Source: Phyllosticta citribraziliensis
Lineage: Eukaryota
Assembly (NCBI RefSeq): GCF_038025025.1
Contig: NW_027117344.1
Coordinates: 1,860,001 to 1,924,000 of the forward strand
DNA length: 64,000 nucleotides
Reading direction: 5' to 3'
The translations under genes were made by a program, and so were the position numbers. The notes below the pieces were generated by a model, which worked only from the letters and a program-made list of their open reading frames with translations, had not been told where the DNA came from and did no database searches. Positions 1 through 64,000 of this stretch are shown one piece after another (position 1 is the stretch's first letter; each line of letters opens with the position of its first letter).

Positions 1-78
1 GCGCTTATTTCGAAGATTGGCTTGTGTTGCTTATTTGGAAGAGGAACTTGGGCATTGGTTAACAGTCTTGGGGGACAG

Positions 79-1884
79 GTCAAGGATTCGAATAAGATTC
101 AATGCTACTGTCCTGCGACGGGCGAGCTGCTCGACACGATCGAACCGGCGACGGAACGCGACATTGACAATGCGGTTGAGCGGGCGAAAGCGGCACAAGA
201 GAAGTGGAGACAGACGAGCTTTACAGAGCGGAGGAAGGTGCTGAAGTCGTTGCTCAAGTGCGTACATATTGAGGGGGAAATGCTGTCGCGACACACTTGT
301 AGCGGTTGAACAAAGGCGAGGAAAATGCTGATTAGGAGCCCTCGTATTGCAGATTTGTCCTGGAAAACCAAAAGACCATTTCGACGGCAGCCTGCTTGGA
401 CAGCGGAAAGACACGATTGGATTCGAGCTTTGGCGAGATTCTGGTGACTGCGGAGAAGACCAAATGGACAATTGACCATGGAGAAAAGGCATTGAAGCCT
501 GAGAGCAGACCGACCAATTTTTTGATGATGTACAAGAAGAATGAGGTTCGATGGGAGCCTTTGGGTGTGGTGGCTGCTGCTGTTAGCTGGAAGTAAGCTT
601 TCACCAAGTTCCCCGAGCACGGCAATGTACTGACTTTGTCTCTAGCTACCCCGTGAGTCTTGAGCAACATCATCAGCGTTCAATCTAACTTCAAGCTAGT
701 TCCACAATCTTCTAGGCCCCATCATCTCCGCGCTCTTCTCCGGTAACGCTGTGATTGTCAAAGTCTCGGAGCAGACTGCCTGGTCCTCCAGGTACTTCAC
801 GTCGATTGTTCACGGCGCCCTCTACGCTTGTGGCCACGGGTATTGCGAAGATCTTGTCCAATCTCTCGCTTGCTGGCCTGCAGTGGCACCTCACCTCACG
901 TCGCATCCGGGCATCTCACACCTCACTTTCATTGGCTCGCGGCCTGTCGCTCACAAGGTGTGCGAGTCGGCCGCCAAAGCGCTGATACCCGTTTGTGTAG
1001 AGTTGGGAGGAAAGGACGCAGCGATCGTCCTCGACGACGTACGCAACCTTGAGAAAGTCGGACACATTCTGCTGCGCGGCGTCTTCCAAGCAGCTGGCCA
1101 GAATTGCATTGGCATCGAGCGTGTCATTGCGATGCCCAAAGCCTACGACAGCTTGGTCAAATTCCTCACGCCCATAGTCAACTCCCTGCGCAGCGGCTCA
1201 GCACTCTCACTCGAGGCCAAAGGCGCTACCAACGAAGCCATCGACGTCGGCGCATCCATCTCCCCAGCCGGCTTTGACCACCTCGAATCCCTCATCCGCG
1301 ATGCCGTGGCCCAAGGCGCACAGCTTCTCGCCGGCGGTACGCGCTTCACCCATCCCGAACACCCATCCGGGCATTACTTTGCGCCAACGCTGCTCGCCAA
1401 CGTGACGGCCGACATGGCCATTGCACAAACCGAGTGCTTCGCGCCCGTCTTCCTCCTTATGCGCGCCGAGTCTGTGGAGCACGCCGTGACGCTCGCCAAC
1501 AGCACCGAATACGGACTGGGCGCCTCCGTCTTCGGTTCTTCGCGGCGCGACCTCGAGTACGTCGTCGACCGCGTGCAGAGCGGCATGGTATCGGTCAACG
1601 ACTTTGCCGTCTACTACGCCGTGCAGCTGCCGTTTGGCGGCGTCAAGGGTAGCGGATACGGCCGCTTTGCCGGCGAGGAGGGCCTTCGCGGCCTCTGCAA
1701 TACCAAGGCTGTCTGCCGCGATCGCTTCCCGGGCGTCATGGAGACGGGCATTCCGCCTGAACTGCGGGTTCCCGTTCCCAATGCGCAGAGGTCGTGGGAG
1801 GTGGCTAGTGGGGTTGTTGAGCTGGGGTATGGTGAGTCGATTGCGAGGAAAGTTGCTGGGTTGAGGAAAATTGTGGGGATTTGA
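79..1884 (+). CDS. MSC7: Aldehyde dehydrogenase, Msc7-like; 5' end lies outside the window. Exons ~79-257, 353-592, 646-652 (micro-exon), 700-1884
   Basis: The spliced product gives KIQCYCPATG...EPLGVVAAAVSWNYPFHN, LTFIGS, catalytic VELGGKD, catalytic Cys in GQNCIG, TECFAP and LPFGGVKGSGYGRF. GT-AG introns with CTRAC branch sites join these in frame. Confidence 0.88.
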
Positions 1885-2140
1885 GAGTTGTTGAGGAGGG
1901 CGTGATGCTGGCTTCCCAGTCAATAGTGTTCGTAATATGAAGATGTTCTAGCAGGCATTGCGAGCGCGAACATGCTACCATCCCGAGCGTGAAAAGGCAG
2001 CTCGACAGTATTGTTCACAGCATCCAAAAACACGGTGTTCAAAAAGCGGTTTTACATCATTCTGACATTTGACGTCATTGCTAGTGCATCTATCGTGAAA
2101 CCCAGCGAGAAAACATCATTCATTCCCATTCACCCACACC

Positions 2141-3408
2141 TTACCTGCCAGAGGCAAGGTTCTGGGGAGCCTCGGTGGGCGGGCCCTCGGGGGTGACGTA
2201 GGCCTGCAGGAGGAATGTATCAGCAACCGCACATACAGGCGAGAGAGAAAGACGGGGATTGCTCACCTTGGTCATGCCGCCGTCGACGACAAAGTCGGTG
2301 CCGTTGACGAAGCTGGACTCGTCGGACGCCAGGAAGACGACGGCCTGAGCCTGCTCGATGGCCTCGCCGAAGCGGCCGGACGGGAAGTGGACGGTGCGGC
2401 GCAGACGCTTGGGTTGGTCGTCGCCGAGCCAGTCTTGGAGGAGAGGGGTGCTGAGCGGGGTTAGTCAAGGGGTCCATTTGGCCGGAAAAGGGGGCAGGGG
2501 CTGGAAAGCATACTTCAAGGGGGCAGGGCACAGGGCGTTGAAGCGGAAGCCCTCGCGGGCGTGGACGACGGCAAGCTCGCGGGTCATGGCGAGGACGGCG
2601 CCCTTGGAAGCGGTGTAGGCGAGCTGGGGCGTGGCAGAGCCAACAAGGGCGACAACCGACGCCGTGTTGATGATGGAGCCGCGCTTCTTGCCGTGCTTGC
2701 GCAGCGACAGGACGGCGTGCTTGGAGCCGAACCACACGCCCTTGACGTTGATGTTCTGCGTCAGGTCCCAGATCTTCTCGGGCGTGTCGACGGCGTCGGC
2801 GTCGTCGGCGTGCATGATGCCCGCGTTGTTGAAGATGACGTCCACGCCGCCCCATGCGTCGGCTGCGTCGACCAGCGCCTTGACGCTGTCCTCCTTGGAC
2901 ACGTCCGTCACCTTGGTCTCGATGACGGCCGACGATGGCAGCAACTCGCGTGCCTTGGCCTGCGCCTTTTCGAGAGCTGGCCCGCTGATGTCGGCCATGA
3001 TGACCTTGGCGCCTTCGCGCGCAAAGAGAATGGTGGTTTCAAGACCGATGCCACTGGGAGTTGTTAGCCAGGGGCTCGGCGTCTTCTTTCAACTGCATCT
3101 GTCAAAATGGACAAGGTCTAAGCTAATCTAGTAAAATTCCTTCCATGGTCATTCTGTAATGTCTCCACGGCTTTGTTCAACGTCATGCCATGTGACGACA
3201 GAAGCAAATTTCGACGTGTCCAATTTTCAGCTCTAACCCGTATTCTTCGCCGCTCTTTTGATCTCGCAAAATGCAAAGTAAAGAGTTTGGAGACGGAAGC
3301 AGATGGAAATTGATGCTACAAAATAACCAAGAGGTAGACTTACCCAGCAGCACCGGTGACGATGGCGTTCTTGCCGGCAAGACGGCCACGGGGAGCTTCG
3401 GCAGACAT
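2141..3408 (-). CDS. Short-chain dehydrogenase/reductase (classical SDR). Exons 3408-3344, 3053-2514, 2450-2267, 2203-2141
   Basis: Spliced product MSAEAPRGRLAGKNAIVTGAAGGIG (TGxxxGxG), NNAG, catalytic YTASK, C-terminal VVDGGMTKAYVTPEG. All splice sites are canonical and in frame. Confidence 0.93.
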
Positions 3409-4450
3409 GATGAAGGCTCTGTTGAAGGGCGGACGGAGAAGCTACAACGAGATGGATGAACGAACTGAGCGGATGAAGAGAAATCGAAGAGGCCAGAGAA
3501 CGAAGAGCCGACTGAAAGCTGGCGATCTTGATATGTGTCTGGTCGGGCCGGGGTTTTGGAGCCGCTTTGGTCTAAGCGTCAGACCGGCGTGCAATGACAC
3601 ATTGAAACGTGGTGACGAAAACTGCGTGGTTGGAGCAGTGAACAGGAGTGGAAACGCACGTACTGAAGCAATTGGCCAGAATCAGAAGGTCCAGGCGGTG
3701 GTTCGAGGTGGACAGATGGATGGCTGGTGGGTGTGGAGAGGCCAAAGAAGCCGACCCTTGAAGCTCAAGCTGGGCTCCCTGGCTTCCGCGTCCCGAGTCG
3801 GCATGCGTCGGGGAGCTCTCCGATTGCGGCTCTTTGGCGTCTCGCGCGCCGAGCTGATAAGCTCTTTCATGCTTCATCATGGATGGTGGTCAGCGATTAC
3901 TTCAACTGGTGACGCACGCACGCGCGCTGCAGCACGCCTTTGCGGGGTTCCACGAAAATGACGCTGTTGCAGCTCGCGTGCGGCGAGATGGGACGAATTG
4001 CGACGCTCTGGAGGATGTTGAGGGCATGGAAGCTCGTTGGCAGCCGACGCAGCCTACTGCTTGTTCGACATGTGGTTGGAATACACAAACGACGGGAGAA
4101 TACATATATGCATGAAGTGACATGTCTAAGCAGTTAACGGCAAAGCGCCCGTGGCTTCCCTTGCAGCACAGATCTGCCGTCACCCGCTTATCGGGAACTC
4201 CCTCGCCCATGAGGTCCACCGGCAGTCGAGGAGAGAGCCTGACGCGTGCCCAGTCCAGAGCCAGTGCCCCTACCAACCAGCCCACCCCACATTCCATACG
4301 CCATGTGCTCTCTCCTTCGTGCTCCGCACCCTTAGCACATTTCCGACGTCTCTCTTTTCCGCGCCCCCCGTCATCTCCCTACTCCTCCATACCGCTCCTT
4401 TGTCCTAGACTCTGCTCCTGCGACCCGACCCTCCTTGCCAGCATCCCACC

Positions 4451-6060
4451 ATGTCGACGCCAAACCCCTCCGAGATAACCGTGGCGCAACTGCCAGAAAT
4501 CCTCAAGGACGATGCCGCCGTCAAGGTCGGCGGCGTAGATATTGACGGCATGTTGCGCGGCAAGCTCATGGCCAAGTCCAAGTTTTTGTCCGTCGCGGAA
4601 AAGGGCTTCGGCTTCTGTTCCGTCGTCTTTGGCTGGGACATGCACGACCAGACCTACTTCAAGGAGCTCAAGGTCAGCAACGCCGAGAATGGCTACCGCG
4701 ACATCATCGCCATCCCGGACCTCAGTTCCTTTAGGAGAATACCCTGGGAAAATGACGTTCCCTTCTTCCTCGTCTCCTTTGTCGACCCGGACACCAACGA
4801 GACCCTAAACACCTGCCCGCGATCGCTGTTGTCGAGAACCGTGGACAAGCTCAAGGCCCAAGGCATGGGCGCCATGGCAGGAGGTACGAAACACCATCTG
4901 GGGTGCACATGAGCATCTAGCGAGCCGCGGAGCTGTGCACTTGGCCTCTGGACGGAGCTGACCTCGCTCTACCTCGACAGCCGAGTTTGAGTTTTACCAG
5001 TTCAGAGCTCCCACATCACACGACGGCCCCGAGGCCAACTCGTCCTCGACCGCACAGTTCCTCAAGGACAAGCCCGTACACCAGCTTCCATCCCTGACCG
5101 AGGGCATGTTTGGCTACAGCTTGACCCGGCCGGTACACAACCAGGAATGGTACTACAGCGTTTTTGATACTTGCTCCAAATTCAGATGCGGAATCGAGGG
5201 CTGGCACACGGAGAGCGGACCTGGCGTTTTTGAGGCTGTAAGTCGACGTCGCAGCAGGATAGGTTCGAGGTTAACGGTGAATACAGGCGCTCGAGTTTGG
5301 CGAAATCAAAGAAATGGCAGACAGGGCTGCGCTTTTCAAGCTTACGGTCAAGTCGATTGGATCCAAGTTTGGAATCACGCCTTGTTTCATGGCAAAACCG
5401 CGCGCGGGACTCCCAGGAAACAGCGGCCATATGCACGTCTCGCTCGTGGACAGCGCTGGCAAGAACCTGCTTTGGCGCGGTGAGGAGGACCTTAATGCGC
5501 CCTGGCCAGATGTGCGCTACCTGTCCGACATTGGTAGGCATTTCCTTGCAGGCCTTATTGACGGTCTGCCGGACGTCATGCCGATATTTGCACCCACCAT
5601 CAACAGCTACAAACGGCTGGTCGAAAACTACTGGGCTCCCGTCACTGTGTCGTGGGGCTTGGAGCACCGCGCAGCATCGATCCGCGTCATCACCCCACCC
5701 ACAGCCTCGCCCAAGGCGACGCGGTTCGAAGTGAGGGTTCCCGGCGCCGACACAAACTCACACCTCGTGCTGGCGACGATCCTGGCTCTGGGATGGCGGG
5801 GCGTGGAGAAGAAGATGGAGATCAAGCTTCCGCCGCTGGGCAAGGGGCAGGATGTGGGTGGTGCGGCGGACAAGGGGGAAAGGCTCGCAAAGAGCTTGAA
5901 GGACGGGACAGCGACCATGATGCGCCCGGGCAGTGTGGCAAGGGAAGCTCTTGGCGACGAGTTTGTGGAGCACTTTGGCGGCACGAGAGAACACGAGATC
6001 AAGCTGTGGGATGAGGCGGTCACGGATTGGGAGGTCAAGAGATACATCGAGACTGTATGA
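4451..6060 (+). CDS. Glutamine synthetase-like protein (gamma-glutamyl-amine ligase type, GlnA4/PuuA-like). Exons 4451-4883, 4981-5237, 5287-6060
   Basis: GVDIDGMLRGK, GAEFEFY, HTESGPGVFE, FMAKP...GNSGHMHVS, APTINSYKRL, EHRAASIR and RFEVRVPGAD are GS-catalytic-domain motifs of the bacterial-type GS-like class rather than eukaryotic GSII. Confidence 0.9.
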
Positions 6061-6948
6061 GGATGGAGTCGAGAAAGTAGGCTTGGCCTGGGGAAGTTTT
6101 GTGATATCCCTATCTCATTGTACAGATATCCTTGTCAATGGATGCTCCACACTTCTGGATACCCTTGGTGGTTTTGACGGAGGGCTGACGCTTGATTGGC
6201 TGACACATGCATCACCAGCTCGGCTCCAATGGAAAGCAACGTCGAGCTCCGGCTTGTCAGGGACCGGCGCGCCACGATCCCTGGGCTTCGGCTCAGCAGC
6301 TCGAACGTCAACAGAGGTTGCCCAGGGGCGGTCAAAAGCAACGCAAAGGTTTTACTGGGCACCCCCCATGTTGCAGTCTTGCCTTTGCCTCAGATCTCCT
6401 ATCTCGTGTTCCAGCAGCGTCGGCACGTTAGTCGAGCTGAATCTAATCTGAAAGCTCGACGAAGCTAATCTAGCGCCCAGGTCAGAGCTGCGAGCGTCCA
6501 GGGACTGCCAGCTGCAAACCACAACCAATAACTGCAGTATTCTACAGCTGCTTCGGAAGCAAAAGTCCAAAACACTTCTTTTGTGCCAAGAACGGACGAT
6601 GCTTTAGGCATGTACCCACTCGCCAAGCCCGCGCTGAAACGCCCCGCATCACCGTCGCTGGCGAGCAGCACGAGGCAAATACACCAGCTAATCATTACTT
6701 AACAGGAGGGCGCCTAGGAATACGCGTACCGATTTTGCCTCTCTTTTCCTGCTTTTGAACCCCTCCCACTGACTCTCGCCCCGAGACCAAACATCCCAGG
6801 ATTTTCGCCTTGGCTACCTGCGGTAGTAAACAATCCACAACATCCCCCTTCACAACCCCCGACGCACCCCCTCGAGCGCCTCGGCCAATTTTGTGCAACC
6901 CCTCCAAGCAAGGGCACCACCGCCCTCTGCCCTGCGCCACGCATCGGC

Positions 6949-9900
6949 ATGCCGGACAACTTTGAACTGCGTGGCAAATACCACGCCGTCGACAAGAACA
7001 ACCCCCACGACCTCTACTCGGACAATCCGAAGCGCCACGTCCGCAACACCTCCTACCACTCCGACACGCCTTACCCGCCCTCCGACCACTCGTCCGACGT
7101 GGAATCTCTCGACGAACTCGACCCGCTCCACGATGGCCGCAGCAGTAGCAAACGCCGCAAAGCGCGGACAGAGTCGCAAATCGGAGCCGGTGCAGGCGAG
7201 GAGTCGGCTTTTATCAGCAAGCTGCGCGGTGGCGCCGACGGGGACACTGGCATCAATCCGTTGCGACATCGAATACTGCGGCGGCCGTGGATGAACCGCA
7301 TCTTCAACAAGAACCGCATGTTTTGCTGGCTGGTGATACTCTTCGTTGTTGTATTGCTGCTGTTGCTGAGCGTCGGTGGCATCTGGGCGTGGACGAGCTC
7401 GCCCGTCAGTGGCAAGAGTCCTCCCTGGTATCCGGCGCCACACGGCGGAAACGATCCGGCGTGGGCAGATGCCTATGCGAAGGCGGCGGAGATGGTGCGC
7501 CAGATGACGCTGGTTGAAAAGGCCAACATAACTACGGGAGTGGGCTGGGCCATGGGACTGTGCGTGGGGAATACGGGTCCCGCAATGCGTCTGGGATTTC
7601 CGAGTCTCTGTTTGCAGGACGGTCCTTTGGGCATGCGGTTCGTGGACAATGCAACGGCGTGGCCCGCTGGCATCACAGTCGGCGCAACCTGGAGCAAAGA
7701 TTTGATGTACAAGCGCGGCAGAGCGCACGGCGAGGAGGCACATCTGAAAGGCGTCAATGTGCTGCTCGCCCCGGCCATGGGTCCGTTCGGCCGCCTGCCC
7801 GCTGGCGGCAGGAACTGGGAGGGGTTCGGCTCTGACCCTGTTCTGCAAGGCACCGGTGCCATGTGGACAATCAAGGGCATCCAAGACGCGGGCGTCATAG
7901 CGACAGCAAAACACTACGTGGGGAACGAGCAAGAGCATTTCAGGCAAAGCTTCGAATGGGGAACCCCAAACGCCATTTCCTCCAACATCGACGATAGGAC
8001 GCTGCATGAGATTTACGCCTGGCCGTTTGCCGACAGCGTGCGAGCTGGAGTTGGAAGCGTCATGTGCTCGTACAACCAAGTCAACAATTCTTATGCCTGT
8101 CAAAACAGCAAGCTGTTGAACGGGATTTTGAAAGATGAGCTCGGCTTCCAAGGATTTATTCAAAGTGATTGGCTTGCACAAAGGAGCGGAGTTGCAAGCG
8201 CCCTTGCGGGCCTCGATTTGAGCATGCCTGGGGATGGGCTCCACTGGCAGGATGGGACGCCGCTCTGGGGACCGGAACTCACAAAGGCAGTGCTGAACAG
8301 CTCGGTCCCCGTGGAACGCTTGAATGATATGGTCACTCGGATCGTCGCAACGTGGTATCAACTCGGACAAGACGACACGCAAAAATGGCCCCTGGCTGCC
8401 CCCGAAGGGGACGGCACGCCCAACTTTTCGTCTTGGTCTGACGAAGCCGAGGGTCGACTGCACCAGGGCAGCGATGACAAGACAAAGGCCGTGGTCAACA
8501 AGTTCATCAACGTCATGGGAGACCCAGCAGCTGAAGGCTCGCACGCGAGGCTTGCTCGCAGGATTGCCGCCGAAGGCACGGTCATGGTCAAGAATGAAAA
8601 CAACACGCTCCCGATTACAAGAGATGGAATCAGCCAAGCGAGTGGCTTCACGCACAACAAGGACGACTTTAAGGTGCGCATCGGCATCTACGGCGAAGAC
8701 GCACGCGCAAACCCCAAAGGCCCCAACGCTTGCCAAGACCGTGGTTGTAATGAGGGAACCCTGGGGTCTGGATGGGGGAGCGGAGCAGCCGACTTTCCTT
8801 GGCTCATCACGCCGTACGAGGCTCTCCGCCGCGAGTTCAATAATGACAGCGTCATTCTTCACGATTATTTGGCCAATGACATCCCGACCACCAAGCTCCG
8901 CCTTCTCGAGCAGCAAGACATGTGTCTTGTGTTTGTCAACAGTGACGCTGGTGAAGGCTTTTTGTCGTGGGAAGATGTCAAGGGAGACCGCAACGATCTG
9001 TACACGCAGAAGGGAGGCGACGAGCTGGTCAAGTCGGTCTCCGCGCACTGCGGGCCAGACGGCAAGTCTCCTGTCATTGTCGTGGTGCATGCCGTAGGCC
9101 CGGTGATTCTCGAAAACTGGATCAACCTTCCCAATGTCAAGTCGGTCCTCCTGGCGCATCTCCCTGGACAAGAATCAGGAAATGCCATTGTCGACATTCT
9201 CTTTGGCGACGAAAACCCCTCGGGACGCCTCCCCTACACCATTGCTCGGGCAGAAGAAGATTATGGCCCACACAGCCGCATCATGTACTATCCGAACGGC
9301 GTCGTCCCGCAGCAAAACTTTACCGAAGGCCTATACGTCGACTACCGCCACTTTGACGCCGCCCAAGTGACGCCCCGCTACGAATTCGGCTACGGCCTCT
9401 CGTACAGCGAGTTTTCCATCGGTGACCTGGTCATCACGGTCGACGTGTCCAAGAAATCCATGCTTCCAGCGCCCCGTCCCAACATCACATCTCCCTTGCC
9501 GCCACACTACAAAGAAGACATTCCCCCGGCTTCGGAAGCCGTGTGGCCCCTCGACTTCCGCCGCCCCCTCAAAAAGTACATTTACCCGTACATCTCGTCG
9601 GCGTCGGCGCCCGGCACCAAAAAGGGGCGATACCCCTACCCAGAAGGCTACTCGACGAAGCCGCACGAGGGCAGCCCCGCGGGCGGCGGGCCCGGCGGCA
9701 ACCCAGACCTATACTCGATCGTGGCCAACGTCAGCTTCGTGGTGCGCAACGAGAGCCCCGATCGCGCCGGCTGGGCCGTCCCGCAGGTCTACGTCTCGTA
9801 CCCCACGGGCTGGGTCGATCCGGAGCGCTCGTCTGCGCTGTCGTCCAAACCCAAGCAGACGGGCAGAGGCCGCCTCGGCGACGCGCCGCACCCGGTCGTC

Positions 9901-10272
9901 TCGGCCTCCGTCTCGACGCTGCCGCCCGCCGTCTCGACACCATCACTGTCTACGCCGACATCATCCTCATCCTCCGCACACGCCAAACCGACCTTCCCGC
10001 CCCAGATCCCCGGCCGGCCGCCCGACTTCCCCGTGCGCGCGCTGCGCGGCTTCGACAAGGTGTTTCTGCAGCCGCAGGGGCAAGACGGGGATTCGGCGAC
10101 GGTCGTCGTCGGCCTGACGCGGCGCGACCTCAGCTTCTGGGATACCCGCCGCCAGAACTGGGTCATGCCGACGCTGCAGGGGCAGGAGGGGCCGGACGAC
10201 ACGCACCAGGGCGAGTTTGGCGTGTGGGTTGGCTGGAGCAGTCGCGATTTGAGGATTAGCGGTGTTGTTTGA
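6949..10272 (+). CDS. bglE: GH3 beta-glucosidase with an N-terminal cytoplasmic tail and a signal-anchor helix (BglE-like)
   Basis: Intronless 1107-aa ORF. TM segment LVILFVVVLLLLLSVGGIW; LCLQDGPLG, GGRNWEGF, AKHY, VMCSYN, nucleophile QSDW, PSGRLPYT; C-terminal FnIII-like domain (PRYEFGYGLSY, LRGFDKV). Confidence 0.92.
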   Translation: MPDNFELRGKYHAVDKNNPHDLYSDNPKRHVRNTSYHSDTPYPPSDHSSDVESLDELDPLHDGRSSSKRRKARTESQIGAGAGEESAFISKLRGGADGDTGINPLRHRILRRPWMNRIFNKNRMFCWLVILFVVVLLLLLSVGGIWAWTSSPVSGKSPPWYPAPHGGNDPAWADAYAKAAEMVRQMTLVEKANITTGVGWAMGLCVGNTGPAMRLGFPSLCLQDGPLGMRFVDNATAWPAGITVGATWSKDLMYKRGRAHGEEAHLKGVNVLLAPAMGPFGRLPAGGRNWEGFGSDPVLQGTGAMWTIKGIQDAGVIATAKHYVGNEQEHFRQSFEWGTPNAISSNIDDRTLHEIYAWPFADSVRAGVGSVMCSYNQVNNSYACQNSKLLNGILKDELGFQGFIQSDWLAQRSGVASALAGLDLSMPGDGLHWQDGTPLWGPELTKAVLNSSVPVERLNDMVTRIVATWYQLGQDDTQKWPLAAPEGDGTPNFSSWSDEAEGRLHQGSDDKTKAVVNKFINVMGDPAAEGSHARLARRIAAEGTVMVKNENNTLPITRDGISQASGFTHNKDDFKVRIGIYGEDARANPKGPNACQDRGCNEGTLGSGWGSGAADFPWLITPYEALRREFNNDSVILHDYLANDIPTTKLRLLEQQDMCLVFVNSDAGEGFLSWEDVKGDRNDLYTQKGGDELVKSVSAHCGPDGKSPVIVVVHAVGPVILENWINLPNVKSVLLAHLPGQESGNAIVDILFGDENPSGRLPYTIARAEEDYGPHSRIMYYPNGVVPQQNFTEGLYVDYRHFDAAQVTPRYEFGYGLSYSEFSIGDLVITVDVSKKSMLPAPRPNITSPLPPHYKEDIPPASEAVWPLDFRRPLKKYIYPYISSASAPGTKKGRYPYPEGYSTKPHEGSPAGGGPGGNPDLYSIVANVSFVVRNESPDRAGWAVPQVYVSYPTGWVDPERSSALSSKPKQTGRGRLGDAPHPVVSASVSTLPPAVSTPSLSTPTSSSSSAHAKPTFPPQIPGRPPDFPVRALRGFDKVFLQPQGQDGDSATVVVGLTRRDLSFWDTRRQNWVMPTLQGQEGPDDTHQGEFGVWVGWSSRDLRISGVV

Positions 10273-11008
10273 GGGCGTGGGCGGGTAATGGGTCGGTGTT
10301 GCGTATTGGATTGGCTTGGATTGGATTGAATTGGCTCGGGGTTGGATGGACAGATCGAATGATGGATATTGGAAAGGTGCATGGCGTTTTCTCTCTTATC
10401 TCTCTACCTCTCTCCTTTTTTTCTCGTCTCCCATCAGACGTCTCCCTACCTCCCCCATACCACCGAACGCTCCTTGCGACGCGCGAAGGAAAAGGATGCT
10501 GCCCACAGCACAAATCTAATGACCACATTCTCCCCCTCTTTGGGCAGGGGAGGCAGACGCGAAAAGCTGATAGAGCTGCGGTCAAGAGCTGGACGGAGCG
10601 AGCGAACCAATAAATGTGATTTATTTGCATGCGCCCAAGGACGATGATTGACGTCGGACAGAGATGGACACATTTCCGAGTTGTAAGTCACAACAAGTGC
10701 AGCAAGTTACTTGATTATTTGGACAGGCACTCCTGTGCAGCATGATGTGACGTCTTCATGGCACTTCTCGTCTCGAACTTCAGTACGTACAGCGAACCCT
10801 CCCTCGGTGGTTGAGCAAAATCACTCTGATCGATCCCATCCGTCGTTTCTTGTGCATTTGGGTATCCCATTTCCGTGTCAGCCCCGCCTCCGCAGCACCA
10901 GTTTTATGTCGACCGCTCTTCTGTCATTTTATTTTTATTTTTCATTTTTTGCATGTTCTTCTCTTGTTGCAATGGATCATATCCTAGCTATCCCGCCTCA
11001 CGTTGCAA

Positions 11009-11030
11009 CCCCCCCCCCCCCCCCCCCCCC
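11009..11030. repeat. Poly-C tract (22 nt)
   Basis: Read directly from the sequence. Confidence 0.95.
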
Positions 11031-11387
11031 GCGCGTGTGCAAGGTATTAGATTGCCTCAGCACGCGTCTGACCCGTACCGCGTAACCCATGTTGTTGGTT
11101 ACCAGCGCCGCAGCACAACATTCCATCTCATGGTCGTCCATTCGCGCCGCTAGCCATCCCTGCCAAAGGTCGCCAGCTACCAGGGATGAGAGAGAGAGGG
11201 ACCGAAAGCAAACCGGACCACCTAGTTTTAGTGCGTCCCGAATACGAAAACAAACTTCCGCCCTGCTGCACGCGACCACCCGCGTCCACGACGTCAACTG
11301 GCGCTTTCCATGGCAACGAACGCGCTTCCCCGCCTTCTCTCCTCCAACCATTGCGACCACCACCATAACGACCGCGTCTCAACCGCC

Positions 11388-12181
11388 TCACAGACCAGCC
11401 ACGACAGCGGCGCCCAGGCCAACGAGCAGGCCCCAGGCGCTGAGGGGTTCGAAGGCGGCGACGGCAGCCGACGTACCCGATGCCGTCGCGTTGGGAGCGG
11501 TGCCGGTCGAAGTCGCGGTGGTGCCGGATTCGGACTGGTTGGCGTTGGCATTGGTGTTTGTGAACTCGGCCGAGACGCCCGTGCTGTTGGAGCAGTGGGC
11601 ATTGTAGTCGGACTCGGAGAGGGGCGCGGCGGTGAAGGTGACGTCGGCGCACTGAATGTTTGTGTTGTGATTAGCTTGTGCTGCTATTGTGTGGTTTGCG
11701 CGTGGAGCTGGGGTGCAAGAAAGACTGCGGCGAGATGGGGAAGAATGAGGTGGGGGCGTACCTGGTACAATCCGCCATCGGGATCGCCGTTGGTGACGAC
11801 CTGGATGGTCGCGTTGGTGCCCTCGCTGATGTTCATGCCGCCCAGCATGCCGGGCACGACGACGCCTCCCAGACAAAAGTCATTGGGTCCGCGCTCGCGC
11901 AGCAGCGGCCGCAAGACGTAGTTGAAGGCGGGACCGACGTCGTTGCCCAGACCAATCAGCACTTGGACGTTGGCCTCGGTGTGGTGCATGTCGAGCTGGA
12001 TGGGGAAGGGCGCGTTGACGGGAATCATGGTGCGGTTGGTGCTGGGCGTCTCGAAGCCGCCGCATGGGTACTCGGCGGCCTTGTCGTCGTTAAAGCCGCG
12101 CGCGGTGGGCCAGTTCAAGAGGAAGTGGGCAGAGGCCAGCGAAGGGCCCAGCAGGATGAGTGGAGTCGAGGTGAGGCGCAT
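11388..12181 (-). CDS. GPI-anchored His-brace copper-binding protein, Bim1/X325 (LPMO-like) family. Exons 12181-11762, 11651-11388
   Basis: Signal peptide ending ASA followed by mature HFLLNWPTARGF..PCGG (His1). Second His in DMHH, NGDPDGGLYQ|CADV (Asp ligand region) across the intron, S/T/A-rich stalk, hydrophobic GPI-signal C-terminus. Confidence 0.85.
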
Positions 12182-12609
12182 TTTGGTGGTCGCGGTTCAA
12201 TTGGTTTCCTTGTTGTTGGTTGGGTGAACTGGTGTTGTGAGAGGAGGGAGTGGAAACGGAAATGATTTCCAAATGGGCGTCGGGCTTTGAATATAGCAAA
12301 GCTGAAGCGGGGAGGCGGAATGGAAGGGAGTTAAGGTTTGCGTCTAAAGTGGAGGGTTCAGCTGACGGGAGGAAGTCGAGAGGGTTTTGATCGTGTTTGA
12401 TGGACGGTAGGGGAGGTGGATAGAGTGGATGTGAGCAATCCGAGAGAGATTTAAATGGGCAGCTTGTCCAGGACTACATGTACAGTACATGCAGATGGAG
12501 ACAGGGCTGGTCCAGATGTTTGGGCGGGCCGGGGCGACGGACCAGTTGATGACAGCGGAGTCTACGGTACCTTACGGTACCAGAGGAGTAGGGTACATGG
12601 GATGCGCGC

Positions 12610-12621
12610 AATTGAGCACAT
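12610..12621 (-). promoter_or_regulatory. Putative Mac1-type copper-response element upstream of the Bim1-like gene (ATGTGCTCAATT on the minus strand)
   Basis: Contains TGTGCTCA. An identical 12-mer occurs at 13731-13742. Confidence 0.6.
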
Positions 12622-12892
12622 TAGGAAGCCATCGCGCTCGCGTCGGGCAGGGGTGACCCGATGCAGTCAGCCTAGCCTAATGTATCTTTACCCATCCAGC
12701 TGGGCTCGACGGCGAGCGGCCTTTTTTTTTTTTTTTTTTTATTTATTTTCTTTGTTTACAATTGGTGCATCTGTCACCTCGTCTATGCTTTAGAGAGAGC
12801 AAAATGACCCCAAGACTCCTCGCCTTCAGTGGACAGTTGTACAGCAAAGCAAAAGTAAATGATGCGAATGTAACCCGTAAGCCGTCCCGCCG

Positions 12893-13525
12893 TCAGTGCT
12901 CCGCCATGGCCTGCACGTAGCGCCCCACTAGCACCTCTCCCAGGAATGTGCCGCCGAGAATTGACATGAAGTATCCCACATTGAGCGTCATTATGGCGAG
13001 CATCCTGTGCCAGTGTTAGCAGCATCCAGCGTGATGAGCACATCCGATGGACTCTTACAGCAACCAGCCGACTCCAGCAATCACCGTGGCAAGCAAGGCG
13101 CGGGGCAGATCGACGCTGAATCTCCACGGCTGAGGACCCTTGATTTGCTGCTGTGTGACGACGACGTTTTGTTCCACGCCATTGACCATCAGAGTACCCG
13201 GGCTGCTGCTCGCGTCCTGCTTGATGCGCTCCGACTCGGGTGTCTGGCCCGCCACCACGACGTAGCGGCGCTGAAGGGCTTGGGCCAGCCATCGCTCCTC
13301 GATGATGCTTTTGGCTGCAAAGAGCGCCCGCCAGGCCACGGCCAGGGCTATCAGGAAGATGCAAGTGGCCGCGTACTGTCCGACCGTGTGTGGCGTCCAT
13401 TGGTCCGAGTAGAGCGGCGTAGTGGAGCTGGCGAAGAAGGTCATGCGCATTGCCGACACGTCCATGGAGCTCATGTCGCCGCCAGACATGTCCATGCCGG
13501 ACATTTCATCGTGTCGTTTAATCAT
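12893..13525 (-). CDS. Ctr-family high-affinity copper transporter. Exons 13525-13059, 13004-12893
   Basis: N-terminal Mets motifs (MSGMDMSGGDMSSM, MRMTF), LYSDQWTP, TM1, MLAIM (MxxxM in TM2), NVGYF, GGTFLG (GxxxG in TM3). Confidence 0.93.
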
Positions 13526-13730
13526 TCTTGGCCAAAAGCGTCGCGGAGGAGGCCAGGCGGGAATTGATTCGGGGACGAGCACGAGGTTGTCGGTGCGCGA
13601 ACGATGGCGCAGTTTCCAGACTGCTTCTCCGAGGCCTGGATGTCTGATCTGGAGGCAGTGGCGTTGTTATAAGCGTTGGGGAGAAGTGTTGAAGGACGGA
13701 TGCGAACGAAGCGAGGGGGAACTTGCGCAG

Positions 13731-13742
13731 ATGTGCTCAATT
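13731..13742 (+). promoter_or_regulatory. Putative Mac1-type copper-response element in the ctr/fre divergent promoter (ATGTGCTCAATT)
   Basis: TGTGCTCA core lies between the two divergent start codons (13525 and 14181). Confidence 0.65.
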
Positions 13743-14180
13743 AAGTGAGATTGTCGGAGAGGGTGCTTCAGAAAGAAGAGGCGCAGCCCGAGGTTGAGCG
13801 TGTGCGGTGGCTTTCTGAAGCAGCCAGCCAAAGGACAGGGCGTGAGTTTGAGGCAGTTCTTAGTAACCAGGGGACTCCTGGCTCGCCATTGGCCCGTCGC
13901 ATCCACCACCTCACCTCCATCTTGCATCCGATCCCACCTCTTCAGCCCTCTGCCGCCAGCCTACATAACCCACATGTAGCGTTGCATTCGCCCTCACTTT
14001 CAGCCCTGTGCCACTCCACTTGCACACCTGTTCGCTGCACGCCCGCAACTACTTTTCTCGCCGACCGACCAGCCTCAATCTCGACGCCTCGCGACGCGAC
14101 GAAACCTCATGGCATAACTGTGTCGCAACACGCGACTTTCCAATTCCCAAAACGCCCGACGCCTGGTCTAGCCTCGCAAA

Positions 14181-16510
14181 ATGAAGGCCAGAAGGCATGA
14201 CATGTCCGGCATGGACATGACCGGCATGGGCGGCATGTCGTCGTCCAGCCCCACCGGCTTGCCGTCGCTGCAGCTTTTTCAAAAAATGTACTGGGCCGTC
14301 GTGGGCGCCTTTGTCGCAGCCGCGACGCTGGTAAACATCACCAACTACATGATCTACCGGCAGAGGTGGGTACACGCGCACATCTCCCGCTGGATCCACT
14401 TCGACTGACATCATCTAGATTGTGGGCCGCCCAGCACGGTGACCCAACTCCTGCAAAACCAAAGTCTTTGGCCTCACGAATCAACGCGACTGCAACAGCA
14501 ATCCTTCGAGAAGCGACCAATGCCACATTCGCGCCATGGGTGGTCCGCGGCTTCCGCTTGCGCGTGCCGACTGTCGGCAACACATTTCTGGTCTTGGCCA
14601 ATGCAGCGACGCTTCTGGCCCTGTGCTTCTATGGTTTCAACCTAAATGACCAATGGTCCTTTGAAGACATTGGCTACCGCACTGGCTGCATGTCTGTGGC
14701 GCAGCTGCCTCTAATCTTCTTGCTGGCCGGCAAAAACAACATCATCGGTTGGTTGACTGGCTCGAGCTACGAGCGCCTAAACTGGCTGCACAGATGGGTG
14801 TCCCGCACGCTGCTACTCACCGTCACGATCCACATGGGGTACTGGTTTGGAGACTGGGCTCCATACAACTACATTGGCGACAAGATCCGCACCGACTCCA
14901 TCACACAACACGGCCTGATTTCCTGGTGCCTGCTCCTATGGATCACGTTCAGCTCCGCCGCTCCAATTCGTGGTTGGCGCTACGAGGTGTTCGTGATTCA
15001 GCATCTAATTTCATTCGCCGTCTTCCTTGCCTTTGTCTACAAACACGTTAGCTCCTGGCCAATGTACGTCCGGGTCTACGTTTGGATTCCGGTCGCCCTC
15101 GTTTGCTTTGACCGCTTCGTGCGGGCCGCCTGGATGCTCTACACCAACGTTTCCCTCTTCCATCCCAAGCCGCGGCGCAATGGCCACATGTCTGGCATCT
15201 GGGCCTGCAAAGCCGATTTCACGCCTCTGCCTCACAACACTACCCGTGTGACCATCAAAAACCCACCGATATCTTGGAAACCCGGGCAACATGTGTTCCT
15301 CTCCTGTCACTCGGTCGTTCCTCTCCAAAGCCACCCGTTTTCCATTGCATCAATTCCAGGCGACAAGCAAATGGAATTCTACATCAAGTCTGAAAATGGT
15401 GCCACCAAGCGCTTCTTGGCACATGCCGAAAAGGTTAACATGCTGCCAGCTAATGCAGCATCCGCCGCCAAGACGACCAAAGCGGTCACCATTGATGGAC
15501 CATATGGCCGGATCAGGCCCCTGCGTCAGTTTGACAGCGTTGTTTTATTTGCAGGCAGCACGGGTGCGACCTTCATCATGCCTTTGCTGCGGGACCTAGT
15601 TGCGCATTGGCAAACCCGAGCCGATTCCGCTCCGCACAAACGTTCCGGAGTCTTTTCACAGCCCCCCGGCGCCATTGCGACCCGCCGCGTCCGCCTGGTC
15701 TGGGTGGTCAAGTCGCGCGGGCAGCTGAGCTGGTTTGCGTCGCAACTCTCGCTTGTCCAGGACCAGGTTGCGCAACTGCACTCGTCGGGCGCAGATATCG
15801 ACGTAGAGTCGAGCGTCTATGTTACTTGCGATCCCAGCTTTACAGAGGAGCAAAAATCGCAATCGACAACTGCGAGGCCCAGTAGAGTCGTCGAGGAGCA
15901 GCCCCAATCGCCCGACACAGTCGCCGGCCCCTTTATAGACGAAAAGAAGCGCGCATCTGGTGACAGGTACAGCGAACGCGAGGTGGATGACAGCAACGCG
16001 TCTACACTTGGCGAAGGCGACGAAAAGAATACTCAGGCGTGCCCCGACGACACTTGCTGCTGTACCGCAACAGTCGAAGATGAGGATGCCATTTCAGCCG
16101 CTAACCGCGAATGCACCTGCGGCGTTAACCCTAACAGCAACAAAACCCGCGATCCCAATCCTCCTGTCAATGCCGGCACCGAGATTCCTACAAACGCCCC
16201 ATCTCCTCCTTCCTCTCCACCCCCTTTTACCCCTCTAATGACCTCTCCCTCGCCCTCATCGCCTGCCAACAATAACGCTACTCCACTGCATCCCGCCATC
16301 CACATTTTAGCCGGCCGCACGCACCCACGGAGTGTGATTCGCAAGAGTCTGGAGCAGGCCCTGGGCGAGACGGCTGTCGTGGCGTGTGGGCCGGTTGGGC
16401 TGGTGGATGACTGCAGAGACAGCGTGGTCCGCCTCAGTGATGAGCGCGCTGTGCATAAGGGAACTGGGGCGCAAGGCGTTTGGTTTCATGGGGAGAGGTT
16501 TGGGTGGTAG
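14181..16510 (+). CDS. Ferric/cupric reductase transmembrane component (FRE family). Exons 14181-14365, 14419-16510
   Basis: Bis-His heme helices WLHRW...TIH and QHL...YKH, PGQH, FAD motif HPFSI, DGPYG, AGSTG, CGP and terminal ERFGW. Confidence 0.93.
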
Positions 16511-17551
16511 TTTGTCAGGTCTGAATCGTCACATCTTAGGCGTCTAATTTGGCGTCACTGTACCTTCTTGGTCTTTTTATTTCGTGATGGGTTTGGATGA
16601 TACCACAGACGAAGGGAGAACCGGTTGCTTTTTGTTAGTGTTGTAGACTAAAATTTTGGTTCTGGTCAACAGCTGGCAAGCAGCATGGAGAAGAAGATGC
16701 TGAACGAGAATTGCAAGCTTCCAAAATATGTGAGTGTGTATTGATATCTTGAGTTTCGTGGCCGCTGAAGAGCAACAAGGAAAACAGATTGCAAACTCAC
16801 GTCAAAACCTGCAACAAATGCCCAACCACATTTCCGCTCCTCTGGTACTTATAATAACAATTTCTATACGAAGAACTAACAGAATTGATGTTCATGCCCT
16901 GCCCTCTTAAGCTGCCGTCGAGCATCTTCCTGATCCGGTTAGCGCAACGCGTACGAGACGACCACGACGCGTCTTCCCAGCCCTTTTTCCTCATCTTCAA
17001 ACCCACCTCAGAACGCCCGACAGCAATGCCACCAAGCGCTTCTGCAACTTCGAACCCCTCAGCGACAGGCAATGGCGTCGGAGCGAAAGTAGGAAATCGG
17101 AGAGGTTTGAGGCCCTGAATCTGCAGCTCGAGGCGAGACTGAGAGAGTTTGGGGAGGAAGCGCGAGTTCCGAGGGGTAGAAGAAGCTAAGTCTTGCCAGC
17201 TCAGAGATTTGTGGAGTAAGGACGAGGGCTATGGCGGTCGCGTTCTCCGCGAATGGGCAACTGGTCGGGTATGGAATTCACTGTTTACTCCAAAATCCAG
17301 GCTTTCAAAGTTGACGCGTACAGGAACAGTCCGACACTAGATACAGAGAGGTCCTTCTGCGCCCATATTGAACGAGACAAGAGGAATCCTGAGCAAGAAA
17401 GAGCTTGTAAGAGCGATGCTTGAACCAACGCACTCCCCTACCCGCAATCCACCTCACCAAGTTTGGCTAACCAACTCATCATACACGCGACCTCTCCTTC
17501 TACAACTCCTTCTCCCTTCGACCCCATCCCTGAAAAGTGACATTATCTCCA

Positions 17552-18370
17552 TCAGCCTTCTACCGGGACATTTCCCCCATCAACATCTCCCCCTTCTCCA
17601 GCAACCTTTCCATCACCCCCAAGACCCGTGTTCTCTTTCTCCTCGCCCGCCGCACCGCTCTCCTCCACGCCAACCGGAAAATACCACGCACTATCGGGCA
17701 TCTCACTGGACTCCAAAATGGTCAACCACCGCCTCTTCCCCGTCAGCGTCATGCACAAGAACAGCGCGTCGCGATACGCCACGCGCAGCACGCTCTCAAC
17801 GCCGCGCAGCTGCGCGCCCGACAAGCCACCGAGGAGGGGCTTCCGGTACGGCAGCAGCCGCGTGTCGTGCGGGTCGGTGCTGTTGATGTAGTTTGCGCGC
17901 TCCGGGCTCCAGAGCTCGGCCAGCCGCGCGTACTCGGCGCCCACCCTCGCGCGGCACGCGAGCGACTCGCCGGGCGTCGGCTGCGTCTTGCGCGGGTCCG
18001 TCCAGTTCACGTTGGCGTCTGTGGCGCTGAAGACGCGCCAGGCGGCCGTCGCGAAGGCCGCGTGCTGCGGGCTGCCGAGCGCGAATGCTATGTCGTCGTC
18101 GTCGTCGCCACCATCGCCCCCGTGCTGCGCGCCGCGGAAGCGCGCGATGCGGGCGTACGGGATGTACTCGATCCAGCCAAAGTCGGCGGGCGCGGGGGTG
18201 ATGGAATTGGGCCAGAGTTTGAAGTACTCGCCGACCGCGCCAGTCAGCAGGATGATGAGGCTTAGGAAGAAGGGCAGCGTGGTAACGACACCATAAGGTG
18301 AGCTTTGAAGTATTGGGCGTCGCGGAAGACGCGGCTCGGGCCAGGGAGATTGTTGTTGTCGTCGTTGGTG

Positions 18371-18407
<37 letters not shown>

Positions 18408-18538
18408 TGGTGGATCGAGGTGATTGTTGGCGTGTACTGCGCTGGCCGTCCGCTGTCCCAGGCGCTGCTCTGGTGGCCGGGCTCAGAGTCGCGCTTGGCG
18501 GTGAAAGAGCGCGTCGTTCGACGGGGCGGAGTCGACAT
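17552..18538 (-). CDS. Hypothetical protein with a poly-Gln tract and one predicted TM helix
   Basis: 328-aa ATG-initiated ORF with GC-rich third positions, (CAG)n-encoded polyQ and hydrophobic LPFFLSLIILLTGAVG. No family recognised. Confidence 0.5.
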
Positions 18539-20298
18539 GGCGGCGGACGATGGAAGCGCTCGGAGTGTTGTTGTTGGACAGAGAAGTATCGGTGGTTGGA
18601 AGACCAGTCGACTTCCTTCCTATGCATCTTTGACAAGGTGGTGCTGGTGGACCCAACAAAGAGAAAGTGACGATGGATGGGGAGTCCGCAACGGGAAAAT
18701 GCAACAAGGGTGCGTGGTGGAGAACAAAGCTCGTCGTCTTCCCCGTCCGTCGCTTTGGGAAGCGCTCGCTCAAACGGTCTTTTCATTGTCTCTTTTACGG
18801 ACACCTCATCTTGCCTCTCTCTGCGACCAACTCTGAACACGAAATTGGACAAGACGAATGGAACGGCCTGACGACTTCAACGACAGCTGGATACCACGTC
18901 GTGTTCAAACTTCAGCACGTTGGCTTTAAGCTGTACTGCCGGACCCCGCCTTTCAAAGTCGTGGAGAAGGAGGATCAAGATCGCCTTGAAATGCGAGGGC
19001 GGCGAGGGTCATTCGACCGCAAAATATTGCGACTGCCAGCCAGCTGCGCAAATGGACCTCTCTTGTTTTGCATTTCTGCCCTCTGGGGGTGGTGCTGCTA
19101 ACAGATTTTCTTCTTTCAAGCGTGCTTTGCCCCAGCGCGTCAGGCAGGCAGGCAGCATTTCCTCCAAACACTCTTCTCAGCCTGTATATCCATGTTGGCA
19201 ACAGCATACCAAAAGCAGTGGAAGTACAGCGAATGGCACACTCGATAAGTCAATTAGTCACACCGTACGCACAACCGCCGGGCCGTCGGGGGGTCGATCA
19301 TGGGATATTCGGGCCGTCCGTAGGTCGCTGCAGCGGGTATAGGTCGCAGTCGGGTATGGCGGCGAAGGACATTTTGCGTGTGTGTGAGAGAGTGAGTTGG
19401 CATCGTCGCTCGGCAAAGGAGATCGCTTCTCGAGGAACACAGAAGGGAGGGGACGAGGATTGAGCAAAGTGCTGTCTGTGGCTGCGGGAACGCGGAACTG
19501 GCTGGCCTACTTGCTGCTACTATCAACAATATAGTTGGTTCATCATCATATAGACGGGTCTGGTATCGGCAGGCAGCACGAGAATGACACGGTCGACTGC
19601 TGGATCACTGGGACTGCCACATGGCAAACGACCGGGCCACTCTCTGGCGCTAACTCCACGCACACATGGGGTGAGCAGGCGACGGGGAAGAAAAAGAAAC
19701 GGGGAGCAGCCAGCAGGAGCGCGGCCAGCGGCTGTTAGAACAAACATAAGTTCCGGCATGCCACATGGCGGTGGGAGAAGGTCGTGCTGGTCGTCGGGTG
19801 GGTGGGGTTGGTGATGATGATGATGATTGAGCCCAAGCCACATGGCCAGCCAGCCAGCCAGCCAGCCAGCCAACCAGCCAGTCAGCACGCCAGCTATTAC
19901 GGTGGATTGTGGAGTGGAGTGGTGCTCTGGACTGCGGAGATGGAGGACGACAAAAACGGCAAACCAAACCACTGAAAGGACCGGGAACAAAGGACCAAGG
20001 AGGAAATACAAGGGACGCGACGCGGTCACTCTGTCTGTCGACGGCAAAAGACGACGACGACGACGACGACTCTTTCTTTATCCCCCGCTACCTACCTACC
20101 TACCTACCTACTCTCAGCGCACTGACCTACTTCCTTCGCAGATCAGTCACCTCTCCCTCGAACTTTTCTCTCTGCTGCTGCTTCTGGCGCCTCGGAGGAG
20201 CACCGTCATCGTCGAGAACAACCGAGGCAATCAGACAGACGGGCAAGCAACGGACAGACAGTCGTCCTCAACACACACACACATTGTCCAAAGCAAAC

Positions 20299-20934
20299 AT
20301 GTGCCAAAGAAAAACCTACCTCTACTCCTGCACACACCAGGAGCTGCAGCTACGGCCCTGCCCGTCCAAATGCTGGATAGCCCGCCGCCCAGACGTGGAA
20401 GCGCAGCTGCTGCGCGCTTTTGCGAGTGACGGCAGACGCCCCACGGTACAGGCTGGTCAGGTGTACGTTCTACGCGATGCGGCCGCCGCGTCCCCGTCGC
20501 CGTCGCTGCGGTCGCAGGAGTTGGAGTTGGAGTCGCTGTCCGTGTCGTCGTCGCAGCAGCAGCGCCAGCTGTTGGGCGGATCTTCCGCGGCGAGGCGCAG
20601 TGGCGTTGTCGATGACGGCGGTAGTGATGGGAGTGGTGCTGGTGCCGCAGCAACAGCGAGGGTTAGAGCAAGAGCAAGAGAAAGAGCAGCGGCGCCGACG
20701 GCAGACGTAGTCCGACGAATCGGGCTGTGCGAAGACTGCGAGGACGTCGAGGTGCGGGTGGACGCGGTGCTGGCGCGGGAAAAGAGGGAGAAGAGGGAAC
20801 GGCGCAAACGGCGTGCGTTCCGGATTCTAGGTCTAGATATCGACGAGGTGAGGAAGGCCAGGGAGGGGGTGAAGTCGAGGGTGAGGAGACTGGGTAAGGG
20901 GGCTACGGGGTTGTTTAGGGATGGTGGGCAATGA
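20299..20934 (+). CDS. Hypothetical Cys-patterned protein (MC...YSCTH...C-x3-C ... CEDC)
   Basis: ATG in an A-rich context (AAACATG). N-terminal MCxxxxYxYxCxH pattern and a distal CxxC, as seen in small fungal hypothetical proteins. Basic C-terminus. Confidence 0.55.
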   Translation: MCQRKTYLYSCTHQELQLRPCPSKCWIARRPDVEAQLLRAFASDGRRPTVQAGQVYVLRDAAAASPSPSLRSQELELESLSVSSSQQQRQLLGGSSAARRSGVVDDGGSDGSGAGAAATARVRARARERAAAPTADVVRRIGLCEDCEDVEVRVDAVLAREKREKRERRKRRAFRILGLDIDEVRKAREGVKSRVRRLGKGATGLFRDGGQ

Positions 20935-23091
20935 AGGCGGTGTTTGCTCTAGAGTCTGAGTGTTTTTTGCTTTGATGATGTGACGGTTGTGCCGAGATGA
21001 GATGCGCTCAAGTCCAACAAGTCTTCCGTTCTTTATTGGTTTCGAGGTCAGGGGTTGGTTAGGCATTCCGTCAGGGGCCTTCTTGTCGTCAATGGCTACG
21101 CTCGAACGACACTGTGTCGGATGAACGCCTTGATGCTGGCTGTCGGAACCTTTTGAATCCGAGTTGTGCAGGGCGCAAGGGCGTCGGGACGATGGACATC
21201 TTCTTCCCGCAAGAGGTAAATTCCTTTCGAGCGTTTGTATGATGACCGTGATGCTGTTAAGAAACACGGCGTAAACTCAATCTTTGCACTTGGCAAAGCT
21301 AACGCCCCTGAGTCCAGCGTGTATAAACTGTCAGGTTGATAGGGTGACAGGAGACACACGACGCGAGCGAACTAGTCAACCAGGCTCATATAGACTGTTC
21401 CATGGTGGTCTAGAATAGGCCTGACCGGACAGGAGGTCGAATAGGAACATAGCTGCTCATAACGAAACACTGTAAGATACCCCTTTTGCGGCGCGGACGC
21501 AGATCGCAGTAGCATGAATGAGGAAAACGTCATTAAAACGCGTCCAAAGCGCGAGAAGAGAGACAGGGTCATCGTCGTCCAAGCGTCCTTCGCATGGAGA
21601 GAGGGCTCCCTCCCGCAGTTCGACCATGCGTCCGCGGATCTTCATCACGATCAGCTCAACCTTCCCAATCAAGCAAAAAACGCACGACATTCGCCTGAAA
21701 GAGGGTGGTGGCTCATGGACATAGGTTAGTACCTACGTCATGTAGCGTGCGGGCAGAGAAGAAGCACAGCGCGTGGGTGCCGTGCCCTTTGCTAATCTCC
21801 ACCGGCGCACGCCCGCTCCAGCGAGTCGAGTCGGCCGGGCATGGCTCGCTCAAAGCTCTCTCTTGAATCGCCGCCGTCGTCAGAACCAGGTCGTCGAGCT
21901 GGGTCGGCGCGGTCAGAAGACACACCGTCCGTGCCGGAGTGCCCGTCGCTCGCTCGCAGCAGAGAAGTGAGAGAGAGAGAAAGAGAGGGCCATGGCGAGG
22001 TCTGAGCAAAGGCACTCACCGCTCTTTATCACGGCCACCTATCACCACGCTCGCTGCGGAGCAAGCGCCCCACAGAAGTCTCCCGCACACCCGCCGCAGC
22101 GTGGTGGCCCACTGAATCCTCTCCAGGCTGTTCCCTGCCGGCCCGGACCGCTCTGTATCTGCGTTGCCCTGTTCCCCCTCGTCGCTCTGGTCGACCACCC
22201 TGTGCGCTGACGCCGCCGGCCTCCTCCCCCCTTGTCTAGAGGAGGTCCTGGGCGGGCCATGGCTTCGATCGTTGCTTGGACGCTTTTGGCAGGTGCTCTC
22301 ATTGCCCGTCTGTCCGCCATGGCCATCTTCACCATCAGACAAGTCCGGTTTGGCCATGGTGACTGGTGGTGGTGCTGCTGCCGGAAGGGAGCAACTGGTA
22401 CGTCCGAAAACGTACCGGCACCACGAGTTCGCCCCTGTCCCCTCTTCCAACGAACGCTCCCCACCGTGAAGGATTTCTGCTGCTGCGTGCCGCGCCTAGC
22501 TCCCTTCTCTTCCCGTCCGTCCGTCCGCCCGCCCGCCCGTCGTTGGACCTGACATGGCGATGGCCACGCCCGCGCCGCGAGCCGTCCCTGTGTTCCCGGT
22601 CCCCAACCTGCTATTTCCAGATGCAGTCCAATAGCCGCCTCCATGATCCCGCACGTGTGGCGGCGTCGAGCATCTCGGAGAAGCGGGGGGAGAAAGGGAG
22701 AAGCTCCGAGGGACAGACAGAAACATGAATGAGCTCTTGTTGGATTTGCCTTCTCTCCATCCTCCTTCTTCCCCCCTTTTCCTCATCATCGTCGTCATGC
22801 CGCCCCAAGAACGGGTGTTTTGTCAGCTCCCAGAGGCGTACGCCCCCGTCTCCACACCGCCTCCCGCCCCTGCCCCGCCCGTTCTCCATCTTTTGACAAG
22901 GTTTCCCCTTCTCCAGAGACCCCGTCGTGAATGCGAGGACGGAGAAGGTTGTGAGAAGAAAAAAGCGAGAGAAAAAGAATCCACCTACCTGACGTCGAAC
23001 CCCCCGCATGCCTGACTACGCATTCGGGCCAAACACCACGCCAATGCGTGCTGGTGGTGGTGCAAGCATGGGCGCCGATTTGACTGATGAA

Positions 23092-23130
<39 letters not shown>
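23092..23130. repeat. (TCG)13 microsatellite
   Basis: Read directly from the sequence. Confidence 0.95.
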
Positions 23131-23131
<1 letters not shown>

Positions 23132-25830
23132 GAGTCGCGGCAAAAAAAACGCCGCAAACGACGTTGTGCCAGCCAGCCGCACCGCCAAGGTGCTCATCAG
23201 CGGTAAATCCGCGCGTCTAACTCTCCGACGCTCTGCCCACCGGGCAGTCTCTGGCGAGGAGAGAGCCGCGCTCTTGCCTTGTTCGGTTGCCCCTCCCTCC
23301 CTCCCTCGCCTACATCCGACAGACACCGTGCGTCCCCATCTCCGATTGCGGGTGCTGCCCTCGTCCGGCCTGCTGCTGCTTTGGCCCTCTTCTGCAGAGG
23401 AAAAGGCGTGAGAGCAGCATGAGCTCGAGCACAGATGCTGCCATTCATCCGCGGATCTGACGTGGCACGGAGCGTCAAGCGAGGTCGGGCGTTGGCGCAG
23501 GAGTTGGAGCTGGGAGCTGAAGCTGCTCGACGGGCGGCGGTCATGTCGTCGAGCCCAAGCGGGGAAAATCCCTCCCAAGCGCGGCTGCGGTGTGGGTTGA
23601 GCGGTGCAGTGCGGTGCGGAGCGAGCCTCGGACATGGGGCGGGAGGGAGCGAGCCCGCGCGCGCGCGCGCGCTCGCGAGGCGATGAGACATATCAGACGG
23701 ATTATCAATTCCTGTTCATTTACCAAGGCCATGCTACCGGTGCCACGGTGACAGTCCCAAGGGATGGAGGGGGACACGCTTGATGATGCTCCTTTTGACA
23801 TGTGCTGCACCTGCGGCGGCGGCGGTGGCGGCTCGTCGTGGTGTCTCTGGCCGGTGACGTGCCCTGTCTGTCCATGGCCCCCAGCGGGGCAGGTTGACAG
23901 GCCGCAAGGGTTGAGGCAGTGTTGACTACCGGGCCACGCGGTGGCGTGCGGACAAGCGCCGTTGGGGTCGTTGGCGTCCGTGTTGCAAGTGACTACTCAC
24001 TTTGTGCTTCTTCTGCGTCTCTCTCGCTTGGAGCAAGCGGTGCTTGGAGTGTAGGTCGGTCGCGGCGCCATGATTGATGAGGGGATGAGGTGGATTTCAT
24101 CAGCCATGGCTTCAGGCAACAACCGTACCGTGCCGTGCCGTACCGCGCCTTGACATGGTCGCCCGTCGCCGGTGTGCTGAATGTGGGCGCGGTCGTGCGT
24201 TGATTTGATGCCCTCTGCGTTGATCCTCTGACGATTGTCGCATTGGGTACGAAGCGGCCGGAGAAAAGGGAGAAGAGAGGAAAAAAAAAAAAAAAAAAAA
24301 AGTGATCAAAAGTTGGCTCATCAGCACAGAGCAGGCAGCCCAACAAATACTGGTGATGCTCGGCGGTGAAGGACGACCGGTGTCGTTACGTGCGCCAAGC
24401 AGGGCCTGAGCGGGAGGCGGGAGGGCTGGTCGGTAGTCCATGTCCGTTCACGCCACCGTCGGCCTCGGGCACGGCCACCGCAGGCGCCAGTCCCTTGATG
24501 AGACATGTCCCGTCCGCGTGATTCTGGAGCCAGGCGCGGGCCGCCGCGCGGCGCGGCTCGCCCTATCTTAGTCGAGGTGCGCTTTCGACCATGCAACTTC
24601 TCCTTGGATTTGCGACCACACGCTGCGGCTATTGCGGCTGCTTGTGGTGCTTGTTGCCGTGCTGACGCTGCATGTCCTCGACGGTCAAGAGTCGACGGGA
24701 GCATCGTCTCCGCGTTTGCATCCCCCACAGCCTGGGATATCGATCCTTTCCGCGCCGCTACCAGTGTCCAGATGGGGGAGATGGCTCCTTGGATCGTCCG
24801 TGGGTTGGGCCCCAAGGTTTCAAACGCCTGCGTGTGGTCGCCAGCCAGGATTGATCGTCCGCTGGTGGAGCTCATACCGAGAGCGGAAACGGGGGGCCAT
24901 GAATGTCAAATCAATCGATGCGGCGGCGAGCTTCAATGCAGCGCGGTCTGGGGAAAGTTGGTGTAACTCCATGATTCCTGGATTGTGAGTGAGACGTTAC
25001 TTCAGACAGCCTTGCACCCCAGTGTTGTCCATCAACATTCGCTGCCCTCTGCTGCTGAAATGACAGCATTCCAACCCTCTTAATGCGTCAATCGACCTCC
25101 CCGAAGAGTGCGCCTAGGCGATTTGACAAAACAATGGAAAGAAACTCAAAAGTACATTCCATCGACAGACGTCATCACCAGGGGTCAAAATAAGGAAATG
25201 CATCCCAGCAACTCGTTTTTTGCTTCCCAGCTGAGAAGGAATACCTCGATGTCTAATTACAAGGGTGATTCGAGACGACGTAAGGACTGAAAACCAAAAA
25301 AAGCATGACGCGTATCCGGAAACGACAGGTATCGAGGCTCGATTTTGACCGCAACCGTCCCAAGGGGGAATCTCCGTATGAAAATCATAAAACACTTCCG
25401 AGACCTCGCAAAAACGCAAATCAGCAGCAAAAAAAAAAAAAAAAAAAAAGGCAAGACAGGTGGCCGCCCGCAAAGTTGACCGTCGGCTGGAAGACGGACG
25501 AGGATTGTGGAAAAACCGCAATGAGGAGAAGAAGGAAAGAGAAAGGGAAGGCGTAGGAAAAGGCATTTAATCCGCTTCAAAAAACCGCCCACACCGGAAT
25601 GTGTTGAGTATGAGATCCGTTCAGACGTAAGCCTCGGGAGAGCCCGGAAACTTGGAATATTACGGCTCAATGGAACCCGGAAAGTTTTGCCCGACCTTTA
25701 AAACCCAAAAGTCGTGTTTCATGGCAGACCTCTCTCTCATATGTAGAGCGCGGCGCGGAGAACCAGCTCCTCGGCTCAGCTTCGGGAGGTCCATAGTCTC
25801 ATCGCTCATCTCGCCATGCTCTCGTTAAGC

Positions 25831-27252
25831 TTACATTCCTCTGCGGTTGAGCGCGTTGAGCATGTCGGCATCGGTTGCGCTTCGAGTGTTGTCGCTGCCG
25901 CTGACCATGTCCGAGATGCGCATGCCAGCCCTGGAGCTGCCGGTCGATGTGGCGCTCGTGGCCGACATTGGGGGAGGAGTCCTGCCGTCGTTTCTGAGCG
26001 GCATGGTAGTCGGCGGCCTCAGCGTCGAGTCGCTCGTGTAGGTGTAGGCACTGCCGCCAGGGGTACTGGGTGCGCCCTGAGTGTGGGGACTGCTGCTCGC
26101 GCGGCTAGGGTCGTACGAGTAGGTGGATTGAGGACTCGAGCGGCGCGGTGGTTGCGGCGCATAGTACGGCTGCTGGGGCGGAGCGCCAGGCGGGTACGAG
26201 GCCGTCGACGAGGCCGGGGATGCGGCAGCCGGAGTCAAGTTGGTCGGATCAGGATAGGTGTACTCAGGGGGCCGGTGGCCCGTCAGCTGGGAGGCGGCAG
26301 CAGGATTCGGGGGAGGCAGAGTCGGCGTGTGGGGCTCGGTTGTTGGGCGCTTCCTTCCTGCCGAATCACGGCCGCGGTCATCGTAGCCCGGAGCAGGTGG
26401 AGGAGGCGGGTAACCGGGAGGCGGCGGGCCAGAGGCAGAGTACGGGCTCGGTCCAGCGCCGGGGTTAGGCAGCGGATAGCCGGGCTGAGGATGAGGCGAG
26501 CGATAGCTGTCGGGCGGAGGCTGCGTAGACGGGAGAGGCTGTCCGTATGCGCCGTAGAGCGGCGGCGGCTGTCCAGCTCCACGCCAGACGGTGTGAGCGG
26601 GAACAAAGGCCTGCGTCTGGGCAGAGACGGGCGTGAAGATGCATTCTTGCGAGAAGCGCACGCAATTGGTGCAACGGCCGTCCTCTGAAGCCTCGAAACC
26701 AGAACAGCGAATCTGAAGGCGTTAGCAAGACTCGGGGCCAACAGGAGAGGCGGCCAAAGTACCTTGCGCCTGCGACAGTAGCGGCAAGCAATGGCAGTCC
26801 TCTGTCGCGGGGCGGGCTGGTGCTGCTGGTACATGTGCGGCGGGGGTCTGTACGGATCCGGCGGCGCAGGATGGCCAGAGTACATGGAGTGAGGAGCCGG
26901 CAAGCGGTAGGGCTGCTGCTGTTGGAGAGAAGTCATGTCGGGGCGCGGGTCGGTGGGAGGAGGAGGGAGAGGGTGCGACTGGAGAGGGAGGAGTTGAGGT
27001 CAGCTTTGGGGGGTGAGAGAGAAATGTTTGACAAACAATGCGACGACGTACCTGGGGCGGCGGTGGAGGCGGATAGGCGCCGTTGGGCTGGTGGGGAGAG
27101 GGCTGCGAAGGGTGCGGCCAGTGAGGTTGGTGCGGGTGCGGGTGCGGGTGAGGGTTGTTTGGCGGGACGGGCTGGTGGAGAGGTTGTTGGTGATGGTGAG
27201 GAGGAGGTTGCTGCTGCGGAAGACCTTGGGCGGGTTGGTGTTGAGGGTACAT
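25831..27252 (-). CDS. Zn(II)2Cys6 transcription factor with Pro/Gln/His-rich flanks. Exons 27252-27052, 26978-26763, 26712-25831
   Basis: Spliced binuclear cluster IACRYCRRRK|IRCSGFEASEDGRCTNCVRFSQEC. Both introns are GT-AG and in frame. No fungal TF middle-homology region is evident. Confidence 0.92.
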
Positions 27253-27440
27253 TTGCTCGGGCGGGGTGGGTGGAGGAGAAGAAGAAAACCCCCGGGGATG
27301 GAACTGTCCGCCTTTCTTTCAAGCGCGTGTCATGGCCTGGGTAATGAACGAAGGGTGATGGTGACACAAGGGCGTGGCGGGCCGCAGGGCAGGGCAGGAC
27401 AGGACAGGGCGGCGGGCAGAGGACGAGGGCAGGGCGTGAC

Positions 27441-27485
27441 AGGGCAGGGCAGGGCAGGGCAGGGCAGGGCAGGGCAGGGCAGGGC
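27441..27485. repeat. (AGGGC)9 pentanucleotide repeat with degenerate flanking copies
   Basis: Read directly from the sequence. Confidence 0.95.
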
Positions 27486-30400
27486 AGCGGAGCGGAGGGC
27501 AGGGCTGTGGTCGCGGTGCCGAAGCCGAGGACTAGCTGCAACGGAGGGGAGGGGAGGGGAGGGGAGGAGAGAGGTCGCGGCTGTAGGAGGAGCGAGGTTT
27601 TGGAGTTTTGTTGCAGTAGAGCAGAGTAGGACCCGAGGGCGGGGTCCTGGTTTTTTAGAGGAAGCGGGAGGGAGACGGGTGCGTCCCAGGGCAGCCAAGG
27701 CAGAGAGAGAGAGAGAGAGAGAGCAGAGTCCAAGGCCAAGGCCAAGGCCGCCGTCGGTGACGGGCAGTGCCGTTCGTGCCTGGGCCGTCCCAACTCCCAG
27801 CAGCCCAAGACACGATCGCCGCCCGGGAGCGAGACCATGTTACATGCCCTGCTGGGTGCTTGCCACGCGACCCGACCTGACCTGACTGACCTGACGACGG
27901 GACAAAAACCACCGCACCGCACCGCAACGCAACGCACCGCTCCCGCAGATCCAGCGTCCTGCAAATTTTGACTGACAGGCCCTGCAGCCCTGTTCCCTGC
28001 CACCACCTCTCTCTGCCATCCATTCTCTCTCGTCTCGCCTCGCCTCGCTGATTTTCAGCTTACGCACCGCACCGCCCATCCTCCGACTCCCCCTCGCTCG
28101 CTCGCTCGCTCCCTCCCTCCCTCCGCCACGGCAAGCACCAGACAGACAATAAAGACACCAATGACAAAAACATGACAAAATTCCCGGCAGACGTGAACCC
28201 CAGCCCTCGGAGATTGTTCTCTGTTCGCTCTTTGCGCAGCTCAACTGCCACTGCCACTGCCACTGCCACTGCCTTTTCCCCTCTGCTTGGCCGCGTGACG
28301 ACTCTGACTCTGGTACCGTACAGCACAGGCAGCCTCGACCTCGACCCAGCACCAGCCCGCTGCATGTGTCTCCCTCTAGTGCTTATCGTCATCCGGAACC
28401 TCGCCGTCCGCCGCGCCCTTGTGCCTGTACCCGCAAAGACACAACACACACACACAAAAAAAAGGAGGCGAATCCATCTCGTCTGTCATTTCTGAAATGC
28501 TTCATTCTCCTTCGAGCGTCACTCCCGAAGTCGCCATCCATGGACCACCCCCCGGCCGCCCTCGCGATTCGTCAGACGTCCCAAATGACTCCTCTGCTAC
28601 CAACGTGCCCGCGCGCTGAGCCACCGTCGGCACTTGCACCACCTCCACCCCCCCCCCCTTGCACCACACGCGAGAGCCTAGTCAAAGCCTGCAGCGGGAG
28701 AATTTTCTGGAAAACGACAATGTGTGAACGTGCGCCCTTTTGCCAATTTCTCCTTCGCCATCACCAACGCGTCGCATCATTTTCTCTGGAACATGACGGC
28801 GAGGACACATGTCTAGGGCGAGAGCTTGTTTGATTCTTGTCTTCTCCCCGAGCCCGAGCACCGCCCCGGCGCTCCGCCAGCGAAACCCCCGCGTGCTTTT
28901 GCTCCCATGATCTGTTGGCCGAAGAAAAGGTGGCACGCTAGACCTCCAGGACCGCTGGTGCAGGAGCGGCTACTCCGCCGCGCCATTCCCACTGGCATCG
29001 ATATCCCTACCACGGATGGCTCGGCAGCCGAACGACGGCCAGATCCTGGCCCTCCCGCGAGCGGAAGAGATGCGGACCTGCATTGTGCAAGGTAGCCCGA
29101 ATTTGATCAGGGTTACCTTTTCGATTGCCTCCACGCCGAATGGCCAAGGCGGCGGGCGTTGTTGGCAGGCAGAGATGAACAAGAAAGAAGAAAAAAAAAA
29201 AAAAAAAAAAAAAGGGTCAACCAGACGACAGGCGGGCCATTGTGAGACTCGGGAGCAAGCCGGGGTACGTGGCAGCAGCAGGAACGAGGCCGTATGGTGA
29301 CGCGCTCGTTCTGCGTGTCTGTCTCAGCTGTAGCAAACCACCAAGATCCCGGCAAGGAAGAAGCCAAGGTCAGCGGAGTGGCCGAGGGCCGTCGACGATT
29401 CGGGCGCGCGCGCGCATGAACGGCGGGCGAGGCAAACATGGCGGCCGAGATGACAGATGTCTCTAGCAACAGCAGGTAGGGCTGGCGTGGCTGGCGCTCC
29501 CCCATCTTGCTGCCATGTCGCCTGCAACGGGTCAGCCTTGCAACCATGATGCAGCCGTGGCGGCCTTGGACCGTCAGATGCAATTCGCGACGGGCACGAG
29601 CGGGCTGGCGCGCCGCTAACACGTCCCCCCGGACATGGGTTCCATAGGTTTGGCGGGCGAGAGGCCACTTTGGCGGTCCCATTGGATGCCGTGCTCGTCA
29701 AATCTCCTGGACAAAGCGCCCTCGGGGCGTTGGAGACAGCTGGCCGGTGGCGGGTTTGGAACGAGCGTGGCGTTCAAAGAGAAGGCGAGAAGAATGAATG
29801 GCGCTGCCATGGGACGAAGCCGTGGGCGCCACTGGCCACCGACACAAACAGCGACTCCCGTCGGAAGCAGCCAGCGCGGGTAGCAATCGACCGTCGCGGG
29901 GCGGCAAAAGGGGGTCGAAGACTTGACGGACAGGGGCAGCATGACGTAGGCTGAGAGGCTCTGGACGACGCCTAAACCACAGTCCAAGTAGGCTTGGAGA
30001 CATGATCCATGGCTCCGAGTCGGCCATGAGCGAACGGAAGCCGAGGCGAGCGGCGGCAAGACGGGAGACGCTCGTTTCGGCGTCGACGAGAGGCGACGTG
30101 TGTGCGACAGGCGAGCTGCGCTGCGCTGCGCTGCGCTGCACAGTCGGCTCCAATTCACAGGTCGTGTGAGTGTGGTACACCAACGAGGGAGGAGCGGCGC
30201 GGCGCGGTGCGGTCGGCTCGGTGCGGCGCGCGAGAGCTTTGCAGGTTCCGTTCGGTTCGAGTGCAGCACAGCACCGCAGCCGTCAGCAACAGGCTGGAGC
30301 TAAGCAAAGTTGGTGAGGCGACTAGGAGTCGGATGGAGGTGGTGATGTGAGCTAGGAGCGGGCAGTCAAGGTCGGGGTCAGGGTCAGGGTCGTGGTGTTT

Positions 30401-32337
30401 GTATGACAGGCGGGCGCCAAGGACCTCTGATGGCGCGCGCGGCTGCGTGCCGGACGGCGACGAGGCAAAAGGAAACAATATTTTCCGCATTGCCCGAGGT
30501 CAGGCAAGGTTAGGTTAGGTTAGGTTGGTTCTGTTCCCGTCAGCGGTCCAGTGCATTGCATAGCATTGCATTGCATTGCATCGCATATCGCATCGAATCG
30601 CTCCGCTCCCCGTCCCAGCGTGGCTGAGCTGTCGTAAACCTACCCAGTCAACGTCAGCAGGAAGGGAAGCAGCAAGCAAGCCCCTTGGCCTTCTTGCGAT
30701 CACCATCGTCCGTCGTCCCTCGTCGTCCATCGCCCTTGTCGGCCCTTTCCGCCAAACAGTCAGTCAAATCCCTCCGCCTCAACTCCTATTTCTAGTCAGT
30801 TTCACGCCCGTTGCGCCAGTCAGTCCAGCTGGGCCAACATGACAAGCCGGAAAACTCAAATCGCCCACCAACAAGCGGGCAGGCGGCTGGCGGGCGGCGC
30901 CGTCGCGTCCGTCGCTTCCATGAGATCTGTCGCATTTCCAGTTGCCTCGTCTCGTTGCAACGCTCCACTCCACCACCAACCACCGCCACTCTCATCCCTC
31001 ACCTTTATCCAACCACTCGCCGTTTTCCTTCCAAGCCTCCTTCTTCATCGTCAGAAAATGAGAAACAGGATGAGACCTTCTCCGCCCCTGATGCCCACCG
31101 CCCAGCCCGTTCCATCAAACAGCCGACGGGCCACAAGAGAGCGCCGCAGAGAGGGCAAGGAAATCAGCCAAAGACGTCACGTGTACAGATCACTCCCGTC
31201 ACACGTCCACATCATCATCATCATCATCATCAGCGTCCGGAAGCAGCTCAATCAAAGAAAAACCTTAACCCGCGTCAGATTTGCAGCCAGCACCAACACA
31301 CCAACGGCCTAGACTGTCGTATAGCAAGCACAGCAAGTAGGCGTCCACCCACCCATCCACACGACGCATGCCAGCTGCGCACGCCTCCTTTTTCCTCCCT
31401 CTTTCACCCGTGTCGCCCGATCCGATCTCTTCCCTATATTACACATGTAAGGCCGGACGAGGGCGGTAGGGAAAAGCTGGGGGAAAACCGATGCGGGAAC
31501 GGGGGTGCGGGCGGGCGGACGGGACACGCCAACGCCAGCGCATGGCATGGGCATGGCATGGGCATGGCATGGGCATGGCATGGCACTTGCATATGTGAGT
31601 ACATGTAGGGTTGTAGAGTGATGTATGTATGCATCGCAGAAGCGCATCGCATGGCAGCGCAGGCAGTCGGTGTGCAGAAGCGACACGGCAGAAGTCGACC
31701 ACGAGACTTGGGCGTTGGTTCCTCCCCTCACCGTCTTTGCGTGCGCGTGGTGCACGTGTGCAGCCAGACAGGCACCGCAGGCAGACAGTTCCGTCGAGCC
31801 AGCTTCTAGTTCCTTGTGGTCTCGCGCGCACGGCGGCTTCTGTCGTGCCAGTCTACGTGCGTGCTTTGCTCGCTTGCCATGTTGCATTCCGTCCTCTCTC
31901 GTTGGCATTGCAAGCACTGAGCGTGTCAACCCTTCCACTGTCCAAAGGCGTGGAAGGAATGGAATCTACGCACCAGCTTTACCTATGTATTTACCTCATG
32001 CACTTCATCACCACAACTTCCACACCCACACCGCACAACACAACACACGCATCCAACCTCTCACAGACAGGGGGGCGGGCGGGCAGGCAGGCTCACAGGC
32101 AGGAAGGCCCCGGGCACAGCAAATTAAGGTAGTAAAGCAAGGTGGGTGCTCGCTGTACAGTGTACGCTCCCCTACCCTGCCCTGCCCGGCCCTACCCTGC
32201 CCTGCCGCACCTCCAAGTAATGAGCGTAGGTAGGTTGGTGTACCGTAGCACAGCACCGAGCCGTGCCGCCGCGCCCGCCGCCCACCACCAAGCTAGCTAC
32301 CCAGCTCAGCTACCTTACGTATCCGTCCGCTCACTCA

Positions 32338-32338
<1 letters not shown>

Positions 32339-32374
<36 letters not shown>
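32339..32374. repeat. (CA)18 microsatellite
   Basis: Read directly from the sequence. Confidence 0.95.
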
Positions 32375-32378
<4 letters not shown>

Positions 32379-35300
32379 CAGTGCCTATCCGTAATTACGC
32401 GGTTGCGGGCGGACGGACGGACGGGACGACGGAAAGGCGGACGGGTGGGCGGTTCGTTCGTACTTGGCTCACTCATTTGTCTGCCTGGCCTTGCCTACAC
32501 AGCACACACACACACACGCGCGTCCTCATCCTGGCTGAATGGTAGCCCTGGTTCGGTCGACGGCGCAGACAGGCAGACAGGCAGGCAAGTTGATTGAATA
32601 GCGGCTGGTGGGCTCGGGTTGGCTGGACTACACACCTACACACTTCCTCCTCCTCCTCCTCCCACTCAGCCAAGGGAGGTGGGTTGTTTTGGCTGGCTGA
32701 GCGGGGCCTCCCGGGCGGCCACTTCAGCTGCTGGCGGCGGCGGCGGCGGCGGCCGCGGCCGGAGCTGGGCTCGACTCGACTCGACTCGACTCGACTCGTC
32801 TCGTCTCGTCTGGCTGGGTGGGTGGCTGCATGGCTGGGCTGTGTTGGGCTGGGCTGAGAGAGATTCTCTCAATGTACCGAATCGAGCATGTACTGCCGCT
32901 GAGAAGGAGCTTGATGCTGCTCTAATGGGCCAGTGAGCTGGGCTGCTCCTAGCCACAAACGGCTTGGATGAGAACGAGCGCAGATGAGAGCAAAGACTCA
33001 TTCTTGGAGCTATGTATTCATCTGGTAGGTCAAGTCCATTTCAATCGATACATCCACCTCGTTGCAACTTCATGGGATATGTGTGCATACAAAAGATGGC
33101 GATCCATTCAGTCACTTCTCTCTCCTCCACCAACACCGTCTTGTAAAACCATAACCCATCCAAACCTATAGAGACAACACTTCCACCAAAACTCCCCATC
33201 CAAAAATAAAACTTCACCAAGCACAATCAACGGCGAAGGAACGCCGCCGCCGCACGCCAGACGAGCCTACATCATCCCATCCCATCTCACTGCACACGCG
33301 ATCCCACTCCTCCAACGACCTTGTCATCCAAGCAGCCCGCAGGTCTCGAGCCAAATGGTCCTGCAATGCTATTCTTATCCATTTGCGTGTCCGCCATGGT
33401 TTGACATCACCATGTTACCAGTGTGGGTGCCTGGTGCGCAGTTGCTGCGCCCGCCCACCCACAAGGCCATGACGAAAGGGCTTTATTGCTGCTGGCGGGC
33501 GGGCCGGAAGGCGGGAGAGAAGAAGACTAGGAAGCCAGTCTCGCCTCTCACGTCGTCACGAAAGAAGCCAGCCCAGGCAGCCGCACGTGCGCCACCGCAC
33601 ACACATTGGTGGTGGTGTGCCCTTGGCTCTCCGTCTGTCTCGCCCGCCCTGCGCTGCGCAGCGGGCGGTCCGGCTCGCCTGCCTGCCTACTTTAGCGGCG
33701 CATGTGTGATACCGACGGACGGACGGACGGGCGGCGGAACATGATCCTTCCATCTGCAACGGCGTGGACCTGTTACCCTCCCTGCTTGTCCGTCTGTCTA
33801 CAATCCAACAGCTGACAGGGCAGTGAAGCACACAAAGGCGACGAGGACATTCTATCCTTGGACGAGACGCGCCGGCAGGAATGAAGGATTGAAGAATGAA
33901 AGGGGTGACGGAGGAGAGGGAGGCTGGGCTGAAAACTTCTCAGTTGCTCCGTCTGCGCTGCATCGCCGGCTTGAATAGAACTCAAGAGGGCAGACGAGAC
34001 GCAAGGGGGTCAGTCATTGAAAGACCGACAGACAGGATGAACAAGTGGGAGAAGAAGAGCAGCAACGGCAGCAAGTGGGGCGCGTGTGCAGGCAGCGCCG
34101 CCGTGTCCGTATGCAATGCATGCGTACATGCAGTGGGCCGGACGGACGGACGGGCCTTGCCGGCGTGCTTGCATCGTGGGGTCCGTCTAGCTGTCTCCTC
34201 ATTCCTCGCCCGTGCCGTGCGGCAGAAGGAAGATGATGATGCTGATGATGCTGATGAGGTGGGATGAATAGATGGATGGCCAAGGTGACGTGAGCAGAGG
34301 CAGAGGGGTAGCCAGAAGTCCGCAACGTCAGCCCAAGTGACTGCTACTCCTGCTTCTTCGAGAGGCAGGTGACTCATGGTCGCGTTTGAGAGCGCGCGTG
34401 GTTGGGTGAGCTAGACAGACACGGACATGCGTCGTTGATGTTACTGCTGCAAGAGATCAGTCATTTGTTTACTCATTCGCGGCGGCGGGCACGCAGGACA
34501 TGCCGAAGCCGAAGGATGCCGCGGCCGCAAATCGCGGAGGTAAGGTGAGGTGAGGTGAGGCAGGGTGTTGTTCGATGCAGTCAGACGGGAAGACGAAGGA
34601 AGCGGGTGGTGAGTGGTGCGTAAGCGAAAAGCGAGCCTGCGCGCGCTCTTCTCGAACGACGGAGCGGCCGGGCCCGCAGACCGTCGTCGCGTCTGGATAA
34701 ACGTCAGATGGTGGTCTCACCAGGCAGACAATACTTGATGACGTGAAGTCCTTGACCTTCGGGCAGAAGTTGGCGGCGTACATACCAATGTGGATTGATT
34801 CGCAGCAGGGGGCGAGGACAAGAGCTCGAGTCTGCGGCAAGGGCATTGGGGTCGATGGGATCTTTCAGGCACCAGAGGAACAAGTCGCTCGCAGTCGGAA
34901 ATGGTGATTTGGTGGAGTGACTGGGATAAGGCATCGTCGTCCATCATGACTGCTGGCGGTATTGCTGAGGGCAGGGAAGCAGTAGTGCCGTGCTTCGATC
35001 AAGGTTGCGTTAGATCAGGAACCCCGCCGCCGGGCAGCCCAGTCCGTGACACTTCACCTCGACAGCTCACCACCGTCCGAACCCACAATTCCTCTGCAAG
35101 CCGTTGTTGGTACCTGAGCGGAGGTGGCCTTTTTCTGTGCAAGGGGCAGGCAAAGCATTCCTGCGTCAGCGTGAGCTTTTCCCTTCTCGTGTGCTACGCT
35201 CTTTTGAGCCAATCCACCCGAAAAGGGCAGCCTGGATTCTCAAAGAGCCATGTTGTTCTGACACATGGTTAATCTTTGCATTGCGCGCTTGGTGCTTAGG

Positions 35301-38300
35301 CTTGGATACTTCCTGTCAGATGAAGCAGAAGCAGGAGGAGGGCAACAAAAAAAAAAAAATGGTGATGAACACTCAAGGTGAAATCTCACGACAAGTGTCA
35401 GAGAAACTCTCGACCTTCAACAAGAATATCCCGGGCTGAACAAAGCAGTAGAAGCGAAGATTGCACAAGAGAGGCGGGGCGATGGCAGTGCAAATGCCAG
35501 ATCTGGCCGGATGCGAACAGGCACAGCCGGCGATTAGGTTTCTGGCTGGCTGGCTGGCCGTTGGTTAGGTTCCTGTTCCGGTTTTCCTCGCGTCCGTTTC
35601 AGGTGGATGTGCGGTTGATGCCGAAGAGACTGACGCAGGGGATGGGCAGGAAAGGGGAGGGAGGGGAGGGGAAGGCCCGCTGCGGCCGGCCGGGAAGGTC
35701 CACCGTGCAACAGCGAGGTCCACCGCCGTCAGGTACCAACGAAAAGCCAACAGGGAAGGCCCTTTTGTCGCGGCACCTCTATCCAGCCGGCCACGACGAG
35801 AGACGAGAATTCTCCGCCCTGGAGTCTGATTGTGAATTTACAGCAGGTGTTGGCGAACGTCTAGAAGCCTGCCTCTCGTAGCACATGCGTCCGAATTGGC
35901 TGGCCGCGTGGGCAGCTGGTGACACAAGTGGACAGCAACTGCGAAACGCCCATCTGCCCTATCCATGCCACATGTACATATCGCATGTGCCGTACCGTAC
36001 GTACCAGATGCGCCTCTCGGATACTTGCAGAGCCGGCCAGCAGGTACGAAAACGGATTTCTCTACATACATATCTACCGTGCGAGCGGCATACATGCATG
36101 CCTGCTCTCCTGCCTTATGCCATGCCGCGACAGCTACAGCAGTCCAGACTCTGGCCCTGCGTCTCTCTCATCGAAAAGGGGGGGCCACAAGCAGCATTGC
36201 GCAATTTTAACGCGCATTCCGTGTAATCGCTCTTCTCTTTTCGCACGGCGACAGGAGCTGTGCGTCGTCGTCATCACTATTCAGTTGGCGTTACACACCA
36301 TGTGCTCTGTGGGAACGGCCTGCAGTCCATTTCTCTTGTGGGAAGACCCATTCTGGGAGAAGAGGCAGACAGACGGCAAGTACCTGATGGAGCGCAAATC
36401 ATCTCCTTTCGGCGCCATGCATGTGCCCTACGCAGATACGCTGCACCCAACGTTGCACAAGAACGCTGCTTGCATATACAGCGTGCTTGAAATTACGAGC
36501 GCTCTCGTCAAATCCCACTTGCAGATGGAGTGAATTGGCGTTGTCCTAAAGACCGTCAAAGGTACGTCGAAAGAAAAAAGAGTAGTGTTGAAAAAGAACG
36601 GACGAGGAACAGAGAAGAAGAAGTGTTCGCCAGTTCGGAGCCAGTACCGCAACACCCCACCACCGGATGCCCAACATCAAGCAAAGCGCGCAAGGCGAGT
36701 AAGTGCAAGCGTGTACCTGAGCGGACGAGCTCCCCCTGCCGGCATGTCTGCCCGCCCTGGGATGGGAGCGGACCGGCGGCCGGCGGGCGGCGCGCGCGGA
36801 AGCTTCTTTTTCTTTTGATTGCCTTGTTTGAGTTGCGTCGAGGCCTCGTCTTGTCTCGTTTGGGCAAGGCAGGCAGGCAGGCAGGCGCGAAGCTATGATG
36901 GGAGGTCGGTGGGTGGGGCTGATGCTTTGCTTGTCGCTCGAGAGAGATGAAGAGGTGCGAGGTAGGTGTTGTCGAAACATAAGCAGCTATTGCCTGTTGG
37001 TCGATTGCAACGATGAGACCATGGTTTTCTATCGTGTCCCGTGCTGAGGGCTACAGTGCTTCGCTCCATTCTACGCCCGCTGAGTTGATCATCGAAGAGG
37101 ATGATTTCTAGAGGGACATTTCGTTCGGTGTAGCAGCGGCAAAAAGAGACGCCGTCCAGCCTCTCAACCTACATAAGCATTTGTCAGTAGGTTAGGCATG
37201 TATCTAGGTTGCGATGCGGCGCTTCACGATTCGCACGACTCGCGCCTTGCATCCATTCCTCGCTTGGAGCAAAGCATCCCCCAGGAAAAGCGGCTGTTGT
37301 TGTTTTTTCTCGGCTGCTTTCAATGCCCGCCCCCGTAGCGGTCGCGGTTGCGGCGGCGCTGGATCTGGCGTCCGTCAGGAGACTTTTCTGCGGCGTTTGG
37401 GTTAGACGGGCGGGCGCGCGTGCGTGTGCACGAAGCAAGCCGGCCGTGAGTTTCTCTGAGATTAGGGATGAAGCTTTTGTCAGAGTTTCTGTGTTGGCAG
37501 CAGCTGAGCGAATGAAATGAGTCCTGACTTGGTTGGATGCGTGGTTGGTTGTTAAGTTGGTGGTAAGTTGGCGACATGTCAGACGTTGATGATGATGGAA
37601 GCGCTAGCTGCGGTTGTAAGGGTGGCACGTATCGTGATGTGTAGGGAGCGAAGTCTGACTGTTGGAGAGCACTGCGCTACCTTCGATCCAACGACCGTCT
37701 GTCAGAGACTATTTGGAAGACAAAGGGCGGCGTGTAGAGCGACGGGCGTTCCCGTGCAGCAATTGGTGCCGCGCGTGTTCTATCGACAGCGACAGCTGGC
37801 CAATCAATGACCCACGCCCGAAGCCAGAGTGCATGTCCCCCTCCCTCGAACTTTTGGTCGTCAGTTGGGAAATCTACAGAAAAACCTCCGCTGCCACACG
37901 TGGGCCGATTCAGGAACAGACGACGTAAAAAAAGCAAGCGCGCATGCGCCGTATTCCCGAGCAACGCCTGGACCTCCCCTCGCTCTCGCTCGCGCGGCGC
38001 TCCGGGCCGGAGGAGGCTGCCGTACGAATTAGGAGACGCCTCGGCAGCTAGCCAGTAAGTCTCTTGGTTTGAAATCCACGTGGGAGTGGGAGGGAGGGGC
38101 GACGCGCGCAAGGGGGGGGCGAGAGACCAGGGGTAGCAGAAGCCTGTAGGTAAGGAGGGCACGTTAGTGAACGTGAGAAGAAGGAAAAGACGCACGCGCG
38201 CTCGCTCCTGGAATGCCGTGGCGTCGCATGCAGTGGCAGGGAGGGTGGATGTTGTGGCATAGGGTTGCGAGGCAGGTGTCTTTCTCCACTCCACCTACAC

Positions 38301-40976
38301 GCGCCGTGAAACGAGGACCGGAGACGCGCGGGACGCACAACAGGGCGAAGTTTAGGGCAGCGCGTGGATGGACGGACTGGGACGGGCAAGATGTTGATTA
38401 CTGGCTGGCTGGCTGCCGTAGCTGGAACTGGGAATGCAAGGGAGATGAGAGGTATGTAGGTGAGGGGAAGACGCAGCTGGTGCAAACGTGCGGAGATGGT
38501 GGGAATGCATCTGAGTCGAGTCGCATGGGTCTTGCATTCTGGTTTCGCGATAACCCGTTGCCAAAGCGAGTGGTGACGTTGTTCGCGTGTGCTGAACGCG
38601 AATACAGAGCATTTCGAATTGTAATGAGCGTGGTCCTCAGGTGGTCGATGATGAACATTTGCCGCATTATCGGCTCTCGGCAGGAGAGCGAGCCGGCCTA
38701 CACAACTCCAGTTAGCAGCCCAATCTCGATCAAGGACTGAAGCATCGCAACCACCATCGTCATCGGCGCGTGGTGGTTGTGTTGCTCGACGGCCGCGACG
38801 TTTTGAGTGCCCGGCAATAACAGAATGGCATTATCCACGCTCAGATGAAGCAAACCCGAAACATGGACTTGCTCCGTCTTACATGCCTCGCGTTGAGCGG
38901 CGCGGCGAAACTTTGTCGACAGCCTCGCTCAGCTTCCCTGGACATCAAACGGGGCTGCTCCACCATGCACTTGGTGCATCGAGGGCAATCGGCTCACCCA
39001 GGCATAGATTGCAGCGTGTTAGCCGAGGGATTTGCGTGCCTAGACGATCCATGTCTGCCGACCACAACAACTGTCTGTCCAAGTCCCTTGGTCTCGGCGC
39101 GCAGCGAGCGATCCTGGGGAAGGTGCAGGCATCCACACCGATTGATGCGGCACACTCCATGGGGAACTGGCCATCGTCGGAGATGGGGGTTGCTCTCAGC
39201 GCCGGGGCTGGGGCCGGGCGCGGTTGTTCCTCCAGGTCCAGTACAACTACTGCCACAGGCGGACGGCAACTGTCAAGTCTTGCGTCGCCTGATGGCTGCG
39301 GTCAGCAGCAAAAGCGGGAGCCATCGCTTTGTCTGCATCCCGCGCGTGCAGCGGCCCTGGCCGTCGACTGCGGATCAGTCATCAACATGGCTGATGCAGA
39401 CGGTTGTGGACCACTAGTTGCGCAGCTGATACGCGCGGATGGATGTAAAGGGAAGGACTGCCGCTAGAATGCCGCGGCTCTTGGATAATTTGCAAACATG
39501 GCACGAGGTCGACAAGGCGCAAACGATGGTGCGTTTGATGCCAAGCAGGCGAGGGAACAAGTATACGATGGCGATCCGAAGACAGCCGGTAATGTTTTGA
39601 TGTCGCGTTGTATACGCGTCTCGTCTCGACGCTCGCCCTGCAAGGCAGAAGCGGCAGCCAAGGTGAGGCCACAAACGGCCATGGGCGGAAGGGCAATCAG
39701 GTCGAAGAGGGTTGCTGGTCGGGGTGATGGATCATGTCGGGAAAGCCATGCGACATCAGCCGGTTGCGGACCAGAGCCGTTGTCTCCGTGCTTGTCCGGA
39801 GGGCAGCATCAAATGGGAGAGAGGCTGTATTTTGTTATGCAGCTCAAGCTCGCAGGCGGCGGGCCGTGGAAAACGGACATGGAGGTTCCATGTAGTGTGC
39901 ATGAAGAAGAGCAGGTGGTGTGGGGTGGAGAATTAAGGCTGCCAGCGAGGCGGGAGCTTAAGGCCCGTCTGGGCTGCCGAGTCGATGTGGCCACGTCAGG
40001 ATGGAGTTGCAAGAGGAAAACTCCACATTGGCGAAACAGGCCGGAGAAGCAGGAAGCGGCCAAGGCGAGACGACCTGAGGTGGTCGTGGTGCGAAACGTG
40101 ACGGGTGTCGCGCGTTGGGCAGATGAGCAGCGGACGAGGCGCGTTGCATCTATCTCGAACGATCGGATATCCATGCAGGGTGGCAGAAATTGCGGGCCGG
40201 GCCTGTCGGGATGTGATGGGGCGGATGGATGGATGGGTGTTGATGGTTTTCGTCAGGCCAGTTGTTGTTGTGGTGGGCAGAGTTACAGTAGGTTGAGAGT
40301 TTGTGGGTGGGCGGGCAGCGGCGGGCGGGCCGGCCGTGTTAGGCAATCAGGCAGGTCAGTCAAGTCAAGATGGCGGTGGAGGGGTGCACGGCAGCGCGCC
40401 GCAGTTCGCTCGGCTCGACACGACACGACACGACACGGCGGGACCGGGATGGGGCGGGCTGGCGGCGCCGTCCGCGTCTTGACATGCGGCAAAGACGGCG
40501 AAACGGGGCGTGCAAAACAGCGACGTGAGAGGCGCAGCACTTCAACTGCGGTTGGGGGCCGGCAGAGGCAGAGGGAGCCGTGGTCGTCTCGCCTCGACTT
40601 TTTCCACGTCGATTGTCCGGGCCCAGCACGCCCGAGAGCATGACGAAGAGTCGCACGTGATGAGGTCCGGCAATCAAATAAACTTTCTGCTGCGGACGGG
40701 CGCAACCTCCCGAATGCAGCCAAACGGGACCAAGGGGCGACGGGACAGGGGGTACACCAGGCACCTCGCTGCCCCCTGGCCCCTGCCCCCTGCACCTCTA
40801 CGTGCCCTCATCCCCCCATGTCGTCCATTCCGCTGACCCTTGCTTGACTCTCACGTGACCGGTCGGCCATGCAGGTAAGTGCGGGTAGCAACGATCCAGC
40901 TTGCCTGATTCGGCCTACCCCCCGTTTCACCGCCGCCCTTAATCGGGCCAACTCAGCACATCAAAACTCCATCCCA

Positions 40977-43900
40977 TCACTGCTCAGCCTCGCCCTCTTC
41001 GTCTTCCTCGTCGCCGTCGTCCGAGTCCGACTCGCTCTCGCTCTCGCTCGCTGGCTCGTCTGGCATGACGACGTTGTTGACATATGTGATCTGCATCCCC
41101 CCAATCAACCGTGTCAGCCGTCCTGCTGCTGCGCAAGGTCTTTTCTCACCGCTTGTGGCTGCCCGCGTCCAATCCACCATCATCCCCGCTCGATGCGGCA
41201 CCACCCACAAAAGACAGGTAACATGATGATGGTACAGCCCGCTGCGCTTACACGCGCTGCTCCAACCAACACTTTTAGGCTTCTGGCGGCACATTCAGCC
41301 AGCAAGTCATTCAGCGCAACCGCTCTCGTCAGGCCTGCCACTGCTTCCACATCATTGTCCACATCATCGCCATCATCATCATCATCATCATGTGTCTGTC
41401 TCTTGAGTGATGCCACGCCGGCTCCCGCGGCTGCTGTGCTGCTGACCTGTTCTCTCGGCCGCCCTGCACTTGCATCCGCTGCAAGGGCTCGAGGGCAATG
41501 GAACGGGGAAGGGCTATGCAACTTACGAATGGCACCATGTCCGCAACTATGCCGCCGACTCGCTCTGCAGCCTGGCCCGTCCCAACGATTTCTGAATCCT
41601 TCAAGCCTTTGACAATCGTGAAGCGCCTGAGCCGTAGGAGCGCAATGTCCTTGTGCTTGATGTCATATCCTGCTGGACTGTGCCCAAAGTCAGCCTTCAT
41701 GATCCAACTTTGCAACCAACCCCACGGCTAGGCCCCTCGTGAGAAGCAGATGGGCGTCCCAGAGCTCGACGTCCCCCACTGTGTCGCAAGCCCGAGGCCC
41801 GGAGTGACTTGTTCAGGACAAGAGTTCAACCCGCACGGCGCCTGCTGTTTTACCCCTCTCCGATGCTGGGAGACCGCGTCGTCTGCTCCTCGAGACAAGG
41901 AGTGTGGTGTCTCGGTGGCTTCGGTCGTTGCCCAAGAGCGGACCGGCCCAGCGGAGGTGGATCCCGGCTAGAGATAGCATCGAAATCTTCTTCGCCCATG
42001 ACCGTTTCTGTCCGCCGTGCTGACATGTCGTCCCATCCATCTGCTGTCTCGTGTCTCCTGATTGCAAACATCAATGTGTCCTCGGCGGACGTGGCCTCGA
42101 CGCATGTCTCCGGGACAAGTGCCTTGCGACGTCGCCACGCACCATCATCCTCGCAAGCCCCTCCCCCGACCCCGCAGGACGCTGGGAGCATCGAACTTGA
42201 AGGAAATCGTTGTACTGACCATCTCACGAGGGCATTGTCATTGTTGGCCTCGATAAAGGCTCGAATCACCTTGTTCTCGTCCTCGCTATCCACGCCGAGT
42301 ATGCCCTTGCGAACCCTCTTGTCCATGAGCACGCCCTTGAGCCTCTCGGGATGCCTGTCAATGTCGCGTCGCAGCCGCTCGAGTGCCGTCTTGTCCGGAT
42401 TCCAGATGCCGCCGCCTAATGCGTCTTCTTGTTAGCAGTACACAATGGTGGATAAGGGTTGGAGATGGATGAGGGCAATTAAGACAAAGTGGGGAGATCA
42501 AGCCATTGCAACCGAGGTCAGCTTTTGCCTGATGTTCTAGCCATGGCGAGCCTGCCAGGCTGCTGGTACAAGTGCAAAGTGAATCCTTGAGCCATGCCTT
42601 TGTCACTGGTTGATGTGCCGGGCAGTAAGCAGACTGGCAGCCGTAGACTTTTTCGGTCTCCTCAGGGGCTGGCACTGGTGGCGGGCCGAAATGCAAATTG
42701 CTGCAACCGCGATCGCGACCGCGGCTTAAACAATGGCCAAAGAGCTCGCTTGCATCCCGACTGTGTCCATAACTTTGAGGAGTAGCCGGTGCTGGCGTGT
42801 CCGTCGATGAAGATAGAACACAACGGTTGGTATTGGGCTTGTAGCCATTTCACGGCCGTCGCTGGGCTTGATTCGAATGACCCACGGAGACACTGACACC
42901 AGTATTTGATGAGCCGCTGGACCCACCACTCAGCCTGGACAGTATGTTGCCCAAGGAAAAGGCTGATTGACGGTTGGGTGAAGGTTTCGAGACTGTCAGC
43001 GCCACTTGTTGTCACCTAGGTCTCAAGACGTCCACGCCGATGCAGCGGTAGAATCAGGCCTCTGAGGTAGGAAAGACGGCAGTGCCAGTGCCCACGCCAA
43101 AATGTCGCTGGGCATCTAGCCGCGAACATCTCCACAAAGCGAGTGCTGGTTTGAAGAGTGCATCCGATTCCTGTGGTCCGCTGCATCATTCTCGAACGCA
43201 CGCTGCGTCCCACCAGAGCCGCTTGATAGCATCCTTCACTTAGGGCACGGATCTGGGAAGGCACACAGTATGCGGGCCTCTCGTCCACAACGACTTTTGC
43301 ACCGCATCCTCGGCTTCAGTCTGATCGAGCCACAATTGAGAAGCGACTTTGCCCATCGCCCGGACTCGGCCGGGCCACGAACGACAGATCGAATATGCAG
43401 CCATGGAGAGTGCGGCCGGACGACGGCAGTCAGACATGGGACAAATTGACTGTCCCGTCGAATGCCACCTGAGTGGGGCGCGCAAACGCAAACGCAGTCG
43501 CCGTCGCACTGCGTACAAGCCCCGATGGCCGTTGTCTGCTGACCTCCCTTTCCGTTACTACTTGCAAAAGTGTACATGAAAGGACTGTCGCCCAGTTTTG
43601 GTGTGACTCTACCTTGAATAAGTGCCACAGCAGTGTGACGAGACGGCTTCAGCTCTCAGCGCCCACCGCATGGTTATCTGACAGCCGTGAACGTAGCGTG
43701 GCTCATGTGCCACAGGGCCGCATCATTTAGATGGCGTGCAAAGAGCATTGGTCCAGCAATCGCCCTCGGCGTCACCCTTTGCCTATCGCGCGCGTTGCAC
43801 GACAGGACACGCCCAAGAGTCCGACCAACGCTGCGTTTTTGCGGCTCATTTGGAATCCACCTTGCAAGGCGTATGCAAACCACGTCCCTTGCCTGACGCA

Positions 43901-45181
43901 ATTCGCTCCTTTTTTTGATTGGGGATGCGGCCGTCGACGAAAAAGAACTCACTCACCGACTAGACTGGCACCTGGCTTGACCTGCAGGTAGTACGCGGCG
44001 TACGGACCTTTCCGTCCGGTCCGGGACCTATGTAGAACGGCTTCAGTTGCAGATTTCTCAAGTGTGGCGCACGGGAAGCAAACCAGGCCGCGGAGAATAA
44101 CGTCTAGAGTGGGTTAGATCGAATCCTACCGGACGGGGGTGCGTGAACGGAACCTTGTATGGTGTTGGGTCAGACGTAAATCTTATGTCTCTGTGGATTC
44201 GGAAGACCTGTACACTGTGCATTAGCTTTACCACACCCCCAACGGAAGGCGCTCGAGCACCTACGACGTCCTTGATCGGCAGCTCTGGAACCGTGTCATC
44301 TGCCTGGATGACCTTTTCCGTGAGGTGCTCGACAAACGAATTGAAATCCTTCAGGGATTGGCGATAGTCGGGATCGTGCACTGCATACGCCCACCATGTA
44401 TTAGCCTCGGGAGGTGCGCTTCTCGACCACCTTGCAGTCCAATGTCTCAGCACTCAGACGGCGGAACACGTGTTCAACGGTCCTTTGCGGAGGCAATGCG
44501 ACTGACTGAGAGCAGTGGTTTGGGTGCGGGTACGTACAGGCAGAGCGGGCAGGTGGTCAACATTGATTGCCACAGGCCCGTCCACCATTGCAGAATGTGG
44601 GGATGCTCACTTTTCATCCACTCTCGATCGTTGTTATTGGCCAGGTCTCGCAGGAACAGCAGTGTATTCGGGTGTATCGTATCATCTCTATACGGGGTGT
44701 TGCCAGCTTCCCTGGCCTTGGGCTTCTTGATGATCAGCTGCTTGTCTGGAGAGAGCCCCGTTGCCACACCACTCCTCCAAAGCTCATTGCCCTTCTTGCT
44801 GGTTGCCTTTGCTGCAACGGCGACAGCGCCGACCTTGCTCGTCCGGCCCCTTCTTTTTGGCTTGACCTCCTCTTCGGAAGAAATCGCGTCGTCCTCGGAT
44901 TCTAGGGACGTTGCGTCTTCGACCTCGCTCTTGTGCTCGTAGCCAGAGTCCTCATTCCCAGTAGAAGCCTCGGCATCAGATGGCTCAGGCGACTGCTGCT
45001 CTTCCTGGGCGCTTTGCGACGCGCGCTCGAAGTACTTGCTCTCCTTGGGCGTGGCCGTGGAGCTTTGGGCCCTTGACCGCTTGGATTGCCGAGTCGGCGT
45101 TTGTCTGGGCGAAGCGGCCCTCTTCGCGGCGCGGGTCGAGGCGGGAGGTGCTGCTGCTTGACGGGCCGATCGACGGGGCAT
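40977..45181 (-). CDS. DUF2461 (TIGR02453-like) family protein, 8 exons: 45181-44611, 44380-44265, 44207-44154, 44103-44084, 44027-43957, 42415-42220, 41677-41527, 41090-40977
   Basis: Spliced product: low-complexity basic/acidic N-terminus, FLRDLANNNDREWMKMH, FRIHRDIRFTSDPTPYK, FSAAWSRTGRKGPYAAYYLQ, GGGIWNPD..LERLRRDID, ALVRCPAGYDIKHKDIALLRLR, PFITYVNNVVMPD and an acidic tail. All junctions are GT-AG and phase-consistent. Confidence 0.82.
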
Positions 45182-45413
45182 TGTAATCGTGCTGTAGATG
45201 AACCAATTGGCAAGTCGATAACGGTTGCGACGATGCGGTGCTTGAGCTTGGTCGATAGTCAGTGCTGGCCGAGGAACCTAAGCGACGGATGACGCACTAG
45301 ACTCGACGCGTCGTCGCGTCCGAAACTCCGGTCACACGGTTCCTTGTCCCTCACCTTTGCATCGCTCTGCCGCCGGGAACAAAGAAACAAAGATACGGAA
45401 TACTGCATACGTC

Positions 45414-46413
45414 ATGTCTTCCGGTTTCCTGGCCAAAAAGCAAAAAATTGTCGACCACCTCGACCAGCCTATCAATGAGTACAGCGACCTATCTCCAAAG
45501 GGCTCAGTCGACCAGGGCATCAGAACCCTGATTGACGAAATCAACCAGCTTGGAGGCCTCGTCACGACAAGCAGTTGCGCAGGTCGAATCAGTGCGTTCC
45601 TCGAGGGCAGGAAGAGGAGCTCCCCTGCACAAGATTCCGCGACGCGCGAGGCGCCGCATGAGCAAAGCATCGCCGGACCAGGTGGAAAAGGCGGTGGGCA
45701 ATGGCTTTTCGTGTCTCATGATGCAGTCGAGCTTCCTTCAGACGTCATCGACAATTACTGCTCGACCTTGTTCGGGCTGCAAGAGGGAGCTAAGGCCGTC
45801 CAGCGTGCTAAGCATCAGGCAGGACGGAGATATGTACATCTCAAATTTGAGGCCATGGTATGTCCACACCGCAACTACTCGCAAGGTGCCTCGCAAATCC
45901 CTGACCGGCCAGATACTGCATCTCTTGACTGCCTCGCTCGATGACGCGCAAAAGGTGCTTTCGGCCGCCTTGCAAGCCGGCTTTCGAGAAAGCGGTGCCG
46001 TTGGACTGGCCACCAACGCCGATGGTTCCGTGACGCCCATGGTTGCTGTCCGTTCAATAGGCCTCGCCTTTGACGCTGTTGTAGGGTACGAGAACGACGA
46101 TGATAAAATGGTTGCCGTTGTCAGCGAATCCTACCTGCGCTCATTGGTCGAGCTGGCAAACGAGAGGTTTGCTGTAAACACGGATCGAATTGAAAGATTC
46201 AGATCTCACTTGCTCAAACAGTATGAGAAAGATGGTCAAACTGCCAAAGGCAAAAAGAGCGGTGTTGATTGGGAAGACGCAGCCGCAAGAAGAGAACGGA
46301 AGCGAGCAGAGGGTTTGAAGTTGCAGCAATCCAAGGCCGAGCAAACAAGACTGTCAAAGCAAGACTGTCCTGAATCCAACGATGATGTTGCGCTGGAGAA
46401 TGTGTTTGGCTGA
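45414..46413 (+). CDS. TYW3: tRNA wybutosine-synthesizing protein 3 (methyltransferase). Intron 45858-45912
   Basis: DLSPKGSVD, TTSSCAGRISAF, WLFVSH, HLKFEAM|ILH, AGFRESG, MVAVRS. Confidence 0.92.
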
Positions 46414-46628
46414 AGGAGAGATGTAATCCAGCCAAGAGCAGATTAGTCTCCGTCCGGCATGATTGCAGCCAATAGGAGACTTCCGTCTGCCACGCACCAG
46501 GCCACAACTTCCCGAACTGTTTACAGCTCTGGAGACTGAACAAGTCGCGAAGAGATATAAAATTGCAGTATCAGCACGGATTGAAGACACATTGAGAAAG
46601 CTAAAGACACGACGGAGTTGAATTGACA

Positions 46629-47432
46629 ATGGCGACGAGCACTGAAGCCAATCGCGCTTACTTTGAGTTGGTTCATCGCGCGAGTCTCGTCTCCCGATTG
46701 CTAATCTTTACTACAGCAAGCAGGCTTCCGAGTATGACGCCCAACCATGGCAGAAGGTCATGAGCGCCATGATTACTCGTAATATTCATGACCGCTGCGA
46801 CTGGCTTGGGTTGAAAGAAAATGCCGGAAAGGAAGTGCGTCTGCTCGACTACGCTTGCGGGACGGGTCTGGTATCACATGTGCGAGATATTCCATTCCGC
46901 CATATCTATCCCAACTCTTATCAAGAAACAGTCTCTCTGGCCTCGCATAACTCAGAGCCGCGGTATTGACCTCTCGTCCAACATGGTCCAAGTCTTCAAC
47001 TCCCGCGCCGAATCCGCGGGCCTGACTCCCGAGCAAATGAATGCCGTTCAAGGAAATCTCCTGGGCGAAGAGCCAGAACCGCATCTCTCAGACCCAGCAC
47101 TCTTCAATTTCGACGTCGCAGCTGTTGGCCTGGGCTTCCACCACTTTGACGACGCGCTCAAAGCCACGAAGCAGCTCGCAGGGCGCCTCAAGCCCGGCGG
47201 CGTTTTCTTCATTATTGATTTCGTCAATGACCGCGAGCAGGAGTTTCCACACGAATGGAAGGGCATCATTACTATCAATGGATTCAATGAGTCTGGCATG
47301 CGCACTCTGTTTGAAGAGGCGGGACTTGTAGATTTTGGATTCAGTGTCTTTGATGAGCAGGCTGAGATGTACGGGGGTGGTGAGAAGCGTGTGAAGACGG
47401 TCTTCATGGCTAAGGGTGTTAAACCGCAGTGA
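46629..47432 (+). CDS. Class I SAM-dependent methyltransferase, two introns (~46667-46716, ~46880-46931)
   Basis: Motif I LLDYACGTG, GIDLSSNM, GFHHF, LKPGGVFFIIDF. Confidence 0.85.
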
Positions 47433-48123
47433 TCTTTCAATCGGAGGTTTCAGCGCTTGTGAGGAATTTCTTTTGCTTGAATATTTGTTTCGGATTCGTC
47501 TTGTTAATTTCTGGACGGTTTTGAAAAACACAATCAATGCACAGCGGTCGATTTCCGCGACAGCGCATACCTGGGAGCATTGTTAGCCAGTGACAACTAA
47601 TTCTCGTCAGTCGATCGATTGAAGGAAGTGGTTTGAATGTTCTAACCGGAAGGAAATCGTCGAAACAGACCGAGGCTTGGTGGCAAAAGTCGTCGCACAC
47701 ACAACCCCCCAATCACTACTCGATGCTTGGATGCTCCCCGTCAGTCGCAGTTACAGTGTAAGTATGCTCCCTGTCAGTTATCAAATACATAGAAATCATG
47801 AATATCCCCTCGTAGGCGAGACCGATTTGTGTGTGCTATTGTGTGTGCCACGACTTTTGTGACCGAGCCTTGGACGTTGCCCAAAAATTGTGGCAAAGTC
47901 GGGAAAGAGAGCAGGGCAGGAAATAACCATAAGCCTCTCGATACATGGACATTAAACGCACAAAAATCTTTACTTTTCAACCACGACTTGGAGCAAAGCA
48001 TCGAACAGACAATGATTCTATTGCTCAAGCCAGTTCTATTCATAAGGTACACTACATGACATCGTTAATTGCATCAAAGAGTAGCATCGTTCTCATCAAG
48101 CGTCACTTTTGCCGTCAACACAT

Positions 48124-49803
48124 CTACTGTCCGCCAACTTGCTTCAGAATTCCAGCAAGGTTGATGCTCTTCGGTCGCTCAATAGGAAGACCCAGCGCGC
48201 GGTCCCAGACGAGTTGTGCAAGGGGCCCAAGTCCACGGCTGACGCCAAAGGTCGCCGTGTAGTACAGAGTCTCTTTGAAACCATAGTAGTGGAAGAGAAC
48301 ACCAGAGGAGGAGTCGACGTTGGGGAAGGGGTTTTTGGTCTGTTAAGGAAAGATCGTCAGTCTCAGGTCAAACTCAATAATATGGCCAGATCGCTCAGGA
48401 TACAATCCAGCTTGAATCGGCTTACCTTTCCATGCTCATTCAGGACATCGGGAGCAACTTCAGAATTAATCTTTACGAGCTGGAAGACGGGATCACTGGC
48501 AATTTCTGGACGTGCTGAAGCAAAGTCCATCAGTGCTTGAAAGCGCGGGTCGGGCTTTCGAAGTACGGCGTGTCCATAGCCAGGAATGACACGTCCAGAC
48601 TTGAGTGTAGTCCAAAGATAGTCTTTGACGTCTGCAGGCTTGAAGTTTGAGGGAATCGACTCCTTCATCTGAAGGATCCAACGAAGGACTTCTTGCGCCG
48701 CGAGTCCGTGAAGTGGTCCCGCCAGGCCTTGAAGCCCAGCACTGTAGCTCAAGAATGGATCGCTCAGTGCGCTTCCAACCAAGTGTGTTGCGTGTGCAGA
48801 GACATTGCCGCCTTCGTGGTCACCGTGTAGGGCGAGGTAAAGCCTGAGCAAGTCCTGGAAACCCTCATTCTCCTTTCCACCTTTGCCCAACATGGCTGCA
48901 AAATTGTATGACCAATCTTGGTTCAAATCAACCTTGGCAGGCAATGCACCTCCGCCGCGGTAGGCGTTTTGATAAATCTTGGCAGCAATGGTGGGCAGTT
49001 TGGCGAGCAAAGAGATAGAGTCATCAAAAGTGGGCTCCCAGTAGTCGGCCTTGTTCAATCCCTTTTCGTACAATTTGGCAAACTTGGACTCGTAGTTCAA
49101 TGCGGAGACTGCACAAGCAAACTGCGTCATGGGATGCAAGTCTTTGGGGAAGTCATCCAGCATCTTTTCCACGAACTTGGGGATTGATGCCTTCTCAGCG
49201 AGTTCGCGGGAAAGCTGTCGCACCTGAGCTGTCGATGGAACTTCGCCGGTGATGAGAAGCCAAAACATGGCCTCGGGTAACATTTCTGTGCCGCTGGTAC
49301 CCTTGGGCAGCTCTTTCTGGCAGTCTTTGATGGTGCGCCCATGAAAACGGATGCCCTCGTTGGGATCTAGGACAGAGCCTTCCCAGACCATAGCCTTCAA
49401 ACCCCTATATTCTCTTAGCCTCCTTTTGTGTGGCCAGATACCGAAAAGCATACCTCATACCACCAAGTGTGTTTTCCACCTTGACATCGCCGAGTTTCTT
49501 GTCTGCATGAGCTTTGACTTGCTTCAACAGCTCTCGCTTCTCGGGAATGACTCTCTTGAGTGTGCTCTTGAGATCTGGTTCGGAAGAGGAGGCATAGCCG
49601 CGCGTTTGGTGGATGGCTTGGACTACAGGTGGAGTGAGCGAAGCGGGATGCGGCACAGGAAGAGAGGATAGTACCAGTGTGGATTGGCTGAAGCACTGAC
49701 GGCTGTTGAAATGTTAGATAAACTCGTCGGTGTTCACATAGCTCCAGAAACTTACTCTGAGGCTCCTGAGAGTCCTGGAGGCTACACGCGCTTTCAATGC
49801 CAT
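48124..49803 (-). CDS. mcsA: 2-methylcitrate synthase (citrate synthase family), mitochondrial, multi-exon
   Basis: Arg-rich mitochondrial presequence, [51 protein letters not shown]. Divergent pairing with the methylisocitrate lyase supports the methylcitrate assignment. Confidence 0.88.
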
Positions 49804-50024
49804 CGTGGAGACAATGGACCGTAGCTCCTTGTGCCAAGAACAAGGTAGAGGAGCTCTATTTGGGTATTTGGAGCTTGAATTTGTAAAGATCAAAGGACGG
49901 GATGAAAAGACGAAGCTGTGATGTAGATCCTCGCAAAGTTTGGAGTTTGTAGAGCACCGTGCGGTGTGGTTGGGAGCGAGGGGGAGGAGTTGGAGCTGAG
50001 CTCCCCCACACGCACGCCCAGGAC

Positions 50025-50143
50025 CCTCGGTCCAGCCAGCGTCAGAGCCCCAACCGTGAGTCGCCCCTCGGCCCGCTACCCCGGCCTCCCCAGAATCCAC
50101 CCACCTCACGTCACGTCGTCCCACCGTCACTAAACATCCTCGG
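50025..50143 (+). promoter_or_regulatory. Three CCTCGG (FarA/FarB-type) sites at 50025, 50066 and 50138 in the mcs/mcl divergent promoter
   Basis: Three exact hexamers in the same orientation within ~120 bp. Confidence 0.6.
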
Positions 50144-50312
50144 CATTCTTTGGTTCCTTTCGCCCTTTGAACCATAGTCTGGTCCCGCCGTCTACGCCGC
50201 GAAACGTCCAGGGCCCAATTCAATTCCCGACCGACAGCAGCCGCTCAAGACTGGCGCGGTGGACCCTCAATTCGCAGGGTAACCTGATCCAGCATCCCGG
50301 CCGGTTCTCAAC

Positions 50313-52241
50313 ATGCTTCGCGGCGCTTCCCGCACTCTGTCGAGACAGACTCGCCAGATTCCTCGCGCTCGATCTGGAGCAGTCCTTCGTCCATTTTCGT
50401 CCTCTGCATACCGCATGACTTCTGCCCTTCCTCCCGTCTCGCCACCAGTCTCGACCGCATTGCCCTCCGACTCGTTCCAGCTTCTTTCCGAGACAGACAA
50501 GCAAGGCCCCATTGAAGATGCCCTTTTCGATGCACAGGTGCAGCAGGTCGAGCAATGGTGGGCATCTCCACGGTACGAGGGCATCAAGAGACCATATTCG
50601 GCCGAAGATGTGGTCAGCAAGAGGGGAGCTCTTCAGCAAACCTACCCAAGCTCGTTGATGGCCAGGAAACTGTTCAACTTGCTCGAAAAGCGCATAGCAG
50701 ATGAAGAGCCAGTTCACACAAGTGCGTGTCCCGCGCCCGAGGCAGACATTCGGCATCCCTAGCGATACAAACTTGGCTAATATTACTGGAATCTTCACAG
50801 TGGGCGCAATTGATCCAGTGCAAATGACCCAACAAGCACCGAACCAAGAAATTCTCTACGTGTCTGGCTGGGCCTGCTCCTCCGTCCTTACCACCACAAA
50901 CGAAGTGTCTGCTGATTTCGGCGACTACCCATACAACACCGTGCCAAACCAAGTCCAGCGTCTTTTCAAAGCACAACAGCTCCATGACCGCAAGCACTGG
51001 GATACTCGTCGGAAGCTGAGCCCAGAAGAGCGCGCCAAAACTCCATACGTCGATTACATGCGCCCAATCGTTGCTGACGGCGACACGGGCCACGGCGGCC
51101 TCAGTGCTGTCATGAAGCTTGCGAAGCTGTTTGCTGAGAACGGAGCCGCTGCCGTGCACTTTGAAGATCAACTTCACGGCGGTAAGAAATGCGGGCATCT
51201 CGCAGGCAAAGTTCTCGTTCCCATCGGCGAGCATATCAACCGCCTCGTCGCCGCTCGTTTCCAATGGGACATTATGGGCAGCGAAAACTTGGTCATTGCA
51301 CGGACAGATTCAGAAAGCGGCAAGCTGCTGAGCAGCGCCATTGATGTGCGAGACCACGAGTTCATCTTGGGTGTGGCCGACGATGTCGAGCCCCTGGCCG
51401 AAACTCTGCAAGAAATGGAGCTCAAGGGAGCCAGTGGCGCTGAGATTGATGTCTTTGAGGCAAAATGGGTCAAGCAGCACAAACTGTGCACATTTGACGA
51501 AGCCGTCAAGGCACATCTCGAGTCTGAAGGTGCTTCAAAACAGACCATCCTCTCATACATCGCCGAAGTGAAAAAAGACCCCAACCTCTCGCTCAGCAAG
51601 CGCCGCGCTCTCGCCTCGGGTCACAGCAAGACTCCAGTCTTTTGGTCTGAGAACATTCCCCGCACGCGCGAGGGATATTACCACTACCGCGCTGGACTGC
51701 CCGCCGCGACCAAGCGCGCCGTTGAATTCTCACCGTATGCCGACCTGCTTTGGCTCGAGACCAAGGAGCCTAGCGTCAAGCTGGCAGCGCATTTTGCCGG
51801 CGAGATTCATGCCAAAACGACTCCGAACAAGAAGCTCGTCTACAACCTGAGCCCCAGCTTCAACTGGATGGCGCACGGCTTCTCGGAAGAGTCGCTCAAG
51901 AGCTTCATTTGGGACTTAGCGCGCCACGGCTTCGTGCTGCAGCTGATTTCGCTCGCAGGCCTGCACAGCACAGCCACCATCACGAATGAGTTGAGCAAGG
52001 CGTTCAAGGAGGATGGCATGCTGGCGTACGTCAACTTGGTGCAGAAGAGGGAGAAGGAGACGGGCTGCGACGTCTTGACGCATCAGAAGTGGAGCGGCGC
52101 GAGCTATGTTGATGGCATGCTTGGTGCAGTCCAGAGCGGCAGTTCGGGTAGCAAGAGCATGGGCGAGGGAAATACTGAAACCAGTGAGTACCATTTTCCA
52201 TCCGTTCAAGGTTCAATCACTCACAATGACTAGACTTTTGA
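50313..52241 (+). CDS. mclA: 2-methylisocitrate lyase, mitochondrial (ICL family). Introns ~50722-50800 and 52184-52233
   Basis: [18 protein letters not shown] and QLISLAGLH (L/S where glyoxylate-cycle ICLs have QFITLAG). N-terminal mitochondrial presequence. Confidence 0.9.
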
Positions 52242-52820
52242 GATATTACGTAAGGTGGAGGCAGACATTCCCAATCTCATCTTTGTTGGTAGCTCAAGAA
52301 GCAAACAATTCACCTCATGCCAATGTCAAATCAAGACATGCTCGTGTTTCCCGTCTATGTATATTTGGAATGATTGTTTTCGACGTACAGAGAATGTGGA
52401 AGATACAAGATGTGAGCGAATGGAGCTGATATCTGCCATACTCTCTCGATCAGAACTTGTAAGTGAAATGGTTCTCAGGGGCGTATTTGCAGTGGAAAGT
52501 TTCTGAATCACGATGGAATATGTGTCTCATAGAGTCTATAGAGAAATCTTTAGAAACTGTACAAGACTAAATGGACACAATCACGAATCCCTAGGGTCAA
52601 AAACATTTGATTGTCATTGTTGCATTACTCATTTCATTTTCGGCATGATTCCTCCCAAGTTGATATTTCCTAGGGCTTTCAGATTTTGGAGCTACTGGAG
52701 CTGCTCCTGATGCTGACCAAGTTAGCATTCCATCCAATATTGATAACTAACGCCGAGTAAGAGGACTCATCTCCGTACCATTTTCGGCTACTCGGTCTGC
52801 CAGAGTAACAAAACAACCGC

Positions 52821-53824
52821 TTACAGGTTCTCGTGGAAGAATTCCAGGACAGTCTTGTAGCCACGGGTGTACTCGTGCTTCACGCGGTCGTCGCTGAGGT
52901 CGGAGCTGCAACAGCGGTCAGCTTTCGTCAGTGAGTGGTCAGTCATGTTCTCACCGAGCAGCCATGAAGCCGTGGATCTGGTCGTTGAAGAACTCGACCT
53001 TGTTCTTGACCTTGAGACCATCCTGCCACTGCTTGACGGCATCCTTGTCCTCGTCCTTGGAAGGCAGCATGGCGATGGGGATCGTGATGTTGGGGGCATC
53101 CTTGGGGTCAACCATGGCCGGGTGAGCGGCGGCGGCGACCTTGAATTTGGAGCCAGAGGTGGAGACCAAGTTGACAATCTGGTGCGGTCAGCATGTGCGT
53201 CCCCAAAAGCAAAAAGATCATGTGTACCTTGCCGCCCCAGCAGAATCCCAGAATGGCCCAAGACTCAAAGCCCTGCACCTTGCTGTTGATTTCCTCGACG
53301 ACCTTGGGGACGCGCGCTGCCGTCTTGGCTGGCGCAGCGGGGCCCCCGAAGAAGTCGCCGAGCTTCTTCTTCTTCTCGTCATTGTCAGGTGGGTACCAAG
53401 AGATGTCGGCGGGGTTGCCCTCGAACCAGTCGGGCATGAAGACTTGGTATTTGCGGTGCTCGTCGGACTGGGCGAGAATGTCGGCGCCTTGGAGAGTCTG
53501 GGGGAAGAAGCCGAAAATGTCGTAGATGACCAAGATGGCATGCTTAGCGTCCGAAGGACCGGTGTGGTCTGGGAAATATCAGTTTGGAAGGTCGGTTTGT
53601 GAGTGCGGGGTAGTCACTGCTTGGATGCCGTGACTTGCAACAGCAATTGAGGTTGGCAGGAGGTCGTACATGTCTTCAAGCCATCAATGGTGATGTATTG
53701 GCCTTTGGCCTTGTAGTCATGGCTGACAATGGGCGGAATAGAGCAGCCTTGAAGATGTCAGCATTCGACGACCATGGTGGGGAGCGGGGTAGAGCTCACA
53801 AGCAGCAGAGTGTTGAGAAGCCAT
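52821..53824 (-). CDS. Dienelactone hydrolase family protein, multi-exon
   Basis: MASQHSAACCSIPP, YDIFGF, nucleophile elbow GFCWGGK, AHPAMVD, HGFMAAR. Confidence 0.9.
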
Positions 53825-54381
53825 TGCGCGCGAGAATCTGGTTTGGATGGGTAGAGGCTCGAATGGAAGTCTGGTGTAGCAGATGGGAGGTCTGAATTGA
53901 AGCGACTGGCGAAGAAGGCGGGAAGAGGTGTTGATGAGAGGGCGCATTTTCAAGGTCGGATATGCAGCTAGATGGGGTTCTGGGAGCTACCATCCATCTG
54001 AGGAAGGCCCCGCAATCCCGTGACGTCACGAAAGTTCCCGTCGGTCCAGTAAGGTGGTACCTTACTGTAACGCCAAGTTGACATATGATAACACTCCGGG
54101 CAAATGGGGTCGTTGAGGCCCGAGTCAAGACAGTGTGCAGCATTCTGGTCAATGGTGGGAACAGAAGAATCCAGGGCTGTTCAAGCCTTATTATTCGTTA
54201 GAGCTAGGAAGTCTCCTTTATCCATTTCTTTTTTGGATAGCAGCGTCATCGGGACTATGAACTGGTACACAAGTGGTAGTGGTGTTGACCGGCCACGACT
54301 TCACCTCGGCGCCTCGAGTCAGACGCTACCAAAGACCCCCGGCCACTGAATCAACCCTTCGACCCGCCAGCAACCATCACC

Positions 54382-55170
54382 ATGTCATCAAGCACGCGCG
54401 AAGCGGCAACAAGGGCCAGCATCTTCGCTGCGTTTCCGACGCGATCCTTCTCCACCAGCTGCCGAAGCCCCGTTCCGCACCATGTCAAGGTCCAAAGGCA
54501 AGCTCGCCCTCCGCAACCGCCCGATTCAGACGCGCTCAAAAACCGCTCAACGCCAGAAAAGACCTCTCCAATTTGGAAGGTTCCTCCATTCCACTTTGCT
54601 AGCGTCAACAATCCAAGCGGGACGAGATTGAAAGCTTCTCCCTCATACGAGCGTGGCAAAATGCCAACCTTCTTTCACAACTATTACGCTCCGGTATACA
54701 AGTTGGGCTTTGTCGGGAACGAGATTCTGATGAACTCGGAACATCCACTGCATATCCGGTTGAGGAGGAAGTACGATGCTACAGAAAAGGGTTGTCTCTG
54801 GTGGTCAGCAACCATGTTTGTGAAAACCTCGCCCAAGCGCTTCATCAGAGACGAGATGAACCGTCGGCTGAGGGCGGCATTCAGAGCAGCACTGGCGGAG
54901 CGAGGCTTGGACGAACGCGGTCGGAAGGTCGTGAATGGCAAGGCTGAATCGCTGGGAGCTATTAGAGGCACATTTGACTTGGTTGGGAAACCCGAAATGT
55001 TCAGAGCGAAGCCGGAAGATCTGAAGAAGGAAGCCTTGTGGGCAGTGGATGCGCTGCTTCGCATGTTTGGGCACCAGAAGAATAAGGAGGAACATGGGAG
55101 AGGGCACGCGAGTCGGCCGCCGGCCAAGGGCCAGTTCAAGCCTCGTCAAAGCCATAGGCGAAATCCATAA
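54382..55170 (+). CDS. Basic hypothetical protein, probably mitochondrial, with an RnpA-like (RNase P protein) motif
   Basis: 262-aa ORF with an R/S-rich N-terminus (RSFSTS). KTSPKRFIRDEMNRRLRAAFRAAL resembles the RNR helix of bacterial RnpA. Confidence 0.65.
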   Translation: MSSSTREAATRASIFAAFPTRSFSTSCRSPVPHHVKVQRQARPPQPPDSDALKNRSTPEKTSPIWKVPPFHFASVNNPSGTRLKASPSYERGKMPTFFHNYYAPVYKLGFVGNEILMNSEHPLHIRLRRKYDATEKGCLWWSATMFVKTSPKRFIRDEMNRRLRAAFRAALAERGLDERGRKVVNGKAESLGAIRGTFDLVGKPEMFRAKPEDLKKEALWAVDALLRMFGHQKNKEEHGRGHASRPPAKGQFKPRQSHRRNP

Positions 55171-55559
55171 TGTGCACTCAAACAGATGAGATGGGCCGAA
55201 GGTTAGGATGCAGTGCTTAGTAACGGTCGCTCGGGATGGCAGGGAAGTGCGGCGGGTAACTGGCCACTTGACTTGCAACTCACAACCACCGTCCGACGCA
55301 ACTGGAGAGGCGGTGCCAAAGGACGCGCAACCCTCACAAACATTGCCATATTCATACCCCGACACGCCGCCTTCGACTGCACTTGGCGGGCTGTGCCCCT
55401 GCGTCGGATACTGACGCCTGCGGAACCCCGAACAGCCCCGACGGGAGTCGCCTACGCCCCTCTCTCCTGCTGATGACGCAGGTCCTCGAATTACCACCTA
55501 CATCGCAACGCTGCCCAACCACCGGCTCTTCGCATCGGCTCTCCTGAGCGCTTTCCACG

Positions 55560-57645
55560 ATGCCCTCCATCCTGTCCGACGAGGACAAGCAAACGGTCAA
55601 GCGGACGGTTCCAAAGGCCTCCAACAAGATCCACGCCGTTGCTGTCGCGAAGCTCTACATTGCCTATCCAAACAGGCAACGATGGACCTACACGGGCTTG
55701 CAGGGCGCCGCTGTGCTCGCCAACGACTTGGTCGGAAACACCTTTTGGATCAAGCTTGTAGACATATCGGTGAGCCGTCAGCTCCATTCTGGCTTCAGGG
55801 ACAGCCGCTAACTCGTGTCTAGCCACTGAACAGAGGCGTGATATGGGACCAAGAGATCTACGACACTTTTCAGTACAATCAAGACCGCACCTTCTTCCAC
55901 ACCTTTGAGCTCGAGGAGTGCATGGCGGGCCTATCATTCGCCGACGAGAAGGAGGCCAAACAATTCAAGAAGAAGATGGACGAGCGTGAGAAGAATGCCC
56001 ACAAGAATACCAAGAACAAGCCTTTTGCTCTGGCCGCTGGCAGCTCCATGGCCCCGGCTACCAATGGCAAGGACCACGGTCATGGTTTACTCGGCAGCAT
56101 TACCGGCAGCCTGTTTGGCCACAAGCACTCGCACCAGCAGCCGGCCAGCCAGTCCATCATTCCACCCAAAGACATGAACATTCATTCTCCCGCGGCTACG
56201 AGCCAATCGAGTCCAAACCAGAGCGGCCGCAACTCTGCAATCGATACCGCAGACCCGTCTTGGCAGCCGCTGCTCCAGGAGCTTCTCGAAATGGGCATCA
56301 CCGAAGAGCAGATTGAAGAGAATGCCGACTTTATCAAAATGTATATTGAGCAAAAGAAGGCTGGCGCGGCTGCGGAGCAAGAGCGCAAGTCCAGGGTTCC
56401 CCCGCCACCACCACCTGGAGCGCCCCCAGCTGGCAAATTGAGCCCTCAGAACACGGGCAGCACTGCTGCTTCACGAAGAGGCCCTCCTCCTGCTCCGCCG
56501 CCAGCTCGCAGGCGCGGTGCGGCTCCCAGCATGCGACATTCGTCTCCATCCCCTCCGCCCGCGCCATCGCCTCCTCAGCCCAGATTCAAGGCTCCTCCGC
56601 CAATCGCGGATGCTGGCAAATTCGCAAACAGCGCTCCTCCCCCTCCCGCAAGAGCTCGCGCTTCTTCCAACGCTGCGGCGCCCCCAGGCCCTCCCCCGCC
56701 GCCCCGTCCTCCCAAGTCACCAAGTCAAGACGAAACAGAACACAGGTTCGGCGTCCCGCCCCCCTTTACTGGCCAGCGCTCCGTGTCAAACCCTGTCCCA
56801 CCACCTCCGCCAGCTCGCGGGCCCGTCCCTCAGCCTCCGCCGCGCGAGACCCCAGCTATTCCGCCGCCTCCGCCGCGCGAAACCCCAACTCCATCTCTTC
56901 CGCCACCACTTCCTCCAAAAACGCCAGAAGTGCCGCCATCTGCAATCCCGCCGCCGCCGCCGCCGCCCCAGACGAGCGGAACTCCTCCAGCTCCTCCCCC
57001 ATTGCCCCCATCTGCATCTCGTCCTGTGCCAGTCCCACCAACGTCGAATCTACCACCTCCGCCGGCGCCTCCGCCACCACCAATCCCGCCGAGCAATGTA
57101 TCTTCACCACCGCCAGCGCCTCCAATGCCGCCACCCGCGCCGTCTCAAGCTGCTCCTCCGCCCCCGCCGCTTCCACCATCGACGCCATCTGCAGCTGCTC
57201 CGCCGCCCCCTCCGCCCCCGCCAATGCCACCAAATACTGGCGCTCCTCCGCCTCCGCCAATGCCATCGAACACTGGCGCTCCTCCAGCTCCTCCCCCGCC
57301 GCCCGGGGGCCCACCAGCGCCTGCGGCACCAAAACTGCCTTCTGGCGGTGGTGGCAGGGACAACCTCTTGGCGGATATCCGTGGCGGTGCGAGGCTCAAA
57401 AAGGTTTCCGATTCCGAAAAGAAAGATCGAAGCGCGGCATTGGTGCCCGGCGAAAAGGCTGCGGGTGCTTCTCCTGGCGGCGGCACTCCAACAGGAGGCG
57501 CGGACGGTGGATTGGCTGGAGCCTTGGCGAGTGCTTTGGCTGCGAGGAAAAGCAAAGTTAGCCACTCTGGTAAGCACTTTTTTGTTTCGGTCAGGTTCTT
57601 CATTGGCTAATTTTGATAGATGACGAGGATGACGACGATTGGTGA
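55560..57645 (+). CDS. LAS17: WASP homologue (Las17/Wsp1). Exons 55560-55769, ~55822-57569, 57620-57645
   Basis: WH1 domain (AVAKLYIAYP, IWDQEIY, FFHTFE), long polyproline region, WH2 (RDNLLADIRGGARLKKV), central helix and acidic DDEDDDDW terminus. Confidence 0.95.
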
Positions 57646-57928
57646 AAGAATCGCGCCTGGTTTAGATGCCAACACTTCCAGTGGATTCAACTGGGACTGT
57701 TTTGGTCCGCAAAATGACGAGCGCATCAATCTTTGCAAAAGATCTCTGGTGGAGTTCAAAAGGTGCTGGGTTCTAAAGACGGACAGGCTGTGGCAGGTGC
57801 TCTGATCAGCGTTAGCTGAGAGTCGACATTCCATTGTGAGAGCAACGTGCGCGGCTCCGAAGGTCTACGATCGCTCTTACCGACGTTATTCCACTTTAGA
57901 CTGACAGCGTCAATACAAAACTTTCTCT

Positions 57929-58153
57929 CCATTTCCAGCGGACTTTGTTGGGTGGACATTGTCTGACAGTCAAATCTCCAATTTGAGCTTCAACAGTGGT
58001 TCGGCGATGCAAAATGGGTCAACCACACCACATTTCAATTATCCATTTTCAGCGGACTTTTCTGAATGGCCATCGTTAGTCTCTGACAGTCAAATCCTCA
58101 ATTTGAGCTTCAACATTGGTCCAGCGATATCAACCACAACCACAATTCAAATT
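57929..58153. repeat. Degenerate tandem duplication, two ~112-bp units (57929-58042, 58043-58153)
   Basis: Blocks CCATTTxCAGCGGACTTT, TCTGACAGTCAAATC, CAATTTGAGCTTCAACA and TCAACCACA recur in the same order. Confidence 0.85.
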
Positions 58154-58309
58154 CACTGCTGTGTATAAAAATCAAAGATTCCCCGCCGCCATGTCCTACA
58201 TCCTCTCATCGACTCTTCCTCTTGTCCTCAGTCATCCTCTTGCTCTCAGTTGTCCTCCTGTTCTCAACTGTTGCACAAGTCGTCAAATTTACCCTTCACA
58301 AAGGCAACC

Positions 58310-59494
58310 ATGCAGCCAAAGTCTACCCCTAAGCCCTCAACGTTAGGAGGCCAGTGCGATTACCAAAAGTTGATGAATGGTCTCCGCGACGCTTCTCCGG
58401 TCAAGAAGACGCTCTTTGGCCTGCCCGTGGACTTGATACTGTCCATCGCCGACTTCCTTCCCAAGGAGGGCCAGGCTTGTCTCGCACTCACCTGCCACGG
58501 CGCAAGAGACATTTTCAGAGAGAGAAAACTCAAGCTCACCAAGCGTGACACGCACAGGTTTCTCCAGGTGTTGCAGAGGGAGCATCCCACCGAAATCATC
58601 TGCCAGCATCGGTTGCAGCTGGTCGACCGCTGCCATGACCCAAAGGCGGACCCCGGCGACCTTGCCGCTGTAGCGGAGCTCCAAACGGCATATCTTACCC
58701 GAAACTCGCACCCAGATCGGCAACGGTGCAAGCTCGAGGCCTGTGTTCCGATTCCCTCGATCCGGCGGCCCATATTCATCCTGACCAGCGAGCACATCCA
58801 GAGGGTCATGCTGCAGCATCGGCTGGGCCCTGACTACGGCAGCTCACTGGATAGCTTGTCCCACAGCAGCCAACTGACAACGAGCGGAATATGGGCTCCA
58901 AAATTCACATGCGACACCAGCCTCCGCTTCCGCATCATAGACGACAAGCTGTACATGCACGGAAAGTACGCGTTCAAAGGCGGAAACCTCATGCGCTCGT
59001 TGACGCTCACGGGCCACCATTTCGACATCTGCCCGCACCTGTTCCTCGACCACAACCGCCGGCCATACACTGGCGGCCAACGACGCGTGCCCGTCCGCCT
59101 GCCTGGCCGCAGATGCCGCTTCTACAACTCCTACTGCAGATGCGCGGCCAACGGCGGCGCGTTCGACCCGTTCTGGACCACCGGCCTCCGCTCCCAGCTC
59201 GCCCGTGTAGTCACCCTGTTCATAGCCCCGCCCAAGCCCTGCCCATTCTGCGCCACCGACGTCGCGCTCAGCTTCGACGACAGCTTCTACGACATGCAGG
59301 GGCCGCAGACGCTCGCGGTTGACTTTTGGCGCTGTCTGGGCGACGGCGGCTTGGATTTGGACAATCTTTGGCTCAGGGGCGCGTTGAGTGGGCTGAATGA
59401 GAATGGTCAAGCCGCGACTGCTTTCGAAGGTATGCCGCACTTCACTATGACGAAAACCTTTGGTCGATTTGTTAGGGCAGAAAACGCGATGTAA
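58310..59494 (+). CDS. F-box-like protein
   Basis: LFGLPVDLILSIADFLPKEGQACLALTC (F-box pattern). C-terminal ICPH and CPFCATD...VDFWRCLG pattern seen in fungal F-box proteins. Confidence 0.78.
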   Translation: MQPKSTPKPSTLGGQCDYQKLMNGLRDASPVKKTLFGLPVDLILSIADFLPKEGQACLALTCHGARDIFRERKLKLTKRDTHRFLQVLQREHPTEIICQHRLQLVDRCHDPKADPGDLAAVAELQTAYLTRNSHPDRQRCKLEACVPIPSIRRPIFILTSEHIQRVMLQHRLGPDYGSSLDSLSHSSQLTTSGIWAPKFTCDTSLRFRIIDDKLYMHGKYAFKGGNLMRSLTLTGHHFDICPHLFLDHNRRPYTGGQRRVPVRLPGRRCRFYNSYCRCAANGGAFDPFWTTGLRSQLARVVTLFIAPPKPCPFCATDVALSFDDSFYDMQGPQTLAVDFWRCLGDGGLDLDNLWLRGALSGLNENGQAATAFEGMPHFTMTKTFGRFVRAENAM

Positions 59495-59904
59495 GAAATT
59501 GGGGAATTTCTGGCTTTGGGGGACTTCGCCTGCCCTGCGTGAGTGCCCGGGCAGTCTTCATGGGCCGCAAAGGAGGAACTGGGTGAATGTGGAAATGGAA
59601 ATACAAGGGAACCAAGGCAAGAAAATGCCTTAGACAGATAGACAGCTCGAATATAGACCATGTTACAAACATCAACGAAATCGTCTCTTGGTGCACTCCG
59701 CGAGTTTCAAGCAGACTGCATAATCTCTACCGTCGATGTGCCGCAGCTATGAATCTTCAAAGCAGGATGGCTGAATGTGCGCAGCCAAGGTAAGGTGTAA
59801 ATTCCCCCTGAATCGATCCGTCCGAGTACCATATGATGAATGCTTCCGGGTCGCAAGCGACAACACCGCACTCTGAAAACGCCACAGGATGATCCGAGTC
59901 GACG

Positions 59905-61679
59905 TCAGCAAGGGGAAGATTGAGGCTGATCTAGTGGCTGTCCATCGTCGTCGCACATCTCGGCAATCTTTGCCATCGTGTCGATGATGACGTGCGACCG
60001 TTTGTCGAGGAACGGCCCAAAGTAATCCACTCGCATAAGAGTCTTGGCCCAGTTGATGGGGACCCAGTACCACGGGGATTCATAGACGTTCTTGCCCTTT
60101 CTCAAGCAGATGTTGAGATCTCTTCTCTTGTGCGGGTTCACGTTGTTGGGGGTATACAACGCGTTTATGTTCACCTCTTTGGAGGGGAAACGCAGCTTGA
60201 GGGAAGAACAAGAGTTGTCCGGCGCGGCCCAACGCAACTCGATGAATCCGAAGGCTTTGATGAATTTGCATCCGTCTATGAGAGTGCAAACATCTCCGAA
60301 ACTCTGTAGAAGCCGTTAGGGAAGATCTACGGGATGGTGCAAGTGACTTACTTCCAGCGGGATGACTATGTCATTTGAGTACTCGTCCAGAGAACTGCCA
60401 TTGTAGGCGCTGAAGACGTCGGGAGCGTTCTTGGCCTTGACTTCATTGGCATCGTTGTCGTGCTGAGCTTGGTCGAGATCGTATCTGAACCGTCGGCGCT
60501 TTTTCTCGCCAGCGTCGTCACCCTCGTCGCGAGGCGTAGATCGTAGACCTCCCCTATTGTAGAGCTTGTCTGCCGATTCGGTAGCTTCCGTCAAGCCCGG
60601 CTCGGATTTTATAGGCGGACTGGAAGAGACCGAAGCGTAGTCAAGTCTAGATCGTTGCCTTGTGTGTGGCATACCCGCCCCCGGTGGCGAGAACCGAGTA
60701 GGTCGACTTCTTTGCAGCAGAGAAGCATCACGGAGGATTTGATCTTGCTCTGTGCTCGCCTCGGGGACTGCGCCGGCGAGACTGGGAGCTGTCCTTGCTG
60801 AAAAAGGTGTCGTCTGGGGGCCGATGGTGTCGACTGCGCCGGGCGCCAATGACCAACAGGAGGACCGTGGTGCGTTTTCTCTGACACCTACATTAATCAG
60901 GTCCTCTGTGGTAGAAATCAATGATGGCTGTCTGTCGATCCTCTCGCCACTGTTGGGAGCGTATGACGGCTGCTCCAAGTCCCTGATGCGAAGCTGTAAA
61001 GCCCTATTTTCCGCCTTCAACTGTTCGATCTGCTGATGACAGTGTTCGTGGTCGCGCCGGTCTTGATGTAGCATTGTAAGCGTTACTTTGAGGTTGAGAA
61101 GTCGCTCTGGGTCGTCAAGGACGGGTTGAAACTGAACATTTCCCAGGCTGATTTCTTCGGCGCGAAGGTCCTTGGAGTCTTGCCAAGTGAGGCCGCCGCT
61201 GATGCTGCTTCCCGACGGACTCTCATACGCTCTGGCGGTTGACTGGGCTTCATGCTCTGGTCGAGCGACCAAGTGGGTCTGCGAAGTCGCGCGCTGGACG
61301 GGCGCAGCCTGTGGAGCATTCATGACGGGCACATAGCCGGCCTCGCTTTCCCAGCACCAGTAGCCAGCAGCAAAGAGGTTTGGGATTACTGAGGCGAGAA
61401 CATCAGCAATGATTTGCTCCTTGGGCTTGTCAAAGGAATCGGAAACTGGAAAATTTGAAGGCCCAAGAACCTCGCGGAAGAATGTGTTCACTTGCTCCCT
61501 GTCCCGGAACTGCTTTGGCCTGGATCCTGGGGCAAGGTAGGCGTCAACAACGGTCCGGGCCTGTGAAACATACGATGCGTGCAGTTCTATTGAGGTCAGC
61601 AAACTCGAGTCACAGTTGGCATGAGAAACTGACCAGGAGTCCACGGCGGGAGCACCGTTGGAGGGTGGAGACCGGCCAT
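59905..61679 (-). CDS. Hypothetical protein with a coiled-coil segment. Exons 61679-61634, 61586-60352, 60303-59905
   Basis: Long open frame. Canonical phase-consistent introns (GTCAGT...CTGAC...TAG; GTAAGT...CTAAC...CAG). Heptad segment QIEQLKAENRALQLRIRDLEQ. Confidence 0.65.
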
Positions 61680-64000
61680 TCTTCGGATAATGGGTGAGAG
61701 GAGCAGGACGATGCAGTGGGTTGGGGAGAGTTGACGAAACTGAAAGATGGTTGGAGTTTGGGGAAAGGCGGCAGCGGGAAAGGTGTTTTGGTTCACCAGC
61801 CTGGCAGGCTTGCAGGCGCCGAAACAGGCAATCACCATCGCGTCCTACAAGGCCACGACAACATACCAAATATTCTTTCTGCAGACGGCAAGTCAATCCT
61901 GTCAGCAAGACCGAAATGAACACCCCCTTTTGCGAAACCCATTCCAATCTGTTGAGCTATTGCTGGCCTGGCAACTTGACAATGGCTTTACGGCCTTGAT
62001 CGTCAATTATCCCCTCAGCTTTTCAAAAAGACGTGAACAATGAAGTCCTGTGCAACTACCCGGCACGCGGAGGTTTACAGAGGATTGTGCCCTACAACGT
62101 CTGTGGCTGCAGTGGAAGCTCAAGGAGCATTAATCCCAGCTACAGCTGAGTATCCCTGCTGCGCTGGGGGGGGGCTGCCATATCTTATGACATCCACCAT
62201 GAAGGCGAGGGGTTTCGCCGTGTCTGATACCCAGGCCGTGTGCTGTCGCGGCGGCGAAATACCAAGGACTGCGCGCAAAATCTTCGAAGTCTCTGAGTTG
62301 GTAGAAAGTGGGTAGAGGAACTTGGTTTCAGCCCTAGAAATCTATACATCCGCGAGCTCAACACATTGGAAAGCTCCACATGAAGTCACATGAAGTGCAG
62401 CACAGACGCGAACTAGCCACGAACATGCACACGATCAAGTCTCGAGGCATATACAAAACAAGAGTAAGATATCGAACCGGATCGACAGCGAAACATTGGA
62501 TCTCCGGAGATACTTGCTCAAGCAATAGAGAAGCCCAGAGGATGGCAGTTGACAGGTGAAGGAGAAACTGAAAAGTCACGCGTGCACCTACCATTTCCGG
62601 CGGACGACTCCCTCACCTCGCGATCGCGAAAGCGAGCAGCGACGGAGATTGGCCTCGGTCCGAACTGGACATTGCAAAAACTCCTCGGAGAATGAAGATT
62701 CCGCAACAACTTTCTATAAATGTCCAGCCACAACAGCAGACGGAACCAGCCGGCTGGACTGGGCAGGGCTTGAGTTAGCGAAAAGGGCTATTCGTGTCGG
62801 TGAACGAGCAAGCGAGGCCGTCGCCACTCAACGGGTGTTCTCGAAGGACGACGACATCGTTGGACACAACTGTCAGCCTTGAGCTAGAGTAGCCAGCGGC
62901 CGAAAGGGTGGCGGAGGCAGGGCAGGCAGAGCAGAAGACGGAGACATTTCCAGGTGGGATCTGATGGGTACTGGTACCGGGACCGCGGCGGGCTGGACCC
63001 AATGGCCAGGTCCAAGGTGCAGGACGTACGTCTGCCGCGCTTGGCATGTCGAGCCGAGCCGGGCCGGCCTGGGCCGGTGCGCATCACTTGACAGATGCTG
63101 ACAATCGCTCTTCTTAGACGTGTTGCGAGGTCCAGAGGGAAAGACTAGACGGTGGCGTTGCGGACTGTGTAACATTGGGTTGATGATGCGATAGGGGTTG
63201 GATGACGGAGGTCGGAGCCAGTTCTTCGGATCCAGAGGGGATAATCTGGTTTGAGGGTGCCTCGTTTGCGCGGCTGCTCTGAAGAGTTGCTCAGGTACGA
63301 GATGTGGAGAAAAACTATTCGGTGTCGCTGGATAGTCGAGCAAGGCGAAGGAGTAGCCTCGCAATGCTGAACTGCTAAGCCACCACCTCGTCTTCAATTG
63401 GACAAGTTGGCGGTGATGAATCCTGATTGTGATCGTGATCTCTTGCCGTTCTCTGGCTCTCGACAGACTATCGATTTGCAGAGCCAGGAACGTTTCTCTC
63501 CGTCAACGAGGTTAACCACCGGATTGGGAATGGTGACGGTCGTCGAGCTAACCCGACAAGGGAGTCGCGCTGATTTCGTCATGTCCATTCGGTAAAGGAC
63601 CAGGTCAGCTCAATTTCGATTGGACGTCGACTCGTGGACGGTGACAGCCTGGAAGCGTGGGCGTGGTAAAGGGTTCCTCCATCCCTGTCTTTGGTACTCA
63701 AGCTTCGTCGTCGTCTCGCAGGTATATGTATATCCCTGGCCCAAGACGGAGGGGTATTTTCGGCAAGCAAAATGGCTACCTTCGACGTCAAACCCTCCAA
63801 CTACGTGTTCGTGGTCGACTCACCGGAGAACAATGCGACTTCGCCAATTACGAGCGCCGGCCATGGACCAACAGGCCCTTTGAGAACGACGCGATGGAAA
63901 GCCGACTGCCATCCCCGAGCGCGTGAAGTGTGCGAGCGTGTGGATCGCTTTTACTACAACTCCTGGCCATTCAAGAGTGTCGATGCAAAGAAAAAGTTTC

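Follow-up and report, generated by a model that had tools for sequence, protein, structure and literature searches.

A divergent ligase–dehydrogenase gene pair of fungi and its possible role in gamma-glutamylation of amino alcohols

Genes and features of the locus

The 64-kb stretch of DNA analyzed here (the window) carries a glutamine synthetase (GS)-like gene and a short-chain dehydrogenase (SDR) gene, which are transcribed away from each other across a common spacer. The features of the locus, in order of position, are as follows.

1..1884, plus strand: Msc7-like aldehyde dehydrogenase (ALDH) gene, Pfam Aldedh, with its 5' end lost at the window start
2141..3408, minus strand: classical SDR gene, 4 exons (3408-3344, 3053-2514, 2450-2267, and 2203-2141), 283 aa
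3409..4450: shared divergent promoter region, 1,042 bp separating both start codons
3820..3829: CCGATTGCGG, an inverted repeat of the form CCG-N4-CGG, situated 27 bp upstream of the GATAAG with conserved position; a candidate binding site of a Zn2Cys6 regulator
3856..3861, plus strand: GATAAG site at a conserved position, 595 bp upstream of the GS-like ATG
4187..4192, minus strand: second GATAAG site, within the palindrome CCGCTTATCGG (4184-4194)
4451..6060, plus strand: GS-like gamma-glutamyl ligase gene, 3 exons (4451-4883, 4981-5237, and 5287-6060), 487 aa
52824..53563, minus strand: dienelactone-hydrolase-family (DLH) gene, located by tblastn and Pfam DLH

In both gene models the introns are bounded by GT..AG, with lengths of 97 and 49 nt in the GS-like gene and 290, 63, and 63 nt in the SDR gene. 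The 487-aa GS-like model is fully identical to the database protein P0001, and the SDR model, the C-terminus of which reads VDGGMTK followed by AYVTPEGPPTEAPQNLASGR, matches the database protein P0121 at every residue. Database sources name the fungal GS-like protein "glutamine synthetase". An earlier note on this DNA described a head-to-head SDR and non-canonical GS-like gene with a common promoter of about 1 kb containing two GATAAG sites (3856 and 4187); this description is borne out by both gene models, by the length of the spacer, and by the presence of both sites.

The ALDH gene that the earlier note placed next to the pair ends 256 bp from the SDR gene, to which it lies tail to tail, and is matched by Pfam Aldedh at 1-309, 336-596, and 700-1881. 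Its orthologues carry the database name [quoted passage not shown], its identity to the ALDHs of the bacterial operons described below is only 27-33%, and of 52 fungal lineages just 4 have it close to the pair, where three arrangements occur. The ALDH was rejected on these grounds as a third member of the module; its adjacency is probably coincidental, and the orthologue names and the lineage counts justify the earlier caution to that effect.

Of the 164 ORFs that begin beyond position 6100 and span 125 aa or more, 149 were analyzed with Pfam (the 15 ORFs left out are other-frame overlaps of two long real ORFs); neither an amidohydrolase nor a C26 hydrolase was among them, and tblastn searches of the window with PuuD and with a C26 protein from an operon gave no match, which agrees with the earlier reading that the window holds no amidohydrolase. 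The pair in the window lacks the adjacent pathway ALDH and gamma-glutamyl hydrolase of GlnA4-type clusters, and neither an operon-type ALDH nor a C26 hydrolase is kept with the pair across the fungal lineages surveyed. The commoner third neighbor of the pair elsewhere is a DLH-family gene: 10 of 26 informative fungal lineages have one immediately beside the ligase gene. In the window, the DLH-family gene lies 47 kb from the pair, shares 52% identity with the L112 neighbor (tblastn), and scores 23 bits against the Pfam DLH cut-off of 21. In many genomes, the pair shares its scaffold with the DLH-family gene and the Msc7-like ALDH gene.

The two enzymes and their bacterial relatives

The only Pfam domain of the GS-like protein is Gln-synt_C, which matches exon 3 (7.7e-61); neither the N-terminal exon (144 aa) nor the middle one matches any Pfam family, and the amidohydrolase domain of a FluG-type N-terminal fusion is absent. 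Mapping of the active site revealed that (i) the metal, ATP, and glutamate residues are all intact (E146, E148, E222, E229, G274, H278, H280, R340, R358, R363, E378, and R380), so that the protein has the two-metal, ATP, and glutamate sites of gamma-glutamyl-amine ligases; (ii) the ammonium-specific positions E327, Y179, and N264 are altered to W346, F188, and P273, respectively (E327, Y179, and D50 are numbered as in S. typhimurium GS); (iii) the D50 column holds F70, in a loop of uncertain alignment; and (iv) the adenylylation tyrosine is absent. With W346, the protein has the non-polar residue expected of gamma-glutamyl-amine ligases at the E327 flap position, and the same position is described as F331 in GlnA4 and W296 in PauA7 (PMC6529630). 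The W/F/P pattern is common to the checked bacterial relatives, with the exception of L001 (L, T, and A). Judged by its predicted sequence, the protein cannot be an ordinary glutamine synthetase. The top NCBIfam match by score, TIGR00653, gave 206 bits with full-length P0001, below the cut-off of 429.15, and the PuuA family NF045547 gave 154 bits, below the cut-off of 650. The second-best solved relative is PDB 5dm3 (E = 7.9e-40), which we take to be the C. salexigens enzyme; PDB 9WRK-9WRM, named for M. tuberculosis isoforms, were absent from the sequence matches of the GS-like protein.

In a tree of GS-like proteins, built by a quick search without bootstrap and with E. coli GlnA and PuuA as the only named references (support values are SH-aLRT), the fungal proteins form a single clade from chytrid through Pezizomycotina (support 99), which is nested together with bacterial GS-like proteins in a wider clade, clade II (support 99). 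E. coli and Glaciimonas GlnA are split from the fungal protein by a long branch with 100% support, and PuuA forms a separate long branch. The 100% split, the TIGR00653 score, and the W/F/P residues together answer in the negative the question, raised earlier, of whether the GS-like protein joins true GS. Clade I (support 99), which is sister to clade II, is made up of the 18 SDR-linked ligases sampled through the SDR scan; these ligases are presumably of the GlnA4 type. The fungal ligase is placed not in clade I but in clade II, where two SDR-linked ligases from Planctomycetota (L014 and L022) group with the fungal proteins. The bacterial members of clade II come from Bacteroidota, Betaproteobacteria, Myxococcota, and Planctomycetota, together with one Thermoplasmatota MAG.

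The closest bacterial GS-like loci were collected by a scan with a 7-sequence alignment (80 loci, 33-47% identity); their ligases, which belong to the same supported clade, are the closest relatives of the fungal protein. In 55 of the 80 loci, the sequence continues downstream of the ligase gene for 4 kb or more, and these 55 encode an Fe-alcohol dehydrogenase (45 loci), a C26 hydrolase (40), and an ALDH (47), with all three in 38; the three families were verified by Pfam in L018, L025, and L035. The operons consist of four or five genes (permease, GS-like, Fe-alcohol dehydrogenase or SDR, C26 hydrolase, and ALDH). An iron-type alcohol dehydrogenase is the usual form in these operons, whereas the fungal partner is an SDR, as it is for the clade-II ligases of Planctomycetota: L022 comprises a permease, GS-like, SDR, and ALDH by Pfam, and L014 has the same GS-like, SDR, and ALDH genes with an upstream ORF that has no family match.

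The SDR is matched by Pfam adh_short and adh_short_C2. Its glycine motif, TGAAGGIG, fits the classical TGxxxGxG, and its catalytic tetrad (N124/S154/Y168/K172) is invariant in the alignment, as in classical SDRs; D43, the Asp that ends strand beta-2, suggests a preference for NAD. Its top NCBIfam family is NF004713 (PRK06057), with 281 bits, below the cut-off of 404; the next family scores 66 bits lower. The bacterial SDRs L220 (455 bits) and L232 (465 bits) exceed this cut-off, and both are encoded in GS-like/ALDH operons. Among the 80 closest bacterial relatives of the SDR (44-64% identity), a GS-like gene within 6 kb is found for 60, an ALDH for 58, and a C26 hydrolase for 32. In the SDR tree, for which the bacterial rows were picked as best matches and the outgroups are on long branches, a 49-row clade (support 98) leaves out FabG and four other SDRs; nested in this clade, the fungal SDRs have a GS-linked bacterial subgroup as their sister (support 97). 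The SDRs of L014 and L022 are 46-49% identical to the fungal SDR.

By best family and by both support values, the fungal SDR groups with GS-like-linked SDRs, as one of the earlier suggestions required. The likeness to a glnA4 module that the earlier note proposed is supported, with the caveat that the ligase belongs to the clade sister to that of the SDR-linked ligases. Ligase and SDR differ in their nearest bacterial partners, and the pair therefore does not simply copy any single operon in the sample.

Pairing across fungi and the shared promoter

The SDR gene lies beside the ligase gene in 25 of 30 informative fungal lineages (22 divergent and 3 tandem) and is missing from that position in the other 5; the synteny sought in other fungi is thus widespread. 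The pair has consecutive locus tags in Paraphaeosphaeria sporulosa, P. minitans, and Emmonsiellopsis, and the two genes are 2 kb apart in Pseudopithomyces. In the window, the adjacent short-chain dehydrogenase typical of GlnA4-type clusters is represented by the divergent SDR gene (2141-3408). The GS-like protein and the SDR are each 75-87% identical between fungal classes, and the SDR is retained even in powdery mildews, a pattern that suits an optional nutrient route no better than a core function.

Over the whole window, GATAAG occurs 9 times against 13.4 expected from shuffles, and the two sites of the spacer are by themselves not significant. In 24 related fungal spacers, GATAAG occurs 39 times against 10.7 expected, ranks 1 of 2,075 hexamers, and is present in 22 of the 24; outside the spacers of the same loci, which served as the control, 77 occurrences were observed against 78 expected. 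The broader HGATAR is clustered in these spacers (140 observed versus 67.9 expected), and 14 of the 24 have a plus-strand GATAAG at -464 to -626. The earlier idea of GATA control is supported by this enrichment beyond what was expected of it. The motif CCG-N4/5-CGG, spotted only after the data had been viewed, is also enriched in the 24 homologous spacers. The narrower palindrome CCG[AG]WW(W)NCGG (9 observed versus 0.8 expected) was composed after the sites had been seen and is therefore not counted as a test. Fungal nitrogen-catabolic promoters usually combine a general AreA-type GATA activator with a pathway-specific Zn2Cys6 factor; other GATA factors can use GATA sites too.

Known gamma-glutamylation systems and the proposed reaction

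The Streptomyces glnA4 cluster is described as comprising a short-chain dehydrogenase, ALDH, glnA4, a regulator, a transporter, and an amidotransferase, and the route proposed for it leads from gamma-glutamyl-ethanolamide through the aldehyde to gamma-glutamyl-glycine and then to glycine and glutamate (PMC6529630). S. coelicolor GlnA4 (SCO1613, in the ethanolamine utilization cluster SCO1610-1615) resembles the fungal pair in that a GS-like ligase without E327 lies beside a short-chain dehydrogenase, and the fungal SDR nests among the bacterial SDRs of such clusters. By contrast, (i) the fungal ligase, which is likened to GlnA4 by description, belongs to the clade sister to the SDR-linked one; (ii) its flap residue is W, that of GlnA4 F (PMC6529630); (iii) no operon-type ALDH, amidotransferase/C26 hydrolase, permease, or regulator gene lies beside the fungal pair; and (iv) the fungal genes are interrupted by introns and are read from a divergent promoter of the eukaryotic kind. 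In Phaeobacter, an ethanolamine gamma-glutamylase operon (MED193_10026-10056) is reported to be induced on phosphatidylethanolamine, and the order proposed for it, with a gamma-glutamyl-ethanolamide dehydrogenase and an aldehyde dehydrogenase, is the same as that considered for the fungal pair (PMC10132767); the Phaeobacter and Chromohalobacter salexigens operons use a TRAP transporter, and their ligases have low identity to the fungal protein. The E. coli Puu pathway (PuuA, PuuB, PuuC, and PuuD) likewise masks the amine by gamma-glutamylation before oxidation, and by annotation a C26 hydrolase frees glutamate at its end; it differs in that an FAD oxidase acts on a second amino group, whereas in the fungal proposal a dehydrogenase would act on a hydroxyl.

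Several fungal proteins bear comparison with the ligase. FluG is described as a GSI-like protein that also lacks the acidic ammonium residues (PMC6478659), and Aspergillus FluG has the N-terminal amidohydrolase domain that the present ligase lacks. FlrA-type proteins have Gln-synt_C as their sole domain (PMC9426541), and the rice blast protein MoGln3 contains one GS domain, termed beta-grasp, and deletion of MoGln3 is reported to leave glutamine undiminished (PMC8229676). FlrA and MoGln3 are likened to the ligase here by description and not by orthology. The portions of these accounts available to us make no mention of an adjacent SDR or an amine substrate for FluG, FlrA, or MoGln3 (PMC6478659, PMC9426541, and PMC8229676).

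We propose that the pair, under nitrogen control, gamma-glutamylates an amino alcohol, most probably ethanolamine, and then oxidizes the product in an NAD-dependent step, an account to which we give somewhat better than an even chance. The bacterial ligase is almost always followed by an alcohol dehydrogenase (iron type or SDR) and not by an amine oxidase, which suggests that the substrate carries a hydroxyl. The GS-like enzyme, using ATP, would join the gamma-carboxyl of glutamate to the amine, yielding a gamma-glutamyl amide with its amino group masked, and the NAD-type SDR would oxidize the free hydroxyl of this amide to the aldehyde. Enzymes encoded elsewhere would complete the oxidation to gamma-glutamyl-glycine and its hydrolysis to glutamate and glycine; the DLH-family neighbor of the ligase in many other fungi may perform the hydrolysis. 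A GATA activator of the AreA type and a pathway-specific Zn2Cys6 factor would drive both genes from the one divergent promoter. What the ligase acts on, which way the SDR reaction runs, and which regulators take part are inferences, as is ethanolamine as the substrate of the bacterial clade-II members.

To our knowledge, ethanolamine breakdown via gamma-glutamylation is known only from bacteria, and we know of stand-alone fungal GS-like proteins only from genetic studies, as "regulators" or spare glutamine synthetases; the literature searched yielded no fungal counterpart of ethanolamine gamma-glutamylation. The pair probably gives the fungi that keep it a hitherto undescribed way to use or detoxify ethanolamine-type amines. 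If so, the stand-alone family would gain a concrete, assayable reaction, a very widely conserved divergent gene pair would be explained, and plant-associated and lichen fungi could recycle membrane-lipid ethanolamine for its nitrogen. Joint general and pathway-specific control has a ready test case in the GATAAG and CCG-N4/5-CGG sites conserved in the spacers. A bolder version, toward which we are tentative and on balance doubtful, is that gamma-glutamylation of ethanolamine-type amino alcohols is a kingdom-wide, vertically inherited fungal route with a ligase/SDR core, a GATA and Zn2Cys6 promoter, and a DLH-family enzyme replacing the C26 hydrolase, and that "FluG-like regulators" and "third glutamine synthetases" are its enzymes. 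The pleiotropic phenotypes of their mutants would then stem from an imbalance of amines or phospholipid head groups.

The pair might instead make, rather than destroy, a gamma-glutamylated signaling or protective small molecule that the SDR tailors. The C-terminal ligase domain of FluG is thought to work in this way, and FluG has been argued to act via a gamma-glutamylated intermediate (PMC6478659); stand-alone ascomycete Gln-synt_C proteins have been called FluG-like regulators and credited with pleiotropic phenotypes, and loss of FlrA in Beauveria is reported to harm stress tolerance, spore quality, and virulence (PMC9426541). The very high conservation across classes and the keeping of the SDR in the reduced genomes of powdery mildews point the same way. 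We nevertheless consider this reading unlikely, given that the bacterial relatives of both proteins lie in catabolic-looking operons (permease, ALDH, and hydrolase), that the promoter is GATA-rich like those of nitrogen-catabolic genes, and that the GS-like protein lacks the amidohydrolase domain. There is also a slight chance that the module gamma-glutamylates a substrate other than ethanolamine, perhaps no amino alcohol (a polyamine, another monoamine, or a xenobiotic arylamine could serve), and that the SDR acts on a different group or as a reductase. Ligases of the superfamily take putrescine, polyamines, methylamine, and aromatic amines, with PauA7 and GlnA3 so described (PMC6529630), and PuuA is annotated for putrescine in E. 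coli; the discordant bacterial affinities of ligase and SDR and the lack of a dedicated ALDH or hydrolase staying with the pair fit as well. Against this, the bacterial ligase clade almost always has an alcohol dehydrogenase next, not a Puu-type amine oxidase, and the score for the PuuA family is far below its cut-off.

That the adjacency is inherited gene order only, with two enzymes in unrelated pathways, appears very improbable to us. Dothideomycete chromosomes do shuffle order yet keep gene content, and the Msc7-like ALDH and the distant DLH-family gene are loosely linked to the pair too; however, both families are neighbors in bacteria as well (60 of 80 loci), the pairing persists in most informative fungal lineages despite changing other neighbors, and the two genes mostly point away from each other across a spacer whose motifs are conserved. 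A second genuine glutamine synthetase, as the sources' label and the top score of TIGR00653 would have it, has next to no likelihood: this identity was rejected, being contradicted by the sub-cut-off score itself, by the replacement of E327, Y179, and N264 and the missing adenylylation tyrosine, and by the fully supported long branch to true GlnA.

Gene models and conservation of the pair

The window is of fungal origin, and the three genes at its left end encode proteins with 98–100% identity to annotated proteins of Phyllosticta species. The features of this end are as follows.

2141–3408, minus strand: SDR gene, exons 3408–3344, 3053–2514, 2450–2267 and 2203–2141, 283 aa, rebuilt from the DNA
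4451–6060, plus strand: GS-like ligase gene, exons 4451–4883, 4981–5237 and 5287–6060, 487 aa, rebuilt from the DNA
3856, plus strand, and 4187, minus strand: GATAAG sites inside the ligase/SDR spacer
End at 1884: partial ALDH gene (Pfam Aldedh), tail to tail with the SDR gene, 256 bp from the SDR stop codon

The rebuilt SDR and ligase match the database proteins P0121 and P0001, respectively, letter for letter. The SDR introns are 290, 63, and 63 nt long, with GT..AG ends in all, and those of the ligase gene are 97 and 49 nt long. The start codons of the two genes lie 1,042 bp apart. The statements that the earlier note had made about the locus from its sequence, including the head-to-head SDR and ligase genes, the adjacent ALDH, and two GATAAG sites in a shared promoter of ~1 kb, were all correct. 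The public SDR model of P. citribraziliensis (P0123) has 253 aa, compared with 283 aa in P0121 (from P. citrichinensis) and in the rebuilt model; an exon was probably missed in one of the two annotations.

Among the best 120 matches of each protein, orthologues of the ligase and SDR are 75–87% identical across Dothideomycetes, Eurotiomycetes, Sordariomycetes, Leotiomycetes, and Lecanoromycetes, and the SDR also occurs in the powdery mildews Blumeria, Erysiphe, and Podosphaera. The locus tags of the two genes in four fungi are listed below.

Locus tags of ligase and SDR genes in named fungi
Paraphaeosphaeria sporulosa: ligase DPSP01_003508, SDR DPSP01_003507
Paraphaeosphaeria minitans: ligase PMIN06_001797, SDR PMIN06_001798
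Emmonsiellopsis: ligase FQN50_006438, SDR FQN50_006437
Pseudopithomyces: ligase GRF29_19g2622463, SDR GRF29_19g2620461, 2 kb apart

A metagenome scan yielded 80 fungal ligase loci (61–82% identity). Where the contig reached 2.5 kb or more upstream (34 loci), the SDR was present in 26 (19 divergent, 7 tandem) and missing from 8; in a further 10 fungal loci, the contig ended in a fragment of the SDR. When the 80 loci were collapsed at 95% DNA identity into 52 lineages, 30 were informative for the SDR, which adjoins the ligase in 25 (22 divergent, 3 tandem) and is absent in 5. The synteny that the earlier note had put forward for survey is thus kept in most informative lineages.

Relatives of the two enzymes

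Exon 3 of the ligase gene matched Pfam Gln-synt_C (7.7e-61), and the full-length protein scored well below the cut-offs of both the type I GS family (206 versus 429 bits) and the PuuA family (154 versus 650 bits). An alignment with E. coli GlnA, in which the reference residues were checked, revealed that (i) the two-metal, ATP, and glutamate residues are all retained (E146, E148, E222, E229, H278, H280, G274, R340, R358, R363, E378, and R380); (ii) W346, F188, and P273 replace the catalytic flap E327, Y179, and N264, respectively; and (iii) the ligase has no adenylylation tyrosine. The D50 loop aligned poorly, and nothing was read from D50. Replacements at E327 are known from F331 in GlnA4 and W296 in PauA7, as given in a Streptomyces study (PMC6529630), and a paper on FluG ascribes the same kind of replacement to gamma-glutamyl ligases in general (PMC6478659).

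In a ligase tree of 47 rows (IQ-TREE quick search, SH-aLRT support only, no bootstraps), true GlnA was separated from the fungal ligases at 100% support and PuuA formed its own long branch. The enzyme is therefore distinct from true GS by score, residues, and tree, as its description as non-canonical had implied. The other ligases split into two sister groups, clades I and II (support 99 each). Clade I comprises SDR-adjacent ligases from Actinomycetota, Chloroflexota, and others, and clade II comprises bacterial ligases and one fungal clade (itself supported at 99). Because this single fungal clade spans a chytrid, Glomeromycota, Kickxellomycotina, Saccharomycotina, and Pezizomycotina, the ligase family appears to be old and to have been inherited vertically within fungi. 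The fungal ligase comes from a different clade than the presumed GlnA4 type, in trees of ligase and SDR that include no named actinobacterial GlnA4. Glaciimonas soli (loci L001 and L163–L165) carries two GS-like genes 12 kb apart in addition to a true glnA; the second GS-like gene lies on a long branch and has a loose affinity to PuuA.

The 80 bacterial loci closest to the fungal ligase (33–47% identity) contain an Fe-alcohol dehydrogenase in 68, an ALDH in 55, and a C26 hydrolase in 50. In the 55 of these loci whose sequence continues downstream of the ligase gene for 4 kb or more, the counts were as follows.

Genes near the bacterial ligase in 55 loci
Fe-alcohol dehydrogenase: 45/55
C26 hydrolase: 40/55
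ALDH: 47/55
All three together: 38/55

By Pfam, loci L018 and L025 have the order ligase, Fe-alcohol dehydrogenase, C26 hydrolase, and ALDH, with an amino-acid permease upstream of the ligase in L025; the Thermoplasmatota MAG locus L035 has ligase, Fe-alcohol dehydrogenase, and ALDH; and the Planctomycetota loci L014 and L022 have ligase, SDR, and ALDH, preceded in L022 by an amino-acid permease. The SDRs of L014 and L022 share 46–49% identity with the fungal SDR. On the archaeal contig of L035, a class-II amidotransferase-like gene lies upstream of the set. The layout of ligase, alcohol dehydrogenase, aldehyde dehydrogenase, and gamma-glutamyl hydrolase is that of the ethanolamine breakdown proposed for Streptomyces (PMC6529630) and for Phaeobacter, in which it is visible at the protein level (PMC10132767).

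The best NCBIfam family of the fungal SDR is NF004713 (cut-off 404 bits), against which scores were as follows.

Scores against NF004713
Fungal P0121: 281 bits (next family, 215)
Acidimicrobiaceae L232: 465 bits
Rubrobacteraceae L220: 455 bits
Remaining bacterial SDRs tested: 262–359 bits

Of its 80 closest bacterial relatives (44–64% identity), 60 are encoded within 6 kb of a GS-like gene, 58 of an ALDH, 32 of a C26 hydrolase, and 27 of a permease; several of the loci without such neighbors are short contigs. An SDR tree of 54 rows (alternate loci of the 80, FabG, and four unrelated SDRs; quick search without bootstraps) nested the fungal SDRs (support 100) within a ligase-linked clade (support 98), with a subgroup from Chloroflexota, Planctomycetota, Acidobacteriota, and others as sister (support 97), the bacterial rows being chosen as best matches and the outgroups lying on long branches. 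This nesting bears out the proposed kinship with SDRs linked to GS-like genes. The sister group of the fungal SDRs is partnered with clade I ligases, whereas the fungal ligase itself falls in clade II; therefore, by its sequence affinities, the fungal pair is not a copy of any single sampled operon.

The SDR has a TGAAGGIG motif, an N-S-Y-K tetrad, and an Asp ending strand β2. An Asp at this position of SDRs points to NAD, and the suggested NAD preference argues for an oxidative role.

The shared promoter

The SDR–ligase spacers of 24 non-identical loci (25.9 kb in total) were compared; those of metagenome loci take in a short first exon and an intron of the SDR. HGATAR occurred 140 times versus 67.9 ± 8.7 expected from first-order Markov simulations, a simple null model, and this count was reached in 0 of 300 simulations; kinship among the 24 loci makes the motif counts less than fully independent. 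GATAAG (39 observed versus 10.9 expected) ranked first of 2,075 hexamers in an unbiased ranking, followed by other GATA-containing words, and was present in 22 of the 24 loci. In the 244 kb of these loci that lie outside the spacers, GATAAG was not enriched (77 observed versus 78 expected). In 14 of the 24 spacers, a plus-strand GATAAG lies 464–626 bp upstream of the ligase ATG, and the window site at 3856 (position −595) is one of these.

In nine spacers (the window and loci L096, L097, L099, L113, L114, L131, L134, and L160), the conserved GATAAG has a CCG-N4/5-CGG inverted repeat ~20–50 bp upstream, which reads CCGATTGCGG in the window (3820–3829). Such repeats numbered 22 versus 9.0 ± 2.9 expected, a count reached in 1 of 500 simulations for a pattern noticed in the data before testing, and repeats with spacers of 3, 6, or 7 were not enriched in the 24 spacers. 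Fungal nitrogen-catabolic promoters usually combine a GATA site with a CGG-type palindrome. As a lead only, this post hoc pattern may be a candidate Zn2Cys6 site. Repeats such as CCGAAATCGG and CCGATTATCGG occur at 3820–3829 and 4184–4194 in the window and in eight other spacers.

Proposed function and neighboring genes

Gamma-glutamylation chemistry and its bacterial operons are already known. Full-text searches of literature that covers few subscription journals yielded no description of a fungal ligase/SDR pair or of fungal ethanolamine gamma-glutamylation. What is new here is a two-gene eukaryotic core with introns and a divergent GATA-rich promoter, and the fungal pair differs from the bacterial operons in having no C26 hydrolase. 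We somewhat favor a nitrogen-regulated gamma-glutamylation route for an amino alcohol, in which the ligase would mask the amino group with glutamate, the SDR would oxidize the hydroxyl of the masked amino alcohol, and enzymes encoded elsewhere would complete the route; all functional statements on the pair are drawn from sequence and context. That the substrate is ethanolamine itself is plausible, although somewhat less likely than not.

The main rival, which we regard as rather unlikely, is a biosynthetic or signaling role of the kind put forward for FluG. The name FluG-like regulators has been given to stand-alone Gln-synt_C proteins, and a Beauveria flrA mutant is pleiotropic (PMC9426541); the extreme conservation of the pair is also a hint of a function beyond that of an optional nutrient route. 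On the other side stand the GATA-rich promoter and the catabolic-looking operons of the bacterial relatives. An amine substrate of a different kind, for the same two enzymes, appears a little less probable still. Mere synteny of ligase and SDR is improbable, with the two adjoining in most informative fungal lineages and a GS-like gene near most bacterial relatives of the SDR. That the ligase is a true GS is the least credible reading, given its replaced flap residue and fully supported separation from GlnA.

For the route favored here, the ALDH was considered as a further member and rejected. It shares a locus with the pair in only 4 of 80 loci (4 of 52 lineages), in three different arrangements, and in many named genomes the ALDH and the pair share no more than a scaffold (40 genes apart by locus tags in Sarea). 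The window ALDH is 27–33% identical to the operon ALDHs, with NF006916 as the best NCBIfam family of both. Its orthologues are named [quoted passage not shown] in source annotations, in agreement with the earlier view of it as Msc7-like and maybe coincidental. We take the ALDH to be loosely linked to the pair rather than part of it.

No C26 hydrolase was found in the 64-kb window. The commonest other neighbor of the ligase elsewhere is a dienelactone-hydrolase-family (DLH-family) gene, present in 21 of 80 fungal loci and, by lineage, in 10 of the 26 that are informative. In two gene models from lichens (P0083 and P0099) it is fused to the ligase, and none of the 165 bacterial loci has it. Its orthologue in the window is distant from the pair.

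52824–53563, minus strand: DLH-family orthologue, 47 kb from the pair

Speculatively, the DLH-family gene might encode the hydrolase of the pathway, or it might be only an old neighbor.

Directly downstream of the ligase gene, and apparently without relation to the pair, a single frame of 1,184 codons (6718–10269, plus strand) codes for a GH3 beta-glucosidase that has an Fn3-like domain as well as a long insert rich in Pro and Ser. Genes for a BIM1-like copper acquisition factor (11687–12196, minus strand), a Ctr copper transporter (13058–13666, minus strand), and a ferric/cupric reductase (14201–16507, plus strand) stand side by side and look like a copper-uptake cluster. A citrate-synthase-family gene (48366–49454, minus strand) is divergent from an isocitrate-lyase-family gene (50283–52230, plus strand), and the two may be a methylcitrate-cycle pair for propionate breakdown.

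Follow-up and report, generated by a model that had tools for sequence, protein, structure and literature searches.

A conserved BIM1-like, Ctr and metalloreductase gene trio in Phyllosticta citribraziliensis, probably a copper-limitation uptake module

Genes, transcripts and products

Three intron-containing genes lie between positions 11388 and 16510 of the window, that is, the whole stretch of 64,000 nucleotides of Phyllosticta citribraziliensis DNA that was analysed (GCF_038025025.1 NW_027117344.1:1860001-1924000). Sequence reading and Pfam identify them as genes for a BIM1-like/X325 protein, a Ctr transporter and a reductase of the NOX/FRE type (Table 1). The fre gene (plus strand) and the ctr gene (minus strand) are divergent, with 655 bp between their start codons. 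Downstream of ctr, on the same minus strand, follows the BIM1-like gene, with 711 bp between the ctr stop and its own start. RNA contigs without any mismatch to the window, from two runs belonging to two studies (X1 and X2), contain all three genes in spliced form. Their joints are exactly those predicted, skipping 110, 54 and 53 nt, with GT..AG on the strand of each gene; for fre, the contigs begin at or before 14160 (X1) and 14028 (X2), and the joint runs from 14363 to 14417. The contigs are evidence of transcription only, as their depths are not usable to rank or compare conditions. Sequence, Pfam and spliced RNA thus agree with the earlier note on this DNA, which had placed three copper-type genes here, with ctr and fre divergent and the BIM1-like gene downstream of ctr. 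Among the 15 large flanking ORFs that were scanned, there is no further copper-related gene.

Table 1. Features of the locus, in window coordinates
Feature	Position	Strand	Remarks
BIM1-like exon 1	12181-11762	-	Signal peptide and His-brace domain (His19 = predicted mature His1, His67, Asp133/Asp135 loop)
BIM1-like intron	11761-11652	-	RNA joint 11651->11762 in X1, X2 and X5
BIM1-like exon 2	11651-11388	-	Ser/Thr/Asn-rich linker, hydrophobic C-terminal tail (GPI-type signal), stop codon included
BIM1-like promoter / 5' leader	12432..12621	-	TGCTCA cores at 12432-12437 and 12613-12618, the second within the 12-mer ATGTGCTCAATT (12610-12621)
Ctr gene	13525-12893	-	Exon 1 13525-13059, intron 13058-13005, exon 2 13004-12893; 192 aa; RNA joint skips 54 nt in X1 and X2
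Ctr Met-rich N-terminal ectodomain	13439-13525	-	Met clusters read from the sequence
ctr/fre divergent promoter	13526..14180 (655 bp)	.	ATGTGCTCAATT at 13731-13742; TGCTCA at 13734
Inverted repeat	arms 13481-13509 and 14197-14225 (span 13481..14225)	.	29 nt, 90% complementary; stretches of ctr and fre that code for the Met motifs
FRE exon 1	14181-14365	+	Met-rich N-terminal tail (14181-14246) and extra transmembrane helix TM0
FRE exon 2	14419-16510	+	Six-helix haem domain, FAD and NADPH domains, Cys cluster (16040-16120) in a disordered insertion

The BIM1-like product of 227 aa is 100% identical to the 227-aa 'putative GPI anchored protein' of Phyllosticta citribraziliensis at NCBI. It matches PF20238 (E 2.8e-25; 89.9 bits, the cut-off being 27), a domain present in all 120 homologues among the matches listed. 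The predicted cleavage of the signal peptide, after ...ASA and before HF, would leave a histidine as the first residue. This His19 is invariant in the 42 aligned orthologues and pairs with the first residue of LaX325 (chain 6ibh_A; E 5.5e-13), while the second brace histidine, His67, pairs with His49 of the same chain; His67 and Asp133 are each at least 90% conserved in the alignment. In X325 proteins the copper site is completed by an Asp ligand (PMC10952591). Asp133 and Asp135 sit in a conserved NGDPDGG loop that aligns one gap off the loop Asp of 6ibh, and on this alignment either of them is a candidate ligand. The protein ends in a hydrophobic tail (residues 209-227) behind a Ser/Thr-rich linker, the GPI anchor being putative, as in the NCBI name. 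The BIM1-like protein presumably binds Cu(II) and has a part in copper accumulation.

Both exons of ctr match PF04145 (E 3.6e-22 for exon 1 and 2.5e-06 for exon 2). A simple hydropathy scan picked up only two of the three transmembrane helices, and reading of the sequence places the MxxxM motif in TM2 (M-L-A-I-M) and GxxxG in TM3 (G-T-F-L-G). The FRE product has 758 aa and scores above the Pfam cut-offs for PF01794, PF08022 and PF08030. Its haem ligands His186, His200, His257 and His271, two pairs in TM3 and TM5, are invariant in 72/72 sequences. From residue ~111 on, an AlphaFold2 model of a 91%-identical orthologue matches NOX2, NOX5, DUOX1 and SpNOX (Z 20-23; for NOX2, 8wej_B, Z 22.8 and rmsd 3.4 over 450 residues). 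A cytosolic Cys cluster, C-x4-CCC-x16-CxC, occupies an insertion in the NADPH domain, its columns being conserved in 64-71 of 72 sequences. From the family, the linkage to ctr and the Met-rich tail, we infer that FRE acts as a Cu(II) reductase at the cell surface.

Linkage across fungi and a shared promoter motif

The linkage was surveyed in 76 loci on fungal metagenome contigs, which fall into 50 lineage groups; 24 of these, with at least 2.7 kb of sequence upstream of BIM1, are informative. The layout FRE(-)/CTR(+)/BIM1(+) recurs: CTR lies upstream of BIM1 on the same strand in 19/24 informative groups, and FRE lies beyond CTR on the opposite strand in all 18 groups whose sequence extends far enough. 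Judged by their best named matches, contigs like those of Aureobasidium, Alternaria, Pyrenophora and Helotiales are among the groups. The locus tags of BIM1 and FRE are two apart in three named species (M1820_002449/002447, M1821_003148/003146 and g6092/g6094), and in Saccharata proteae all three proteins are listed on a contig of 17,287 bp. The arrangement is beyond chance, and the neighbourhood survey that the earlier note had proposed finds it conserved in relatives. It is not obligatory, since in 5/24 informative groups, spread over two tree clades, up to 10 kb of sequence upstream of the BIM1-like gene contain neither ctr nor fre, and on one short contig (L004) ctr is convergent and downstream of the BIM1-like gene instead.

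The promoters have a sequence in common as well. The 12-mer ATGTGCTCAATT occurs twice in the window, where shuffles lead one to expect 0 copies, and both promoters contain AAAC(G/T)TGCTCA, a copper-response motif of the Mac1 type. Its TGCTCA core is the same as that of the Fusarium Mac1 site DHNTGCTCANNN (PMC11563359). In the window, the ctr/fre promoter holds only a single TGCTCA, and two lie upstream of the BIM1-like gene; over the whole window the hexamer is not enriched (33 found against 48.8 expected). In the related loci, where promoter boundaries were taken from the ends of tblastn hits and not from annotated genes, its density is 1.88/kb between fre and ctr and 1.76/kb between ctr and bim1, against 0.55/kb elsewhere. 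The corresponding counts, 37 and 38, exceed the means (16.0 and 15.0) and even the maxima (29 and 27) of 1000 simulations. TGCTCA is the first-ranked 6-mer by the number of related intergenic regions holding it; at least one copy is present in 19/19 related fre-ctr regions, and enrichment is seen in 19/19 and 18/20 related intergenic regions. The longer form, AAAC[GT]TGCTCA, has 36 matches in 666 kb of loci, and 34 of them lie within these two promoter regions, to which 14% of the bases belong. A copper-sensing activator of the Mac1 type, binding at AAAC(G/T)TGCTCA-like sites, probably drives all three promoters, and the trio of P. citribraziliensis would be regulated by copper.

It could be imagined that the BIM1-like protein is a GPI protein with a function in the cell wall or in development, a passenger beside a functional unit of two genes, ctr and fre. 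Other X325 members have been linked to such functions rather than to copper uptake, the processes named being symbiosis, hyphal fusion, the formation of synnemata and the integrity of the cell wall (PMC9695133; PMC9258870). The groups with an unlinked BIM1-like gene would fit this explanation, as would the conservation of the ctr-fre pair alone in 110/127 fungi (PMC7705104). We nevertheless consider it improbable: 25/36 matches of AAAC(G/T)TGCTCA lie upstream of BIM1, the motif is found upstream of unlinked BIM1-like genes too (L009 and L031), and order and orientation are kept in Dothideomycete, Helotiales-like and other contigs.

The trio therefore seems best understood as a copper-limitation uptake module, made up of three separately transcribed genes that are kept together across the Pezizomycotina, here in a Phyllosticta-like Dothideomycete. 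We put the probability of this reading at roughly 0.78; it is well supported because the layout recurs in 19/24 groups and the promoters share the Mac1-type motif. In such a module, the GPI-anchored BIM1-like protein would capture Cu(II) at the surface through its N-terminal histidine brace. The NOX-type reductase would move electrons from cytosolic NADPH through two haems, converting Cu(II) into Cu(I) on the outer side of the membrane, and the Ctr trimer would import the Cu(I). This sequence of capture, reduction and import, as the earlier note had read the locus, fits the domains, the conserved histidines, the linkage and the promoter motif; copper binding, Cu(II) as the substrate of the reductase and the hand-over between the three proteins are its presumptive parts.

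The Met-rich tail of the reductase

The reductase has an extension that precedes its NOX core. In the model, TM0 is a helix spanning residues 30-67, and the core begins at residue ~111, which matches residue 8 of NOX2. As this single extra helix stands in front of the core, the tail should lie across the membrane from the core N-terminus, and it is predicted to face outward. DUOX-type NADPH oxidases are built on the same plan, a six-helix NOX core after one extra transmembrane helix, which leaves the N-terminal part outside. For DUOX1 the alignment covers residues 111/114-757 of the FRE model (Z 20.5-20.7); the outside part is a peroxidase-like domain in DUOX, whereas in FRE it would be a Met-rich tail of ~30 residues.

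In 74 full-length orthologues, methionine makes up 21% of the tail and 1.4% of the remaining protein. At least three Met are found in 65/74 tails. It is conceivable that this composition has no copper function, the tail being a by-product of exchange between the divergent first exons, or facing the cytosol. The inverted repeat, which joins both Met-coding stretches in the window, would agree with an exchange; furthermore, fewer than three Met are present in 9/74 tails, the tails of 2/15 lineage representatives are His-rich and Met-poor, and the topology is a prediction for a tail that is disordered in the model (pLDDT about 43). The bias in Met content and the single helix in front of the core, which sets the tail on the far side, speak against this, and the sequences of the tails differ by lineage yet remain Met- or His-rich, which suggests that composition has been under selection and not that one stretch was copied recently. 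A tail without copper function is therefore somewhat unlikely in our view.

If the tail does bind copper, the uptake module may be channelled. A copper-dedicated NOX-type FRE with its own Cu(I) acceptor tail and a Cys-cluster sensor would then form, with the BIM1-like protein, a three-part relay encoded in one conserved locus, a tentative extension to which we give somewhat less than even odds. TM0 would display the Ctr-like Met/His-rich tail outside, beside the site of Cu(II) reduction. The tail could catch nascent Cu(I) and pass it to the Met-rich mouth of Ctr, with no release and re-oxidation, while the C-x4-CCC-x16-CxC cluster might act as a sensor of Cu(I) in the cytosol and slow the enzyme down. 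In the searchable literature, no earlier report was found of a Ctr-like Met-rich tail on an extra helix of a FRE, nor of the cytosolic Cys cluster.

Comparison with known systems

The earlier note had held the trio to be undescribed in an ascomycete, which is wrong. In Aspergillus fumigatus, Afu6g02800 (GPI-anchored protein), Afu6g02810 (copper transporter, ctrA2) and Afu6g02820 (metalloreductase) are adjacent and co-induced, as Sugui et al. reported in 2008 (PMC2481287). The same three kinds of genes were thus reported side by side and handled as a unit, being deleted all at once, so that the P. citribraziliensis trio is a further case of a known arrangement and not a new one. The A. fumigatus trio differs in that it belongs to the Eurotiomycetes, and in 2008 its GPI protein had no known function and the genes were read as iron/copper or oxidative-stress genes. 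Orthology to the present trio is putative and drawn through a chain in the literature: Afu6g02800 is the best Swiss-Prot match of VC83_07867 of Pseudogymnoascus destructans (PMC5810475), and VC83_07867 is the Bim1-like protein BLP3 (PMC12113139). In the induction table of Sugui et al., the GPI gene has the strongest value, 11, against 8 and 3 for the others, which speaks against a passenger role of the BIM1-like protein.

It may also be asked whether the trio is there for reductive iron uptake, or for a general response to oxidative stress, instead of copper acquisition. The same study uses the label 'iron/copper assimilation' and describes the triple deletant as menadione-sensitive, and FRE-family reductases reduce both Fe(III) and Cu(II), as established for yeast Fre1/Fre2 (cited in PMC12113139). 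This seems very improbable, as the middle gene encodes a Ctr copper channel, the promoters carry the Mac1-type motif, the Met-rich tail of FRE resembles the Cu(I)-binding tails of Ctr proteins, and growth of the triple deletant was normal when iron in the medium was limited (PMC2481287). The menadione sensitivity could stem from a poor supply of copper to Cu/Zn superoxide dismutase.

A pair of the same type has been characterized in Aspergillus nidulans, where AnctrA adjoins the metalloreductase gene AnfreC, with a common promoter containing a Mac1 site; the survey figure for ctr-fre synteny given above, in fungal species, is from this work (Antsotegi-Uskola et al. 2020, PMC7705104). Here there are two genes only, the passages found having no third GPI or neighbour gene ('GPI', 0 occurrences). 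A fre9-ctr3-FOXG_07771 cluster is known from Fusarium oxysporum (Palos-Fernandez et al. 2024, PMC11563359). By gene number its order is as in the present locus, with reductase (FOXG_07769), Ctr (07770) and third gene (07771), fre and ctr are divergent, a Mac1 ChIP-seq site is present in each promoter, and the three Mac1-bound genes are induced without copper. The third gene, however, is listed as a 'SAM domain-containing protein' and Bim1 is nowhere mentioned (PMC11563359).

For the proteins themselves, the nearest parallels are found in two further fungi. Bim1/Cbi1 of the basidiomycete Cryptococcus neoformans is a GPI-anchored His-brace protein of the X325 family that takes part in copper uptake with Ctr1 (PMC7924993; PMC9258870); in the present locus, a predicted surface X325 protein would likewise act with a Ctr channel. 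In P. destructans, copper withholding induces the CTRs, BLP2, BLP3 and three reductases, and a model of joint high-affinity copper import by CTR, BLP and MRed has been put forward (Anne et al. 2025, PMC12113139). In this species most of the genes lie apart: BLP2 (VC83_03095) and a reductase (VC83_03096) are the only ones with adjacent locus tags, and the tag numbers of the CTR genes and BLP3 show no linkage (PMC12113139). As for a copper role of X325 proteins outside Cryptococcus, which the earlier note had expected this locus to support, it already had support, the induction of BLP2 and BLP3 having been published. BLP3 rises 26-fold under copper withholding (PMC12113139), which again speaks against a passenger role, and the proteins induced in this way are of the same three kinds as in P. 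citribraziliensis.

Gene models and transcripts of the locus

Three adjacent genes of the copper type lie between positions 11388 and 16510 of the window, as the earlier note had proposed, and both their Pfam matches and their RNA-confirmed splice joints bear this out (see the table). They are a BIM1-like/X325 gene (gene A), a Ctr copper transporter gene (ctr) and a FRE/NOX metalloreductase gene (fre). The product of gene A is 100% identical to the NCBI entry [quoted passage not shown], and a reading of the Ctr protein sequence gives MxxxM and GxxxG motifs and an N-terminus rich in Met. The start codons of ctr and fre are divergent, with 655 bp between them, and 711 bp separate the stop codon of ctr from the start codon of gene A. 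The locus DNA is fungal, with 57-59% G+C and spliceosomal introns. In the flanks, 15 large ORFs were scanned, encoding among others an aldehyde dehydrogenase, a glutamine synthetase and a GH3 glycosidase, and no copper-related gene was found among them. Directly past the reductase gene there is an ORF of 328 aa that contains a poly-Gln run and has no counterpart in Pfam.

Features of the copper-gene locus, in coordinates of the window
Feature	Position	Strand	Remarks
BIM1-like gene (A)	12181-11762 + 11651-11388	minus	227 aa; Pfam BIM1-like_dom PF20238, E 2.8e-25
Ctr gene (B)	13525-13059 + 13004-12893	minus	192 aa; Ctr PF04145 on both exons
FRE gene (C)	14181-14365 + 14419-16510	plus	758 aa; Ferric_reduct, FAD_binding_8, NAD_binding_6 matches
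Introns of A, B and C	11652-11761; 13005-13058; 14366-14418		skipped in RNA contigs of X1 and X2
TGCTCA cores	12432; 12613; 13734
Met-rich start of reductase	14181-14246	plus
Met-rich N-terminus of Ctr	13439-13525	minus
Inverted repeat arms	13481-13509; 14197-14225		29 nt, 90%
Cys cluster of reductase	16040-16120	plus	C-x4-CCC-x16-CxC; residues 603-629
A-rich tract	12712-12759		T-rich on plus strand
X2 RNA contig 5' of gene A	12241-12608
328-aa ORF	17552-18538	minus

Assembled contigs from two RNA sequencing runs of two studies (X1 and X2) have zero differences to the window and skip all three introns, each with GT..AG ends on the strand of its own gene. The reductase contigs begin upstream of its start codon (at or before 14160 in X1 and 14028 in X2), and exon 1 therefore belongs to the mRNA. 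Spliced contigs of two plant-metagenome RNA runs (X5 and X6) are 90-95% identical and represent a relative, not P. citribraziliensis itself. No RNA contig spanning two of the three genes was seen. Contig depths were left out of the comparison between genes, and the stretch 13778-13954, uncovered in both X1 and X2, is a gap that carries no evidential weight. Just 3' of the Ctr gene lies an A-rich tract, which was passed over as a repeat during read placement; the Ctr RNA contig stops beside it, at 12760. The DNA 5' of the BIM1-like start codon is covered by an X2 contig, which reflects either read-through from ctr or a long 5' leader of the BIM1-like gene with the core at 12432 inside it.

Conserved linkage and a common promoter motif

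The earlier note had suggested a survey of gene neighbourhoods, and in such a survey the same layout recurs. DNA around relatives of gene A was taken from metagenome contigs, where 156 pattern matches led to 77 confirmed relatives in 76 loci, and translations of single exons from the three window genes served as tblastn queries to locate the genes. Grouping of the loci at a nucleotide identity of at least 95% gave 50 lineage groups, and in 24 of them the sequence extends 2.7 kb or more upstream of the BIM1-like gene. Nineteen of the 24 have a Ctr gene on this upstream side, on the same strand and separated by gaps of 624-1969 bp, and in all linked groups with enough sequence (18/18) the reductase follows beyond Ctr on the opposite strand, as in the window. 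Five further, short groups have the Ctr gene at the same place. In a rearranged form of the BIM1/Ctr linkage, on a single contig (L004, 264-1762), the Ctr gene is downstream of the BIM1-like gene and convergent to it. By best named match, the linked loci are on Aureobasidium-like contigs (reductase 97% to the listed homologue P0302), Alternaria-like contigs (99% to P0317), Pyrenophora-like contigs and Helotiales-like contigs (BIM1 83-96% to Leptodontidium and Hyaloscypha proteins). Furthermore, the locus tags of the BIM1-like protein and the reductase differ by two in Bogoriella megaspora, Bathelium mastoideum and Dothideomycetes sp. NU459, while the trio proteins are each on a contig of 17,287 bp in Saccharata proteae and of 129,830 bp in Lojkania enalia, the same contig being inferred from equal size. 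The survey shows a trio of constant order and orientation to be widespread among filamentous ascomycetes. Neither ctr nor fre was found in up to 10 kb upstream in five groups (L009, L027, L032/33, L062/63/75 and L067). In a tree of the BIM1-like domain these split into two clades, with support of 87/89 and 100/100, and they represent either two losses or two paralogous lines.

A second element that connects the genes is TGCTCA, the core of the site of the copper-sensing activator Mac1. It was counted in one representative per linked group and the window, with the borders of the promoter regions taken from the ends of the tblastn matches. Its density is 1.88 per kb between fre and ctr (at least one core in 19 of 19 regions) and 1.76 per kb between ctr and the BIM1-like gene (at least one in 18 of 20), against 0.55 per kb in the remainder of the loci. 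When these regions were simulated with a first-order Markov model, 16.0 ± 3.9 cores (maximum 29) were obtained between fre and ctr, where 37 are observed, and 15.0 ± 3.9 (maximum 27) between ctr and BIM1, where 38 are observed. Of all 6-mers, collapsed with their reverse complements, TGCTCA is the one present in the largest number of regions. The flanks of the cores yield an extended consensus common to both promoter regions, (G/T)AAAC(G/T)TGCTCA. Over all 76 loci (666 kb, not deduplicated), 34 of the 36 matches to AAAC[GT]TGCTCA are inside the two promoter regions, which make up 14% of the bases, and one of the two outside is upstream of a Ctr gene whose reductase neighbour falls off the contig. 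In the window, two of the cores share an identical 12-mer that is found nowhere else in the 64 kb (0 expected), and TGCTCA is not enriched over the window as a whole. The extended motif also occurs about 380 bp upstream of BIM1-like genes that are not beside ctr or fre (L009, 9624-9634; L031, 513-523). A second copy in L009, at 6051, is upstream of another gene. Together, these counts show one predicted Mac1-type promoter motif to be common to all three genes and kept by unlinked BIM1-like genes.

The conserved linkage and the shared motif make the reading of the trio as a putative copper-uptake locus a well supported one. The earlier claim of a copper role for X325 proteins outside Cryptococcus is likewise strengthened by the conserved trio and by the retention of the motif on the unlinked genes, and the survey supports such a role as a general one for this X325 clade.

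Predicted features of the reductase and the BIM1-like protein

The new lead most worth pursuing is the reductase, in which a predicted outward Met-rich tail and a cytosolic Cys cluster would account for the copper specialisation of a NOX-type enzyme. The protein begins with a Met-rich peptide that is reminiscent of the Ctr N-terminus, and the Met-coding stretches of both genes form an inverted repeat. This likeness hints at co-evolution or at sequence exchange between the divergent first exons. The two tails are also alike within lineages: those of Phyllosticta and its relatives have an RRHD-type start, those of Pleosporales-like sequences a His-rich one. The first helix with its xQR end, used as a pattern, is contained in 74 of the 120 listed reductase homologues; the other 46 comprise 45 short models (597-693 aa) without the first exon and P0282, a pattern miss in which the tail is visibly present. 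The 74 tails have a median length of 22 residues; three or more Met are present in 65 of them, and two or more MxM/MxxM motifs in 60. Met constitutes 21% of the tail versus 1.4% elsewhere, and the tail lacks Cys. The tail was also read from the DNA itself in 15 lineage representatives; it is Met-rich in 13 of them and His-rich, with few Met, in L014 and L074. A literature search, judged by title and abstract, found no paper on a Met-rich motif on fungal reductases.

The orientation of the tail was derived from an AlphaFold2 model of the P. citricarpa orthologue (91% identical; 72-sequence alignment; mean pLDDT 79.1, pTM 0.81), which was used for helix assignment instead of a Kyte-Doolittle scan that under-called helices. 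In the model, a disordered tail (residues 1-29) is followed by a long helix (30-67), a short helix and a hairpin, and then by six more transmembrane helices ahead of the FAD domain. The solved structures of NOX2, NOX5, DUOX1 and SpNOX align to it from residue ~111 on (Z 20-23), with residue 8 of NOX2 corresponding to residue 113. Both ends of the NOX core are in the cytosol, as established from the solved structures. With one extra helix before this core, the Met-rich tail is predicted to face outward, on the side of Cu(II) reduction, and a basic loop after the extra helix agrees with this orientation. The Cys cluster is situated in a long disordered insertion of the NADPH domain. Depending on the column, 64-71 of 72 orthologues share the residue, and 59 of the 72 have the full pattern C-x(2-8)-CCC-x(8-30)-CxC. 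It may be a metal-binding or regulatory element; that it senses Cu(I) would be a guess.

The BIM1-like protein aligns to the solved X325 protein of Laetisaria arvalis (6ibh_A, E 5.5e-13), with His19 on chain residue 1 and His67 on chain His49. An alignment of 42 of the 120 listed homologues, picked as near-full-length and mostly named, shows no variation at His19 and at least 90% conservation of His67, Asp133 and Asp143. The X325 copper site is completed by an Asp (PMC10952591), whose position falls in the NGDPDGG loop, where more than one Asp is a candidate ligand. A Ser/Thr/Asn-rich linker and a hydrophobic tail (residues 209-227) at the C-terminus fit a putative GPI signal.

Comparison with known copper systems

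The trio had been thought to be undescribed in an ascomycete; this claim is incorrect, as is evident from papers on Aspergillus fumigatus, A. nidulans, Fusarium and Pseudogymnoascus destructans. Adjacency and co-regulation have been in print since 2008; the ctr-fre pair followed in 2020, binding by Mac1 in 2024 and a three-protein model in 2025. Sugui et al. (PLoS One 2008; PMC2481287) reported Afu6g02800 (putative GPI-anchored), Afu6g02810 (copper transporter) and Afu6g02820 (metalloreductase) as adjacent genes of A. fumigatus chromosome 6; the deletants grow normally on low iron and with H2O2, and there is no growth with menadione. Antsotegi-Uskola et al. 2020 (PMC7705104) described a common Mac1 promoter for AnctrA and AnfreC and reported conservation of the pair for 110 of 127 fungi. 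Palos-Fernandez et al. 2024 (PMC11563359) reported Mac1 ChIP-seq peaks and copper-limitation induction for ctr3, fre9 and FOXG_07771. An explicit statement of a physical BIM1-Ctr-FRE cluster was not found in the literature searched, mostly abstracts, including passages of PMC10952591, PMC7924993, PMC9695133 and PMC9258870. Nor was the GPI gene of the trio found to be named as Bim1/X325, or the trio described as conserved across classes, in a search outside of which Garcia-Santamarina 2020 and Labourel 2020 fall.

The present locus is a Dothideomycete example, with RNA-confirmed models, of a trio seen piecemeal in Aspergillus, Fusarium and Pseudogymnoascus. In P. destructans, VC83_07867 has AFUA_6G02800 as its best Swiss-Prot match (Reeder et al. 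2017; PMC5810475). In Anne et al. 2025 (PMC12113139) this gene is the Bim1 homologue BLP3, induced 26-fold by copper withholding, and a model of copper import by CTR, BLP and reductase is proposed. The same paper gives consecutive locus tags for BLP2 (VC83_03095) and a copper-induced metalloreductase (VC83_03096), and these neighbours would represent a form of the cluster with two genes and no Ctr.
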